Shown here: one piece after another, positions 1 through 64,000 of the stretch
Position numbering within the stretch: the first letter of the stretch is position 1
How the letters are laid out: every line of letters starts with the position of its first letter
From: Nemertoderma westbladi
Lineage: Eukaryota > Animalia > Xenacoelomorpha
Length of the DNA stretch: 64,000 nucleotides
Assembly: GCA_032718475.1 (NCBI GenBank)
Contig: JAUCBJ010008295.1
Span: forward strand, 1 to 64,000
Reading direction: 5' to 3'
Notes under the pieces: generated by a model
The model's database searches: none
Told to the model about the DNA's origin: nothing
Seen by the model: only the letters and a program-made list of their open reading frames with translations
Made by a program: the position numbers and the translations under genes

Positions 1-1899
1 CGCCAACATAGTAGCGGGCTGACGCGGGACGACGGGAGACAAATTATTGATTTCTCTCTCTGCTATCTGGACAGGGGTGTTTGCATGGGCTGTTCCACCG
101 GGTACAGGCAGTGTAGTGCTATGTAAAGGGAATTTAGAGTTAAGCTCTGGAAGTGTAGGGGTCTCTAGCACAGAAGTGACTTTGGGAATTACAGGCCTAA
201 TTATTTCAGGTTCATCGACTATAGTAGGGAGTCTTTTGACCTGGATAAATTGTTCTATAGGTTCTGCACTACCTAAATCTGTGCTAGTTAGCTGTCTTTT
301 AACAGCTGGGGGCAAATCAGGCAATTTACGACGGTAATATGTTTTTCTACGCCTACTTAGATGAGATCTATCTCCTCCGCCTTCAGGGTCGGTAGTATCG
401 CCTTCCTCCGATGATGTGTACCCCTGGCGCTTGGGAGTAGATTTTCTCATCATCTGCATTTGATTAGCAGTAAACTGTTTATTTATACTGTCTTGTGTCT
501 CTTGCAGATTCTCCAACTCCAGTTGGGTAGTCTGCTCAGATGCTCTCCTTTCTGCTTCTCTCACTGCCTTTGCCACCTTTCTTTCTGCTTCTACTTCTGC
601 CGCTGCTGTCTTTCTTTCTGCTGCTGCTTCTGCCGCCACTGCCTTTCTTTCGGCTTCTGCTTCTGCCGTAGCCGCCGCCATAGCCGCCGCCTTTTGTTCC
701 TCTATCCTTCTTTTCTTTATTTGTTCTTCTCGGACTCTAGTGAGGCGGAGTTTTTCATCACATTCAGCTTGGTTTGCAGCTAACATTTCGGCATCGATTG
801 AGTCCAACACAAGCTTGGTTCCTTCACTATTAGGGGAAAGTCCAGCCAGCCGTCTCCTCAACTCTTCGTCTCCTAAGAATCGCTGATAGTCGGACAAATA
901 AATGTCGATAGCGTCTCTAGTTCGCGGTTTCTCGGCGGCCTCTTCGCTTTCCGCTTGAGCAAGGGTGACATCAGTTGGTTCGGTGACATCAGTTGGTTCG
1001 GTGACATCAGTTGGTTCCTCATAGGTTGATCTCTCAGCCAGCTGGGATTTCCACTGGGCTGTTTCCTGTACTTTGAGATCTACCCGATGTAGCCAAGTTT
1101 TGACAGCAACCTGCAGCGACGTGTCCTGTCTTCTTTTGGAAGTTTCCTCAAAGGCTGAGAGGATTAGTCGAATGCGTAGGGTTCTTTCGCGTATTTGATA
1201 TAGCAGTTCTTCCTGCTCTTGAGGTCCGTGAGGTTGTCGAAACAGTTGTTCTTCCAATCGCTCCAAGGATCCGAAGAATCCCTGCACATATCCTGCTGCC
1301 GACCTCTTCCAAACAGCTGGATCCATTGTATCTTTAGCCACTCCCATCCTGTGTATATCTTCCCAAGTAGCCTCGGATAGATCCAACGGAAATCCGAGTC
1401 CGGGAAAGTTCCATTGTGATTCAACAATAGAGATCAATTCTTCCCTGGCGTATCCCGCGTAATTATCTTGGGTCGCTTGCTTATTCTTCGCCCAGTCGGC
1501 TTGATGTTCCTCCACCGCAATGAGTATAGTAGTTAGCACTGCAGCAGGAAGAGTAAGAAGGGGGTCCGAGTAGACTGTATCAGCCATCTGCACTCCATGT
1601 TCGGGAGTCAACTCTACAGTATCCGAACTGCTGGAGCTATCTGGTCTCTGGGAAGTAGGTTCTTGACCAAGATGTTGCTGCGATAGGACAGCTGCCTCTT
1701 GGTCCCGTTTTACCTGTGCCCGAGTGCCTATGATGGACCTATGGTGGACTAGCCTAGGGTCTGATACTACTGGAGGGATGACCTTTTTTACAGTAGGAGG
1801 TGAGCCGAACTCCTCTCTTATTCGCTCCACAATCCTATCGGAATCACAAATAGTTGTATCGATCAGACTGTCCGACAGGTTTTGCTGAGTGTCAGACAT
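1..1899 (-). CDS. gag: N-terminal part of BEL/Pao Gag polyprotein (runs off the window edge)
   Basis: ATG at 1899. The stretches I translated (e.g. WKRSAAGYVQGFFGSLERLEEQLF) match the E3 ORF1 and stay in frame to position 1. An in-frame 18-bp triplication lies at about 964-1018. Confidence 0.85.
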   Translation of the reverse strand, partial: MSDTQQNLSDSLIDTTICDSDRIVERIREEFGSPPTVKKVIPPVVSDPRLVHHRSIIGTRAQVKRDQEAAVLSQQHLGQEPTSQRPDSSSSSDTVELTPEHGVQMADTVYSDPLLTLPAAVLTTILIAVEEHQADWAKNKQATQDNYAGYAREELISIVESQWNFPGLGFPLDLSEATWEDIHRMGVAKDTMDPAVWKRSAAGYVQGFFGSLERLEEQLFRQPHGPQEQEELLYQIRERTLRIRLILSAFEETSKRRQDTSLQVAVKTWLHRVDLKVQETAQWKSQLAERSTYEEPTDVTEPTDVTEPTDVTLAQAESEEAAEKPRTRDAIDIYLSDYQRFLGDEELRRRLAGLSPNSEGTKLVLDSIDAEMLAANQAECDEKLRLTRVREEQIKKRRIEEQKAAAMAAATAEAEAERKAVAAEAAAERKTAAAEVEAERKVAKAVREAERRASEQTTQLELENLQETQDSINKQFTANQMQMMRKSTPKRQGYTSSEEGDTTDPEGGGDRSHLSRRRKTYYRRKLPDLPPAVKRQLTSTDLGSAEPIEQFIQVKRLPTIVDEPEIIRPVIPKVTSVLETPTLPELNSKFPLHSTTLPVPGGTAHANTPVQIAEREINNLSPVVPRQPATMLA

Positions 1900-4069
1900 G
1901 TTTAGTTATACAGTTGAATGTCTACTACTATAGTTTCAGTTAAAGCAAGTCTAGTAATTCAGTATGACCGCAAGCCTAGCGATTTATTACCGGTACCGTT
2001 ACTCGGTGTAACGTGATATATACACAATATATTAGAATACCGGTATGCTTATAATATATAAGTATTATTACAGACTAGATTTGTCACAGAGTACCGGTAT
2101 ATAATTTTAGCACAAATATATATATATATATAGTAGGCCTATAATGAATACCGGTATACAGCTTACACTTACAGCATGTAAGTATAATTATGAACTAGAA
2201 TTAATTACAGAGTACCGGTATGATTTCAGCTCAAATTTATAGAGATAAATATAATAAGCCTATAGTGAGTACCGGTATGTCAATTATTTTAGAATATTTG
2301 AATCTCTGAATATTTTAGGGCTACTTGGTTACTTTAACTTACTTTGTTACCGTTATTTAAGCAGTAGTCCAACTGATAGTGAGACCTAGTTTTTGTATGA
2401 CAGGCCTACTATTTATAAATCGTTTGATTTGATTTATAATATTTATATACCCTTTATATGGGTTTTTGTCAATATTTGAAATAAATGTTATTATTTCTGG
2501 GGGGTCACTACACAGAAGCTGAACGCCTCTTAAGTGAAGTGCTATTTATTTGACACTAAAACTGATAATTCTAATTTACCTAAGTTACTTAATACTACAA
2601 ATTACTTACGATACGGGTGAGATTAATTCTCTAATTAAACACAACAAAATATTACGTACGAATTTTTAGGGTAATTTTACAGGAAGTCTACAAACCAGTC
2701 TAACAAAGGGTTAGAATTCGGTTTATTACAACGGACAGGGTACTACGGTATTTGAAAATAATAAGTAGTAGTAAATATATTGCACTGTCCAGATAGGAAA
2801 ATACCACCGTCTGACGACCTATAACCGTATCGCTATAGGTACTACGTTATGTATCACGGATTGTTCCTACCCAGAAGCTAATAGAGCTAACGAATGTGCC
2901 TATCAACCACTTTACAACACAAATATACTGCCTACACTAATTACTTCGGATAGCACTGTACACTAAACCCTAAATTAGGTACAAGTACCGGTATAACAAA
3001 TAATCAGTAGTTAAATATACTTGAACAGTTAAAAGAACCACGGCATCTGCTGGAGTGACCGAAGCACAAAGTCGTCAGTCTTTACCTACGCCAAGCAGCC
3101 CTGATGTAGTACCGGGGTTAGTTTAACTATAACGGTATGTATAACAAGCACAATTACTGTAGGAATAAACTTGGGGACATGAATGTTGCGAATAATCGCA
3201 TAAACTCTGAATAATAAATATTACGCTACCCGTACAGAATACTCAAACAAATACAAACCAAAAACGCTGGCAGACTACTATTAAGCCTAAACAAACTACT
3301 GTATGTGCAGATTCTGAAACTGTTAGTTAGTATGCGTTCTAACACGGTAGTACGACTTACTCTTTAAGAGGGGATTGACCTTACCGCTTATGGCTGCCCC
3401 AACTTACTAACGGCACTTGATCAGACCAACTCTACACACGCAGCAATCCCTTCAGACCCAAAAATAGCTAGACAACGATCCAGCCTACAAATATTTGAGT
3501 AATAACTATTACGGTACCTGAACAGACCACACAAACGAACACAGGCCGAAACACTGGCAGACTACGATCAAGCCTAAATAAACTACGGTATATGCAGACT
3601 CTGAAACTGTTAGTTAGTATGCGTTCTAACACGGTAGTACGACTTATTCTTTAAGAGGGGATTGACCTTACCGCATATGGCTGCCCCAACTTACTAACGG
3701 CACTTTATCAGACAAACTCTACACACGCCGTAATCTCTCCAAACTCAACAACAGTCAGACAGCAGCTCAGCCTACAATTATCTGAACAATCTGAGCAGGG
3801 TCACACGCCTTCTGCTCAATATTAGCCTACTAGTAAATAAAACCGACAGAAATAAGTAGAATCTCAAATAAAAAATCAGGGCGGCCGTTCCCTGATTAAG
3901 TACCAAGACCTACCGGTATACAACAATCAAAATCGAATAATACTAATGTACTTGTACAGCAGTACCGGTACCGGTGATGACAGTTAGGCCTACTGACCTA
4001 CAGAAGCACCGGTTCAGTTTTACCAGTCACTACGGTATTTTGCAACCTTATTGCTTACTGCAATAAGAT

Positions 4070-4082
4070 TATAAACTGTTAC
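4070..4082 (-). promoter_or_regulatory. Non-tRNA primer-binding site of E1, complementary to LTR segment 4823-4835
   Basis: Plus-strand TATAAACTGTTAC (4070-4082) is the exact reverse complement of GTAACAGTTTATA (4823-4835) and abuts the LTR end. Confidence 0.8.
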
Positions 4083-5316
4083 TGTTCGCGCTTTTGAAGA
4101 CCTTTAGCAGTTTAACCTGCCAAAATTTATATGTCTTTTTGTTAATTAAAACCACTTTAGCATACGACAATAATTTATGCTAATACGCAAAACACTAGCC
4201 GAAGTCAGCCCATGCGCGATCATTCACCCGATGGATCTACACCCGGGAGACTGAATTCGGATGCTTAAATTTTATTATTGCAGTGTAAGGTTGCAGTGTA
4301 TACCTACTGTATTATTCAATAGATCGTTAATGTTTAATCTCTGACAGATATTATTGGCTTTCGGGAAATATTAACAGTTCCTTTAGGGCGTGGCGCTTTA
4401 TCTATTTAAACAGAACTAAGACTTATACTAAAACACAACGATACTGCTTATGATTAAAGTATAAAGCGTATTCTTTAGGAAATACTTTGTTACCAATCAC
4501 AATCATACACACTATTCTGCCGACAGTCAGTATATTTGATCACACATAAAGAGAGCAGTAATTGACTCACGTAGGGTCTGCTAAATAACATTGGATTCAA
4601 TACACACCACATTAATATAAATCGCAATTGTTATGTATAACCGGTCTCTCTAACCTGTAGTGTATCAAGAAAATTGGGAATTTGGGTGATTTATCCGTAT
4701 TATCCAAAGAGCAATATTTCCATCAACAAATAGGTACAATTAATAACTGACGGTAAAATAACAGTACAAACAATATGATTAATGCAATTAAATTAAGTGA
4801 GTAGTTAAGATTAGTTAATGAGGTAACAGTTTATACTTTCGATAATTTAAGCAGTTTACTAGAGTTCTTCCCTAAAGGCCGGTGTTTCTGGCTTAGACAG
4901 CAATAACAACAAAGTATCAAGTAAGAACAGTAAGACTGAACACTCTCCTTATGATCGACTGAAAAGCTACACGTCGACAGGAAAAATCGCTCCGATTGGC
5001 TCAAGCCAAACAAAGAACCGTGCGTCCAATGGCTGTTTCCATGTCAGCAACCAGCTGTTAGATGTCGTAATATGAATCATCACGGCTAAGCTGTGAAAGG
5101 TAGTTGGTGCATTACAGGTTTTTTGCCTTACCATGTCCGCCAAAACACGTATATAGCAGAATGATTTTTATGTCCGTTAAAACACCTGTAAAGGTACCTT
5201 GCGGGCGAGGGGAATATATATACAGTTAGAGAACCTTTTTAGAGTATTCCAGCGCCTGTGGGGAAACTGGATTGCGAAGCAAAAGGGGCCAGTTATATCC
5301 CACAGAAGCTTTTACA
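4083..5316 (-). repeat. 5' LTR of E1 (1234 bp)
   Basis: TG...CA termini on the minus strand. The R/U5-side portion is homologous to the E2/E3 LTRs, while the U3-side portion is divergent. Confidence 0.85.
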
Positions 5317-7493
5317 GAATGTTTCAGTTAGAGTATTTCAGTATGGTATTTCAGTATGGTATTTCAGTACGGTATATTTTAGTACGGTATATTTTAGTAC
5401 AGTATTTCAGTATGGTATTTTAGTACTGTATTTTAGTACGGTATTTCAGTATGGTATTTCAGTACGGTATTTTAGTACAGTATTTCAGTACAGTATTTCA
5501 GTATGGTATTTCAGTACGGTATATTTTAGTACGGTATATTTTAGTACAGTATTTCAGTACAGTATTTCAGTATGGTATTTCAGTACCGGATTTTACTTAG
5601 AATGTTTCAGTTAGAGTATTTCAGTATGGTATTTCAGTATGGTATTTCAGTATGGTATTTCAGTACGGTATATTTTAGTACGGTATATTTTAGTACAGTA
5701 TTTCAGTATGGTATTTTAGTTCTGTATTTTAGTACGGTATTTCAGTATGGTATTTCAGTACGGTATTTTAGTACAGTATTTCAGTACAGTATTTCAGTAT
5801 GGTATTTCAGTACGGTATTTTAGTACAGTATTTCAGTATGTATTTTAGTACGGTATTTCAGTATGGTATTTCAGTACGGTATTTTAGTACGGTATTTCAG
5901 TATGGTATTTCAGTACCGGATTTTACTTAGAATGTTTCAGTTAGAGTATTTCAGTATGGTATTTCAGTATGGTATTTCAGTATGGTATTTCAGTATGGTA
6001 TTTCAGTATGGTATTTCAGTATGGTATTTCAGTACGGTATATTTTAGTACTGTATTTCAGTATGGTATTTCAGTACGGTATATTTTAGTACTGTATTTCA
6101 GTATGGTATTTTAGTACTGTATTTTAGTACGGTATTTCAGTATGGTATTTCAGTATGGTATTTCAGTACGGTATATTTTAGTACTGTATTTCAGTAGGGT
6201 ATTTCAGTACGGTATTTCAGTATGGTATTTCAGTATGGTATTTCAGTACGGTATATTTTAGTACTGTATTTCAGTATGGTATTTTAGTACTGTATTTTAG
6301 TACAGTATTTCAGTATGGTATTTTAGTACTGTATTTTAGTACAGTATTTCAGTATGGTATTTTAGTACTGTATTTTAGTACGGTATTTCAGTATGGTATT
6401 TCAGTATGGTATTTCAGTACGGTATATTTTAGTACTCTATTTCAGTAGGGTATTTCTGTACGTTATTTCAGTACGGTATTTTAGTACAGTATTTCAGTAT
6501 GGTATTTTAGTACTGTATTTTAGTACGGTATTTCAGTATGGTATTTCAGTATGGTATTTCAGTACGGTATATTTTAGTACTGTATTTCAGTATGGTATTT
6601 CAGTATGGTATTTCAGTATGGTATTTTAGTACAGTACTTCAGTATGGTATTTTAGTATGGTATTTCAGTACGTTATTTCAGTACATTATTTTAGTACAGT
6701 ATTTCAGTATGGTATTTCAGTATGGTATTTCAGTACCGGATTTTACTTAGAATGTTTCAGTTAGAGTATTTCAGTATGGTATTTCAGTACGGTATTTCAG
6801 TATGGTATTTCAGTATGGTATTTCAGTACGGTATATTTTAGTACTGTATTTCAGTATGGTATTTTAGTACTGTATTTTAGTACAGTATTTCAGTATGGTA
6901 TTTTAGTACTGTATTTTAGTACAGTATTTCAGTATGGTATTTTAGTACTGTATTTTAGTACGGTATTTCAGTATGGTGTTTCAGTATGGTATTTCAGTAC
7001 GGTATATTTTAGTACTCTATTTCAGTAGGGTATTTCTGTACGTTATTTCAGTACGTTATTTTAGTACAGTATTTCAGTATGGTATTTTAGTACTGTATTT
7101 TAGTACGGTATTTCAGTATGGTATTTCAGTATGGTATTTCAGTACGGTATATTTTAGTACTGTATTTCAGTATGGTATTTCAGTATGGTATTTCAGTATG
7201 GTATTTTAGTACAGTACTTCAGTATGGTATTTTAGTATGGTATTTCTGTACGTTATTTCAGTACATTATTTTAGTACAGTATTTCAGTATAGTATTTCAG
7301 TATGGTATTTCAGTACGGAATTATAATTAGAGTGTTTCAGTTAGAGTATTTCAGTATGGTATTTCAGTAGGCTATTTCTGTACGTTATTTCAGTACGGTA
7401 TTTTACTACTGTATTTTAGTACAGTATTTCAGTACAGTATTTTAGTACAGTATTTTAGTACGGTATTTCAGTATGGTATTTCAGTACGGTATA
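5317..7493. repeat. 13-bp satellite (GTATTTCAGTATG variants) with higher-order structure
   Basis: Tandem units are visible directly. A spacer ACCGGATTTTACTTAGAATGTTTCAGTTAGA recurs at about 5585, 5915 and 6735, with a variant at about 7315. A higher-order block repeats at a 580-bp offset (6393 vs 6973). Confidence 0.95.
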
Positions 7494-8432
7494 TTTTTTG
7501 TTTGTTTAACTCTTTAAGTCTCATTTATTCACATAGATAATAAAACGTTAATGCTAAACAATACCCACCACCAGCCGACGTTACTAGGCAACCAATGTAG
7601 GAGGGAAATTTAAAATGAAATCCTTTGCCCGCCCCCAACACAGAAACAGTCTCTACGGTGTATGAGTATGGAGCATACTACTGTATTTACCCCACCCTAC
7701 CGAACTGCGCCAACACCCAGGGTCTGAGTCCGCGTTAGCCAACCGGATCGATGAGTCGGTGACTGCCTCCCGCACCGGTCGCCTAGCAGCTGAACGGTAC
7801 CCGCGTAAACACATTAAGGACGACATGAGGAGGGAGAAACTGATTCTCCGACGTACCCATAAGACGCACTCCGGATAGGGAACCTGCCGTTTGTCGGACA
7901 ACTTCACCGCCAGTCGTTTGCCAAACTGATGGGCAGCTGGTGCCATTCCGCCGAAAGGTGAGAAAATTAAGGGAGTGAAGGTGGAGTGTTCCACCTCGCG
8001 TAATCTCTCCTCGTATTTCCGGCACTTCCTCGCCTCGTGGTTGAGATGGGCGGCGTCAATCGACATCACCGCGTTGGTGTCTGCCAGCGGGTTGAACACC
8101 GACACATCGATAAACATTTTCTGGTAGCAATTGCCCCAGAATCCGCTCACTGACACGTCGAGCCGCGCCAGCTGGTCCGTCGAGGTGCAGCGGAGGGAGA
8201 AGGACTCCCCCGTTAGTGGCTGGAGCATCGGTTCGACTGCCACATTGTGGGTCACCTCGGTTAGGGTGTCGGCGACGAAATCGCGGATCTCGTTGTGTCT
8301 GATGGAGGGGAAACCTCCAGTGGGACACGACAGAACGTGGGTTGTAGAAAATCGGGACCCACAAACACAATGAGATGGTAGGTACTTCGGCGACCAACCG
8401 TAGCGGAGACAAACAGCATCCCAAAAGCGCAT
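7494..8432 (-). mobile_element. 5'-truncated CRE-like (restriction-like endonuclease) non-LTR retrotransposon: C-terminal CCHC plus RLE domain
   Basis: ORF 7653-8432 has CVCG..F...H..SC..GG...RHN, ARLD, FIDV.V, E..K..KY, FTPL.FS..GGM and RISF.LL motifs. AATAAA and an A-rich tail lie on the minus strand near 7494-7530. Confidence 0.82.
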
Positions 8433-8944
8433 ACAAAAAACCTTTGGGGCTTGATATCTCGGAATGAGGTTATTGGAGTTACGTGCCTTTACCTTTTGAG
8501 GGCAGATTTTATTGCGTTGTTTAAATCTTATAGTATGAAAGGGACTGCGATAACATGTCTTCCATGTTTGTAATTGTTGAAATTAAGTTTGTAGAATGTA
8601 TTGTTTGTGCGAAATACTAAACGAATGTTGACTGAATCCAATTCCCAGAACATAATAATTATCAATATGAGACATGTGACGAACATGAACATGAACGAAC
8701 AACAGGGATTTCTATTCTGTATGAAACTCGCTGGTTACAGTTGTGTGTGCCGGCCTCGATCCTAATCCGAATCGACTGTCATGTAACCCTAATCCTAAGT
8801 CATAATCTAAGAAATTTAGAGGAATTTCTGACATTATTGCCATCTAGGCCCGAAGGGCCGTTAAATAAATTACAGTTATAATTATGTTTAAGGCCTGACT
8901 AAGTAACCCTACCAAAAGAAAAAACGAATTAAATAACCGCCTTG

Positions 8945-9130
8945 TTTGTATTGTACACTTTGACTCGTTTTGTACCTTTGACCGCCTGGTTTTTGTACCC
9001 TTTGTCTCGTTGTACCCTTTGACCGCCTGGTTTGTAGCCTTTGTCTCGTTGTACGCTTTCCTGTTGTACCTTTGACTCGTTTTGTTCCCTTTGACTCGCT
9101 ATACCCATTTACCTTTGTACCCATTGACTA
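8945..9130. repeat. Short degenerate tandem repeat (TGTACCTTTGAC-type)
   Basis: Repeated TTGTACC(C)TTTG motifs. Confidence 0.7.
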
Positions 9131-10053
9131 GTGTAAGGTGCCAGACTCGCAAAATGATTGCCTGAGTATTTAATCGTGATTCTTTAGAATAATAATTGCT
9201 AATTTATTTCGTTGAGGTGTTGACATGATAAATTAGTATTTCAGTATCTATAATATCGGCATAAGGTAAGGTTTAATATTTTTTGCAAATTGGATCGCCT
9301 CTATGCCTAAAACTTTTTTTCCTGTTAAATTTTATTTCCAGTTGCCGTTACACACACAAATCCTCTGTGCGCCTTTGGGTTGGGGTGGTGCAGATTAAGA
9401 GGGGGTTGAAGGGGGGAACAGTAGTCAGCCAGCAACACCCCAACGCACTAATAATAGCTGCAGGAACCAGCTCCAATGATAATAGTGATTTTATTAATCG
9501 GTTCTATGGAGAAAAGTCACGCTCCTCCCCATCCTGATTGATCTGTCTACTATTGTAATTACTCATCTGTAAATTTGATAACCAATATGATATTAACTAC
9601 ATCTATACCATTAAATTGTGTATTGTGATGTGTGACTGGGACATTGACTGTTGTGATATTTCGAATTTCAACCACAGTATTGTGGAATTACTGTAGCAAT
9701 GGGTTCAGGGCGTGGCCTAAGATAAAAGTTTACGATATTGTCGTAAACAGTAAATGTAATAAATTTAATGCGTTCTAAATGAAAAAATTTGCCCCCGAAA
9801 TATAACTTCGATCTTATATCCTTCTTTGCTGACTAGAATAACCCCATTTCCTTTACTAAACGAAATATTCCAAATTTTATCTTATCTCTTCCCAGTGCCC
9901 AGTAGTGCAGCTAATTACTTGTTAGAAGTAAGTTCGTTGAGTAAGTTGATAGTTGGAACAGATCTTGTGGAAGCTGCAACACAATCTTTAGAAAGTAAAG
10001 ACTTTTATTCCAAGCGGACAATAGTTTGTCAGCTTTTCATTTATTTTAAATGT

Positions 10054-12192
10054 CTTCTGTTGAAAGGCCAATATAAAAGTTGAAAGGCTTTCTTATCCCA
10101 GATATGATTAGCTAACTCCTTCTGTTGAAAAGCCAATATAAAAGTTGAAAGGCTTTCTTATCCCAGATATGATTGGCTAACTCCTTCTGTTGAAAGGTCA
10201 ATATAAAAGTTGAAAGGCTTTCTTATCCCAGATATGATTGGCTAACTCCTTCTGTTGAAAGGCCACTATAAAAGTTGAAAGGCTTTCTTATCCCAGATAT
10301 GATTGGCTAACTCCTTCTGTTGAAAGGTCAATATAAAAGTTGAAAGGCTTTCTTATCCCAGATATGATTGGCTAACTCCTTCTGTTGAAAGGCCACTATA
10401 AAAGTTGAAATGCTTTCTTATCCCAGATATGATTGGCTAACTCCTTCTGTTGAAAGGCCAATATAAAAGTTGAAAGGCTTTCTCATCCCAGATATTATTG
10501 GCTAACTCCTTCTGTTGAAAGGCCAATATAAAAGTTGAAAGGCTTTCTTATCCCAGATATGATTGGCTAACTCCTTCTGTTGAAAGGCCACTATAAAAGT
10601 TGAAATGCTTTCTTATCCCAGATATGATTGGCTAACTCCTTCTGTTGAAAGGTCAATATAAAAGTTGAAAGGCTTTCTTATCCCAGATATGATTGGCTAA
10701 CTCCTTCTGTTGAAAGGCCACTATAAAAGTTGAAATGCTTTCTTATCCCAGATATGATTGGCTAACTCCTTCTGTTGAAAGGCCAATATAAAAGTTGAAA
10801 GGCTTTCTCATCCCAGATATTATTGGCTAACTCCTTCTGTTGAAAGGCCAATATAAAAGTTGAAAGGCTTTCTTATCCCAGATATGATTGGCTAACTCCT
10901 TCTGTTGAAAGGCCAATATAAAAGTTGAAAGGCTTTCTTATAGCAGAGATATGATTGGCTAACTCCTTCTTTTGAAATGTCAATATAAAAGTTGAAAGGC
11001 TTTCTTATCCCAGATATGATTGGCTAACTCCTTCTGCTGAAAGACCAATATAAAATTTGAAAGGCTTTCTCATCCCAGATATTATTGGCTAACTCCTTCT
11101 GTTGAAAGGCCAATCCAATATAAAAGTTGAAAGGCTTTCGTATCCCAGATATGATTGGCTAACTCCTTCTGTTGAAAGGCCAATATAAAAGTTGAAAGGC
11201 TTTCTTATCCCAGATATGATTGGCTACCTAATTCTGTTGAAAGGCCAATATAAAAGTTGAAAGGCTTTCTTATCCCAGATATGATTGGCTAACTCCTTCT
11301 GTTGAAAGGCCAATATAAAAGTTGAAAGGCTTTCTTATCCCAGATATGATTGGCTACCTAATTCTGTTGAAAGGCCAATATAAAAGTTGAAAGGCTTTCT
11401 TATCCCAGATATGATTGGCTAACTCCTTCTGTTGAAAGGCCAATATAAAAGTTGAAAGGCTTTCTTATCCCAGATATGATTGGCTAACTCATTCTGTTAA
11501 AAGGTCAATATAAAAGTTGAAAGGCTTTCTTATCCAGATGTGATTTGCTAACTCCTTCTGTTGAAAGGCCAATATAAAAGTTGAAAGGCTTTCTTATCCC
11601 AGATATGATTGGCTAACTCCTTATCTTGAAAGGCCAATATAAAAGTTGAAAGGCTTTCTTATCCAGATGTGATTTGCTAACTCCTTCTGTTGAAAGGCCA
11701 ATATAAAAGTTGAAAGGCTTTCTTATCCCAGATATGATTGGCTAACTCCTTATCTTGAAAGGCCAAATAAAAGTTGAAAGGCTTTCTTATCCCAGATATG
11801 ATTGGCTAACTCATTCTGTTGAAAGGTCAATATAAAAGTTGAAAGGCTTTCTTATCCAGATGTGATTTGCTAACTCCTTCTGTTGAAAGGCCAATATAAA
11901 AGTTGAAAGGCTTTCTTATCCAGATGTGATTTGCTATCTCCTTCTGTTGAAAGGCCAATATAAAAGTTGAAAGGCTTTCTTATCCCAGATATGATTGGCT
12001 AACTCCTTATCTTGAAAGGCCAATATAAAAGTTGAAAGGCTTTCTTATCCCAGATATGATTGGCTAACTCCTTCTGTTGAAAGGCCAATATAAAAGTTGA
12101 AAGGCTTTCTTATCCCAGATATGATTGGCTAACTCCTTCTGTTGAAAGGCTAATATAAAAGTTGAAAGGCTTTCTTATCCCAGATATGATTG
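10054..12192. repeat. 65-bp tandem satellite, about 33 copies
   Basis: Unit CTTCTGTTGAAAGGCCAATATAAAAGTTGAAAGGCTTTCTTATCCCAGATATGATTGGCTAACTC, with period 65 checked at 10201/10266/10331. Confidence 0.97.
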
Positions 12193-13039
12193 CGAATAAC
12201 TCCAATGAAGTCCGCGATTCTAAAAAATTGTTGCTCATGATTTATAGACCAGTAATTCAAAGATATTTTTGGACGTCGAGTATACCACCATAATGCGACA
12301 ACACCCTTACCAGAACGGCTTTAAGTCTATTGAGAATGACAAACGTCGTCTCTCTACATGCAATGGCCGTATACTCAATGTTGATCGAGCTTCCTTTAAC
12401 ACTTCCATGGTCTACACGTTGAGATATGCTGCGAGTTCAAAATGCAGTTGTCTTACTTAGAAGTGTAACTCAACATTATATCAGTGGAGAATTGGCTTCG
12501 GCCTATAATGTCATTCAGCCGGGGTCATAGTACTTTATCCTACTTACCGGTAGATATTTCGTTTTACTGTTGCGCGTTTAACTATTTGATCCAACGAAAC
12601 GGCAATAAATATATCTTAATATTCGCTTACTCTTAACTACCTCTTTTTACTTTATTACCTATCATCTTATTGGTGTAATGTGTTTTTGTCACAATAGTGA
12701 TAGAAATGAGGTATCTGGTCGGAAAAGTTGTGCAAAGGGGCGCCTCAAAGCCGATAGTCCTGAAGAACGTGTTGGGAAGTGGAAAAATCACTTCAGCAAC
12801 TTGCTTGGGCAGCCACCAAACATCGAGAAAATATAATTCAATTACCAATTAATTTCGCCCCTCGCGGCATCCTCAGGGTTCGCAACAACAACAAGCTCTA
12901 TCGTACTACTAAATCGAACCAACTACATTAATCTGATAATTACAGAGTTTCAACTCACTACTGCAGTAGCCGACAGTACTGCAGTACCGGTACCTTAGTA
13001 CAAGCAATTAATGTTGAGACGTTAAATCAACAAACCAAA

Positions 13040-15063
13040 GGTTATATTGAAAAATATCGAGACATGAAAAATATCGAGAGTAAAAATAACGCGAGTAAAA
13101 ACATCGAGTGTTGAAAAATAACGATAATATCGAGAGTTCAAAAAATATCGAGGGTAAAAATACCGAGAGTAAAAATACCGAGTGTTGAAAAATATCGAGA
13201 GTAAAAATATCGAGTGTTGAAAAATATCGAGAGTAAAAATATCGAGTGTTGAAAAATATCGAGAGTAAAAATATCGAGTGTTGAAAAATATCGAGAGTAA
13301 AAATATCGAGTGTTGAAAAATATCGAGAGTAAAAATATCGAGTGTTGAAAAATATCGAGAGTAAAAATATCGAGTGTTGAAAAATATCGAGAGTAAAAAT
13401 ATCGAGTGTTGAAAAATATCGAGAGTAAAAATATCGAGTGTTGAAAAATATCGAGAGTAAAAATATCGAGTGTTGAAAAATATCGAGAGTAAAAATATCG
13501 AGTGTTGAAAAATATCGAGAGTAAAAATATCGAGTGTTGAAAAATATCGAGAGTAAAAATATCGAGTGTTGAAAAATATTGAGAGTAAAAATATCGAGTG
13601 TTGAAAATTATATAGAATGTTGAAAAATATCGAGAGTAAAAATATCGATAGTAACAATTTTTTTAAATAAGGGTTGTAGGGGTTTGATAATTTTTTTTAC
13701 TAAAAATGTTCTAGAACAATAATATTTATCAACATTTGGTAGCTTATACAGTACGTGTTCTAATATAATATTTAACAATATTTATAATATTTATCAAAAT
13801 TTATAGCTAGCACCTCTTTTATAATATTTATTTAAAAAAATAGCAAAAACTAGCTAGTATAATAAATCAGGTAAATGGGTACCCAAGGTGTATTACATAA
13901 TGCCATTCACTTGCACTGTTGTAACCCATGCACTGCAATATTGTTCCATAATTCTAAATAAAATGCTCAAGCAAAATGCAATATTTTTACTCTCGATATT
14001 TTTCAACACTCGATATTTTTCAACACTCGATATTTTTACTCTCGATATTTTTCAACACTCGATATTTTCAACACTCTATATTTTTAGTCTCGATATTTTT
14101 ACTCTCGATATTTTTCAACACTCGATATTTTTATTCTCGATATTTTTCAACACTCGATATTTTTACTCTCGATATTTTTCAACACTCGATATTTTTACTC
14201 TCGATATTTTTCAACACTCTATATTTTTACTCTCGATATTTTTACTCTCGATATTTTTCAACACTCGATATTTTTACTCTCAATAGTTTTACTCTCGATA
14301 TTTTTCAACACTCGATAATTTTCAACACTCGATATTTTTACTCTCGATATTTTTCAACACTCGATATTTTTACTCTCGATATTTTTCAACACTCGATATT
14401 TTTCAACACTCGATATTTTTACTCTCAATAGTTTTACTCTCGATATTTTTCAACACTCGATAATTTTCAACACTCGATATTTTTACTCTCGATATTTTTC
14501 AACACTCGATATTTTTACTCTCGATATTTTTCAACACTCTATATTTTTACTCTCGATATTTTTCAACACTCGATATTTTTACTCTCAATAGTTTTACTCT
14601 CGATATTTTTCAACACTCGATAATTTTCAACACTCGATATTTTTACTCTCGATATTTTTCAACACTCGATATTTTTACTCTCGATATTTTTCAACACTCG
14701 ATATTTTTCAACACTCTATATTTTTACTCTCGATATTTTTACTCTCGATATTTTTCAACACTCGATATTTTTACTCTCAATAGTTTTACTCTCGATATTT
14801 TTCAACACTCGATAATTTTCAACACTCGATATTTTTACTCTCGATATTTTTCAACACTCGATATTTTTACTCTCGATATTTTTCAACACTCGATATTTTT
14901 CAACACTCGTTATTTTCGATATTTTTCATCTCGCGTTATTTTTACTCTAGATATTTTTTAATCACGTTAATTTTCAACACTCGTTATTTTTACTCTCGAT
15001 ATTTTTACTCTCGTTATTTTTACTCTCGATATTTTTCAAGTCTCGATATTTTTCACCATTACC
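13040..15063. mobile_element. Foldback-type non-autonomous DNA transposon with long modular inverted repeats
   Basis: A left array of a 32-bp unit (GAGAGTAAAAATATCGAGTGTTGAAAAATATC, about 13040-13650) faces its reverse-complement array (about 13980-15063) across an AT-rich spacer. The terminal subunits match (GAGACATG/GAGACTTG), and the direct repeat AACCAAAGGT lies at 13033-13042 and 15064-15073. Confidence 0.8.
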
Positions 15064-15099
15064 AACCAAAGGTGTACATACATTTAAATCAGTAGAGTA

Positions 15100-16300
15100 T
15101 GTAGGAGAAAATCAGACGGACATTCATATTGTACAGTAGGGGGCATTTATTACAGCTACAGTATAACAGTAGTAGGATGGGTCCAATTAAATATAGGACA
15201 ATAAATTTATTTCAGTAACGTTTCGTTCGGGCCACAAGGAAAACGTACTGTAGAAAAAGACCGGACGTATAAAGTTATTAGTATTATGACTACAATTTCG
15301 CCCAATAACACTGTAAACTCATTTTATTCTACAGGGTGTTACAAGCACGATAACCAATCAAGGAAAACGTACTGTAGAAAAAACCGGCAATTTACAAAAT
15401 TATTAGCATTATAACTACATATTGCATCAAATAACACTGTAAAATCACTTAGTTCCACGGGGTGTTACAAGCACGATAACCAATCATGAAAAAACGCGGC
15501 CGTTATAACCTTGTATCTCCAATGAAAAACATACGGTATTTTCAGCACACATGTATACTGTATGTAAAATTTGAGTTGGGACATTTGAGTCAATGTGTAG
15601 GCAAAGCCCATCAGCTTTCATATTGTACAGTAGGGTGGAACTGTTTCAGCATAAAAATATAAACCACAAGGAAAACGTAGGTATTTTCAGCACACATGTA
15701 CTGTATGTAAAATTAGAGTTGGGGCATTTAAATGAAAAATGTAGGCAAGACCAAACGGGATTCATATTGTACAGTAGGGTGGAACTTCTATCACAGGGAA
15801 AACGTACTGTAGAAAAAAACCGGAAGTTACAAAATTATTAGCATTATAACTACATATTGCATCAAATAACACTGTAAAATCACTTAGTTCCACGGGGTGT
15901 TACAAGCACGATAACCAATCATGAAAGAATGCGGCCGTTATAACCTTGTATTTCCAATGGAAAACATACGGTATTTTCAGCACAAATGTACTGTATGTTT
16001 AAATTTGATTTGGGACATTTGAGTCAATATGTAGGCAAAGCCCACCAGTATTCGTATTGTACAGTAGGGTGGAACTGTTTCAGCATAAAAAAAAAGATTT
16101 ATATAAACCACAAGGAAAACGTACTGTAGAAAAAACTGGAAGTTAAGTAGGGTGGAACTGTTTCAGCATAAAAAAAATATAAACCACAAGGAAAACGTAC
16201 TGTAGAAAAAACTGGAAGTTACAAAATTATTAGCATTATAACTACATATTGCATCAAATAACACTGTAGGATCATTTAGTTCCCCGGGGTATTACACTAA
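15100..16300. repeat. Complex degenerate tandem repeat (about 435-bp period, modular)
   Basis: Recurrent GGAAAACGTACTGTAGAAAAA, AACACTGTAAAATCACTTAGTTCCACGGGGTGTTACAAGCACG and TATTGTACAGTAGGG blocks. Confidence 0.8.
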
Positions 16301-16516
16301 AAATAATGAGTTGATAAATATACAACTATACAGCTGGTCTCACTTTGTTCCACGGGGGGTTGAACTGAAAAATATAATTCGCTTCCGCATGTACTCTTGA
16401 TTTGTTGTCCCGGAATTGGCGAAAAACCGTGATCCTAAAACTCTCCCAAGGGCACATACGGAAGTGTTCGCACAATAAAAACTCTGCTAGTTCATGGTAA
16501 TCTTGGGGTGGTTGTT

Positions 16517-17754
16517 TGTTCGCGCTTTCAGACCTTTGGCAGTTTAACCCGCCAAATTAGAATGTCTTCTAGATAATAAATCTGCTTTTTAGTCTATGAC
16601 AAGTATTTGATTCACTACACTAGTCGAAACCAATCCGTGCGCGACCATTCACCCGCTGGATATTCCCGGGAGATTGGGTTCGACGGTTTAATTTTTATTG
16701 CTATGTAAGCCTAATGTATTATTCGACTGACAGTATTATAATCTCTGACAATATTATTCACCTTCGGTAATATTAACAGTTCCTTTAGGACGTGGCGCTT
16801 TATCTATATAAACAGAGTTATGACTTAAACTACTCCCAACGATATGGCTTAATTATAATCCACATATATGACGCATTCTTTAGGAATTGCTTCTTTAACA
16901 GACTCACTCATACACTATGCTGCACAATACTGCACACTAATCTGCCAATCTTCACTGATTTTAGTCACATATAAAAGGAACACAGGCTGACTCATGTAGG
17001 GTCTATCAAATAACATTAGATTCACTTCAAACCACTTTAACATAAGTCACAATCGTTTATCTGTAACCCTTCTCTCTTACCTTCGGTATATCAAGAATAT
17101 TGGGTTTCGGGGTTGTTTATCGTTATTCCAAATATAATTATTCATCAACCATATTATGAAGAACTGACGGTAAATAGCAGTATAACAATATAAAAGTATG
17201 CACAATGTTACACAGTATGCAGTGTATGCAGTACTGCAGTATGCAGACATCAGTCATCAGTATGCAGTCCGTTTGTTAAAGGATATATGCCCTTTATAAT
17301 TAAACCTACTAGTGTACGACTAAAAAGCAGTACAGCACAAAATACTTCTAAGCCGTTCTTTCTTTGGCTCAAGACTGAATGTAAACACTGCACATAGGCA
17401 TTGCGTCATTTCTCGGAAATTTTCTGTACAAGGAGCCACAAAAACGCTCTCATTGGCTGACTGAACTGAGAGACGCCGTAGAACAAAGGAAATCAACACG
17501 TATGAATGTCAGCTGTTAACCGTAGTCATAGTAACTACTGTTCAAGAGTAGCTATCACCCCTTTGCGTCACGAATTGCCATAGAATCATAAAATATACCT
17601 TTCACAGTACACATACGGAGGAAATAGGTCTTAGATCCTCTAAAAACACCGATACAGCAATAATACGGTCTCTTACACTTATTAAATCAACTACAGAGTA
17701 TTTTAATGTAAAAGATAATAAAAATAACGGGGCAATTCAGCAAAGGCTTTTACA
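16517..17754 (-). repeat. 3' LTR of E2 (1238 bp)
   Basis: TG...CA termini, preceded on the minus strand by the purine tract GGGAGCGG (17755-17762). Confidence 0.92.
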
Positions 17755-17832
17755 CCGCTCCCAGAAAATGGGATTTTCAGTCTATAAAATATAAAAATCA
17801 CAGTTTCTAAAACATAAAGATACTCTAAACAG

Positions 17833-18130
17833 TTAGTCTTTCTTGCGCGGACGGCGTTTACGCAGTTTCTTAAGATTAACAAGAGTCCTTTTCTCTTTGG
17901 GGGGAGCCACTTTACTAGGAGGGCCATAACTCCTGGGTGAAGGGTGCAATATGATTGCATCAGAAGGTGTAGGTTTATGGTCGAGGTATCTGCCGTTTCG
18001 ATATGCTTCTCCTCGAGCTGATTTTCCTCCGCTCGTAGCTGGATACGTTCATCCAAAACTCTCGCAGAGAATAGGATCGTCCAAGTTCGATAACTTCTTA
18101 GAGATTCTGGATTTCCCAATCGAATTGAGA
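17833..18130 (-). pseudogene. Remnant of the C-terminus of the 3' accessory ORF of E2
   Basis: Translates PTPSDAIILHPSPRSYGPPSKVAPPKEKRTLVNLKKLRKRRPRKKD*, matching the end of ORF 54195-55415. Confidence 0.75.
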
Positions 18131-18810
18131 TAAGGCCAATTCGTTTATCGATTGGACTTACTGTTATAACTTACGTTTATCTGAACAAACGCAGGTTTCT
18201 TTTTTGATCTTTATAGAATAGCGTTTAACTCGTTTCGTACAACGCTCTCCTTTACCTTGATGAGGGGTTGTATCGCGTTAAACGGGACGACCATACGGTT
18301 GGATAGTGATATTAGGTGTCTGCGTCACAATCCGGCTAGGTAAGATGGGCGGCTAGCTAGAAATCACTGTCGGAGTGTTACCGATTAATTGTTAGGGTAG
18401 CACTAGATCTTTGAACAGTGAATACAGTCCGCGAGGATCCGCGACACCACCAGGATCGCAGGTCTGAGGTCCAACTAAGGAATGAGGAGGTTTGACCGAG
18501 TATTCCGGGACTCTGATCGTAGGTTTACTCCAGGATCGTTCGAGCCGAGTGAGCATAGGTGATACGTCAACAAGTTTCGGTTTACATGGATGTTTATGTC
18601 TTTCCGTTTATTATTTGGGTCTAGGGCATTTATCGTAATAATACCAAAGACGCACGTCTGGTAGGGTAAACGCGGGTGACATTTATTTGTTGTTACAATG
18701 CTTCTATCAAGAATTCCAAATATACTTTGGAGTTACCGCGTCCATTTGTTTCTTTAGTGTCTTTTCTTTCGAGCCGATTTCGAATAGAATTTTCGCATTC
18801 GAATTTCAGT

Positions 18811-19116
18811 TTATGGTTCCGACTCCGCTGGGCAGGATATATAGTCGACATAGTCCGTATTGTGTAAATCGATAGGATGACCAGTAGTTAAGAAGACCAT
18901 ATACGTACCATTACGCTGCGTATATCGAGCAGCGAATTTTCTATAGTCCAACTCGCGCGAGAGCTGCACTTGGGACATTGGCGGTTCGATATAACGACCA
19001 TCGTCCTCCGCAGCAGTTGGACTAACGTCGCCGCGTATTAAGCTATCAACAAACGCTTGTAAAAGTAGAGTATATCGCTCCCCGATACCAAGACCATCTT
19101 CTATCAACTCCGTCAT
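18811..19116 (-). CDS. Small 3' accessory ORF (MTELIEDGLG...), unknown function
   Basis: Close homologue of 52434-52811 in E3. Confidence 0.55.
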   Translation of the reverse strand: MTELIEDGLGIGERYTLLLQAFVDSLIRGDVSPTAAEDDGRYIEPPMSQVQLSRELDYRKFAARYTQRNGTYMVFLTTGHPIDLHNTDYVDYISCPAESEP

Positions 19117-20768
19117 ATCTGCTATATATGAGTTTATCCATATTATAATGAGTTTATATTTAGGCGAGCGGGCGTCGCTGCCTATCCCAATCAACCCCGG
19201 ACAGTACGAGATCCTCAGCGCCGATGTGTCGTCGCCGCTGTACTTTCGCCAACGACGTAGCCGCACAACGACAACGACAACCGGCACAAGTCACTCAACT
19301 GTCCGTCCCAAAGGCTTAGATGTACTTCAGGTTTTCCTTGGAGAGTTAGGTTACCTTTACGATTGCGACTAGCTACTGTAAACACACCTTAGTAGTAACA
19401 TTCGCCTATAAACTCACAAATACCACACACACAACTTGTCACAAATTACACACACTCGGGCCATTTGTCCATTAGTCAATGCCTTCCAGAATGTCACTGT
19501 ATTATTATGTATCCTTGGATACTAGTAGTGCGCTATTTATTCCCTATGCTATTCAATGGGACAAGCTTTCTATTGTTCGTTTAACTCAATTCTAATTCTA
19601 GCGTGGTTGTTGCTATGGTGACATTATGCAAAGCTAGCGGTAGAATTAGAGTAATTCCAATGCATACAGATCTGGGATGTTATTTAATAGGAATTCTTTA
19701 ATAGTCAATGTTCTGTTTTATACATGACTTTATGAATTTTATCGGCTATTGACTATGTTTGGGAGACTTTCACACACTCATACGCATGCTAAGATAAATC
19801 TCCGCTCCCTTGATCTATTAATTAATGGAATTTTGGGAACTTTATAAATTGCGTAAAAATGGCAATTTATTAAATTCATTAAAAGGCATGAATTTAAATT
19901 GATTCCCTGAAATTTTATTATTTGATAATTAAATGGACATATTTGGATTCCAGAACATGTCTGGGGACACAAGATCCTTAATTCTATGACAATTGTCTTT
20001 TTAAGAATATCGGTAAATACTACGATATCTTAATTGACTAGAATTATTGAAGGATCTGAATTTTACAGATTTTGATTTATTAGATTTTGCAAATATTAAT
20101 TAATTAATATTTGAGATGGGCACCGATTTATTCCAGAACTTGTCTGGGGACGTTAACCACTGATTCTAGAATTTGTCTTTCAAGTATATCGGTGGGTGCC
20201 GCGATATCTTAATCGACTAGAATTACAGATGGTCAAAGGGTTTAACAGATTTATTTTGCGTTATACGCTACTGTTAAAGGGACATCACGCTACTATATGT
20301 ATTATTTAATATACGGTATGAGAGCAATATCGCACGAAGCAATGTCAGTGTGAAGAGGCAAGTCGTTTCCAAGGTCTACCCAGAGCTTGGTTTAGCCGAG
20401 ACACGAGGATCTGAACTTTGCATTCCTAATACTCTGCCTACCAATAATACTTAAATATAGTAGTGGCTTTATTGTACTTTAATAAGTACAGACATTTCAT
20501 CTTACTGTAGTTACGTATTTATAATATAATACGGACAGTAAGGAAAGAGAAAAATAATTATTTCTCGCCGTCGCACTAAATATAATATAAGTAATTACGT
20601 ACGTAATAAACACGAATATATTGCACTATTCTACAAAATAATCGCTAAATAATATTCTACTAAATTAAATAAAACGATTATAATAAAATTACATAGTAAT
20701 ACATACATAAATATAAAAATAATAATATAATATAAAATAATAGAGTCACACACCCACTCCATATGTTG

Positions 20769-21995
20769 CTATGTTATGGAGTCCCTAGATGTTTGAAGGA
20801 TTAGGGAGGTGGTCGTGGGAAGAGAATCTTTCCTTCCACAGTTTCCGGAGAGTCCTCCATTCCCTTCCGATAAACACAAACGACCGACTGGGTGATTGAG
20901 TCGCTGCATCCTGAATACAATTCCAGGTTTCCTCTTCGTCCTGGAATAGTGACGATAGAAACATCGCTCAAAGTATATGACGGCGTCACAAAGCCGATTC
21001 CAGGAGCTATAGTGGTCCGTCGCTCTCTGCAGGAGAGGTGAGAGTCCCTGCGAGACGTCTGATGTTCCAGAGCTCCAATCGCTCTCTCTGATCTTCATGA
21101 AGGATCCACTCGCGGTGGGGAGGCCCAGATCCACGGCGTCGTCCCTGGCAACATGTAATACCGACAGATCTATCCCGGGTTCAAATAACTCCGATCCACC
21201 CGTCCGGGTTTCAGGTTCGACTTTCTCCGCTCCCTTGGCTGGTCTAATCTCAGTCGGAGTAAGATGGGGAGGACATTCATTCTCCTTACTCAGGAAGTCG
21301 GGTTCACCTAATCGGTCTGTAGTATCTGTCAGTTCTTGAGGAGTTGCTCCTCTGGAAGCGATGTCCGTTGGATTAAACTTCTTGGGGCAATATCTCCATT
21401 GATCTACATTGGAGCTAAGATTGTCATTATCTGAGGAGTGTGGTGTTCCCTCAGTTGGGTCGTCTCCCTCACTAGTATCATCTTCCCATTTACTCCGCTG
21501 GCAGACGCGATCTTGAAGCAGTCTTTCTCTGAGCGTTCTACGGGAAGGTCCAGTAAGGTACCAACCTACTCTAGTTCTTACCGCATAGGGCTGAAGTGGT
21601 TGCGGTTGAGCAGGTCGTTTCTCTAATGTCTCCAGCGCCTCATGCGCGTTTTGGCCGATGAGTATTTGCACTCCAGGATAATCAGTCTGGAATCGAGGTA
21701 TGTTAAGATGTTGGATGCTCTCATCCTCGTCCCAATTATAAAGGTCTGCTTGAGTAGTAGCGAAGTTCTTTATAGCCACCATTTTCACTGACCTTATGCT
21801 ATGTTCTCCTAGTTCGTCTTGTGGGGTGGACAACGCGCCTACATAATAATCAGCTGTTATTGTAGATTTCCAAACTTGCATAATGCCTGACATGTTGAGC
21901 TTAGTTTGGAACTTGGGTTGTCCAGCAAATATATCTTCGGCTAGCTCTTTATCGATGAATGTTCCTGTGCTACCGGAGTCCAGGAGGGCGTTCAC
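20769..21995 (-). pseudogene. pol: Aspartic protease fused in frame to remnants of the RNase H end, the linker and the integrase tail
   Basis: ALLDSGS protease motif. After SSDND it jumps to DQWRYC...NPTDIASRG, and later jumps from YSRTK to RKPGIVF...LNHPVGRLC. Confidence 0.85.
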
Positions 21996-24900
21996 TACAT
22001 AACTCCTTTAGGTCCGTGCACCCTTACCTGCACCACAGGAAACTCTCGGATTCCTAGATTGGAAGTTGGCGCTTTCCAAGATGGTTGTTGATCGGAAGTA
22101 GTTAAGGTAAGGTCGCTGTCTGTGTCCTTTCTCATGTACGAGTGCTCGATACACTGCGGTGGTGTTTATTAGGTAACAGGATTCGTTTTGGTCGGAGAAC
22201 TCGTCTGTATAGAATCCTTCCATCTCAGATTGATCAGTGTCGTTCACATCACTGAATTGGACATGTAGTTCGGACTCACTTACCTGACTCGGGCTGTTTC
22301 GTTCGAATTCCGTGTGCAACAAGATATGATGTTTTGCGCCGCACTTTGCACACCTTGCGTCGGAGTTACAGGTTCGCCGTTGGTGTCCTCGTCTGAGGCA
22401 ATTATAACACAACCGCTTATCCCACATGACTTCACGTCTATCCTCGAGTGATTTCCTCAGGAATTTATCACACGCATTTAAACGGTGGGGCCCGTCGCAC
22501 AGCACACATTTTGGCTTGATGTTACTTACTTTAACCTGTGCTATGTGGTGCACACTTGTTCTTTCCTCGGGCTTTCTCACCTGAATTCTCTTTAGGAGAC
22601 GTAGGAGGGGTTTTTTGTACCGGTTCCCTTCTGTCATTGGGTCGAGACTTGGATTTACTTACCTGATCTTTAGGCATTTTATTCACGTAATAAGATCTAT
22701 CCGTGTCCTTCCCGCTATCTTCTCCTTGAGAAGTCTGGCTTTCGCCGTCATCGGTATAACATACTGGTGTTATTTTTCTCCTAGAGACGGGTTTTTCACT
22801 TACCTTGTTTTCCGGTGTCTTCTCTCGGGACTGCTTGAGGAGTTGCAATTTCACTTCTCCATCCAAGAATGACATGAGATCAGCCATGGTAGGGTCTCGT
22901 CGTTGTTGTTCCATCATATAAAGTACTTTCTTATCCCAGCGTGTGCCTACCCCACCTTTCGGTAAAGTAGAAGCCACAGCTCCAATGACCATAGAACTTT
23001 GGTATTCATGAGACTTACCTAACCAATCTAATTGTCTACAGATCTCTTGAATCTCATCGGAAAACTCTATTATCCCACTGCTGATGAACTTTCTGGGCGC
23101 TACTAATTTTGCATATAAATACTTAGCGATATTATTCCTATTACCATACCTGATGTTTAGTGTATCCCAAACTTGTCTTAATCCGTCTGGATGTCCAATA
23201 AACTTTAACGCCATTAACTTGGGAGATCCTTCCAAGCACTCGATGAGGTATCTCAGTTTTTCTCCATTAGATAGTACAGAGTTCTGTATGTTATCTTTGT
23301 AATATTCATTAAAAGGTAACCATTTCATCTCATCTCCATTGAACTTGACGATCTCTCCAACCTTTACCGCTTGCCGGGCTTCGGTTCTAGCCATTTGACG
23401 CGTAAAACTTTCTTGGGCCATTGTGCTATTTAATATCGAGTTATCGGTATATAAATTTCTCGGATTATGATCCGGTCTATAGGGAATATCACTATCAACA
23501 GGTCTATAATTACCCTTAATAGGGTTCACTATAGGAGTTTCTACTTCGCTAGCAGTATAGATGCGTGTAGGCTCCACACCTTGCGCATGAGATACTTCAG
23601 ACCTAACGGGTTGACACATTGTTACAGAGGGTGGTGGTATACCCTTTTGGGTGTTTACTAATTTATCGCGTTCAAGCGCGATACTTTGCTGCACTTCTTG
23701 CAACTCTAGCCTACTTTCCCTCACTGTTCCCTTTAAATGTTGGACAGTCCCTTCCAACTCTCGGACCTGTTGGGAGGAGCGTATCTGATTCTCCTTCATC
23801 TCTCCAAGGAGAATATCCATCCCCCGCCGTCTCTCGTCTACCCAATCAACCGCCGAAACGGGATCCGCCAACGTCGTAGCGGGCAGACAAGGGACAACGG
23901 GCGACAAATTCGGAATATTTCGCTCGGGGTCCAGGACCTGAACTGTCTCTCGGGCAGTTCTACGGGGCACAGGTAGCTTAGTGCTATGTAGAGGGAACTT
24001 ATAGGTAGTCTCAGGGAGCACAGGTATGTCTATCACCGAAGGGGTGATTTCAAGAACAGGCCTAATTATTTCAGGCTCATCTACTATAGTAGGGAGTCTT
24101 TCTATTTTAATTATTGGGTCTGTGGGCTCTGTACTACCCAAGTTGGTGCTATTTAGTTGCCTTCTAACAGCTGGAGGCAAATCAGGCAATTTCTGACGGT
24201 GGAATGTTCTTTTACGTCTACTTGGACGAGATCTATTTCCCTTGCCTTCAGTATCGGTGGTATCGCCTTCCTCAGATGATGTATACCCCTGTCTCTTGGG
24301 AGTAGATCGACTCATCATCTGCATATTGCTCGCTGTTAACTGTTTATTGAAGTTGTCCTGCTTTTCTTGAAGAATTTCCAACTCTAGTTGGGTTGCCTCT
24401 TCAGATGCCCTCCGTTCTGCTTCTACCACTGCCTCTGCTGTTGCCAGTGCCGCCTTTCTTTCTGCTTCGGCCGCTGCCTCTGCCGCTGCCTCTGCCGCTT
24501 TTGCCTTGGCCGCTGCCGCCTTTCTTTCTGCTTCTGCAGCTGCCACTGCTGCTGCTACTGCCGCTGCCTTTCTGTCTTCTATACGTTTTTTCTTTACTTG
24601 TTCTTCCTGTACCTTAACGACGCGGAGTTGTTCATCGAATTTAGCTTGATTAGCCGCTAACCTATCCACGTCGATGGCGTCAAGCACACGCTGTGCTCCT
24701 TCACTATTAGGGCTAAGTCCCTCTAGTCTTCTCCGCAACTCTTCATCACCTACAAAACGTTGATAGTCTGACAGATAGATGTCAATGGCATCCCTCTTAT
24801 GCGGTTTCTCTGCCGTCGCTTCACTTTCCACTTGGGAAAAAGTAGCGTCTGTTGATTCTCCATGGGTTGAGCGCTCCTCCAACTGAGCTTTCCACTGAGC

Positions 24901-26995
24901 TGCTCCTTGAACCTGGCGACTCACCCGTTGAAACCAAGTCTTTACGGCAACTTGCAACGACGTGTCTTGTCTTCTTTTAGAAGCCTCCTCAAAGGCGGAT
25001 AAGATTAGCCTAATCCGCAGAACTCTTTCTCTAACTTGATAAAGCAGCGATCCCTGCTCTTGAGGTCCTTGAGGTTGTTGAAACAGTTGTCTCTCTACTC
25101 GCTCCATAGAGCTGAAGAATCCCTGTGCGTATCCGGCTGCGGACCTCTTCCATACAGCTGGATCGATGGTTTCCTTGGCTACTCCCATCCGGTGTATGTC
25201 TTCCCAGGCAGCCTCTGATAAATCAAACGGGAGTCCGGGTCCGGGGAAGTTCCATTGCGACTCGACAATAGACTTCAGTTCTTCACTAGTGTCGCTTGCG
25301 TCCTTCTGGGCTCCTCTCTGATGACTCCGAGGCGCACCCATGAGGCGGACGCTGTCCCACCACCCTTGGGGCCAGTCCGACTGATGTTTTATCAGACCGG
25401 GCCGGAGGGTAGCCCGATGCTTCCCGGGTTCACTTTTCAATCCCCCGATCACACCGGCACAACTCGTCGGTGTAGCCAGATGGTCGGCTACTGTCAACTT
25501 GCTGTGGCCTGACTGTACATTGAGCCAACTCAGAGAGTCAACCGGCGGGTGGACCAGTCGATAGCGATCGAGCATCAAGGTCGCCCTTGAGCCAAACCGA
25601 CGGTCTTGTCCCAAGCGGGCTTGCGCTACCCACATTGGAATATTGACCGTTTTCACCCGCCTCGCCGGCAGTATTGAGGGGAAGTCGGTTCCACAAACAA
25701 TACTGACTAGCTCGAAAGCTAGGAACAAGTAACCACTTACCCGTCCTGTACACGTGTACTCAACAGATGCTCACGAAATCGAGTACACTACGGTAAACAC
25801 AAAATCTGACACATACCACGCACACACAGAGGACATAATCGGGAAGACAAAATCAGAGGGGACAAAATTGTATCGACTAATAAAGTCGAGAGTACTTTAT
25901 TTTACCGACAGGGTAAAATAACTTTGTGTGCACAAAGTATGCTGGGGCGCAGTAAAATATGGTCCTACTAATAACCGGCGGCGACTGAACCAACCGGCAA
26001 GGTTTCCCACACTCACTCGCAGTGGCCATACACACACTCACGTATACCACGTACACACACAAACCACAGATTCCAGAGTATCATTCATTCGGACCACACG
26101 ACAACGCCAACCCCTCCTTGCAGCCGATATTCCGGGTGCCACCTCCATTCCAATAGTAGTACCAACAGAATCATCAGAACCTGTCCATTCCGATGCAACA
26201 CCTCCATTCCAATAGTGCTACCCTGGGAAAAAACACGTTTTGGCAACCGATCGGGGACAGTACAGAGTCTGGTCAACTCATACATACCAAACATAGACCT
26301 ACCACATAGACCACATAAACCACAGATCACACTAAGCCACCACCCCTACTGTGTACAGGACTGGCAGTACGGCAACAGGCCGACTAGACGGTACCACGGC
26401 ACCATGTTGATTCATGGTTCGTAAGACACGAGGGCCTTCAGTAACTCCCTTGCACTATAGCTACAATTTAACGTGCCCCCAGACCCTCACGAGCCCGCCG
26501 CCGCCTGTTCGGGACACCCCTATAGAGACCTCACCTCCTTAGGCATCCCGCGTAGCTATCTCTAGTTGACCGTTGACTTCTCGCCCAATCGATCTGGTGT
26601 TCTTCCACCGCGATCAATAACCCAGCGAGCACGGCTGCAGGAAGGATGAGAAGGGGATCCGTATAAACCGCATCCGTCATCTCTGCTCCGCTCTCGGGTG
26701 TCAGCTCTACAGTATCCTCACTACTGGAGCTGCTGGGCCGCTGAGGAATAAGTTCTTGACTAGTGGGTTGTTGCTGTTCCGCTGCCTTTTGGTCCCGCTT
26801 GACCTGAGCTCGAGTGCCTATGATAGACCTACGATGTTGGACCAGCCTAGGTTCTGTTATTACTACTGGAGGGATGACCTTCCTCACAGTGGGAGGTGAA
26901 CTGGATTTACGACCAGACGGTTGTACGTCTCTATCTGAGTCGCAGATAGTTACATCTAATAAACTGTCTGACAGGTTCTGCTTAGTATCAGACAT
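21996..26995 (-). pseudogene. gag: Gag of E2, interrupted by a 1.25-kb insertion and frameshifts
   Basis: Pieces 26545-26995, 22531-25292 and 22008-22637 align to E3 ORF1, including the DUF1759-like region and the triple Cys/His knuckle. Confidence 0.88.
25293..26544. other. Unidentified 1252-bp insertion in E2 gag without target-site duplication
   Basis: Removing it restores GGA TAC ACT AGT GAA GAA, matching E1/E3 GY(A/T)REE. Confidence 0.75.
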
Positions 26996-29198
26996 GACTA
27001 GGTATGTACAGTTGAATGCCTACTGCTATATTACAGTCTAAGCAAGTCTAGTAACTCAGTATGAACTGCTAGCCTAGTAATTAATTACCGTTACTGCTAC
27101 TCAGTGTAGCGTGATATATATATAATATATTAGAATACCGGTATACTTATAGTATATATAACTATATAAGTATTATTACAGACTAGGTTTATCACAGAAT
27201 ACCGGTATAATTTTAGCACAAATATATATAAATATATAATAGGCCTATCGGAATACCGGTATACAGCTTACAGTTTGTAGGATATATAATTCTGAAATAG
27301 AATTAATTACAAGTACCGGTATAATTTCAGCCTAGATTTATAGAAATAAAGATAATAGGCCTATCGTAAATACCGGTATATCAATTATTTCAAATAATTG
27401 AATTTCTGTTACTTTAGGGTTACTTTGTTACTTTACTTACTTTATTACCGTTATTTGAGCAGTAATCCAACTGATATTGGGACCTAATGGTTGTATGGTA
27501 GGCCTACTATTTATAAATCGTTAGATTTGATTTATAATATATATATACCCGTTTTAATGGGTTTTGTCAATGTTTGAAATAAATGTTATTATTTCTGGGG
27601 GTAATCACTACACAAAGCGGTGCGCTTTCAATGAAGTGTTACTTATGAGACACTAAAACAAATAATACTAATTTACCTAAGTTACTTAATACTACAAATT
27701 ACGTACAATTCGGGTGAGATTACAATCTCTAAATAAACACAAAAATTTACAAAAACACAAAATACGAATTTTTAGGGTAATTTTACAAGAAGTCTACAAA
27801 CCAGCCTAACAAAGGGTTAGAAAACCGGTTATTACAACGGACAGGGTACTACGGTATTTGAAATAATAAGTAGTAGTAAATACACTGCGTTGTCTAGATA
27901 GGAAAATACCACCGCCTGACGACCTATAGCCGTATCGCTATAGGTTCTACGTTATGTATCACGGAGTGTTCCTACCTAGAAGTTAATAGAGCTAATCGAA
28001 TGTGCCTATCAACCACTTTACAACACAAATATAATGCCTACACTAATTACTTTCGGAAAGCACTGTACACTAAACCCTAAATTAGGTACGAGTACTTGTA
28101 CAACAGATAATCAGTAGTTAAATATACTTGAACAGCTAAAAGAACCACGGCATCTGCTGGAGTGACCGATGCACAAAATCACCAGTCTTTACCTACGCCG
28201 AGCAGCCCGTGTAGTACCGGGGTTAATTTAACTATAGCGGTATGTATAACAAACACAATTACTGTAGGAACAAACTTGGGGAATGAATGTTGCGAATAAT
28301 CGCATAAACTCTGAATAATAAATATTACGCTACGCGTACAAACTACTCAAACAAAATACAGACCGAACACTGACAGACTACTATCAAGCCTAAACAAACT
28401 ACAGGTACATGCAGACTCCGAAATGATTAGGGAGTATGCGCTCTAACCCAGTAGTGCGACTTATTCTTTAGTTGGGGGTTTACCTTACCGCGTTCGCTGC
28501 CCCTACTTCCTAACCGTACTTAATCGGACAGAGTGATCTACACACGCTGCAATCCGCTCAGACCTAATAACAGCCAGACAACTATCCAGCCTACAAATTA
28601 TCTAAATAAAATTATACGCTACCCGTACAGACTTACACAAACAAAGTACAGACTAAACGATGGCAGACTACTCTCAAGCCTAAATAAACCACAGGACATG
28701 CAGACTCCGAAATGATTAGGGAGTATGCGCTCTAACCCAGTAGTGCGACTTATTCTTTAGTTGGGGGTTTACCTTACCGCGTTCGCTGCCCCTACTGCCT
28801 AACCGTACTTAATCGGACAGGTGCTCTACACACACTGCAATTCGTTCGGACTTAACAGCAATCAGACAACAGCTCAGCCTACAAATCGTCTGTACAATCT
28901 GATCAGGCTTACACGCCTTCTGTTCAATACTGGCCTACAAATAAATAAAACTTGACAGAAATAAGTAAAATCTCAATAAAAAATCAGGGCGGCCGTTCCC
29001 TGATTAAGTACTAAGACCTACCGGTATACAACTATCAAAATCGAATAATACTGCTGTACCTGTACTGCTGTAGGTACCGGTCCGAGTGGTTAGGTAGTCA
29101 GGCCTACTGGTACCGGTTCTGGCAGTTGGGCCTACTGACCTACAGATGTACCGGTTGACCGGTACTTTCAACTTTATTGCTTACTGCAACAAAGAAGC

Positions 29199-29210
29199 TA
29201 TATCCTTTAA
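29199..29210 (-). promoter_or_regulatory. Non-tRNA primer-binding site of E2, complementary to LTR segment 29971-29982
   Basis: TATATCCTTTAA (29199-29210) is the reverse complement of TTAAAGGATATA (29971-29982) and abuts the LTR. Confidence 0.8.
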
Positions 29211-30447
29211 TGTTCGCGCTTTCAGACCTTTGGCAGTTTAACCCACCAAATTAAGATGTCTTCTAGATATTAAATCAGTTTTTAGTCTATGACAAGTATT
29301 TGATTCACTACACTAGTCGAAACCAATCCGTGCGCGACCATTCACCCGCTGGAGATTCCCGGGAGATTGGGTTCGACGGTTTAATTTTATTGCTATGTAA
29401 GCCTAATGTATTATTCGACTGACAGTATTATATAATCTCTGACAATATTATTCACCTTCGGTAATATTAACAGTTCCTTTAGGACGTGGCGCTTTATCTA
29501 TATAAACAGAGTTATGACTTAAACTACTCACAACGATATGGCTTAATTATAATTCACATATATGGCGCATTCTTTAGGAATTGCTTCTTTAACAGACTCA
29601 CTCATACACAATGCTGCACAATACTGCACACTAATCTGCCAATCTTCACTGATTTTAGTCACATATAAAAGGAACACAGACTGAATCATGTAGGGTCTAT
29701 CAAATAACATTAGATTCACTTCAAACCACTTTAACATAAGTCACAATCGTTATTGGTAACCTTTCTCTCTTACCTTCGGTATATCAAGAATATTGGGTTT
29801 CGGGGTTATTTATCGTTATTCCAAATATAATAATTCATCAACCATATTATGAAGAACTGACGGTAAATAGCAGTATAAAACAACAATGAAAACACTGATT
29901 GTTATGAGTTTGCAATGTTTCAGCAGTCAGTATGTATGATCAGTTAGCAGTGATTCCATGAGTCAGGTAGTTAAAGGATATATGTCCTTGTAATTAAACC
30001 TACTAGTGTAAGACTAAAAACAGTAAAGCACAAAATACTTCCAAGCCGTTCTTTCTTTGGCTCAGGACTGAATGTAAACACTGCACATAGGCATTGCGTC
30101 ATTTCTCGGAAATTTTCTGTACAAGGAGCCACAAAAACGCTCTAATTGGCTGACTGAACTGAGAGACGCCGTAGAACAAAGGAAATCAACACGTATGAAT
30201 GTCAGCTGTTAACCGTAGTCATAGTAACTACTGTTCAAGAGTAGCTATCACCCCTTTGCGTCACGAATTGCCATAGAATCATAAAATATGCCTTTCACAG
30301 TACACATACGGAGGAAATAGGTCTTAGATCCTCTAAAAACACCGATACAGCAATAATACGGTCTCTTACACTTATTAAATCAACTACAGAGTATTTTAAT
30401 GTAAAAGATAATAAAAATAACGGGGCAATTCAGCAAAGGCTTTTACA
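29211..30447 (-). repeat. 5' LTR of E2 (1237 bp)
   Basis: Homologous to 16517-17754, with TG...CA termini. Confidence 0.92.
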
Positions 30448-31581
30448 GGATGAAAATAGTTTGTAGGCGGGGGTCCAGTAAGCTTCCTGTCCCTGTCCAT
30501 ATGACACAGTATAGGACATAAACACCACTACTTTCTTTCATTTTACTGACTTCTGCATACCGTTCATCACATGCTGTAGATAATCATATAGGCGTCGCTT
30601 TTTATTCATTCATTAGCTACACAGCTACAGGCGTTTGAAAAAGGTGTCTTAGTCGATATTGCACTAGATAGGCCTACACTTCAACTTTATAGTGATTTGT
30701 TTATACTCGACTTGGTTGAACGGCCTATAGGTAGTTGGCATTATTACTTAAATAGCTTTAATTAAATATGCTTATAATGTATTTATGATATTGAACTTTT
30801 CTTTTTAGTCAGTATTTTAGGTATCTATAGTAGTATTTCGTTTTTGCATGCATTACATTATTACATATTGTAGGTATAATATTGTAAACTGTATACTATA
30901 AGTAGAATGCATCCATTTAAATCACATACGTAATTAAAATTAATAATTAGTCGTGTAATAATTCGATTTTATGGGCGAATGTTTGCTTGGTGTTAATTTT
31001 TGTTTTTAATTTTTTAATTATAACTATATAGTGCATTTTCATTATAATATACTTAATATTTTGTAATTGGGTAAATGGTGACTGGAGTAATATGCTTGCC
31101 CGTCTAGTCACCATCTACACAGAGTATGTTTTATTCAAAATAATTAATATATACAGTAGATACACTATATTTACATGATATGTCCATATATAATACTGTA
31201 TATTTTATTTATACTAGTTATGTGCATGCTCTGTGTGGAAACTGTTCATAAACAATAAGTACTGATGGAAAGCTGGATATGCAAGGATTCCGAATATACT
31301 GTATAACACAAACGGAATTTCGACGTAAAATAGCTAGGATATGAGGGTTCAAAAGGCTATTGAGGGTTCAAAAGGCTATAACCACAAGGCTATTTTATTA
31401 TATTTAACAAATATACATAAATTTAATTTATTAAAATATATTTTTAATAATATTTAATAATAATTAATATTTTTAATTAAATTTATATAATATTCTGAAC
31501 ATTTTGATTATCCAATACACTATCTGAGCAACAATGCAATACCTGTTTAATCATACTCATACTATAGCTAATCATATATTA

Positions 31582-32425
31582 ACTACTACTACTACTACTA
31601 GGATCGGCATGCTGCATTGCAGCTGCATTTTTAAGAATGCTGTGTCGGCTTGTCGACTAAATTGCGCCGCCACAACTCCCTATCACCCATGACATTTGCT
31701 AAATCATCCGCATCTTCAAGGCCAGTGTCCTTTAAGATGCGTCTCAAGAAAGTCATGGTCTGTCCACCATGCTTATTCACTCCATGAAGCTGCTAAAGTA
31801 CAAGATTATGCACTGGCTGGTCCTCACGGCGAAAGCAATGTCCTGCAAAGCGGAGGCGATTTTGTTCTAGTGTCAAAGCTTGGGGGAACCAATGAGACAC
31901 CTCCAATGTTATATAGTGTCTGGTTGAAGATGTGTGCATTTGTACTTGATACAATTAATCCGGCGTAGCATTCTTGTGAATGTGCCATCCAGAGATTTGG
32001 TGTCCTCAGCAGTTAGAGCCTAGCATGGACTCCCATGGAGGAGTACTGGAACTACTGCTGCTCCAAATAGTCGGACCTTAAGTTTCCGATTAATTCTCGG
32101 TGACTTCCAAATCCTGGAAAGCATATTCAAGGCTGCCCATGCCTTTCCCCTTACGTATTCGAAGGTCCTCACCTGACTTCCGGATCCATCATCCCAGGTA
32201 ACAGAAGTCGTCCACATGCTCAAGCATACCACCCTTTGAGCTTATGCTCATCGGATCAGTGACTTGCTGAGAACTTTCAAAGTTAACTGTCAAAATTTTG
32301 GTCTTTCTGGAGTTAATAAAAAGACCAACACTAGAAGCAGCATGTTCTAAATGAGCTGAGGAGCCGTTGGGCAGTTGGGCTCCCTCTATAGTGATTCTGA
32401 GAGTACTCCTAAGTCATCAGCAAAT
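31582..32425 (-). mobile_element. Degenerate 3' fragment of an RTE-like non-LTR retrotransposon
   Basis: KAWAALNMLSRIWKSP...LKVRLF.A.V.PVLLHG is the post-RT region typical of RTE-type LINEs. A (TAG)n tail lies at 31582-31600. Confidence 0.7.
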
Positions 32426-32969
32426 GTTCCAGAATATGGTGTAGGGTTATTAAATACTGTATAATGAAATAGCCTCATGCAGGTGCAAAACCATGCAACT
32501 TTTGAAAGCTATAATATCACAGCTATTTCCCAACCAAATTAAAATGTTGTTACATTTGGAATTCTTGCACGTCCGGCCAGCTTTCCATCGGTACCCTATA
32601 AAGTTGAAGAATAACGCGGTGTAGGTGCAATTTCACCGCAGACATATTTTTAGAACGCTTGTAGCCCCTCACAATAATCTTATAAAGTGCTACTCGATGT
32701 AGATTATAAGTCTTTGAGTAAACAGTTAATAATCTTTCACGTGGCACATGGCTGCCACAATATGTTTTTATTTTTTTTCTCCACATGGCCTGAGGCGTGG
32801 CTATGCCATTTTTGTTTGCTTTTGTTGCTTTATTTATAGGTAAAATGACCCACCGGCAGACGGGTGTGATTTATCAACGGCAGCCGTGTAAAAGCTTACC
32901 AACTAGTGTAATACTCAACCACTTGGATAGATGTTGAATTTCGCTCAATTGAAAATGAATAAAAAATGC

Positions 32970-33190
32970 GGTGTTTCGCGCTTACATTTTTTTTAAATCG
33001 AATGAACGATAATATAAAAATCTAAGTTCGCACCCGATCTAAGTTCGCGTCTAGGATCTAAGGTCGAACCACTATTATAGTACACCCCGGATCTAATTCC
33101 GTGTCTATGAAGTTCCCGTCCTGTAATATCTATAGATCTAGCGAAATATGCGAGTCCTGACAGCCTGAAGTCCTGGTCGGAAGTCAGAAC
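32970..33190 (+). promoter_or_regulatory. Candidate promoter region of NAA50
   Basis: CpG-richer stretch upstream of the ORF with TTTCGCGC (32974, E2F-like) and CGGAAGT (33178, ETS-like). Motif inspection only. Confidence 0.3.
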
Positions 33191-33580
33191 GTCTGCTAAT
33201 CCTGTAATCAGATAAACTTTATTTGTAATGCTGTACCGGTTACCGGTAGAGCAGTACTAGGTTTACTACTGTACAGTACTACAGAAGAGCGGTAATGCTG
33301 TAATGCTGTAATGCTAATGCAGTAATGTCTAAATACAGAAATACAGTCGACTGTTGACTGTAACTGGTAACTGTACCTGTGTACGACTGTAGCATTATAC
33401 CGATCCGGTAATATTACCGGTACTGGTACCAGGCACCAGGCAGCCAGGTACATATGTACATATTACTGTATTAATACAGTAATATCAGTATCAGATACTG
33501 AGATAGGCAGATAGGTGTCAGATTATAAATAAATACGGTAATTTAATTAGCCTACTGGTTAGCTGTAGGGTTATGCAGTT

Positions 33581-34366
33581 ATGGGTAAAGACAAGGACGT
33601 ATCCGTATTATTCCCCAGCGTGACTTCATTCCCGAAGACGAACCCAACATCGACATGCTCCACCCCGGGGCGTTACGGTGGCCGTATAGACCTGGGAACT
33701 ATAACCCAACACAATCTGCAGCAACTGAAACGACTCAACCAGGTGGTATTCCCGGTGGCCTATAACGAGAAGTTCTACATCGACGTTCTGCATGTTGGAG
33801 ACCTCGCCAAACTCGCCTACTTTAACGACATTGCAGTCGGCGCTGTTTGCTGTCGAATCGACACCTCCAACAACCAACGTCGTCTCTACATAATGACTCT
33901 GGGGTGTCTGGCGGCTTACCGTAATATGGGAATCGGTAAGGTGATGGTTGATCACGTGTTGAGTTTGTGTGAGACAGACGGGAAGATGGACGGCGTCTAC
34001 CTCCACGTGCAGATAAGCAACGATAGCGCGATCGAATTCTATAGACGGTTCGGGTTCGAGATAATCGATGTCCGCGAGAACTATTACAAGAGGATTGAGC
34101 CACCGGATGCTTATGTTCTACAGAAAACGTTGCGAGGGACCCCGCCCAAACCGTTGTCGTGGCCTAACAGGGTGGATAACGGGGTAGATGTGGATAGGGG
34201 GGGTGGGGTGGAGAACGGGATAGAGGGGGGCAGAGAGGGTGGAGTGGAGAATGGGAATGCCGATAACGTGGCAGAAGCACCCGTTACTCCGGTAGAGAAT
34301 GGTTTAGATAAATCGAACATCAGTGAACCGACTCTGACCGATAACTGCGTTGAATCAACTGATTAG
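33581..34366 (+). CDS. NAA50: N-alpha-acetyltransferase 50 (NatE catalytic subunit, San), intronless CDS
   Basis: RIDLGTITQHNLQQLKRLNQVVFPVAYNEKFY, LYIMTLGCLAAYR..GIG, YLHVQISNDSAIEFY..FGFEI and NYYKRIEP.DA are hallmark NAA50 GNAT motifs. Confidence 0.95.
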   Translation: MGKDKDVSVLFPSVTSFPKTNPTSTCSTPGRYGGRIDLGTITQHNLQQLKRLNQVVFPVAYNEKFYIDVLHVGDLAKLAYFNDIAVGAVCCRIDTSNNQRRLYIMTLGCLAAYRNMGIGKVMVDHVLSLCETDGKMDGVYLHVQISNDSAIEFYRRFGFEIIDVRENYYKRIEPPDAYVLQKTLRGTPPKPLSWPNRVDNGVDVDRGGGVENGIEGGREGGVENGNADNVAEAPVTPVENGLDKSNISEPTLTDNCVESTD

Positions 34367-35121
34367 CAAAACGTTTCGATCCACCAAAGTGCTAATTTAT
34401 TGGCTTTAATATTTTATAAATTTGGAAGGAACTTGACTCTCTTTTTTTACCCCGCACCTGTACTAACTAGGTCTACCCTTTAATCCTACAGTATGTCTGT
34501 ATGATACAATATTATGTAGATATAATACAATAATGTTTAATTTGTTACAAGTTATTTGAGTTTTTCGATATTCCTGTCTCTTATATAAAAACTAATCGAT
34601 GTAATCTGCACAGATAAGGGCGGGACTTTCGACGCAATAAAAATTCTTTCTTCTCCAGGGGAAAATCGACGCAAATAACAGCTGATTACTCCTAAAAATA
34701 AAACTGTAACCTGTTCTATTAATTTTAGTTTATTGTTTTGATTAGAATAACGTGCCACTGTAACCTGCTCCTTTCCCTAAATTGAGAATTTCAAATTGAG
34801 ACTAGCTGAGATGGGATTCGCGTCGAAATTCCCCCCCACCCCCCTGTCTCAATCTGGTGACCGCAGTTAACCGTGGTGGGATTAATAAATGTTTTGCGAT
34901 TAAACGATAATTAATTACGTTATTAATTATCACATTGTAAAATTTCTGATCCGCCCAAGATCAGGAAAATAAAATTAAAACTCTAATATGTACAAACAGG
35001 AATAAATAATAAGAATATAGTTCATAGTATCAGCTGGTTTTGGCTGCGTTAAAAAAAAACACTAAATCTGCCTCACACAAGTAAAAATGGCCCACTATGA
35101 ATACACCATCTCAGCTATCAG

Positions 35122-37187
35122 ATTCATAGATACAGAGGACATTGATGGGGGTGAGTGGGTTCATAGATATGGAGGACATTGATGGGGGTGAGTGGGTTCA
35201 TAGATATAGAGGACATTGATGGGGGTGAGTGGGTTCATAGATATGGAGGACATTGATGGGGGTGAGTGGGTTCATAGATATAGAGGACATTGATGGGGGT
35301 GAGTGGGTTCATAGATATAGAGGGCATTGATGGGAGTGAGTGGGTTCATAAGGTACAGAGGACATTGATGGAGGTGAGTGGGTTCATAGATATAGAGGAC
35401 ATTGATGGGGGTGAGTGGGTTCATAGTTATAGAGGACATTGATGAAGGTGAGTGGGTTGTGGGTTCAGAGATATAGAGGACATTGATGGGGGTGAGTGGG
35501 TGCAGAGATATAGAGGACATTGATGGGGGTGAGTGGGTGCAGAGATATAGAGGACATTGATGGGGGTGAGTGGGTTCACAGATATAGAGGACATTGATGG
35601 AGGTGAGTGGGTTCACAGATATAGAGGACATTGATGGAGGTGAGTGGGTTCATAGATATAGAGGACATTGATGGAGGTGAGTGGGTTCACAGATATAGAG
35701 GACATTGATGGAGGTGAGTGGGTTGTGGGTTCATAGATATAGAGGACATTGATGGGGGTGAGTGGGTTCATAGATATCGAGGACATTGATGGGGTGAGGG
35801 GGTTCATAAATATAGAGGACATTGATGGGGGTGAGTGGGTTCATAGATATAGAGGACATCGATGGAGGTGAGTGGGTTCATAGATACAGAGGACATTGAT
35901 GGGGGTGAGTGGGTTCATAGATACAGAGGACATTGATGGGGTGAGTGGGTTCATAGATACAGAGGACATTGATGGGGGGGGGGGGGGGTGAGTGGGTTCA
36001 TATATATAGAGGACATTGATGGGGGTGAGTGGGTTCATAGATATAGAGGACATTGATGGAGGTGAGTGGGTTGTGGGTTCAGAGATATAGAGGATATTGA
36101 TGGAGGTGAGTTGGTTCATAGATATAGAGGACATTGATGGAGGTGAGTGGGTTGTGGGTTCAGAGATATAGAGGACATTGATGGAGGTGAGTGGATTGTG
36201 GGTTCATAGATATAGAGGACATTGATTGGGTGAGTGGGTTCATAGATATAGAGGACATTGATGGGGGTGAGTGGGTTCATAGATATAGAGGGCATTGATG
36301 GAGGTGAGTGGATTGTGGGTTCAGAGATATAGAGGACATTGATGGGGTGAGTGGGTTCATAGATATAGAGGACATTGATGGGGGTGAGTGGGTTCATAGA
36401 TATAGAGGACATTGATGGAGGTGAGTGGATTGTGGGTTCATAGATTTAGAGGACATTGGTTGGGGTGAGTGGGTTCATAGATATAGAGGACATTGATGGG
36501 GGTGAGTGGGTTCATAGATATAGAGGACATTGATGGAGGTGAGTGGATTGTGGGTTCATAGATATAGAGGACATTGGTTGGGGTGAGTGGGTTCATAGAT
36601 ATAGAGGACATTGATGGAGGTGAGTGGGTTGTGGGTTCAGAGATATAGAGGACATTGATGGAGGTGAGTGGGTTCATAGATATAGAGGACATTGATTGGG
36701 TGAGTGGGTTCATAGATATAGAGGACATTGATGGGGGTGAGTGGGTTCATAGATATAGAGGACATTGATGGGGTTGAGTGGGTTCATAGATATAGAGGAC
36801 ATTGATGGGGTGAGTGGGTTCATAGATATAGAAGACATTGATGGGGGTGAGTGGGTTCATAGATATAGAGGACATTGATGGGGTGAGTGGGTTCATAGAT
36901 ATAGAAGACATTGATGGGGGTGAGTGGGTTCATAGATATAGAGGACATTGATGGGGGTGAGTGGATTGTGGGTTCAGAGATATAGAGGACATTGATGGGG
37001 TGAGTGGGTTCATAGATATAGAGGACATTGATGGGGTTGAGTGGGTTCATAGATATAGAGGACATTGATGGGGTGAGTGGGTTCATAGATATAGAAGACA
37101 TTGATGGGGGTGAGTGGATTCATAGATATAGAGGACATTGATGGGGGTGAGTGGGTTCATAGATATAGAGGACACTGATGGGGGTGA
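35122..37187. repeat. 37-bp minisatellite (TCATAGATATAGAGGACATTGATGGGGGTGAGTGGGT)
   Basis: Direct tandem periodicity, with variants carrying a 7-bp TGTGGGT duplication. Confidence 0.97.
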
Positions 37188-40100
37188 GAATCACTTTTAT
37201 TTACACACTCAATCACTTTTATTTACACACTCAATCACTTTTATTTCCACACTCAATCACTTTTATTTACACAGTCAATCACTTTTATTTACACGCTCAA
37301 TCACTTTTATTTACACACTCAATCACTTGTATTTCCACACTCAATCACTTTTATTTACACACTCAATCACTTGTATTTCCACACTCAATCACTTTTATTT
37401 ACACACTCAATTACTTGTATTTCCACACTCAATCACTTTTATTTACACACTCAATCACTTTTATTTACACACTCAATCACTTTTATTTACACACTCAATC
37501 ACTTTTATTTACACACTCAATCACTTTTATTTACACACTCAATCACTTGTATTTACACACTCAATCACTTTTAGTTACACACTCAATCACTTGTATTTCC
37601 ACACTCAATCACTTTTATTTACACACTCAATCACTTGTATTTACACACTCAATCACTTGTATTTCCACACTCAATCACTTTTATTTACATACTCAATCAC
37701 TTTTATTTACACACTCAATCACTTTTATTTACACAGTCAATCACTTTTATTTACACACTCAATCACTTTTATTTACACACTCAATCACTTGTATTTCCAC
37801 ACTCAATCACTTTTATTTACACACTCAATCACTTTTATTTACACACTCAATCACTTTTATTTACACACTCAATCACTTGTATTTCCACACTCAATCACTT
37901 TTATTTACACACTCAATCACTTGTATTTCCACACTCAATCACTTTTATTTACACACTCAATCACTTTTATTTACACACTCAATCACTTTTATTTACACAC
38001 TCAATCACATTTATTTACACACTCAATCACTTGTATTTCCACACTCAATCACTTGTATTTCCACACTCAATCACTTTTATTTACACAGTCAATCACTTTT
38101 ATTTACACACTGAATCAGTTGTATTTCCACACTCAATCACTTTTATTTACATACTCAATCACTTTTATTTACACACTCAATCACTTTTATTTACACACTC
38201 AATCACTTGTATTTCCACACTCAATTACTTTTATTTACACACTCAATCACTTTTATTTACACACTCAATCACTTTTATTTACACACTCAATCACTTTTAT
38301 TTACACACTCAATCACTTTTATTTACACACTCAATCACTTTTATTTACACACTCAATCACTTGTATTTACACACTCAATCACTTTTAGTTACACACTCAA
38401 TCACTTGTATTTCCACACTCAATCACTTTTATTTACACACTCAATCACTTGTATTTACACACTCAATCACTTGTATTTCCACACTCAATCACTTTTATTT
38501 ACATACTCAATCACTTTTATTTACACACTCAATCACTTTTATTTACACAGTCAATCACTTTTATTTACACACTCAATCACTTTTATTTACACACTCAATC
38601 ACTTGTATTTCCACACTCAATCACTTTTATTTACACACTCAATCACTTTTATTTACACACTCAATCACTTGTATTTCCACACTCAATCACTTTTATTTAC
38701 ACACTCAATCACTTGTATTTCCACACTCAATCACTTTTATTTACACACTCAATCACTTTTATTTACACACTCAATCACTTTTATTTACACACTCAATCAC
38801 ATTTATTTACACACTCAATCACTTGTATTTCCACACTCAATCACTTGTATTTCCACACTCAATCACTTTTATTTACACAGTCAATCACTTTTATTTACAC
38901 ACTCAATCAGTTGTATTTCCACACTCAATCACTTTTATTTACATACTCAATCACTTTTATTTACACACTCAATCACTTTTATTTACACACTCAATCACTT
39001 GTATTTCCACACTCAATCACTTTTATTTACACACTCAATCACTTTTATTTACACACTCAATCACTTTTATTTACACACTCAATCACTTTTATTTACACAC
39101 TCAATCACTTGTATTTCCACACTCAATCACTTTTATTTACACACTCAATCACTTTTATTTACGCACTCAATCACTTGTATTTCCACACTCAATCACTTTT
39201 ATTTACACACTCAATCACATTTATTTACACACTCAATCACTTGTATTTCCACACTCAATCACTTTTATTTACACACTCAATTACTTGTATTTCCACACTC
39301 AATCACTTTTATTTACACACTCAATCACTTTTATTTACACACTCAATCACTTTTATTTACACACTCAATCACTTTTATTTACACACTCAATCACTTTTAT
39401 TTACACACCCAATCACTTGTATTTCCACACTCAATCACTTTTATTTACACACTCAATCACTTTTATTTACACACTCAATCACTTTTAGTTACACACTCAA
39501 TCACTTGTATTTCTACACTCAATCACTTTTATTTACACACTCAATCACTTGTATTTACACACTCAATCACTTGTATTTCCACACTCAATCACTTTTATTT
39601 ACATACTCAATCACTTTTATTTACACACTCAATCACTTTTATTTACACAGTCAATCACTTTTATTTACACACTCAATCACTTTTATTTACACACTCAATC
39701 ACTTGTATTTCCACACTCAATCACTTTTATTTACACACTCAATCACTTTTATTTACACACTCAATCACTTTTATTTACACACTCAATCACTTGTATTTCC
39801 ACACTCAATCACTTTTATTTACACACTCAATCACTTGTATTTCCACACTCAATCACTTTTATTTACACACTCAATCACTTTTATTTACACACTCAAATCA
39901 CTTTTATTTACACACTCAATCACATTTATTTACACACTCAATCACTTGTATTTCCACACTCAATCACTTGTATTTCCACACTCAATCACTTTTATTTACA
40001 CAGTCAATCACTTTTATTTACACACTCAATCACTTGTATTTCCACACTCAATCACTTTTATTTACATACTCAATCACTTTTATTTACACACTCAATCACT

Positions 40101-40224
40101 TTTATTTACACACTCAATCACTTGTATTTCCACACTCAATCACTTTTATTTACACACTCATTCACTTTTATTTACACACTCAATCACTTTTATTTACACA
40201 CTCAATCACTTTTATTTACACACT
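37188..40224. repeat. 22-bp satellite (AATCACTTTTATTTACACACTC), left arm
   Basis: Direct tandem periodicity, with variant units recurring in higher-order blocks. Confidence 0.98.
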
Positions 40225-41447
40225 TGTAAAAGCCTTTGCTGAATTGCCCCGTTATTTTTATTATCTTTTACATTAAAATACTCTGTAGTTGATTTAATAG
40301 GTGTAAGAGACCGTATTATTGCTGTATCGGTGTTTTTTAGAGGATCTAAGACCTATTTCCTCCGTATGTGTACTGTGAAAGGCATAGTTGATGATTCTAT
40401 GGCAATTCCATGACGCAAAGGGTGATAGCTACTCTTGAACAGTAGTTACTATGACTACGGTTAACAGCTGATATTCATACGTGTTGATTTTCTTTGTTCT
40501 ACGGCGTCTCTCAGTTCAGTCAGCCAATCAGAGCATTTTTATGGCTCTTGTAGAGAAATTTCCTAGAAATCACGTAATGCTTTATGGGCAGTGTTGACAT
40601 TCTGTCCTGAGCCAGGAGAGAGCGGCTTGGAAATATTTTGTGCTTTTCTGTTTTAGCTTAACACTAGTAGGCTTAATTATAAGGACATATATCCGTTATC
40701 AAACTAATGAACTAAACACACAACACTTAATATCTTACTGACACTGCTTACTGTGTAACACTGTGCATACTTTATATTGTTATACTGCTATTTACTGTCG
40801 GTCCTTCATAATATGGTTGATGAATTATTATATTTGGAATAACGATAAATAACCCCGAAACCCAATATTCTTGATATACCGAAGGTAAGAGAGAAAGGTT
40901 ACATATAACGATTGTGACTTATGTTAAAGTGGTTTGAAGTGAATCTAATGTTATTTGATAGACCCTACATGAGTCAGTCTGTGTTCCTTTTATATGTGAC
41001 TAAAATCAGTGAAGATCGGCAGATTAGTGTGCAGTATTGTGCAGCATTGTGTATGAGTGAGACTGATAACGAAGCATTTCCTAAAGAATGCGCCATATAT
41101 GTGAATTATAACTAAGCCATATCGTTGTGAGTAGTTTAAGTCATAACTCTGTTTTTATAGATAGAGCGCCACGTCCTAAAGGAACTGTTAATACTTCCCG
41201 AAGGTGAATAATATTGTCAGAGATTATATAATACTGTCAGTCGAATAATACATTAGGCTTACATAGCAATAAGATTAAGCCGTCGAACCCAATCTCCCGG
41301 GTATATCCAGCGGGTGAATGATCGCGCACAGATTGGTTTCGACTAGTGTAGTGAATTAAATACTTGTCATAGGTTAAAAGTGATTTATTATCTAGAAGAC
41401 ATCCTAATTTGGCGGGTTAAACTGCCAAAGGTCTGAAAGCGCGAACA
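40225..41447 (+). repeat. 5' LTR of E3
   Basis: TGTAAAAGCC...GCGCGAACA, a direct repeat of 55494-56716. Confidence 0.97.
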
Positions 41448-41458
41448 ATAACGGATAT
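41448..41458 (+). promoter_or_regulatory. Non-tRNA primer-binding site of E3, complementary to LTR segment 40689-40699
   Basis: ATAACGGATAT is the exact reverse complement of ATATCCGTTAT. There is no TGG-type tRNA PBS. Confidence 0.8.
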
Positions 41459-41814
41459 CTGCTTCTTTATTGCAGTAAGCAATAAAGTTGAAAGTACCGG
41501 TCAACCGGTAAACCTGAACGGTACATCTGTAGGTCAGTAGGCCCAACTGCCAGAACCGGTACTGCTGTAGGCCCGTAGGTCCAACTGCCAGAACCGGTAC
41601 TTCTGCAGGTCCGTAGGCCCAACTGTCCTAATCGGTACTTCCCGTATAAGTACATTAGTATTATTCGATTTGATTGTTGCATACCGGTAGGCTGTTTAAG
41701 AGATTAGGGACTGTACACCCCTTGTTTCTTTTGGAGCTTACTCATTTCTGTCAGTTTTATTTATTTGTAGGCCAGTATTGAACAGAAGGCGTGTAAGCCT
41801 GATCAGATTGTACA

Positions 41815-42345
41815 GACAATTTGTAGGGTGGATAGTTGTCTGATTGCTGTTAAGTCTGAACGGATTGCAGTGTGTGTAGATCACCTGTCCGATAAAGAAC
41901 GGTTAGGAAGTAGGGGCAGCCAATGCTGTAAGGTAAACCCCCAACTAAAGAATAAGTCGTACTACTGGGTTAGAACGCATACTACCTAATCATTTCGGAG
42001 TCTGCATGTCCTGTAGTTTATTTAGGCTTGAGAGTAGTCTGCCATCGTTTAGTCTGTACTTTGTTTGTGTAAGTCTGTACAGGTAGCGTATAATATTTAT
42101 TTATATAATTTGTAGGCTGGATAGTTGTCTGGCTGTTATTAGGTCTGAACGGATTGCAGTGTGTGTAGAGCCTCTGTCCGATAAAGAACGGTTAGGAAGT
42201 AGGGGCAGCCAATGCTGTAAGGTAAACCCCCAACTAAAGAATAAGTCGTACTACTGGGTTAGAACGCATACTACCTAATCATTTCGGAGTCTGCATGTCC
42301 TGTAGTTTATTTGGGCTTGATAGTAGCCTGTCAGTATTTGGTCTG
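41815..42345 (+). repeat. About 290-bp-period tandem duplication in the 5' leader
   Basis: Blocks starting at about 41817 and 42107 repeat. Equivalent duplications occur in E1 (about 3267/3553) and E2 (about 28370/28660). Confidence 0.85.
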
Positions 42346-43687
42346 CATTTTGTTTGAGTGGTTTGTACGCGTAGCGTAATATTTATTATTCAGAGTTTAT
42401 GCGATTATTCGCAACATTCATATCCCCAAGTTTGTTCCTACAATAATTGTGTTTGTTATACATACCGCTATAGTTAAATTAACCCCGGTACTACACGGGC
42501 TGCTTGGCGTAGGTAAAGACTGGTGATTTTGTGCACCGGTCACTCCAGCAGATGCCGTGGTTCTTTTAACTGTTCAAGTATATTTAACTACTGATTATAT
42601 GTTGTACAAGTACTCGTACCTAATTTAGGGTTTAGTGTACAGTGCTTTCCGAAAGTAATTAGTGTAGACATTATATTTGTGTTGTAAAGTGGTTAATAGG
42701 CACGTTCGATTAGCTCTATTAACTTCTAGGTAGGAACACTCCGTGATACATAACGTAGTACCTATAGCGATACGGCTATAGGTCGTCAGGCGGTGGTATT
42801 TTCCTATCTGGACAACGCAGTGTATTTACTACTACGTATTATTTTCAAATACCGCAGTACCCTGTCCGTTGTAATAACCAGAATTCTAACCCTTTGTTAG
42901 GCTGGTTTGTAGACTTCTTGTAAAATTACCCTAAAAATTTCGTATTTGTGTTTTTTGTAAATTTTTGTGTTTATTTAGAGATTGTAATCTCACCCGAATT
43001 GTACGTAATTTGTAGTATTAAGTAACTTAGGTAAATTAGCATTATTTGTTTTAGTGTCCTATAAGTAACACTTCACTAAAAGCGCACCGCTTTGTGTAGT
43101 GATTACTCCCCAGAAATAATAACACCCCATTAAAACGGGAATATATTTATTATAAATCAAATCTAACGATTTATAAATAGTAGGCCTACCATACAACCAT
43201 TAGGTCTCAATATCAGTTGGACTACTGCTCAAATAACGGTAATAAAGTAAGTAAAGTAACCAAGTAACCCTAAAATTCAGAAATTCAATTATTAAAAATA
43301 ATTGATATACCGGTATTTACGATAGGCCTATTATCTTTATTTCTATAAATTTCGGCTGAAATTATACCGGTACTTGTAATTAATTCTAGTCCAGAATTAT
43401 ATATACTACAAACTGTAAGCTGTATACCGGTATTCCCGATAGGCCTATTATATATTTATATATATTTGTGCTAAAATTATACCGGTATTCTGTGATAAAC
43501 CTAGTCTGTAATAATACTTATATAGTTATATATACTATAAGCATACCGGTATTCTAATATATTATATATATCACGCTACACTGAGTAGCAGTATCGGTAA
43601 TTAATTACTAGGCTAGCAGTTAATACTGAGTTACTAGACTTGCTCAGACTGTAATATAGCAGTAGGCATTCAACTGTACACATAAAC

Positions 43688-46600
43688 ATGTCTGATACTA
43701 AGCAGAACCTGTCAGACAGTTTATTAGATGTAACTATCTGCGACTCAGATAGAGACGTAGAACCGTCTGGTCGTAAGTTCAGTTCACCTCCCACTGTGAG
43801 GAAGGTCACCCCTCCAGGAGTAATAAGAGAACCTAGGCTGGTCCAACATCGTAGGTCTATCATAGGCACGCGAGCTCAGGTCAAGCGGAACCAAGAAGCA
43901 GCGGAACAGCGACAACCCGCGAGCCAAGAACTTATTTCTCAGCGGCCCGACAGCTCCAGTAGTGAAGATACTGCAGAACTGACACCCGAGCGCGGAGCAA
44001 GGATGACGGATGAGGCTTATTCAGATCCCCTTCTCATCCTTCCTGCAGCCGTACTCACTAGGTTATTGATCGCTGTGGAAGAACACCAGATCGATTGGGC
44101 GAGAAGCCAGCGTTCAACTAGAGATAGTTATGCTGGATACACAAGGGAAGAACTGAAGTCCATGGTCGAGTCACAATGGAACTTCCCCGGACCCGGACTC
44201 CCGTTTGATTTATCAGAAGCTGCCTGGGAAGACATACACCGGATGGGAGTAGCCAAGGAAACCATCGATCCAGCTGTGTGGAAGAGGTCCGCAGCCAGAT
44301 ACGCACAGGGATTCTTCAGCTCTATGGAGCGAGTAAAAGGACAACTGTTTCAACAACCACAAGGACCTCAAGAGCAGGGACAACTGCTTTATCAAGTTAG
44401 AGAAAGAATTCTGCGAATCAGGCTAATCTTATCAGCCTTTGAGGAGGCTTCTAAACGAAGACAAGACACGTCGTTGCAAGTTGCCGTAAAGACTTGGTTT
44501 CAACGGGTGAGTCTCCAGGTTCAAGGAACAGCTCAGTGGAAAGCTCAGCTGGAGGAGCGATCAACCCATGGAGAATCAACAGACGCTACTTTTTCCCAAG
44601 TGGAAAGTGAAGCGACGGCAGAGAAACCACATAAGAGGGATGCCATTGACATCTATCTGTCAGACTATCAACGTTTTTTAGGTGATGACGAGTTGAGGAG
44701 AAGGTTAGAGGGACTTAGCCCTAATAGTGAAGGAACCAAGCTTGTGTTGGATGCCATCGATGTGGAAATGAGGGCTGCGAATCAGGCTAAATTTGATGAA
44801 CAACTCCGCATCACACGAGTCCAAGAAGAACAAGTAAAGAAAAAACGTATAGAAGACAGAAAGAAAGCAGCAGTGGTAGCTGCAGAAGCAGAAAGAAAAG
44901 CGGCAGCGGCAGAGGCAGCGGCAGAGGCAAAAGTGGCAGAAGCAGAACGGAACGCGGCTGAAGAAATCACCCAATTAGAATTGGAAAACATTCAGGAGAA
45001 TCAAGACTGCATAAATAAACAGTTAACAGCTAGTAATATGCAGATGATGAATCGATCTACTCCCAAAAGACAGGGATATACATCATCTGAAGAAGGCGAT
45101 ACCACCGATACTGAAGGCAAAGGAAATAGATCTCGTCTAAGCAGACGTAAAAGAACATTCCACCGTCAGAAATTGCCTGATTTGCCTCCAGCTGTTAGAA
45201 GGCAACTTAATAACACCAACTTAGGTAGTACAGAGCCCACAGACCAAATAATTAAAATAGAAAGACTCCCTACTATAGTAGATGAGCCTGAAATAATTAG
45301 GCCTGTTCTTGAAATCACCCCTTCTGTGATAGACACACCTGTACTCCCTGAACCTACCTCTCAATTCCCGTTGCACAGCACTAAGCTACCTGTGCCCAGT
45401 AGAACAGCCCATGAGACAGTTCATGCTCTGGACTCCGAGCGGAATGTTCATGATTTGTCGCCTGTTGTCCCTCGTCCGCCCGCTACAACGTTGGCGGATC
45501 CCGTTTCGGCGGTTGATTGGGTGGACGAGAGACGGCGGGGGATGGACATTCTCCTCGGAAAGATGGAGGAGAATCAAAGGCGCTCCTCCCAACAGGTCCG
45601 AGAGTTAGAAGGGACTGTTCAACAGTTAAAGGGAACCGTAAAGGAAAGTAGGTTAGAGTTGCAGGAAGTGCAGCAAAATATCGCGTTGGAACGCGATAAA
45701 TTAGTAAATTTACAAAAGGGTATACTACCACCCCTTGTAACAATGTGTCAACCTGTTAGGTCTGAAGTATCTCATGCGCAAGGTGTGGAGCCTACACGCA
45801 TCTATACTGCTAGCGAAGTAGAAACTCCTATAGTGAACCCTATTAAGGGTAATTATAGACCTGTTGATAATGATATTCCATATAGAACGGATCATAATCC
45901 GAGAAATTTATATACCGATAACTCGATATTAAATAACACGATGGCCCAAGAAAGTTTTACGCGTCAAATGGCTAGAACCGAAGCCCGGCAAGCGGTAAAG
46001 GTGGGAGAGATCGTCAAGTTCAATGGAGATGAGATGAAATGGTTACCTTTTAATGAATATTACAAAGATAACATACAGAACTCTGTACTATCTAATGGAG
46101 AAAAACTTAGATACCTCATCGAGTGCTTGGAAGGATCTCCCAAGTTAATGGCGTTAAAGTTTATTGGACATCCAGACGGATTAAGACAAGTTTGGGATAC
46201 ACTAAACATCAGGTATGGTAATAGGAATAACATCGCTGGGTATTTGTATGCAAAGTTGGTAGCGCCCCGAAAGTTTATTAGCAGCGGGATTATCGAGTTT
46301 TCCGATGAGATCCAGGAGATCTGCAGACAATTAGATTGGCTAGGTAAGTCTCATGAGTATCAGAACACTATGGTTATTAGAGCAGTAGCTTCTACTTTAC
46401 CGAAGGGTGGAGTAGGCACACGCTGGGATAAGAAAGTGTTATATATGATGGAACAACAACGACGAGACCCTACCATGGCTGATCTCATGTCATTCCTAGA
46501 TGGAGAAGTGAAATTACAGCTCCTGAAACTGTCCAGAGAGAAGACACCGGATAACAAGGTAAGTGAAAAACCCGTCTCTAGGAGAAAGGTAACACCAGTG

Positions 46601-47950
46601 TGTTATACAGACGACGGCGAAAGCCAGACTTCTCAAGGAGAAGATAGCGGGAAGGACACTGAGAGATCTTATTACGTAAATAAAATGCCTAAAGATCAGG
46701 TAAGTAAATTCAAGTCTCGAACAAATGACAGGAGAGAACAGGTAAGAAAAACTCCTCCTACGTCTCCCAAGAGAATTCAGGTGAGAAAGCCCGAAGAAAA
46801 GGCAAGTGTGCACAATGTGACTCAGATTAAGGTGAGTAACATCAAACCAAAATGTGCGCTATGTGATGGGACCCATCGCTTGAATATGTGTGATGAATTT
46901 CTAAAGAAATCATTAACTGAGAGACGTGAAGTCATGTGGGATAAGCGGTTATGTTATAATTGCCTCAGACCAGGACACCAAAGGCGAACCTGTTATTCTG
47001 ACATAAAATGTGCAAAGTGTGGTGCGAAACATCATATCTTGTTGCACGCTGAATTCGATCGAAATAGTCCTAATCAGGTAAGTGATTCCGAACTACATGT
47101 CCAATTCAGTGATGTGAACGACACTGATCAATCTGAGATGGAAGGATTCTATACGGACGAGTTCTCCGACGAAAACGAATCCTGTTACATGATAAATACC
47201 GCAGTGTATCGAGCACTCACATATGAAAAAGATACAGACAGCGACTTCACTCTAACTACTTCTGAGCGACAACCATCGTGGAAAGCACCAACTTCCAATG
47301 TAGGAATCCGAGAATTTCCTGTAGTCCAGTTACGGGTCCATGGACCTCAGAAGAGCTATATAGTGAACGCCCTCCTGGACTCCGGCAGCACAGGAACATT
47401 CATTGATAAAGAACTAGCCGAAGACATCTTCGCTGGACAACCTAAGTTCCGAACCAAGCTAAATATGTCAGGCATTATGCAAGTTTGGAAATCTACAGTA
47501 ACAGCTGATTATTATGTAGGCGCGTTGTCCACCCCACAAGACAAACTAGGAGAACATAGCATAAGGTCAGTGAAATTGGTGGCTATAAAGAACTTCGCTA
47601 CTACTCAAGCAGACCTTTATAATTGGGACGAGGATGAGAGCATCCAACATCTTAAGATACCTCGATTCCAGACTGATTATCCTGGAGTGCAAATACTCCT
47701 CGGCCAAAACGCGCATGAGGCGCTGGAGACATTGGAGAAACGGCCTGCTCAACCGCAGCCACTACAGACCTATGCGGTAAGAACTAGAGTAGGTTGGTAC
47801 TTTACTGGCCCTTCCCGTAGAACACTCAGAGAAAGACTACCGCAAGAGCGCGTCTACCAGGTGAGTGAATGGGAAGATGATACTAGTGAGGGAGACGATT
47901 TAACTGAGGGAACCCCATACTCCTCAGATAACGACGACGTGCACCATTGA
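43688..47950 (+). CDS. gag: BEL/Pao Gag-protease polyprotein (1420 aa)
   Basis: DUF1759-like region (KFNGDEMKWLPF...EKLRYLIECLEG), the BEL triple knuckle (CALCDGTHRLNMC, CYNCLRPGHQRRTC, CAKCGAKHHILLH) and protease ALLDSGS. Confidence 0.95.
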   Translation: MSDTKQNLSDSLLDVTICDSDRDVEPSGRKFSSPPTVRKVTPPGVIREPRLVQHRRSIIGTRAQVKRNQEAAEQRQPASQELISQRPDSSSSEDTAELTPERGARMTDEAYSDPLLILPAAVLTRLLIAVEEHQIDWARSQRSTRDSYAGYTREELKSMVESQWNFPGPGLPFDLSEAAWEDIHRMGVAKETIDPAVWKRSAARYAQGFFSSMERVKGQLFQQPQGPQEQGQLLYQVRERILRIRLILSAFEEASKRRQDTSLQVAVKTWFQRVSLQVQGTAQWKAQLEERSTHGESTDATFSQVESEATAEKPHKRDAIDIYLSDYQRFLGDDELRRRLEGLSPNSEGTKLVLDAIDVEMRAANQAKFDEQLRITRVQEEQVKKKRIEDRKKAAVVAAEAERKAAAAEAAAEAKVAEAERNAAEEITQLELENIQENQDCINKQLTASNMQMMNRSTPKRQGYTSSEEGDTTDTEGKGNRSRLSRRKRTFHRQKLPDLPPAVRRQLNNTNLGSTEPTDQIIKIERLPTIVDEPEIIRPVLEITPSVIDTPVLPEPTSQFPLHSTKLPVPSRTAHETVHALDSERNVHDLSPVVPRPPATTLADPVSAVDWVDERRRGMDILLGKMEENQRRSSQQVRELEGTVQQLKGTVKESRLELQEVQQNIALERDKLVNLQKGILPPLVTMCQPVRSEVSHAQGVEPTRIYTASEVETPIVNPIKGNYRPVDNDIPYRTDHNPRNLYTDNSILNNTMAQESFTRQMARTEARQAVKVGEIVKFNGDEMKWLPFNEYYKDNIQNSVLSNGEKLRYLIECLEGSPKLMALKFIGHPDGLRQVWDTLNIRYGNRNNIAGYLYAKLVAPRKFISSGIIEFSDEIQEICRQLDWLGKSHEYQNTMVIRAVASTLPKGGVGTRWDKKVLYMMEQQRRDPTMADLMSFLDGEVKLQLLKLSREKTPDNKVSEKPVSRRKVTPVCYTDDGESQTSQGEDSGKDTERSYYVNKMPKDQVSKFKSRTNDRREQVRKTPPTSPKRIQVRKPEEKASVHNVTQIKVSNIKPKCALCDGTHRLNMCDEFLKKSLTERREVMWDKRLCYNCLRPGHQRRTCYSDIKCAKCGAKHHILLHAEFDRNSPNQVSDSELHVQFSDVNDTDQSEMEGFYTDEFSDENESCYMINTAVYRALTYEKDTDSDFTLTTSERQPSWKAPTSNVGIREFPVVQLRVHGPQKSYIVNALLDSGSTGTFIDKELAEDIFAGQPKFRTKLNMSGIMQVWKSTVTADYYVGALSTPQDKLGEHSIRSVKLVAIKNFATTQADLYNWDEDESIQHLKIPRFQTDYPGVQILLGQNAHEALETLEKRPAQPQPLQTYAVRTRVGWYFTGPSRRTLRERLPQERVYQVSEWEDDTSEGDDLTEGTPYSSDNDDVHH

Positions 47951-50786
47951 GGTCGCTAAAGGAACGGTAGAGTGCTTAAAAAGAGGTGGGTTTCGATTAA
48001 CGAAATTCACCAGCAACTCCCGTGAGTTTCTGGAGTCGATCCCTGCGGAAGATCGAGGGGCGAAAGATCTAGATTTGATCAAAGATGATCTGCCAGAAAC
48101 CAAGACACTCGGCTTGAAATGGGACACAGAGCGAGATATCCTGTTTTTCCAGCTAAAACAGCGAGATAATCCAGTTCGAACCAAACGGATTTGCTTAAGT
48201 ATACTGAGCACTTATTTCGATCCATTGGGATTTATTAGTCCAGTTATCTTGATTGCTCGTAGTTTGGTACATCAAATGTGGCTTGAAAACCACTCATGGG
48301 ACGATCCACTTAAGGGAGAATTATTGAAGAAGTGGATGAAATGGGAAGATTCTCTGCCGGCTATCGAGGATTTTATAATTTCCCGTTCATATTTTGGTCA
48401 TGTTCTCCCTACGTATTCCTATCAACTCCATGTGTTTGGAGACGCCAGCGATATGGGAATAGGTATAGTAGCCTATCTAAGAGTGGAAACTCCGGATGGA
48501 ATCAAAGTTGCCTTGGTTACTTCTAAGGCATTAATCAACAACAAGTTGAAAGTTCCTCGAGCGGAGTTAAAAGCGGCTCTATACGCTACAGCCATCGGCC
48601 GGAATGTAACAGAACAGATTGACTATCCATTAGAGAAAACTGTCTATTGGACCGACGCTTTACTCGTGTTAGAGTATATAACCAATGAAGTCTGTCAGTT
48701 CAGCGTCTTCGTTACCAACAGAGTAGCCATCATACTTAGTCGCACGACGATGGACCAATGGAGACATTGCCCCGGAACGATTAATCCAGCAGACATCGCC
48801 TCCCGAGGAGCGACTCCCAAGGAATTGGTAAATACTCCCGAATGGTTAGGTGGACCCGACTTTCTCTACAAAGAAGAAGAAGAATGGCCTCCCCATCTCA
48901 CAACAGCAGAGATCAGACAGGCCAAGGGAGCGGAGAAAGTTAAACCCAAAACTCGAGCGAGTAAATCGAAGTTGTTTAAACCTGCGGTTGATCTATCTGT
49001 ATTATTTACTTCCGGAGAGGATGCTTTGGATCAGAAACCCACCGCCACGACTAAAGAAGTCTTGGAAATCCGTGACAAGGATTGGAAATCTGGAATACCA
49101 GATATCGCGCAAGGACTCTCACCCCTCCTGCAGAGAGTGATACGTCATTACAGTTCCTGGAATCGGCTCTGTAAAGCCGTCACCTATTTAAAACGATGTT
49201 TTCATCATCGTTACTCCGGGACAAAGACCAATAGTGATGATGCTCCATCAACATCTGCACGAGTCCATGTTGTTAAAGATCTTCCCCAATACAAGATATC
49301 CGACAGGTTTCTAAAGGAGAAGATCAGTTACCAGGAGCATGATGAAACCAACAAACAGATGCTGAGACTCCTACAATGCTATGAGGATCCCGATAAGTAT
49401 TTCCTGTTGTTAAGAAATCCGCAGATGCACTTAAGGGATCGCTTCTCTAGTACCATGATAGATGGGTTAATACGTGTTGGAGGCAGGCTCACCAACGCCC
49501 CATTATCCTTTGACACTAAATTTCCCATACTCATTAGAAATCTTGACATACAAATCAAGATGATTGTGGATGTTCATAGCAAACTGTATCATGCTGGAAG
49601 AGAACGAGTTCTGAGCGAAATTCGAACTCGCTACTATTTTTATAAACCCCGTAGGGCTCTGAACCAAGTCCTTAGGAACTGCATACCCTGTAGGAAAGCA
49701 TTCAGTAGGCCTTTGACACAGCGAGAGGCAGAATTACCTAGGGAAAGAGTAAGCTTCTACGAACCACCCTTTACTAATACCGGTGTGGATTTATTTGGCC
49801 CTATTGAAGTATATCGTGCCCGGACTATAGTCAAGAGATGGTGTGTCATCTTCGTTTGTATGACTTGTAGAGCTATCCATCTCGATATGGTAAACGATCT
49901 ATCCACCAACAGCTTCGTGTTGAGTTTACGACGACAGATCGCTCGCTTCGGAACCAGTAACACGATGAGATCGGATAAGGGAACGAACTTCATTGGCGCC
50001 AACAACGAAATTCAAGCTTACGTAAAGGACTGGAACAAAAGACAGGTGGACGATCAGCTAAGGATAACAGCGTCTAGCTGGACCTTCAACGCCGCCGACG
50101 CCCCTTGGTGGGGAGGAAGTTGGGAGAGATTGATTAGGAGCGTGAAGACTGCGTTCCACTTTATTGTGCCTTGTCGCGCTTATCTCACCGACGAACTATT
50201 GCGGACGTTAATGGAGGAAATCGCCGCCTATCTCAACGAAAGACCGCTTATGCCAGTCTCTTCAAGTCCTGATTCCCTGGAAGCGCTAACACCCGCGCAC
50301 TTTCTACTGAAGAAACCCGTAGCCATGCTCCCACGATCGGAGATCACAGACGGAGACGAGTACTGCCGTCGAACCTGGCAACTTATGCAGTTGCTATCCC
50401 GTCGTTTCGCTGACCATTTCGAGAAACATTACCTGCCCACTCTACAACTTCGAACTAAGTGGTTTGCGCAGCAAGAAAACGTCAGCGCTGGAGACATGGT
50501 GCTTATTGTGGACCCCGATCTCCCACGTAAGCGATGGCAAACAGGACGTATCATCGAGACTCATATCTCGAGCTATGGTTTGGTGCGATCAGTAGAACTC
50601 GTCGTCATGCGGCGTAACTTTAAGAAACCAGGGATAGTCTTTGAGACTCAACAGCTCAATCGCCCAGTGGGTCGTTTATGTTTACTGGAAAGAGACAGAG
50701 AGCTCTCCGGAAACTATGGAAGGCAAGAAACTCTTCCCACGACCACTTCCCTAATCCAACCGACATCTAGGGACTCCCCAACTTAA
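47943..50786 (+). CDS. pol: Pol remnant: RT C-terminal tail, RNase H and integrase (out of frame with gag-PR, RT catalytic core missing)
   Basis: GGFRLTKFTSNS and KTLGLKW (RT end). LHVFGDAS, PRAEL, YWTDA and NPADIASRG (RNase H). H..LYHAG...CIPC, GVDLFGP, SDKGTNF and GGSWERL (integrase HHCC and DDE). Confidence 0.92.
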   Translation, partial: TIEVAKGTVECLKRGGFRLTKFTSNSREFLESIPAEDRGAKDLDLIKDDLPETKTLGLKWDTERDILFFQLKQRDNPVRTKRICLSILSTYFDPLGFISPVILIARSLVHQMWLENHSWDDPLKGELLKKWMKWEDSLPAIEDFIISRSYFGHVLPTYSYQLHVFGDASDMGIGIVAYLRVETPDGIKVALVTSKALINNKLKVPRAELKAALYATAIGRNVTEQIDYPLEKTVYWTDALLVLEYITNEVCQFSVFVTNRVAIILSRTTMDQWRHCPGTINPADIASRGATPKELVNTPEWLGGPDFLYKEEEEWPPHLTTAEIRQAKGAEKVKPKTRASKSKLFKPAVDLSVLFTSGEDALDQKPTATTKEVLEIRDKDWKSGIPDIAQGLSPLLQRVIRHYSSWNRLCKAVTYLKRCFHHRYSGTKTNSDDAPSTSARVHVVKDLPQYKISDRFLKEKISYQEHDETNKQMLRLLQCYEDPDKYFLLLRNPQMHLRDRFSSTMIDGLIRVGGRLTNAPLSFDTKFPILIRNLDIQIKMIVDVHSKLYHAGRERVLSEIRTRYYFYKPRRALNQVLRNCIPCRKAFSRPLTQREAELPRERVSFYEPPFTNTGVDLFGPIEVYRARTIVKRWCVIFVCMTCRAIHLDMVNDLSTNSFVLSLRRQIARFGTSNTMRSDKGTNFIGANNEIQAYVKDWNKRQVDDQLRITASSWTFNAADAPWWGGSWERLIRSVKTAFHFIVPCRAYLTDELLRTLMEEIAAYLNERPLMPVSSSPDSLEALTPAHFLLKKPVAMLPRSEITDGDEYCRRTWQLMQLLSRRFADHFEKHYLPTLQLRTKWFAQQENVSAGDMVLIVDPDLPRKRWQTGRIIETHISSYGLVRSVELVVMRRNFKKPGIVFETQQLNRPVGRLCLLERDRELSGNYGRQETLPTTTSLIQPTSRDSPT

Positions 50787-52433
50787 TATCGTTCGGAGTG
50801 GGCGTGTGACTCTATTATTTTATATTATTTTATTATTTTTATATTTATGTATGTATTACTTTGTAATTTTATTATAATCGTTTTATTTAATTTAGTAGAA
50901 TATTATTTAGTGATTATTTAGTAGAATAGTGCAATATGTTCGTGTTCATTGCGTACGTAATTACTTATATTATATTTAGTGCGACGGCGAGAAATAATTC
51001 TTTTTCTCTTTCCTTACTGTCCGTATTATATTATAAATACGTAACTACAGTAAGATGAAATGTCCGTACTTATTAAAGTACAATAAAGCCACTACTATAT
51101 TTAAGTATTATTGGTAGGCAGAGTATTAGGAATGCAAAGTTCAGATCCTCGTGTCTCGGCTAAACCAAGCTCTGGGTAGACCTTGGAAACGACTTGCCTC
51201 TTCACACTGACATTGCTTCGTGCGATATTGCTCTCATACCGTATATTAAATAATACATATAGTAGCGTGATGTCCCTTTAACAGTAGCGTATAACGCAAA
51301 ATAAATCTGTTAAACCCTTTGACCATCTGTAATTCTAGTCGATTAAGATATCGCGGCATCCACCGATATACTTGAAAGACAAATTCTAGAATCAGTGGTT
51401 AACGTCCCCAGACAAGTTCTGGAATAAATCGGTGCCCATCTCAAATATTAATTATTTAATATTTGCAAATCTAATAAATCAAAATCTGTAAAATTCAGAT
51501 CCTTCAACAATTCTAGTCAATTAAGATATCGTAGCATTTACCGATATTCTTAAAAAGACAATTTTCATAGAATTAAGGATCTTGTGTCCCCAGACATATT
51601 CTAGAATCAAGATATGTCCATCTAATTAGTAAATAATAAAATTTCAGGGAATAATTTAAATTCATGCCTTTTAATGAATTTAATAAATTGCCATTTTTAC
51701 GCAATTTATAACATTCCCAAAATTCCATTAATTAATAGATCACGGGAGCGGAGATTTATCTTCTTATGCGTATGAGTGTGCGAAAGTCTCCCAAACATAG
51801 TCAATAGCCTATAAAATTCATAAAGTCATGTATCAAACAGGACATTGACTATTAAAGAATACTATTAAATAACATCCCAGATCTGTATGCATTGGAATTA
51901 CCCTAATTCTACCGCTAGCTTTGCATAATGTCACCATAGCAACAACCACGCTAAAATTAGAATTGAGTTAAAAGAACAATAGAAAGCTTGTCCCATTGAA
52001 TAGCATAGGGAATAAATAGCGCACTGCTAGTATCCAAGGATACATAATAATACAGTGACATTCTGGAAGGCATTGACTAACGGACAAATGGCCCGAATGT
52101 GTGTAGTTGTGACCAGTTGTGTGATATTTGTGAGTTTATAGGTGAATGTTACTGCTAAAGTGTGTTTACAGTAGCTAGTCGCAATCGTGAAAGTAACCTA
52201 ACTCTCCAAGGAAAACCTGAAGTACATCTAAGCCTTTGGGACGGACAGTTGAGTGACTTGTGCCGGTTATCGTTGTCGTTGTACGGCTACGTCGTTGGCA
52301 AAAGTACAGCGACAGCGGTATATCGGCGCTGAGGATCTCACACTGTCCGGGGGCAAGGGAGAAGTAGGCAGCGACGCCCACTCGCCTAATAAATATAAAC
52401 TCATTATAATATTGGTGAACTCGTATAGCAGAT

Positions 52434-52811
52434 ATGACTGAATTAATAGAAGATGATCTTGGTATCAGGGAGAGATATACTCTACCTTTACAAGCGTTTG
52501 TCGATAGCTTGATACGCGGCGACGCTGATCCAACTACTACGGAGGACGATGGTCGTTATATCGAACCGCCAATGTCCCAGGAGCAACTTACGCGTGAATT
52601 GGACTATAGAAAATTCACTGCTCGCTATACGCATCGTAATGGTACGTATATGGACTTCCTGGCTACTGGTCATCCTATTGATTTACACGACACCGACGAT
52701 GTCGACACCGAAAGGGAAATGGTTTTATTTAAATATCATACCCAGCGGAGTCGAAACGACAAATCGAGAATAGAACACGAGAACTCTATTCGAAATCAAC
52801 TCGAAGGATAG
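52434..52811 (+). CDS. Small 3' accessory ORF (125 aa), unknown function
   Basis: ATG-initiated. The first ~90 aa are conserved in E2 (18811-19116). Confidence 0.55.
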   Translation: MTELIEDDLGIRERYTLPLQAFVDSLIRGDADPTTTEDDGRYIEPPMSQEQLTRELDYRKFTARYTHRNGTYMDFLATGHPIDLHDTDDVDTEREMVLFKYHTQRSRNDKSRIEHENSIRNQLEG

Positions 52812-53639
52812 AACGTGGAAGAAGGTTGATGCGGACAAATAAAGGAGAACCACTGGAGAAGAGACATGGGTTAATGTCCAGGGTCCATAATGTGAATAGT
52901 TTTCCCCGGGGCACGGGTGCTCGCGGGCGGTCTCCTTCGGGAGGCTGTAACTTTCCCTTCCTTCATCGTTTTCCTGTAATTATTGTGATCAGTGTCACAA
53001 TTAAAAGGCAAGAATGAATGATGATGTGACGGAAAACACATCCATTGTGGTATCTTATGGATACTATCGTATATCCTCCCTCCTCTCTACTCCTCTTACC
53101 CTCTTATACGTTGTTACTAAAGATACGACATATTTCATCCCACCTTCTCTTCCCAACGTGCTCGGAGCTTCGGGAAACGAGCACTAAACTCCCATCCCTT
53201 ACCGTTTATTTGTATGCTAATATTGGTGTCCGCACCTCCTGTCCATGTGTCCTTCTGTTGATATTTATGATATCAACTTCCACCCTCTCGTTGTTGATTA
53301 GATAATCAACCACCAAGGATTTCCTTAAATCCACAACCGTGATACAAGGACTGAAAGGACACGCAGTTAGTAGGTGAACAACTGGTACCATTGTGTGTCA
53401 TAAATCTGGTTGTTCACCTCCCTCAATGATTGGAGATATAAATCTTATAATCTGTGGAACAACTGAGGCATTGAACTGGTTGTTCCCTCATCGCAATGGG
53501 GATAAATTCAGTTGGAGATAGTCCTCGAATGTTACAATCCTCCTACTGAGATCGTATTTCTGAATATTTAGAATGCGAAATAGTTTTTCCTCTGCTCTAC
53601 CATCGCTGTCGGAGAACATATTAGGCATACAACAGGAAT

Positions 53640-55415
53640 ATGGAGAACATTCCATACCCTTTCGTTGATACTCAGCTGATTGCTCCTTGGGCCGAAGGCC
53701 GAGGTTTCTTTCGCACTATGTATGCCAATACACCCAGCGACATTACTAAAGTACAACGGACATCCATCGGACATCTTGCCTTTCAAGAATATGGATGGAA
53801 CTTCAAAGTTGGAAATCCTATCAATTACCAGCAGGTATATGGAGATCATTACTCTCGTTTATATTTTGATGGACCATTAACTGCGCCTGGTGCCGTATAT
53901 AGCTTTATGAGTGTTCCACTTCGCCCTTCCTTAGCTATATACACGATCTTTGAAAACGCAGCACTTGCCGGTTGGCTAGCCGATGTGTGCAGTCGTACCA
54001 TACGCGCTCATCCCTTAATACTTGGAACTAAACTCGCCAAGTTAGACGAACACAATAAGTTCATACGTTTCGAATGTTTCCGGCGCTTTCTGACTCCGTT
54101 CCGTAACGTTGATAGTCAGTTCAAGGACCGCGCGCTGACCAAACTCAGTCTGAGAGACTAAGCTGCGGAGAAACTGAGTAGCGCTGGATTTGCCGTGTTT
54201 CAAGACGTTTGTATACAGAACTTACATTCATCTGTTATACAAAGACCCCGAATACCTACAGGTTATTCTGTCGTGGAAATACAGACAGTGGATCCACTTA
54301 CTGAGACAGACGCACCCACTTCGTCTATACAGCTGGAGGATGAACCAGTGTGCTTGGAATCAGAAGCGATTCAGCCTACAACTTCCCGGAGCAGTGACAA
54401 TGATTATGTCATAGAGTGGTATCAAGGTCCACAGCGTCTCACAGCGTACGATTATCGACACGCCAACTACGTTTCTCGAAAACGTTGTCGATTATGCGCA
54501 TCGAGAGACCACTTCACTCCTCTAGACTCGAGCGTACCTTGTTCCTATTTCCTCGAACAACCGATGATGGAAATATATTGTGATTATTGCCGGCTTAATA
54601 ACTCCCATATATTTGCCGTCTGCCCACAATTTATGACTCAATGTCACTACTGTCAACTTAAAGGACATGAAAGTTACAATTGTCCCTTTAATCGCGATTT
54701 AGAGAGCGTAGACGAGATGATCACCCTGCGATACATCCGAGCTTGGGAAGCGAACGCAGATTTACATTGCGAATCCCGACATCGCTATTACCCTGGACGA
54801 GCTTACGAGGGAGTTTACGCGTTCCATCCTTATCTATTCGCGTCGATTGAACAGAAAACACGCGTACCAAGTTACGAGTTAATGAAGCGTGTTGGTGAGT
54901 GTATTTCCACCAAGTTTGTCAGGAAATACCTTAGAAACGTTAACCCTAATGATATAACCACATATCACCTGATCAATTTTATCCGTCAGGACCCTGAGTA
55001 TGGCGACATCTTTGTGAACTCGCATCCTGAACTACAGGAAATATCTCGGCGACCATATGAATATCGAACCCGAGAACGCGAGCTGGAGAGAACCATTAAA
55101 CCGAGAAAGTTCCTCACCACTCACGGTCCACCCGCCGCTAGTGTCCAGACGACCCGTCAAGGACCCGTAGGAGCTGCTGTCCTGAGACGCGCTCTAAAGG
55201 CCGTTAGACCTCGCTCCACTGAGGTTGATATTAATCAACCAGGTACTTCGACCGGCGGGTATACCGATCGTAACCCTACACCTTCTGATGCAATTGTATT
55301 GCACCCTTCGCCTCGGAGCTACAGCCCTCCTCGTAAAGTGGCTCGCCCCAAAGAGAAAAGGACTCTTGCTGGACTCGGGAAACTGCGTAAACGCCGTCCG
55401 CGTAAGAAAGACTAA
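53640..55415 (+). CDS. 3' accessory Cys/His zinc-knuckle protein with a basic C-terminus, split by one in-frame TAA at 54159-54161
   Basis: ORFs 53640-54161 and 54195-55415 are in the same frame and the frame is open between them. Motifs are CRLCASRDH, CDYCRLNNSHIFAVC and CHYCQLKGHESYNC, and the protein ends KLRKRRPRKKD. Confidence 0.7.
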
Positions 55416-55485
55416 CTGTTTAGAGTATCTTTAGGTTTTAGAAACTGTGATTTTTGTATTTTATAGACTGAAAATCCCATTTTCT

Positions 55486-55493
55486 GGGAGCGG
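55486..55493 (+). promoter_or_regulatory. Polypurine tract
   Basis: GGGAGCGG directly abuts the 3' LTR and is identical in E2. Confidence 0.75.
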
Positions 55494-56716
55494 TGTAAAA
55501 GCCTTTGCTGAATTGCCCCGTTATTTTTATTATCTTTTACATTAAAATACTCTGTAGTTGATTTAATAGGTGTAAGAGACCGTATTATTGCTGTATCGGT
55601 GTTTTTTAGAGGATCTAAGACCTATTTCCTCCGTATGTGTACTGTGAAAGGCATAGTTGATGATTCTATGGCAATTCCATGACGCAAAGGGTGATAGCTA
55701 CTCTTGAACAGTAGTTACTATGACTACGGTTAACAGCTGATATTCATACGTGTTGATTTTCTTTGTTCTACGGCGTCTCTCAGTTCAGTCAGCCAATCAG
55801 AGCATTTTTATGGCTCTTGTAGAGAAATTTCCTAGAAATCACGTAATGCTTTATGGGCAGTGTTGACATTCTGTCCTGAGCCAGGAGAGAGCGGCTTGGA
55901 AATATTTTGTGCTTTTCTGTTTTAGCTTAACACTAGTAGGCTTAATTATAAGGACATATATCCGTTATCAAACTAATGAACTAAACACACAACACTTAAT
56001 ATCTTACTGACACTGCATACTGTGTAACACTGTGCATACTTTATATTGTTATACTGCTATTTACTGTCGGTCCTTCATAATATGGTTGATGAATTATTAT
56101 ATTTGGAATAACGATAAATAACCCCGAAACCCAATATTCTTGATATACCGAAGGTAAGAGAGAAAGGTTACATATAACGATTGTGACTTATGTTAAAGTG
56201 GTTTGAAGTGAATCTAATGTTATTTGATAGACCCTACATGAGTCAGTCTGTGTTCCTTTTATATGTGACTAAAATCAGTGAAGATCGGCAGATTAGTGTG
56301 CAGTATTGTGCAGCATTGTGTATGAGTGAGACTGATAACGAAGCATTTCCTAAAGAATGCGCCATATATGTGAATTATAACTAAGCCATATCGTTGTGAG
56401 TAGTTTAAGTCATAACTCTGTTTTTATAGATAGAGCGCCACGTCCTAAAGGAACTGTTAATACTTCCCGAAGGTGAATAATATTGTCAGAGATTATATAA
56501 TACTGTCAGTCGAATAATACATTAGGCTTACATAGCAATAAGATTAAGCCGTCGAACCCAATCTCCCGGGTATATCCAGCGGGTGAATGATCGCGCACAG
56601 ATTGGTTTCGACTAGTGTAGTGAATTAAATACTTGTCATAGGCTAAAAGTGATTTATTATCTAGAAGACATCCTAATTTGGCGGGTTAAACTGCCAAAGG
56701 TCTGAAAGCGCGAACA
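55494..56716 (+). repeat. 3' LTR of E3
   Basis: Direct repeat of 40225-41447. Confidence 0.97.
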
Positions 56717-59700
56717 ACACTCAATCACTTGTATTTCCACACTCAATCACTTTTATTTACACACTCAATCACTTTTATTTACGCACTCAATCACTTGTAT
56801 TTCCACACTCAATCACTTTTATTTACACACTCAATCACATTTATTTACACACTCAATCACTTGTATTTCCACACTCAATCACTTTTATTTACACACTCAA
56901 TCACTTGTATTTCCACACTCAATCACTTTTATTTACACACTCATTCACTTTTATTTACACACTCAATCACTTTTATTTACACACTCAATCACTTGTATTT
57001 CCACACTCAATCACTTTTATTTACACACTCAATCACTTTTATTTACACACTCAATCACTTTTATTTACACACTCAATCACTTGTATTTCCACACTCAATC
57101 ACTTTTATTTACACACTCAATCACTTGTATTTCCACACTCAATCACTTTTATTTACACACTCAACCACTTTTATTTACACACTCAATCACTTTTATTTAC
57201 ACACTCAATCACATTTATTTACACACTCAATCACTTGTATTTCCACACTCAATCACTTGTATTTCCACACTCAATCACTTTTATTTACACAGTCAATCAC
57301 TTTTATTTACACACTCAATCACTTGTATTTCCACACTCAATCACTTTTATTTACATACTCAATCACTTTTATTTACACACTCAATCACTTTTATTTACAC
57401 ACTCAATCACTTGTATTTCCACACTCAATCACTTTTATTTACACACTCAATCACTTTTATTTACACACTCAATCACATTTATTTACACACTCAATCACTT
57501 TTATTTACACACTCAATCACTTGTATTTCCACACTCAATCACTTTTATTTACACACTCAATCACTTTTATTTACGCACTCAATCACTTGTATTTCCACAC
57601 TCAATCACTTTTATTTACACACTCAATCACATTTATTTACACACTCAATCACTTGTATTTCCACACTCAATCACTTTTATTTACACACTCAATTACTTGT
57701 ATTTCCACACTCAATCACTTTTATTTACACACTCATTCACTTTTATTTACACACTCAATCACTTTTATTTACACACTCAATCACTTGTATTTCCACACTC
57801 AATCACATTTATTTACACACTCAATCACTTTTATTTACACACTCAATCACTTTTATTTACACACTCAATCACTTTTATTTACACACTCAATCACTTTTAT
57901 TTACACACTCAATCACTTGTATTTCCACACTCAATCACTTTTATTTACACACTCAATCACTTTTATTTACACACTCAATCACTTTTATTTACACACTCAA
58001 TCACTTTTATTTACACACTCAATCACTTGTATTTCCACACTCAATCACTTTTATTTACACACTCAATCACTTTTATTTACACACTCAATCACTTTTATTT
58101 ACACACTCAATCACATTTATTTACACACTCAATCACTTGTATTTCCACACTCAATCACTTGTATTTCCACACTCAATCACTTTTATTTACACAGTCAATC
58201 ACTTTTATTTACACACTCAATCACTTGTATTTCCACACTCAATCACTTTTATTTACATACTCAATCACTTTTATTTACACACTCAATCACTTTTATTTAC
58301 ACACTCAATCACTTGTATTTCCACACTCAATCACTTTTATTTACACACTCAATCACTTTTATTTACACACTCAATCACTTGTATTTCCACACTCAATCAC
58401 TTTTATTTACACACTCAATCACTTGTATTTCCACACTCAATCACTTTTATTTACACACTCATTCACTTTTATTTACACACTCAATCACTTTTATTTACAC
58501 ACTCAATCACTTGTATTTCCACACTCAATCACATTTATTTACACACTCAATCACTTTTATTTACACACTCAATCACTTTTATTTACACACTCAATAACTT
58601 TTATTTACACACTCAATCACTTGTATTTACACACTCAATCACTTTTATTTCCACACTCAATCACTTTTATTTACACACTCAATCACTTTTATTTACACAC
58701 TCAATCACTTTTATTTACACACTCAATCACTTGTATTTCCACACTCAATCACTTTTATTTACACACTCAATCACTTTTATTTACACACTCAATCACTTTT
58801 ATTTACACACTCAATCACATTTATTTACACACTCAATCACTTGTATTTCCACACTCAATCACTTGTATTTCCACACTCAATCACTTTTATTTACACAGTC
58901 AATCACTTTTATTTACACACTCAATCACTAGTATTTCCACACTCAATCACTTTTATTTACATACTCAATCACTTTTATTTACACACTCAATCACTTTTAT
59001 TTACACACTCAATCACTTGTATTTCCACACTCAATCACTTTTATTTACACACTCAATCACTTTTATTTACACACTCAATCACTTTTATTTACACACTCAA
59101 TCACTTTTATTTACACACTCAATCACTTGTATTTCCACACTCAATCACTTTTATTTACACACTCAATCACTTTTATTTACGCACTCAATCACTTGTATTT
59201 CCACACTCAATCACTTTTATTTACACACTCAATCACATTTATTTACACACTCAATCACTTGTATTTCCACACTCAATCACTTTTATTTACACACTCAATC
59301 ACTTGTATTTCCACACTCAATCACTTTTATTTACACACTCATTCACTTTTATTTACACACTCAATCACTTTTATTTACACACTCAATCACTTGTATTTCC
59401 ACACTCAATCACATTTATTTACACACTCAATCACTTTTATTTACACACTCAATCACTTTTATTTACACACTCAATCACTTTTATTTACACACTCAATCAC
59501 TTGTATTTACACACTCAATCACTTTTATTTCCACACTCAATCACTTTTATTTACACACTCAATCACTTTTATTTACACACTCAATCACTTTTATTTACAC
59601 ACTCAATCACTTGTATTTCCACACTCAATCACTTTTATTTACACACTCAATCACTTTTATTTACACACTCAATCACTTTTATTTACACACTCAATCACTT

Positions 59701-59742
59701 GTATTTCCACACTCAATCACTTTTATTTACACACTCAATCAC
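56717..59742. repeat. 22-bp satellite, right arm
   Basis: Same unit as 37188-40224, resuming in phase after the TSD. Confidence 0.98.
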
Positions 59743-60933
59743 CTAACCACTTGACCTAACCAAATTAGTTTACTAGTGAAGATCCGCAGTGGGCACACCT
59801 GGGCGGGTGTGGGCCACTCGGAATCGACGAGGCGGCGGCCGCGGCCGCGGCGCACATATTGACATTTGGCGTATGTACATTTCTTACAGTAGGTATACTT
59901 AATATGAGCATGCATAAAGAAGAAAGTGTTGGCGATGTATCTGAAAAATAAAAAAAATTAACGTTGCTCTTTGTCTCTCAAGTTGATCTGGATTGCGACA
60001 ATGTGATACTTTTTCACTCCTGCAATAATTCAGGTGGTTTGATGAGACTGCTTAGAGCTGTAGAGAGGAGAGGGGGGGGGGGGGGGGGGGGGGGGGCTGC
60101 TTAAGTCTTGTGGATATTGTATAGTCTTGGTTTATTTTTAATTATACTGCATTCATCCCTATTGTTATATTATTCCTAACCCCCCCCCCCCCCCCCCCCC
60201 CCATCTGATTATATTAATTACTTAATATTATATAATCTATGTGCAATAAATTAGTTATGAACTAAAGTGTCGTGATACTACACAAAAAGAGAGAATGTAA
60301 CAAAGAAATGGAAAGAAAGGCAATGTTATAATAAATGGATTTGTGTTATGTAATACTCTGTAGCAGCTGCTGGCTCCGAGGTAACTCTTGTACAGTAATT
60401 TTGTATAGCTGGGACTGACTATCTCTGGGTAGTATATTGAAGAAAAAGTCTGTGAAGAAGAGATAGTGTTTACTTTTAACTTTGATTTATGTTGTTTGCC
60501 TGGGGCGTCCTTCCGGTTCAATGAGATATTGGGTAGATTTATTACATTGCAAGACTGTTTGATGACTTAGAAAATGATCGCCTGAGTTCAGGAGTTAGTT
60601 GCACAGATGTCAGGATGTGCTGATTCTATATCATCCTCTAACTGCAGAACGGATTCTGGTAGCGTGGAACTAGACCACCTGACCACTACAAAAACTGATG
60701 CGACGGAGCGAGGTGCCGTTAGCCTAACATTTCTCGGAGGCTGGTCCGATAACACTCAACGCATTGTTTGGTTGGACATTGACATTATTGCAGAACATTG
60801 TACATTATTACATACTGATTAGTATGTATTGAGAAATTGGATATATTCGGACGTCAATGGATGGATAGGTTTGGTTTGGGAAACTAATATCACGTAGACC
60901 TACCTAATCATATCTTTGTGATAATTATTACTA

Positions 60934-61250
60934 GATGCACTGGCCCCCAGCCACCTTCAACAAACCATCATTGTCGGGGGGCACTCAGCTGAGGGGGCGG
61001 AGCGCATTAAAAACTCTAAGTATCGCGACCTAATGGACCGGGGCCATTTCTTTCACCCTGTGGCCTTTGAGACCTTTGGCCGCCCTGGTCCAGAGACATC
61101 CACCTTCCTCCGGGAGATCGGGGCTCGTCTCCACAGTGCACCCACGAACCGCGGTCACACCAGTTTCTGCTCCAGCACCTGGAGATGGCAATTTTGGTTG
61201 GTAATGCAGCCTCAGGCATGGGGACAGCAACCACGCCGACCATCGGTCTA
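60934..61250 (+). mobile_element. Short 3' fragment of a CRE-like non-LTR retrotransposon (RLE endonuclease end)
   Basis: DALAPSH...AEGAERIKNSKYRDL...FFHPVAFETFG, then after a frameshift FLLQHLEMAILVGNAAS.MGT. Confidence 0.72.
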
Positions 61251-61731
61251 TTCGGGGACTGAAGAGCCGAAACCAATCGAAACTGTCGAAATGGTTGCCA
61301 ATGCAGTCACCAACGGGATGACGGCCGAAGATAATCAATATTCAATACTCTATCTTATGCAATCTCAAATATTCAATTCGGTACTCCACCTTCAATTCAA
61401 TATTAATTCAATCTTAGTATTATTTCTGTGCTTCGTTATTTAATAATATGACTACTGTAGATAAAAAAATAAATTAATGAAATATAATTCATCTGTTAAT
61501 TATTACAAAAAAAAATCCAAAATTATATTAACATTTATATAGTTTTGAATTAAATGTTTCGAAATCAACAGTCATTCAATGAACTTATACAGCAGTGTCA
61601 TATATCGCGTATCCCTTGGTTTAATCACTATTCTTTATTCGAGTATAACTGAATCCTGGCCCGCCGCCTTCACCCTCCACTGATAATTTAAAATCGTAAC
61701 TCATTCAATCTTTGACGAAATTATATCAAAC

Positions 61732-63321
61732 TTGGTAAACTTGATAACTACCCCTGAAACTACCATAAGTACCCATGAAACTAACATAACTACCCCTGAA
61801 ACTAACGAAACTAACATAACTACCCCTGAAACTACCATAAGTACCCATGAAACTAACATAACTACCCCTGATACTAACGAAACTAACATAACTACCCCTG
61901 AAACGACCATAAGTACCCATGGTACTAACATAAATACCCCTGAAACTAACAAAACTAACATAACTACCCCTGGAACTAATATAACTACCCCGGAACCTAC
62001 CCCTTCCACCCCAGTCTGTAATAATATAACTACCTCAGTAACTTATAATACTAAACTAGCACCAAACACTACACCTAACCCCGTTTTCTCAGATCCAATA
62101 ATAACGACCCCAATATCTAACCTTACACCTCCTGATTCCAACATCAATATTCCAGAAACCATCCTATCTATCTCAGATCCTAATAGAACCATAACTAACG
62201 AAACTACCTCAACCTCGGATCCAAACATAACCCCCCCAGACGATAATACAACTTACCCTATTCCATTCTACAAACGGTTTGTTGACGACAGCTATGGTAT
62301 AGTACAACGTATATTAAGTGAACAGGACATTCACAACATACAGAAAATCACTAACTCCTCTTGTAACGACTTATTCCAAAACTCTGATATACAATTCACC
62401 ATTGAATACTCCCACACATCACTCCCATTCCTTGACGTCTTGACACAGATTAACAACGAAACACTAACAACTACATTATACAAAAAACCAACTAGCAATA
62501 AACTCCCGATTCACTACAATAGCTTCCATGATAAGAAATTACTACTATCCGTAATTCGCAGCCAACTCCTACGCATCCACCGCAGATGTAGCGAGTCTAA
62601 CGACTATACCAAACTCAGAGACGAATTCCTTGGCGAATGTCTACTCAGGCAGTACCCCCAGAACCTCCTTAACAAACTTAGACATTGGACTCCCCAAACT
62701 AGACCTAAAGACACTAACTCGAAACCCACATTTTACCTATCCACTAACCAACAGATGAAGGGCATATTCCAAAATACTGTACGTAGATACTCCAAAAACT
62801 ACGACCTTGACATCAACATTAATGTAGTCACGAAGAATCCCACATCACTAGGACAAATACTAACCAAAAATAAAACTCAATCGCAAACACACACAAATAA
62901 CACCACTAATGAGCCATGTAACTCTAGCCGCTGCCTTACATGCAAAACTATCACTAACATACAACAGACACCATGGGGTGAAAAGATAAAAGGACACTAT
63001 ACATGTAAGTCCCACACTGTATGTTACTTGGCCTGGTGCCACTGCCACCCTACTCTATACTACATAGGCCAAACGAGACAGAAACTTCACGAACGCTTTA
63101 ATGGACACCGCAACAACATACGACACTACCCCTCACGAGCCAATGACGGAAAAACACACGAAGACATACTCCTAGCTAGGCACATATACGGTTGTGGTTT
63201 AGAAAATCTACGCACCGCAACCATAAAACAATTCACAAACATACCCGAACTACTAGCGACGGAAGCTAACCTAATCTATACCTACAACCCCCCACTTAAC
63301 GTAGCAAGACCAGCAATCTAA
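61732..63321 (+). CDS. Penelope-like RT (C-terminal half) plus GIY-YIG endonuclease, preceded by Thr/Asn-rich repeats
   Basis: 529-codon open frame carrying the motifs above. It has no ATG start and the upstream RT motifs are disrupted. Confidence 0.8.
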   Translation: MVNLITTPETTISTHETNITTPETNETNITTPETTISTHETNITTPDTNETNITTPETTISTHGTNINTPETNKTNITTPGTNITTPEPTPSTPVCNNITTSVTYNTKLAPNTTPNPVFSDPIITTPISNLTPPDSNINIPETILSISDPNRTITNETTSTSDPNITPPDDNTTYPIPFYKRFVDDSYGIVQRILSEQDIHNIQKITNSSCNDLFQNSDIQFTIEYSHTSLPFLDVLTQINNETLTTTLYKKPTSNKLPIHYNSFHDKKLLLSVIRSQLLRIHRRCSESNDYTKLRDEFLGECLLRQYPQNLLNKLRHWTPQTRPKDTNSKPTFYLSTNQQMKGIFQNTVRRYSKNYDLDININVVTKNPTSLGQILTKNKTQSQTHTNNTTNEPCNSSRCLTCKTITNIQQTPWGEKIKGHYTCKSHTVCYLAWCHCHPTLYYIGQTRQKLHERFNGHRNNIRHYPSRANDGKTHEDILLARHIYGCGLENLRTATIKQFTNIPELLATEANLIYTYNPPLNVARPAI

Positions 63322-63816
63322 ACCCAACGTTTTATATAATACAACCTATATTCTATATCTTACACAACTACAGTGCCCTTATAGCGAATTTCAGGGGTTT
63401 TTTATGTGCTTTTCCCCTACCTTCATTTTTGTTTTTGTCTTAGTTTTTCTGTTTCTTGTGATTTCTTACTCTGTAAAAATTACAGCTATCACTATGATGC
63501 GTTTTAAGTAGATACCTCATAATCCTATGTAACCTACCTAATCCAATTGTACCATTCAGTATGTAGACACATGACCACTCCTGGGATTTCCCTATCAACT
63601 TCTCCCAACCTTATAACCCAACCTGCAACCCTATATTTGTACTTTAGATTGACAGCTTACAACCAACTCGGTGTACTTTCCCTATCACAATTACCTTACG
63701 TTATATATTACATACATACACGTTAACCTTTCTGGGATTTACCTATCAGGTATTCATTCCCCTTTAAAACTTATATATATATATATAGACCCCCACCTTT
63801 TCCTGTTAGTTGCCAG

Positions 63817-63863
63817 TACATAGTCTGATGCAGACCGGTAGGTCGAAAACGTTTACTATTGTA
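63817..63863 (+). ncRNA. Minimal type I hammerhead ribozyme (variant core)
   Basis: TACATAGT-CTGATG(C)A-GACC ggta GGTC-GAAA-ACGT-TT-ACTATTGTA gives stem I, the core, stem II and palindromic stem III. Confidence 0.7.
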
Positions 63864-64000
63864 TCTTTATCTAATATAATATAACCAGCTAAAGACCCTC
63901 TATACTTTATTTTTTCTATCATCTTTACACGATTTAAATAACGGCTATAGCGTACAAACCTATGGTATGAAATGGACGTGGTGTCCTGTGTGCTCTGCAG

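What the first reader, a model, noticed from the sequence alone, without database searches (positions are those of the whole stretch)
4070..4835. Divergent subfamily E1 keeps a 13-bp primer/PBS duplex with a different sequence
E1 is the most diverged copy and its U3 region is barely alignable to E2/E3. Even so, its PBS and upstream LTR segment pair over 13 bp at the same spacing and register. This is the strongest single argument that pairing, not sequence, is under selection. Inference: because the primer acts in cis, each subfamily can drift to a private primer sequence.
Basis: seen in the sequence. Interest (0 to 1): 0.75.

Follow-up and report, generated by a model that had tools for sequence, protein, structure and literature searches.

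The report
Self-primer in BEL/Pao retrotransposon family
Three related BEL/Pao jumping genes carry, where a host tRNA normally lands to start DNA copying, 11-13 bases that pair perfectly with a piece of their own terminal repeat and change together with it, so they likely start copying themselves with their own RNA, which is described for other retrotransposon groups but was not found in print for this one.

Summary
The 13-bp match is real (12 of 20,000 shuffles). E1, E2 and E3 are BEL/Pao LTR retrotransposons without a tRNA site. Each PBS pairs perfectly with its own LTR segment (13, 12, 11 bp); E1's segment pairs only 5-6 of 13 with the others' PBSs. Homology of the E1 segment is likely (CCAAT spacing 164/166/163 nt), but alignments place it 15-40 nt off. 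Best reading: Tf1-like self-priming. The covariation is better explained by reverse transcription rewriting the PBS from the primer than by selection alone: the duplexes hold no G·U pairs, whereas the flanking hairpins do. Among 70 related BEL/Pao loci, 8 have a PBS matched only after splicing an LTR intron (null mean 0.3); others have an unsplit match like E1-E3. Placement of E3 with them is only moderately supported. No RNA data: transcription start, cleavage and cis action are untested. E3 lacks the RT core yet has 99.8% identical LTRs. Not found in my literature searches, but this scan noted the same phenomenon in other genomes.

The parts
4083..5316 (-). E1 5' LTR, 1234 bp, TG...CA
4823..4835 (-). 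E1 putative self-primer (13 nt, ends in AC)
4070..4082 (-). E1 PBS, directly after the LTR, begins GT, no TGG
4995..4999 (-). CCAAT box, 164 nt before the E1 primer (166 in E2, 163 in E3)
4935..4939 (-). TCAGT initiator-like motif (label recalled), one candidate transcription start about 100 nt before the primer
   Evidence: untested
4650..4654 (-). Splice-donor-like site downstream of the primer, at the same place in all three elements (GTTAG in E1, GTAAG in E2/E3)
   Evidence: use untested
4271..4276 (-). AATAAA, candidate poly(A) signal (present in E1 and E2, altered in E3)
4103..4124 (-). Hairpin before the LTR end, kept in E1-E3 with G·U wobble changes
4046..4068 (-). Hairpin directly after the PBS, kept in E1-E3
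1..1932 (-). E1 gag region, broken, runs off the window
29211..30447 (-). E2 5' LTR
29971..29982 (-). E2 putative self-primer (12 nt)
29199..29210 (-). E2 PBS
16517..17754 (-). E2 3' LTR, 94.5% identical to the 5' LTR, same 12-nt primer, no target-site duplication
40225..41447 (+). E3 5' LTR
40689..40699 (+). E3 putative self-primer (11 nt)
41448..41458 (+). E3 PBS
43655..47950 (+). E3 gag-protease frame (DUF1759)
47904..50786 (+). E3 pol remainder (Peptidase_A17, Integrase_H2C2, DUF5641); the RT core upstream of it is deleted
55486..55493 (+). E3 polypurine-tract-like site before the 3' LTR
55494..56716 (+). E3 3' LTR, 99.8% identical to the 5' LTR; 5-bp duplication ACACT within a 22-bp satellite

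Best explanation
E1, E2 and E3 are BEL/Pao LTR retrotransposons whose PBS pairs perfectly with an 11-13-nt segment of their own LTR, and they likely prime reverse transcription with that segment of their own RNA instead of a tRNA. Inferred steps: the LTR segment in the transcript anneals to the PBS about 760 nt downstream; a cut at its 3' end (RNase H by analogy with Tf1, recalled) frees a 3'-OH; minus-strand DNA is made across the rest of the LTR; plus-strand synthesis then copies the attached primer, so the PBS is rewritten from it. A mutation in the primer would thus be matched in the PBS within one cycle, letting subfamilies drift to private primer/PBS pairs. RT would be supplied in trans to deleted copies such as E3. 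Related elements build the same kind of primer across a splice junction; the E family carries it unsplit.
For: Perfect pairing in 3 of 3 elements at offset 0 from the LTR end, rare in shuffles. PBSs differ at 5 of 11 (E1/E3), 7 of 12 (E1/E2) and 2 of 11 (E2/E3) ungapped positions and all are compensated; independent drift gives about 1e-6. No TGG in any PBS. 0 G·U in 36 duplex pairs, against 6 G·U of 51 cells in the flanking hairpins. Relatives: 8 of 70 loci (7 families) have a splice-junction complement of 11 or more nt, null mean 0.3, maximum 2 in 40 rounds. With G·U allowed, 14 of 78 are pure Watson-Crick (null 0.5) and 1 has G·U (null 1.5). The 10 LTRs with tRNA-type PBS among the 20 tested show at most 5 pairs. 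In reads, the only PBS substitutions at 1% or more within the duplex are the two E2-type ones, which E2's primer compensates.
Against: No RNA data; no run on record as RNA. The E1 segment begins TATAAA, which could be a TATA box upstream of the transcript. Alignments do not place it in register. Predicted folds keep the duplex only if the RNA starts within about 15 nt of the primer in E1 and E3; with 100 nt of leader it costs 3.7-11.8 kcal/mol, while promoter motifs hint at a start about 100 nt upstream. A primer variant seen in reads predicted a PBS change that was not seen at 1% or more. E3 is a long branch; its grouping with the self-primer elements has SH-aLRT 88 in one tree and is unresolved in another. 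Only three copies link primer to PBS.
Confidence: 0.78

Rival explanations
1. The segment is the primer but is delivered in trans, from short LTR-only transcripts or the 3' LTR part of a co-packaged RNA, not from the 5' end of the same molecule.
For: Folding loses the cis duplex once the leader is longer than about 20-50 nt. In two spliced relatives a TATA box lies 133-140 nt before the donor, so their primer is internal. Poly(A) signals lie 8-96 nt after the acceptor in 7 of 9 spliced relatives, so short spliced LTR RNAs are possible.
Against: Each element matches its own LTR better than its neighbours', which trans supply among co-existing subfamilies would tend to blur. Long-range fold predictions are unreliable.
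Confidence: 0.1
2. The pairing is a long-range RNA helix for packaging, dimerisation or translation control, kept by selection; priming uses something else.
For: Two conserved hairpins flank the site, so the region is structured.
Against: The helix starts exactly at the LTR end, has primer-like length and has no G·U, unlike those hairpins. No alternative tRNA site is present.
Confidence: 0.08
3. E1's match is chance or a non-homologous look-alike of the E2/E3 pairing, and its PBS is primed by a host RNA fragment.
For: Alignments shift E1's segment by 15-40 nt, and a 7-nt partial copy lies 23 nt upstream in E1. Host RNAs could not be searched, as no genome is held.
Against: 12 of 20,000 shuffles; CCAAT spacing conserved within 3 nt; four different PBS sequences in one family argue against one host primer.
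Confidence: 0.04

Closest known systems
Tf1/Tf2/Tj1 and the Tf1/sushi group (Ty3/gypsy) self-priming
   Same: PBS directly after the 5' LTR, complementary to a segment of the element's own LTR instead of a tRNA (PMC4600332 and PMC10085805, passages).
   Different: Different superfamily. The primer lies 750-770 nt from the LTR end. It is not shown to be the RNA 5' end. The predicted flanking structures are two local hairpins; the three-duplex 'pretzel' was not established. Relatives split the primer with an intron.
TAR lineage (Houba, Osr-1) of plant Ty1/copia
   Same: Self-priming predicted from LTR/PBS complementarity of 10 or more bases (PMC6317226, passages).
   Different: Copia, plants; no intron-split primer mentioned in the passages seen.
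Canonical BEL/Pao elements such as Achilles
   Same: Gag DUF1759, Peptidase_A17, integrase and DUF5641 domains, TG...CA LTRs, 5-bp duplication.
   Different: Achilles has a tRNA-Tyr PBS (PMC4580426, passages); E1-E3 have none, have 1.2-kb LTRs, and E3 lacks the RT core.
Retroviral PBS inheritance from the tRNA primer
   Same: [quoted passage not shown]
   Different: There the primer is a fixed host tRNA, so the PBS reverts; here the primer is element-encoded, so both would drift.

Membership tests
BEL/Pao LTR retrotransposons | DUF1759 gag, Peptidase_A17, integrase and DUF5641 in BEL/Pao order | tested here: met
BEL/Pao LTR retrotransposons | TG...CA LTRs, polypurine tract, target-site duplication | tested here: met
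   E3 meets all; E2 has no duplication; E1's 3' end is outside the window
BEL/Pao LTR retrotransposons (autonomous) | RT core with YVDD | tested here: not met
   Homologues align only after their YVDD motif; deleted in E3 and E2; E1's pol lies outside the window
tRNA-primed BEL/Pao | PBS starting TGG, complementary to a tRNA 3' end | tested here: not met
   No TGG after any of the three 5' LTRs
Tf1-type self-priming mechanism | PBS complementary to own LTR over 10 or more nt | tested here: met
Tf1-type self-priming mechanism | Primer is the 5' end of the transcript | not testable with these tools
   Only assembled contigs available, none on record as RNA; folding and motifs point in different directions
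Tf1-type self-priming mechanism | Three-duplex 'pretzel' around the primer/PBS helix | tested here: inconclusive
   Two conserved local hairpins found; other helices differ among the predicted folds
Tf1-type self-priming mechanism | Cleavage after the primer and extension by RT | not testable with these tools
   Needs biochemistry
Tf1/sushi group (membership) | Ty3/gypsy chromovirus pol | tested here: not met
   Domains and homologues are BEL/Pao
Splice-built self-primer BEL/Pao group (this scan's notes and loci here) | GT..AG intron splitting the primer | tested here: not met
   Primer contiguous in E1-E3; no acceptor inside it
Splice-built self-primer BEL/Pao group (this scan's notes and loci here) | pol falls in the same clade | tested here: inconclusive
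   FastTree 0.958; unresolved; SH-aLRT 88 with a long branch

The most novel reading that the evidence does not exclude
A large clade of animal BEL/Pao retrotransposons abandoned tRNA priming for a primer assembled by the host spliceosome across an intron in the LTR. Reverse transcription of spliced RNA repeatedly erased that intron, leaving ready-made primers as in E1-E3, and because the PBS is recopied from the primer each cycle, primer/PBS pairs drift as private, subfamily-specific keys.
Probability: 0.45. Interest if true: 0.82.

Novelty: new variant of a known kind. Interest (0 to 1): 0.6.

Why it matters
Self-priming is described for Ty3/gypsy (Tf1/sushi) and predicted for one plant copia lineage. 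If right, it extends to the third LTR superfamily, in a high-copy animal family, so tRNA independence arose or survived repeatedly. It also gives a testable rule: an element-encoded primer rewrites its own PBS, so perfect covariation without G·U marks priming rather than mere RNA structure. LTR annotation tools that require a tRNA PBS would miss such elements.

Tried and rejected
No whole genome is held, so more linked copies and host RNAs could not be searched. No RNA holder listed. The LTR-end pattern found 0 matches in metagenome contigs; viral contigs gave no relatives. A loose scan using only GT/AG barely separated from decoy dinucleotides (27 of 70 at 11 or more nt vs about 19), so strict splice motifs were used. 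L005 was first labelled a contiguous self-primer and carries that label in the trees; it lies in what reads as coding sequence and is rejected. In one search two hits were indexing artefacts and L082's hits there are not at its LTR end. Extension of the E1-E3 primers by splicing: no fitting donor or acceptor. The predicted PBS change for a rare primer variant was not seen; the variant is probably under the 1% threshold and would pair by G·U, so the test is inconclusive. The careful tree did not finish. No tRNA gene in the window and no meaningful Rfam match in the E1 LTR region. Two primary Tf1 papers were not held. Three BEL/Pao papers hold no mention of PBS or tRNA priming.

Full report
Context. 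The window is satellite-rich eukaryotic DNA with three related LTR elements. E3 (40225-56716, +) has 1223-bp LTRs 99.8% identical and a 5-bp duplication. E2 (16517-30447, -) has LTRs 94.5% identical and no duplication. E1 (-) has its 5' LTR at 4083-5316 and runs off the window. Domains are BEL/Pao; the 113 homologues found are at best 36% identical over most of the query, and the named ones come mostly from invertebrates. Full-length homologues align to E3 only after their YVDD motif, so the RT core is deleted. E3 is therefore a young non-autonomous copy. The family is abundant in the host: 11,392 contigs of one run lay on 956 bases.

Observation. 4823-4835 is the exact reverse complement of 4070-4082, which follows the LTR's last base directly. 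E2 and E3 have the same arrangement with 12 and 11 bases, 772 and 759 nt from the LTR end against 753 in E1. Shuffles reached the observed length in 12, 16 and 43 of 20,000 cases. E1's segment pairs with only 5-6 of 13 bases of the other PBSs. The PBSs differ at 5 of 11, 7 of 12 and 2 of 11 positions and every change is matched.

Homology. With primers masked, alignments under 8 gap settings put the E1 segment 24-26 nt from E3's and 15-40 nt from E2's; the region aligns at about 50%, and forcing register costs 9-34 units. In favour: the CCAAT box lies 164, 166 and 163 nt upstream, and the 35 nt upstream are similar (p 0.009, 0.085, 0.008). I judge homology likely, not shown.

Selection or copying. 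[quoted passage not shown] A self-primer would rewrite its PBS the same way. This predicts strict Watson-Crick pairing, and the three duplexes have 0 G·U in 36 pairs, while the two flanking hairpins have 6 G·U in 51 cells and vary mostly on one side.

Relatives. Scans gave 112 BEL/Pao loci (80 kept of 528; 32). Of 20 LTRs with ends taken from repeat alignment, the 10 with a tRNA-type TGG site (6 are near-copies) showed at most 5 self-pairs. In several others the PBS complement is split by a GT..AG intron, seen before I consulted earlier notes. Of 112 loci, 70 had 600 or more bases upstream (42 dropped). A strict blind scan found 8 of 70 (7 families) with 11-13-nt junction primers; swapped-PBS null mean 0.3, maximum 2 in 40 rounds. 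Adding permuted contigs (78 loci) and relaxing the acceptor gave 14 pure Watson-Crick hits (12 families; null 0.5) and 1 with G·U (null 1.5). Most junction primers end in AC, as E1's does; E2's and E3's do not. Using that motif, chosen after the fact, 6 of 78 loci have an unsplit match of 11 or more (null 0.095 in 200 rounds), 5 of them credible. L040 is unsplit, groups with spliced L033 and L067 at support 100, and shares their 9 bases after the acceptor, which suggests intron loss.

Placement. FastTree puts E3 in a group (0.958) with all self-primer loci and none of 15 labelled tRNA-type; L086, inside it, has a TGG site that may be tRNA-type. On 37 rows, IQ-TREE left E3 unresolved under LG+G4 and grouped it at 88 under the mixture model, with a 1.89 branch. 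An independent origin in the E family is not excluded.

Reads. Within the duplex only the two E2-type PBS substitutions reach 1%, and a fourth PBS haplotype with an E1-type LTR end appears in three runs; its primer is unknown. A rare primer variant had no matching PBS change at 1%. Contigs cannot link primer to PBS, and none is on record as RNA.

Geometry. Predicted folds form the duplex at mean probability 0.93-0.95 if the RNA starts at the primer, and near 0 if it starts about 100 nt upstream; the switch occurs at 20 nt in E1 and E3. This weakly favours a Tf1-like 5' primer. Promoter motifs, and TATA boxes 133-140 nt before the donor in two spliced relatives, weakly favour an internal one. 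Unresolved.

Known work. Self-priming is described for Tf1/sushi and predicted for TAR copia (PMC6317226, PMC4600332, PMC10085805, PMC3601003; passages). Achilles uses tRNA-Tyr (PMC4580426, passages). Searches (listings only) and term look-ups in PMC554778, PMC3118150, PMC2774666 and PMC13524379 showed no BEL/Pao self-priming. The library lacks most subscription papers; supplements and repeat databases were not seen and could mention it. RNase H cleavage in Tf1 is recalled. Earlier notes of this scan report the same phenomenon in other genomes; they are leads, not support, and none matched this DNA.

Verdict. A real feature, likely a self-primer, a new variant of a known mechanism. Shown: pairing, covariation, family, RT loss, junction matches in relatives. 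Inferred: priming, PBS recopying, cis action, descent from spliced forms.

Noticed in passing
window 47904-47950: E3 lacks the RT core yet has 99.8% identical LTRs and long open gag and integrase frames: a recently mobile non-autonomous element.
   Followed up: partly
window 50786-55493: A 4.7-kb region after pol holds extra frames, one of 417 aa with Cys/His knuckle-like motifs (zf-CCHC_3 E 0.17, below cut-off); function unknown.
   Followed up: partly
window 37189-40224 and 56717-59742: E3 sits inside a 22-bp satellite; E1's LTR starts just beside a 13-bp satellite (5333-7492).
   Followed up: no
window 41448-43687: About 2.2 kb of leader between PBS and gag, with 18 ATGs counted from the primer and 289-bp tandem repeats; the conserved donor-like site in the LTR may splice around it.
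   Followed up: no
window 16517-30447: E2 has no target-site duplication and LTRs only 94.5% alike, possibly a recombinant; both LTRs keep the same 12-nt primer while its flanks differ.
   Followed up: partly
window 33569-34366: An open frame with a GNAT acetyltransferase domain (E 9e-15), probably a host gene.
   Followed up: no
L006, L010, L011, L013, L016, L027, L032, L033, L039, L067, L070, L089, L098: BEL/Pao loci whose PBS is matched by an exon-exon junction in the LTR; most share a GGGGCCGG-type polypurine tract.
   Followed up: yes
L081-L112: 32 BEL/Pao loci lie in prokaryote genome records, probably host contamination of bins or insertions; two are in a Wolbachia chromosome record with LTR pairs.
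   Followed up: no

Follow-up and report, generated by a model that had tools for sequence, protein, structure and literature searches.

Tf1-type priming is described, in the accessible passages of PMC7175516, PMC10085805, PMC4600332 and PMC5341516, for Tf1, Tf2, Tj1 and Tosmo of the Tf1/sushi group of Ty3/gypsy chromoviruses. Self-priming has also been predicted for the plant TAR (Houba, Osr-1) Ty1/copia and the Tcn1 lineages, according to the available part of PMC6317226. For BEL/Pao elements (Belpaoviridae, Semotivirus) the ICTV profile (PMC8742986) states tRNA priming, in agreement with the initial annotation of the DNA studied here, and calls replication poorly understood. Our literature search found no report of BEL/Pao self-priming; subscription papers, GyDB and Repbase lay outside its reach, and early BEL papers may bear on the question. 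A term search of the available main text of the BEL/Pao surveys PMC554778, PMC3118150 and PMC6238403 gave no mention of PBS or tRNA, and the passages seen of PMC6934838, PMC3601003, PMC13524379, PMC8220671 and PMC9094657 have no bearing on the subject.

Three BEL/Pao elements and their primer-binding sites

The window (the whole stretch of DNA analysed, 64,000 nucleotides) contains three related elements, E1, E2 and E3 (Table 1). Their assignment to BEL/Pao (Belpaoviridae), made initially from the sequence, is upheld by Pao-specific Pfam families and by long relatives. E3 encodes DUF1759, Peptidase_A17, Integrase_H2C2 and DUF5641, which are Pao-type gag and pol domains, and a search with its RNase H-integrase ORF gave 182 long relatives, with 35% identity for the best (120 of the 182 listed); sea urchin, tunicates, coral, oyster, sponge, fish and insects are named among the matches listed. 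The BEL/Pao structural features of TG...CA LTR ends, a purine tract and a target-site duplication (TSD) are all present in E3, whereas the 18-nt PBS complementary to a host tRNA 3' end, also a BEL/Pao criterion, is absent from E1-E3. Pfam detected no chromodomain in E3, which sets it apart from the Ty3/gypsy chromoviruses of the Tf1/sushi group.

Table 1. Window positions of the features discussed
Feature	Position	Strand	Remarks
E1 primer-binding site	4070..4082	-	13 nt
E1 5' LTR	4083..5316	-	73-76% to E2/E3; segment 4823-4835
E2-associated 3' LTR	16517..17754	-	identical segment at 17276-17287
E2 primer-binding site	29199..29210	-	12 nt
E2 5' LTR	29211..30447	-	segment 29971-29982
E3 5' LTR	40225..41447	+	TG...CA, 1223 bp
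CCAAT box	40524..40529	+	precedes the segment by 164-169 nt in each copy
Inr-like hexamer position	40601..40607	+	intact in E2 (-87), altered in E3; presumed motif, candidate rival start
E3 candidate self-primer segment	40689..40699	+	11 nt, perfect complement of the PBS
Conserved C (40700), then hypervariable tract	40700..40780	+	predicted cut site and minus-strand strong-stop end
Poly(A) signal position	41266..41273	+	canonical in E1 and E2, with one deviating base in E3; putative R end just downstream
U5 duplex, 5' arm	41322..41327	+	pairs with 41439-41444; invariant
U5 hairpin	41408..41429	+	8 bp; pairs maintained via G-U changes in E1 and E2
U5 duplex, 3' arm	41439..41444	+	ends 3 nt before the PBS
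E3 primer-binding site	41448..41458	+	no tRNA complement at its start, no spacer
Leader hairpin	41464..41488	+	9-10 bp, immediately past the PBS; E1 carries one compensatory and E2 one G-U change
E3 gag-protease ORF	43655..47950	+	DUF1759, zinc knuckle-like motifs; Asp protease weak
E3 RT thumb-RNase H-integrase ORF	47904..50786	+	Peptidase_A17, Integrase_H2C2, DUF5641
E3 additional Cys/His-rich ORF	54162..55415	+	417 aa, ahead of the 3' LTR
E3 purine-rich tract	55482..55493	+	precedes the 3' LTR
E3 3' LTR	55494..56716	+	second segment copy at 55958-55968

E3 is a young copy, with LTRs that differ by 2 mismatches against 1221 identities (99.8%) and a 5-bp TSD (40220-40224/56717-56721). Several details of the initial annotation are corrected here: the last base of the E3 5' LTR is 41447, the RT core is missing from E3, and the E2 LTRs are 96% alike, with no matching TSD. 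Comparison with two full-length relatives gave no match to the RT core in E3, the deletion lying between the gag-protease and RNase H-integrase ORFs, and the RNase H region is an open frame; E3 would therefore have been mobilised in trans, and it has retained the paired site nonetheless. The E2 LTR pair is 96.2% identical without gaps and diverges directly past the segment, most of pol is missing, and a TSD sought at both LTRs was not found. The 80 nt after the segment differ between the two E2 LTRs, the 3' one being partly E3-like. E2 is possibly a recombinant, given this divergent tract and the unmatched TSD. The E2 and E3 LTRs are 93% identical. Only the 5' part of E1 lies within the window, its 3' LTR falling outside; the LTR ends of E3 and E2 are fixed independently by their LTR pairs and that of E1 (4083) by homology with E2/E3.

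The surroundings are rich in satellites, which may reflect targeting or tolerated insertion: E3 is embedded in a 22-bp array (37189-40224, 56717-59742) and the E1 5' LTR adjoins a 13-bp array (5333-7492). The 2.2-kb leader contains 38-bp and 289-bp tandem repeats (41519-41641, 41818-42387) common to E1, E2 and E3. The 417-aa ORF of E3 matched no Pfam family and gave only weak zinc-knuckle-like look-alikes, with all atlas matches under 0.9. Elsewhere in the window, an intronless GNAT acetyltransferase ORF (33569-34366), presumably NAA50-like, lies between satellites and is possibly a retrocopy. Two mobile-element-like fragments without a Pfam match are an RT tail with a GIY-YIG-like end (61687-63321), which we take to be Penelope-like, and an RT-associated zinc-binding fragment (7653-8582).

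The six segment and PBS strings reported initially were all present at their coordinates. Neither a TGG start nor a spacer was found after the terminal CA of E1, E2 or E3, so the claim that no TGG-starting tRNA PBS follows the 5' LTR holds for all three; a search of the 64-kb window found no tRNA gene, and Rfam gave no match within 40225-41800. Instead, the post-LTR bases pair perfectly with a segment of the element's own LTR over 13 (E1), 12 (E2) and 11 nt (E3), beginning, as initially described, at the first base after the LTR. The segments occupy homologous LTR positions (nt 482, 466 and 465 in E1, E2 and E3), lie 740-760 nt from the PBS, and have a copy in the 3' LTRs of E2 and E3 as well. 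The post-LTR prefix finds a longest perfect complement of just 5-7 nt in the LTRs of the other elements. In 20,000 first-order Markov resamplings per LTR, a match at least as long as the observed one arose 3 times for E1, 3 for E2 and 13 for E3. When 450 positions surrounding the LTR end were compared in each element, the longest match was the one beginning exactly at the first post-LTR base. Predicted duplex energies are -12 to -15 kcal/mol for cognate pairs vs. -1 to -7 kcal/mol for non-cognate ones.

Between E2 and E3, 2 of 11 segment positions have changed, and so have exactly the 2 PBS positions that pair with them, confirming the two compensated changes noted before; hand arithmetic puts the chance of such matched changes at ~1/55 x 1/9 = 0.002. 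This covariation may be a product of plus-strand synthesis, in which the primer would be copied into the PBS, and not of selection on pairing. Either cause, copying or selection, points to the segment as primer.

Variants in contigs of public runs, drawn from at most four samples of which one possibly has the same source as the window, show that the E1-E3 family is present in many forms. Within 41448-41458, the sole substitutions listed are the two E2-type changes, which account for a third to half of the summed depth in X1-X3, and each of the two main PBS types is present in contigs from three samples. Among loose ends, two X3 contigs carry an E2-type site with a 13th base that lengthens the pairing by one, and a fourth PBS type belongs to the E1-like subfamily, no LTR partner for it being visible in the contigs. 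One low-depth LTR variant has a single segment change with no matched PBS change listed, which counts weakly against self-priming.

Self-pairing among metagenomic relatives

A pol-alignment search of metagenome contigs gave at least 600 pattern matches, of which 365 were confirmed and the best 80 loci kept; the 49 with leader sequence were scanned, the 31 without leader being left out. A blind scan for reverse-complement matches of at least 11 nt, starting 0-3 nt after ACA or ATA and with a contiguous or spliced partner, found 15 of 49 loci, compared with 1/49 and 3/49 in complement-only and reverse-only controls; 27 of the 49 fell in no class. On curation, three doubtful loci (L035, L051, L056) were dropped, L005, L013 and L061 were recognised as twins of L009, L012 and L060, and a relaxed pass contributed L007 and L034, giving 11 self-pairing families. 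Two of these pair contiguously (L010, L045), and nine pair only across a GT-AG joint (L002, L006, L007, L009, L012, L021, L034, L060, L075). Where the 3' LTR sets the LTR end (L002, L010, L012, L060), the match begins 2-3 nt after it, and the duplex lies within 0-4 nt of the LTR end in 14/14 cases. The LTRs of L010 (911), L012 (91) and L005 (183) end in TA, not CA.

Sites and LTRs were compared with one another in a cross-matrix. With their own LTR, all 14 self-pairing cases reach 10-13 nt on the diagonal vs. 2-6 nt for the 4/4 loci with a tRNA site; 7 of the 11 relatives had been chosen because of their match, which limits how far the diagonal counts. Of 306 off-diagonal cells, 7 score 10 or more, and six of these 7 involve three loci with a common PBS. 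At least 11 different PBS texts occur among the self-pairing cases. Five loci (L043, L055, L059, L062, L080) carry a TGG tRNA-type site, a presumed label based on TGG 0-4 nt after CA and on known tRNA ends.

The spliced relatives bear on the stage at which pairing occurs. L005 lacks exactly the intron carried by its 90%-identical twin L009; it could represent a spliced transcript or else a copy without the intron. A terminal repeat of L005 (1-113, 7094-7206) starts 17 nt before the paired segment (L009: 693-8083). Pairing that exists only across the splice joint in nine families, together with the L005/L009 pair, argues that pairing is an event of the RNA. The intron is kept in both LTRs of L009 and L060, where both LTRs were seen, and its retention in the LTR DNA speaks for the 5' RNA copy as the source of the partner. 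In the nine spliced relatives the segment ends 5-7 nt past the 3' splice site. A similar junction exists in L014, for which the available DNA yielded no partner.

Splicing does not seem to build the segment of E1-E3, which is one uninterrupted stretch and pairs in full as it stands. Motifs resembling intron donors and acceptors do lie within the LTR, 3' of the segment (40885-40961, homologous in E1 and E2), as a candidate intron only, and further donor-like sites occur at LTR nt 901-1100.

A 63-row pol tree separates the tRNA loci from the self-pairing loci and E3 at 0.94-0.96. A 17-row maximum-likelihood tree of labelled rows only gives the same tRNA/self split moderate support (83.3/80), with E3 as a long branch beside the other self-pairing loci; both trees lack an outgroup and are unrooted as to the direction of change. 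The DNA pattern of the E1-E3 LTR end had no match in the metagenomes, and the pol alignment found no relative among viral contigs. Self-pairing appears to mark a broad BEL/Pao clade, mostly with a splice-junction partner, and not the E1-E3 family alone. The initial proposal of tRNA-independent priming from the RNA of the element itself has good support in the sequences and in the relatives; the lineage to which it assigned self-priming should be widened to a large BEL/Pao clade.

RNA anatomy and candidate primers

The junction 3' of the segment has distinctive features. A C follows the segment directly in 13/14 cases and PBS position 2 is T in 14/14, counts that represent about 8 independent lineages. 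Among three close LTR copies, 2 of 11 segment columns differ vs. 72 columns in 40700-40780, and the next 120 nt past 40780 have 6 differing columns. In the public-run contigs, joints and one loose end begin at 40696-40700, and all four runs show a collapse of depth across 40720-40751. Strand-transfer errors at the end of strong-stop DNA would yield such hypervariability, and its onset one base past the segment, behind the conserved C, suggests a template 5' end near 40700, through a cut or a start. A pyrimidine-purine step at the duplex 5' end occurs exactly in 4/14 cases and at 0 or +1 in 12/14, a post hoc count. Cap copying, sought as a C after the PBS complement, was rejected, with 2 of 12 distinct curated PBSs and no excess (L051 and L056 excluded).

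Downstream, the canonical poly(A) signal of E1 and E2 lies ~180-190 nt before the LTR end, which would make R long, about 600 nt. In each of the three copies the U5 duplex (41322-41327/41439-41444) ranks first among the pairings of the U5 end (-12.1 kcal/mol). For the leader-side duplex of the Tf1 'pretzel', the best LTR partner differs among copies and a local hairpin competes.

Our preferred reading, at a probability of roughly 0.6, is Tf1-like self-priming in which the first 11-13 nt of the element RNA serve as primer; that the primer derives from the element's own RNA in some geometry is highly probable. Transcription would start no more than about 10 nt from 40689, and the RNA 5' end would pair with the PBS next to the U5 duplex and leader hairpin. 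RT-RNase H, given in trans by an autonomous partner, would cut after the segment (40699/40700), and RT would extend the primer into U5. Strong-stop DNA would end at ~40700 and then jump to the 3' R, which is predicted to end near 41290. Copying of the primer into the PBS in plus-strand synthesis, in line with the general LTR scheme (the accessible part of PMC7175516), would hold the two in step.

Where the RNA starts, a point on which promoter motifs and folding disagree, decides between this reading and two others. A start at the segment is favoured by the constant duplex length of 10-13 nt, like a primer running out, by a TATA box 31 nt before the duplex in L002, and by folding, which forms the duplex only with an RNA 5' end near the segment: it is kept if the RNA starts within 10 nt of the segment (E2, E3) or at it (E1), is lost from -70 on, and has a probability of at most 0.02 with a start at -87. 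These values shift with the 3' end chosen (0.42 vs. 1.0 in E2, 0.83 vs. 0.58 in E1), and a terminal segment always meets fewer competitors. The promoter motifs would also allow a start ~85 nt upstream of the segment. In that case transcription would begin ~85-100 nt upstream (near 40603), and the cut at 40699/40700 would free a capped fragment of ~100 nt whose last 11-13 nt pair. The CCAAT box at -165 precedes a hexamer that we take to be Inr-like (-87 in E2, -102 in E1) by about 80 nt (E2) or 60 nt (E1), no TATA was found at -30 in E1-E3, and L060 has a TATA 135 nt and L021 an Inr 27 nt before the duplex. Moreover, priming with only the first 11-13 nt requires a first exon of 4-8 nt in the spliced relatives, which is unusually short. 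We nevertheless regard this longer primer as unlikely: the Inr-like motif is altered in E3, the youngest copy, the folding values and the L002 TATA box speak against it, and complementarity that stops at 10-13 nt in 14/14 cases would need a stop signal. Highly improbable is a segment located in U3 or at the R end, with a start at ~40700 and a primer taken from the 3' end of a co-packaged RNA by an internal cut or at the poly(A) site. A start at 40700 would suit the TATA-like text that the segment overlaps (the E1 segment opens with a TATA hexamer) and the purine after the conserved C in 10/14 cases, and the hypervariable tract suits any template 5' end, cut or capped. The poly(A) signals of E1 and E2, however, lie far downstream, and the base adjoining the duplex is T in 2/8 spacer-bearing relatives, hence no poly(A) pairing. 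The position of the segment just past the 3' splice site in nine relatives also weighs against it, as an intron spliced from a copied 3' LTR would vanish, yet it is kept in LTR DNA.

The remaining explanations dispense with a self-derived primer. The duplex could be a structural switch for packaging, dimerisation or site masking, with priming by other means, for instance by a protein or a fragment of a host RNA. Other conserved hairpins do flank the PBS, but the duplex stays 0-4 nt from the LTR end in every case, where it replaces the tRNA site of five relatives, and the 11 or more PBS texts would each require a host RNA of their own, which makes this account improbable. Chance or an assembly artefact, which the short AT-rich strings and the repeats of the window might suggest, has a negligible probability: it is refuted by the resampling null, the blind-scan controls and the cross-matrix, and both main PBS types recur in contigs from three samples.

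We put about even odds on a broader account built on the favoured self-priming, in which a marine BEL/Pao branch gave up tRNA priming for a self-primer, the capped RNA end cut at a conserved site. Most members would splice a micro-exon across an LTR intron, host splicing acting as a switch for reverse transcription, and the family in the window would be intron-free, its primer and PBS drifting freely as one is copied into the other.

Significance and comparison with known systems

The sequence signature of tRNA-independent priming in this BEL/Pao branch is real and well-controlled. If the mechanism is as proposed, self-priming, shown only for Tf1, would reach a third LTR superfamily; the branch would presumably be independent of host tRNA supply and of silencing by 3'-tRNA fragments; and the failure of PBS finders on many marine BEL/Pao copies would be explained. 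Exact predictions follow from the proposal: the RNA should begin near 40689, a cut end should lie at 40700, and strong-stop cDNA should carry 11-13 nt of element-derived RNA.

Within BEL/Pao, the C. elegans element Cer7 (BEL) is said to have been proposed to use an element-encoded tRNA-like primer, a proposal that our literature search did not find. It would resemble the present case in that a BEL element provides its own primer, and would differ in that the tRNA-like sequence lies elsewhere in Cer7 and is not an LTR segment. E3 shares with Belpaoviridae/Semotivirus (PMC8742986) the 1.2-kb LTRs, the gag-PR-(RT)-RH-IN order, the purine tract, the Pao-specific Pfam families and the 5-bp TSD, and E1-E3 depart from the tRNA-primed description of that profile in having no tRNA-type PBS. 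Like the TAR and Tcn1 predictions, they represent self-priming deduced from sequence outside Tf1, which can arise more than once; those lineages belong to other superfamilies, and the survey does not extend to BEL/Pao in the available part (PMC6317226).

The closest parallel is with the Tf1 group, as far as the accessible passages on it go. E1-E3 share with it the absence of a tRNA site, a PBS right after the LTR CA with ~11 nt complementary to an LTR segment, and a U5 duplex beside the PBS. Unlike the Tf1 group, they have BEL/Pao proteins, no Pfam chromodomain and a gap of 740-760 nt between segment and PBS, and their RNA start and cleavage are predicted from sequence. On the leader side they have a local hairpin in place of a position-conserved third duplex like that of the Tf1 'pretzel', and most self-pairing BEL/Pao relatives, again unlike the Tf1 group, assemble the segment through splicing.
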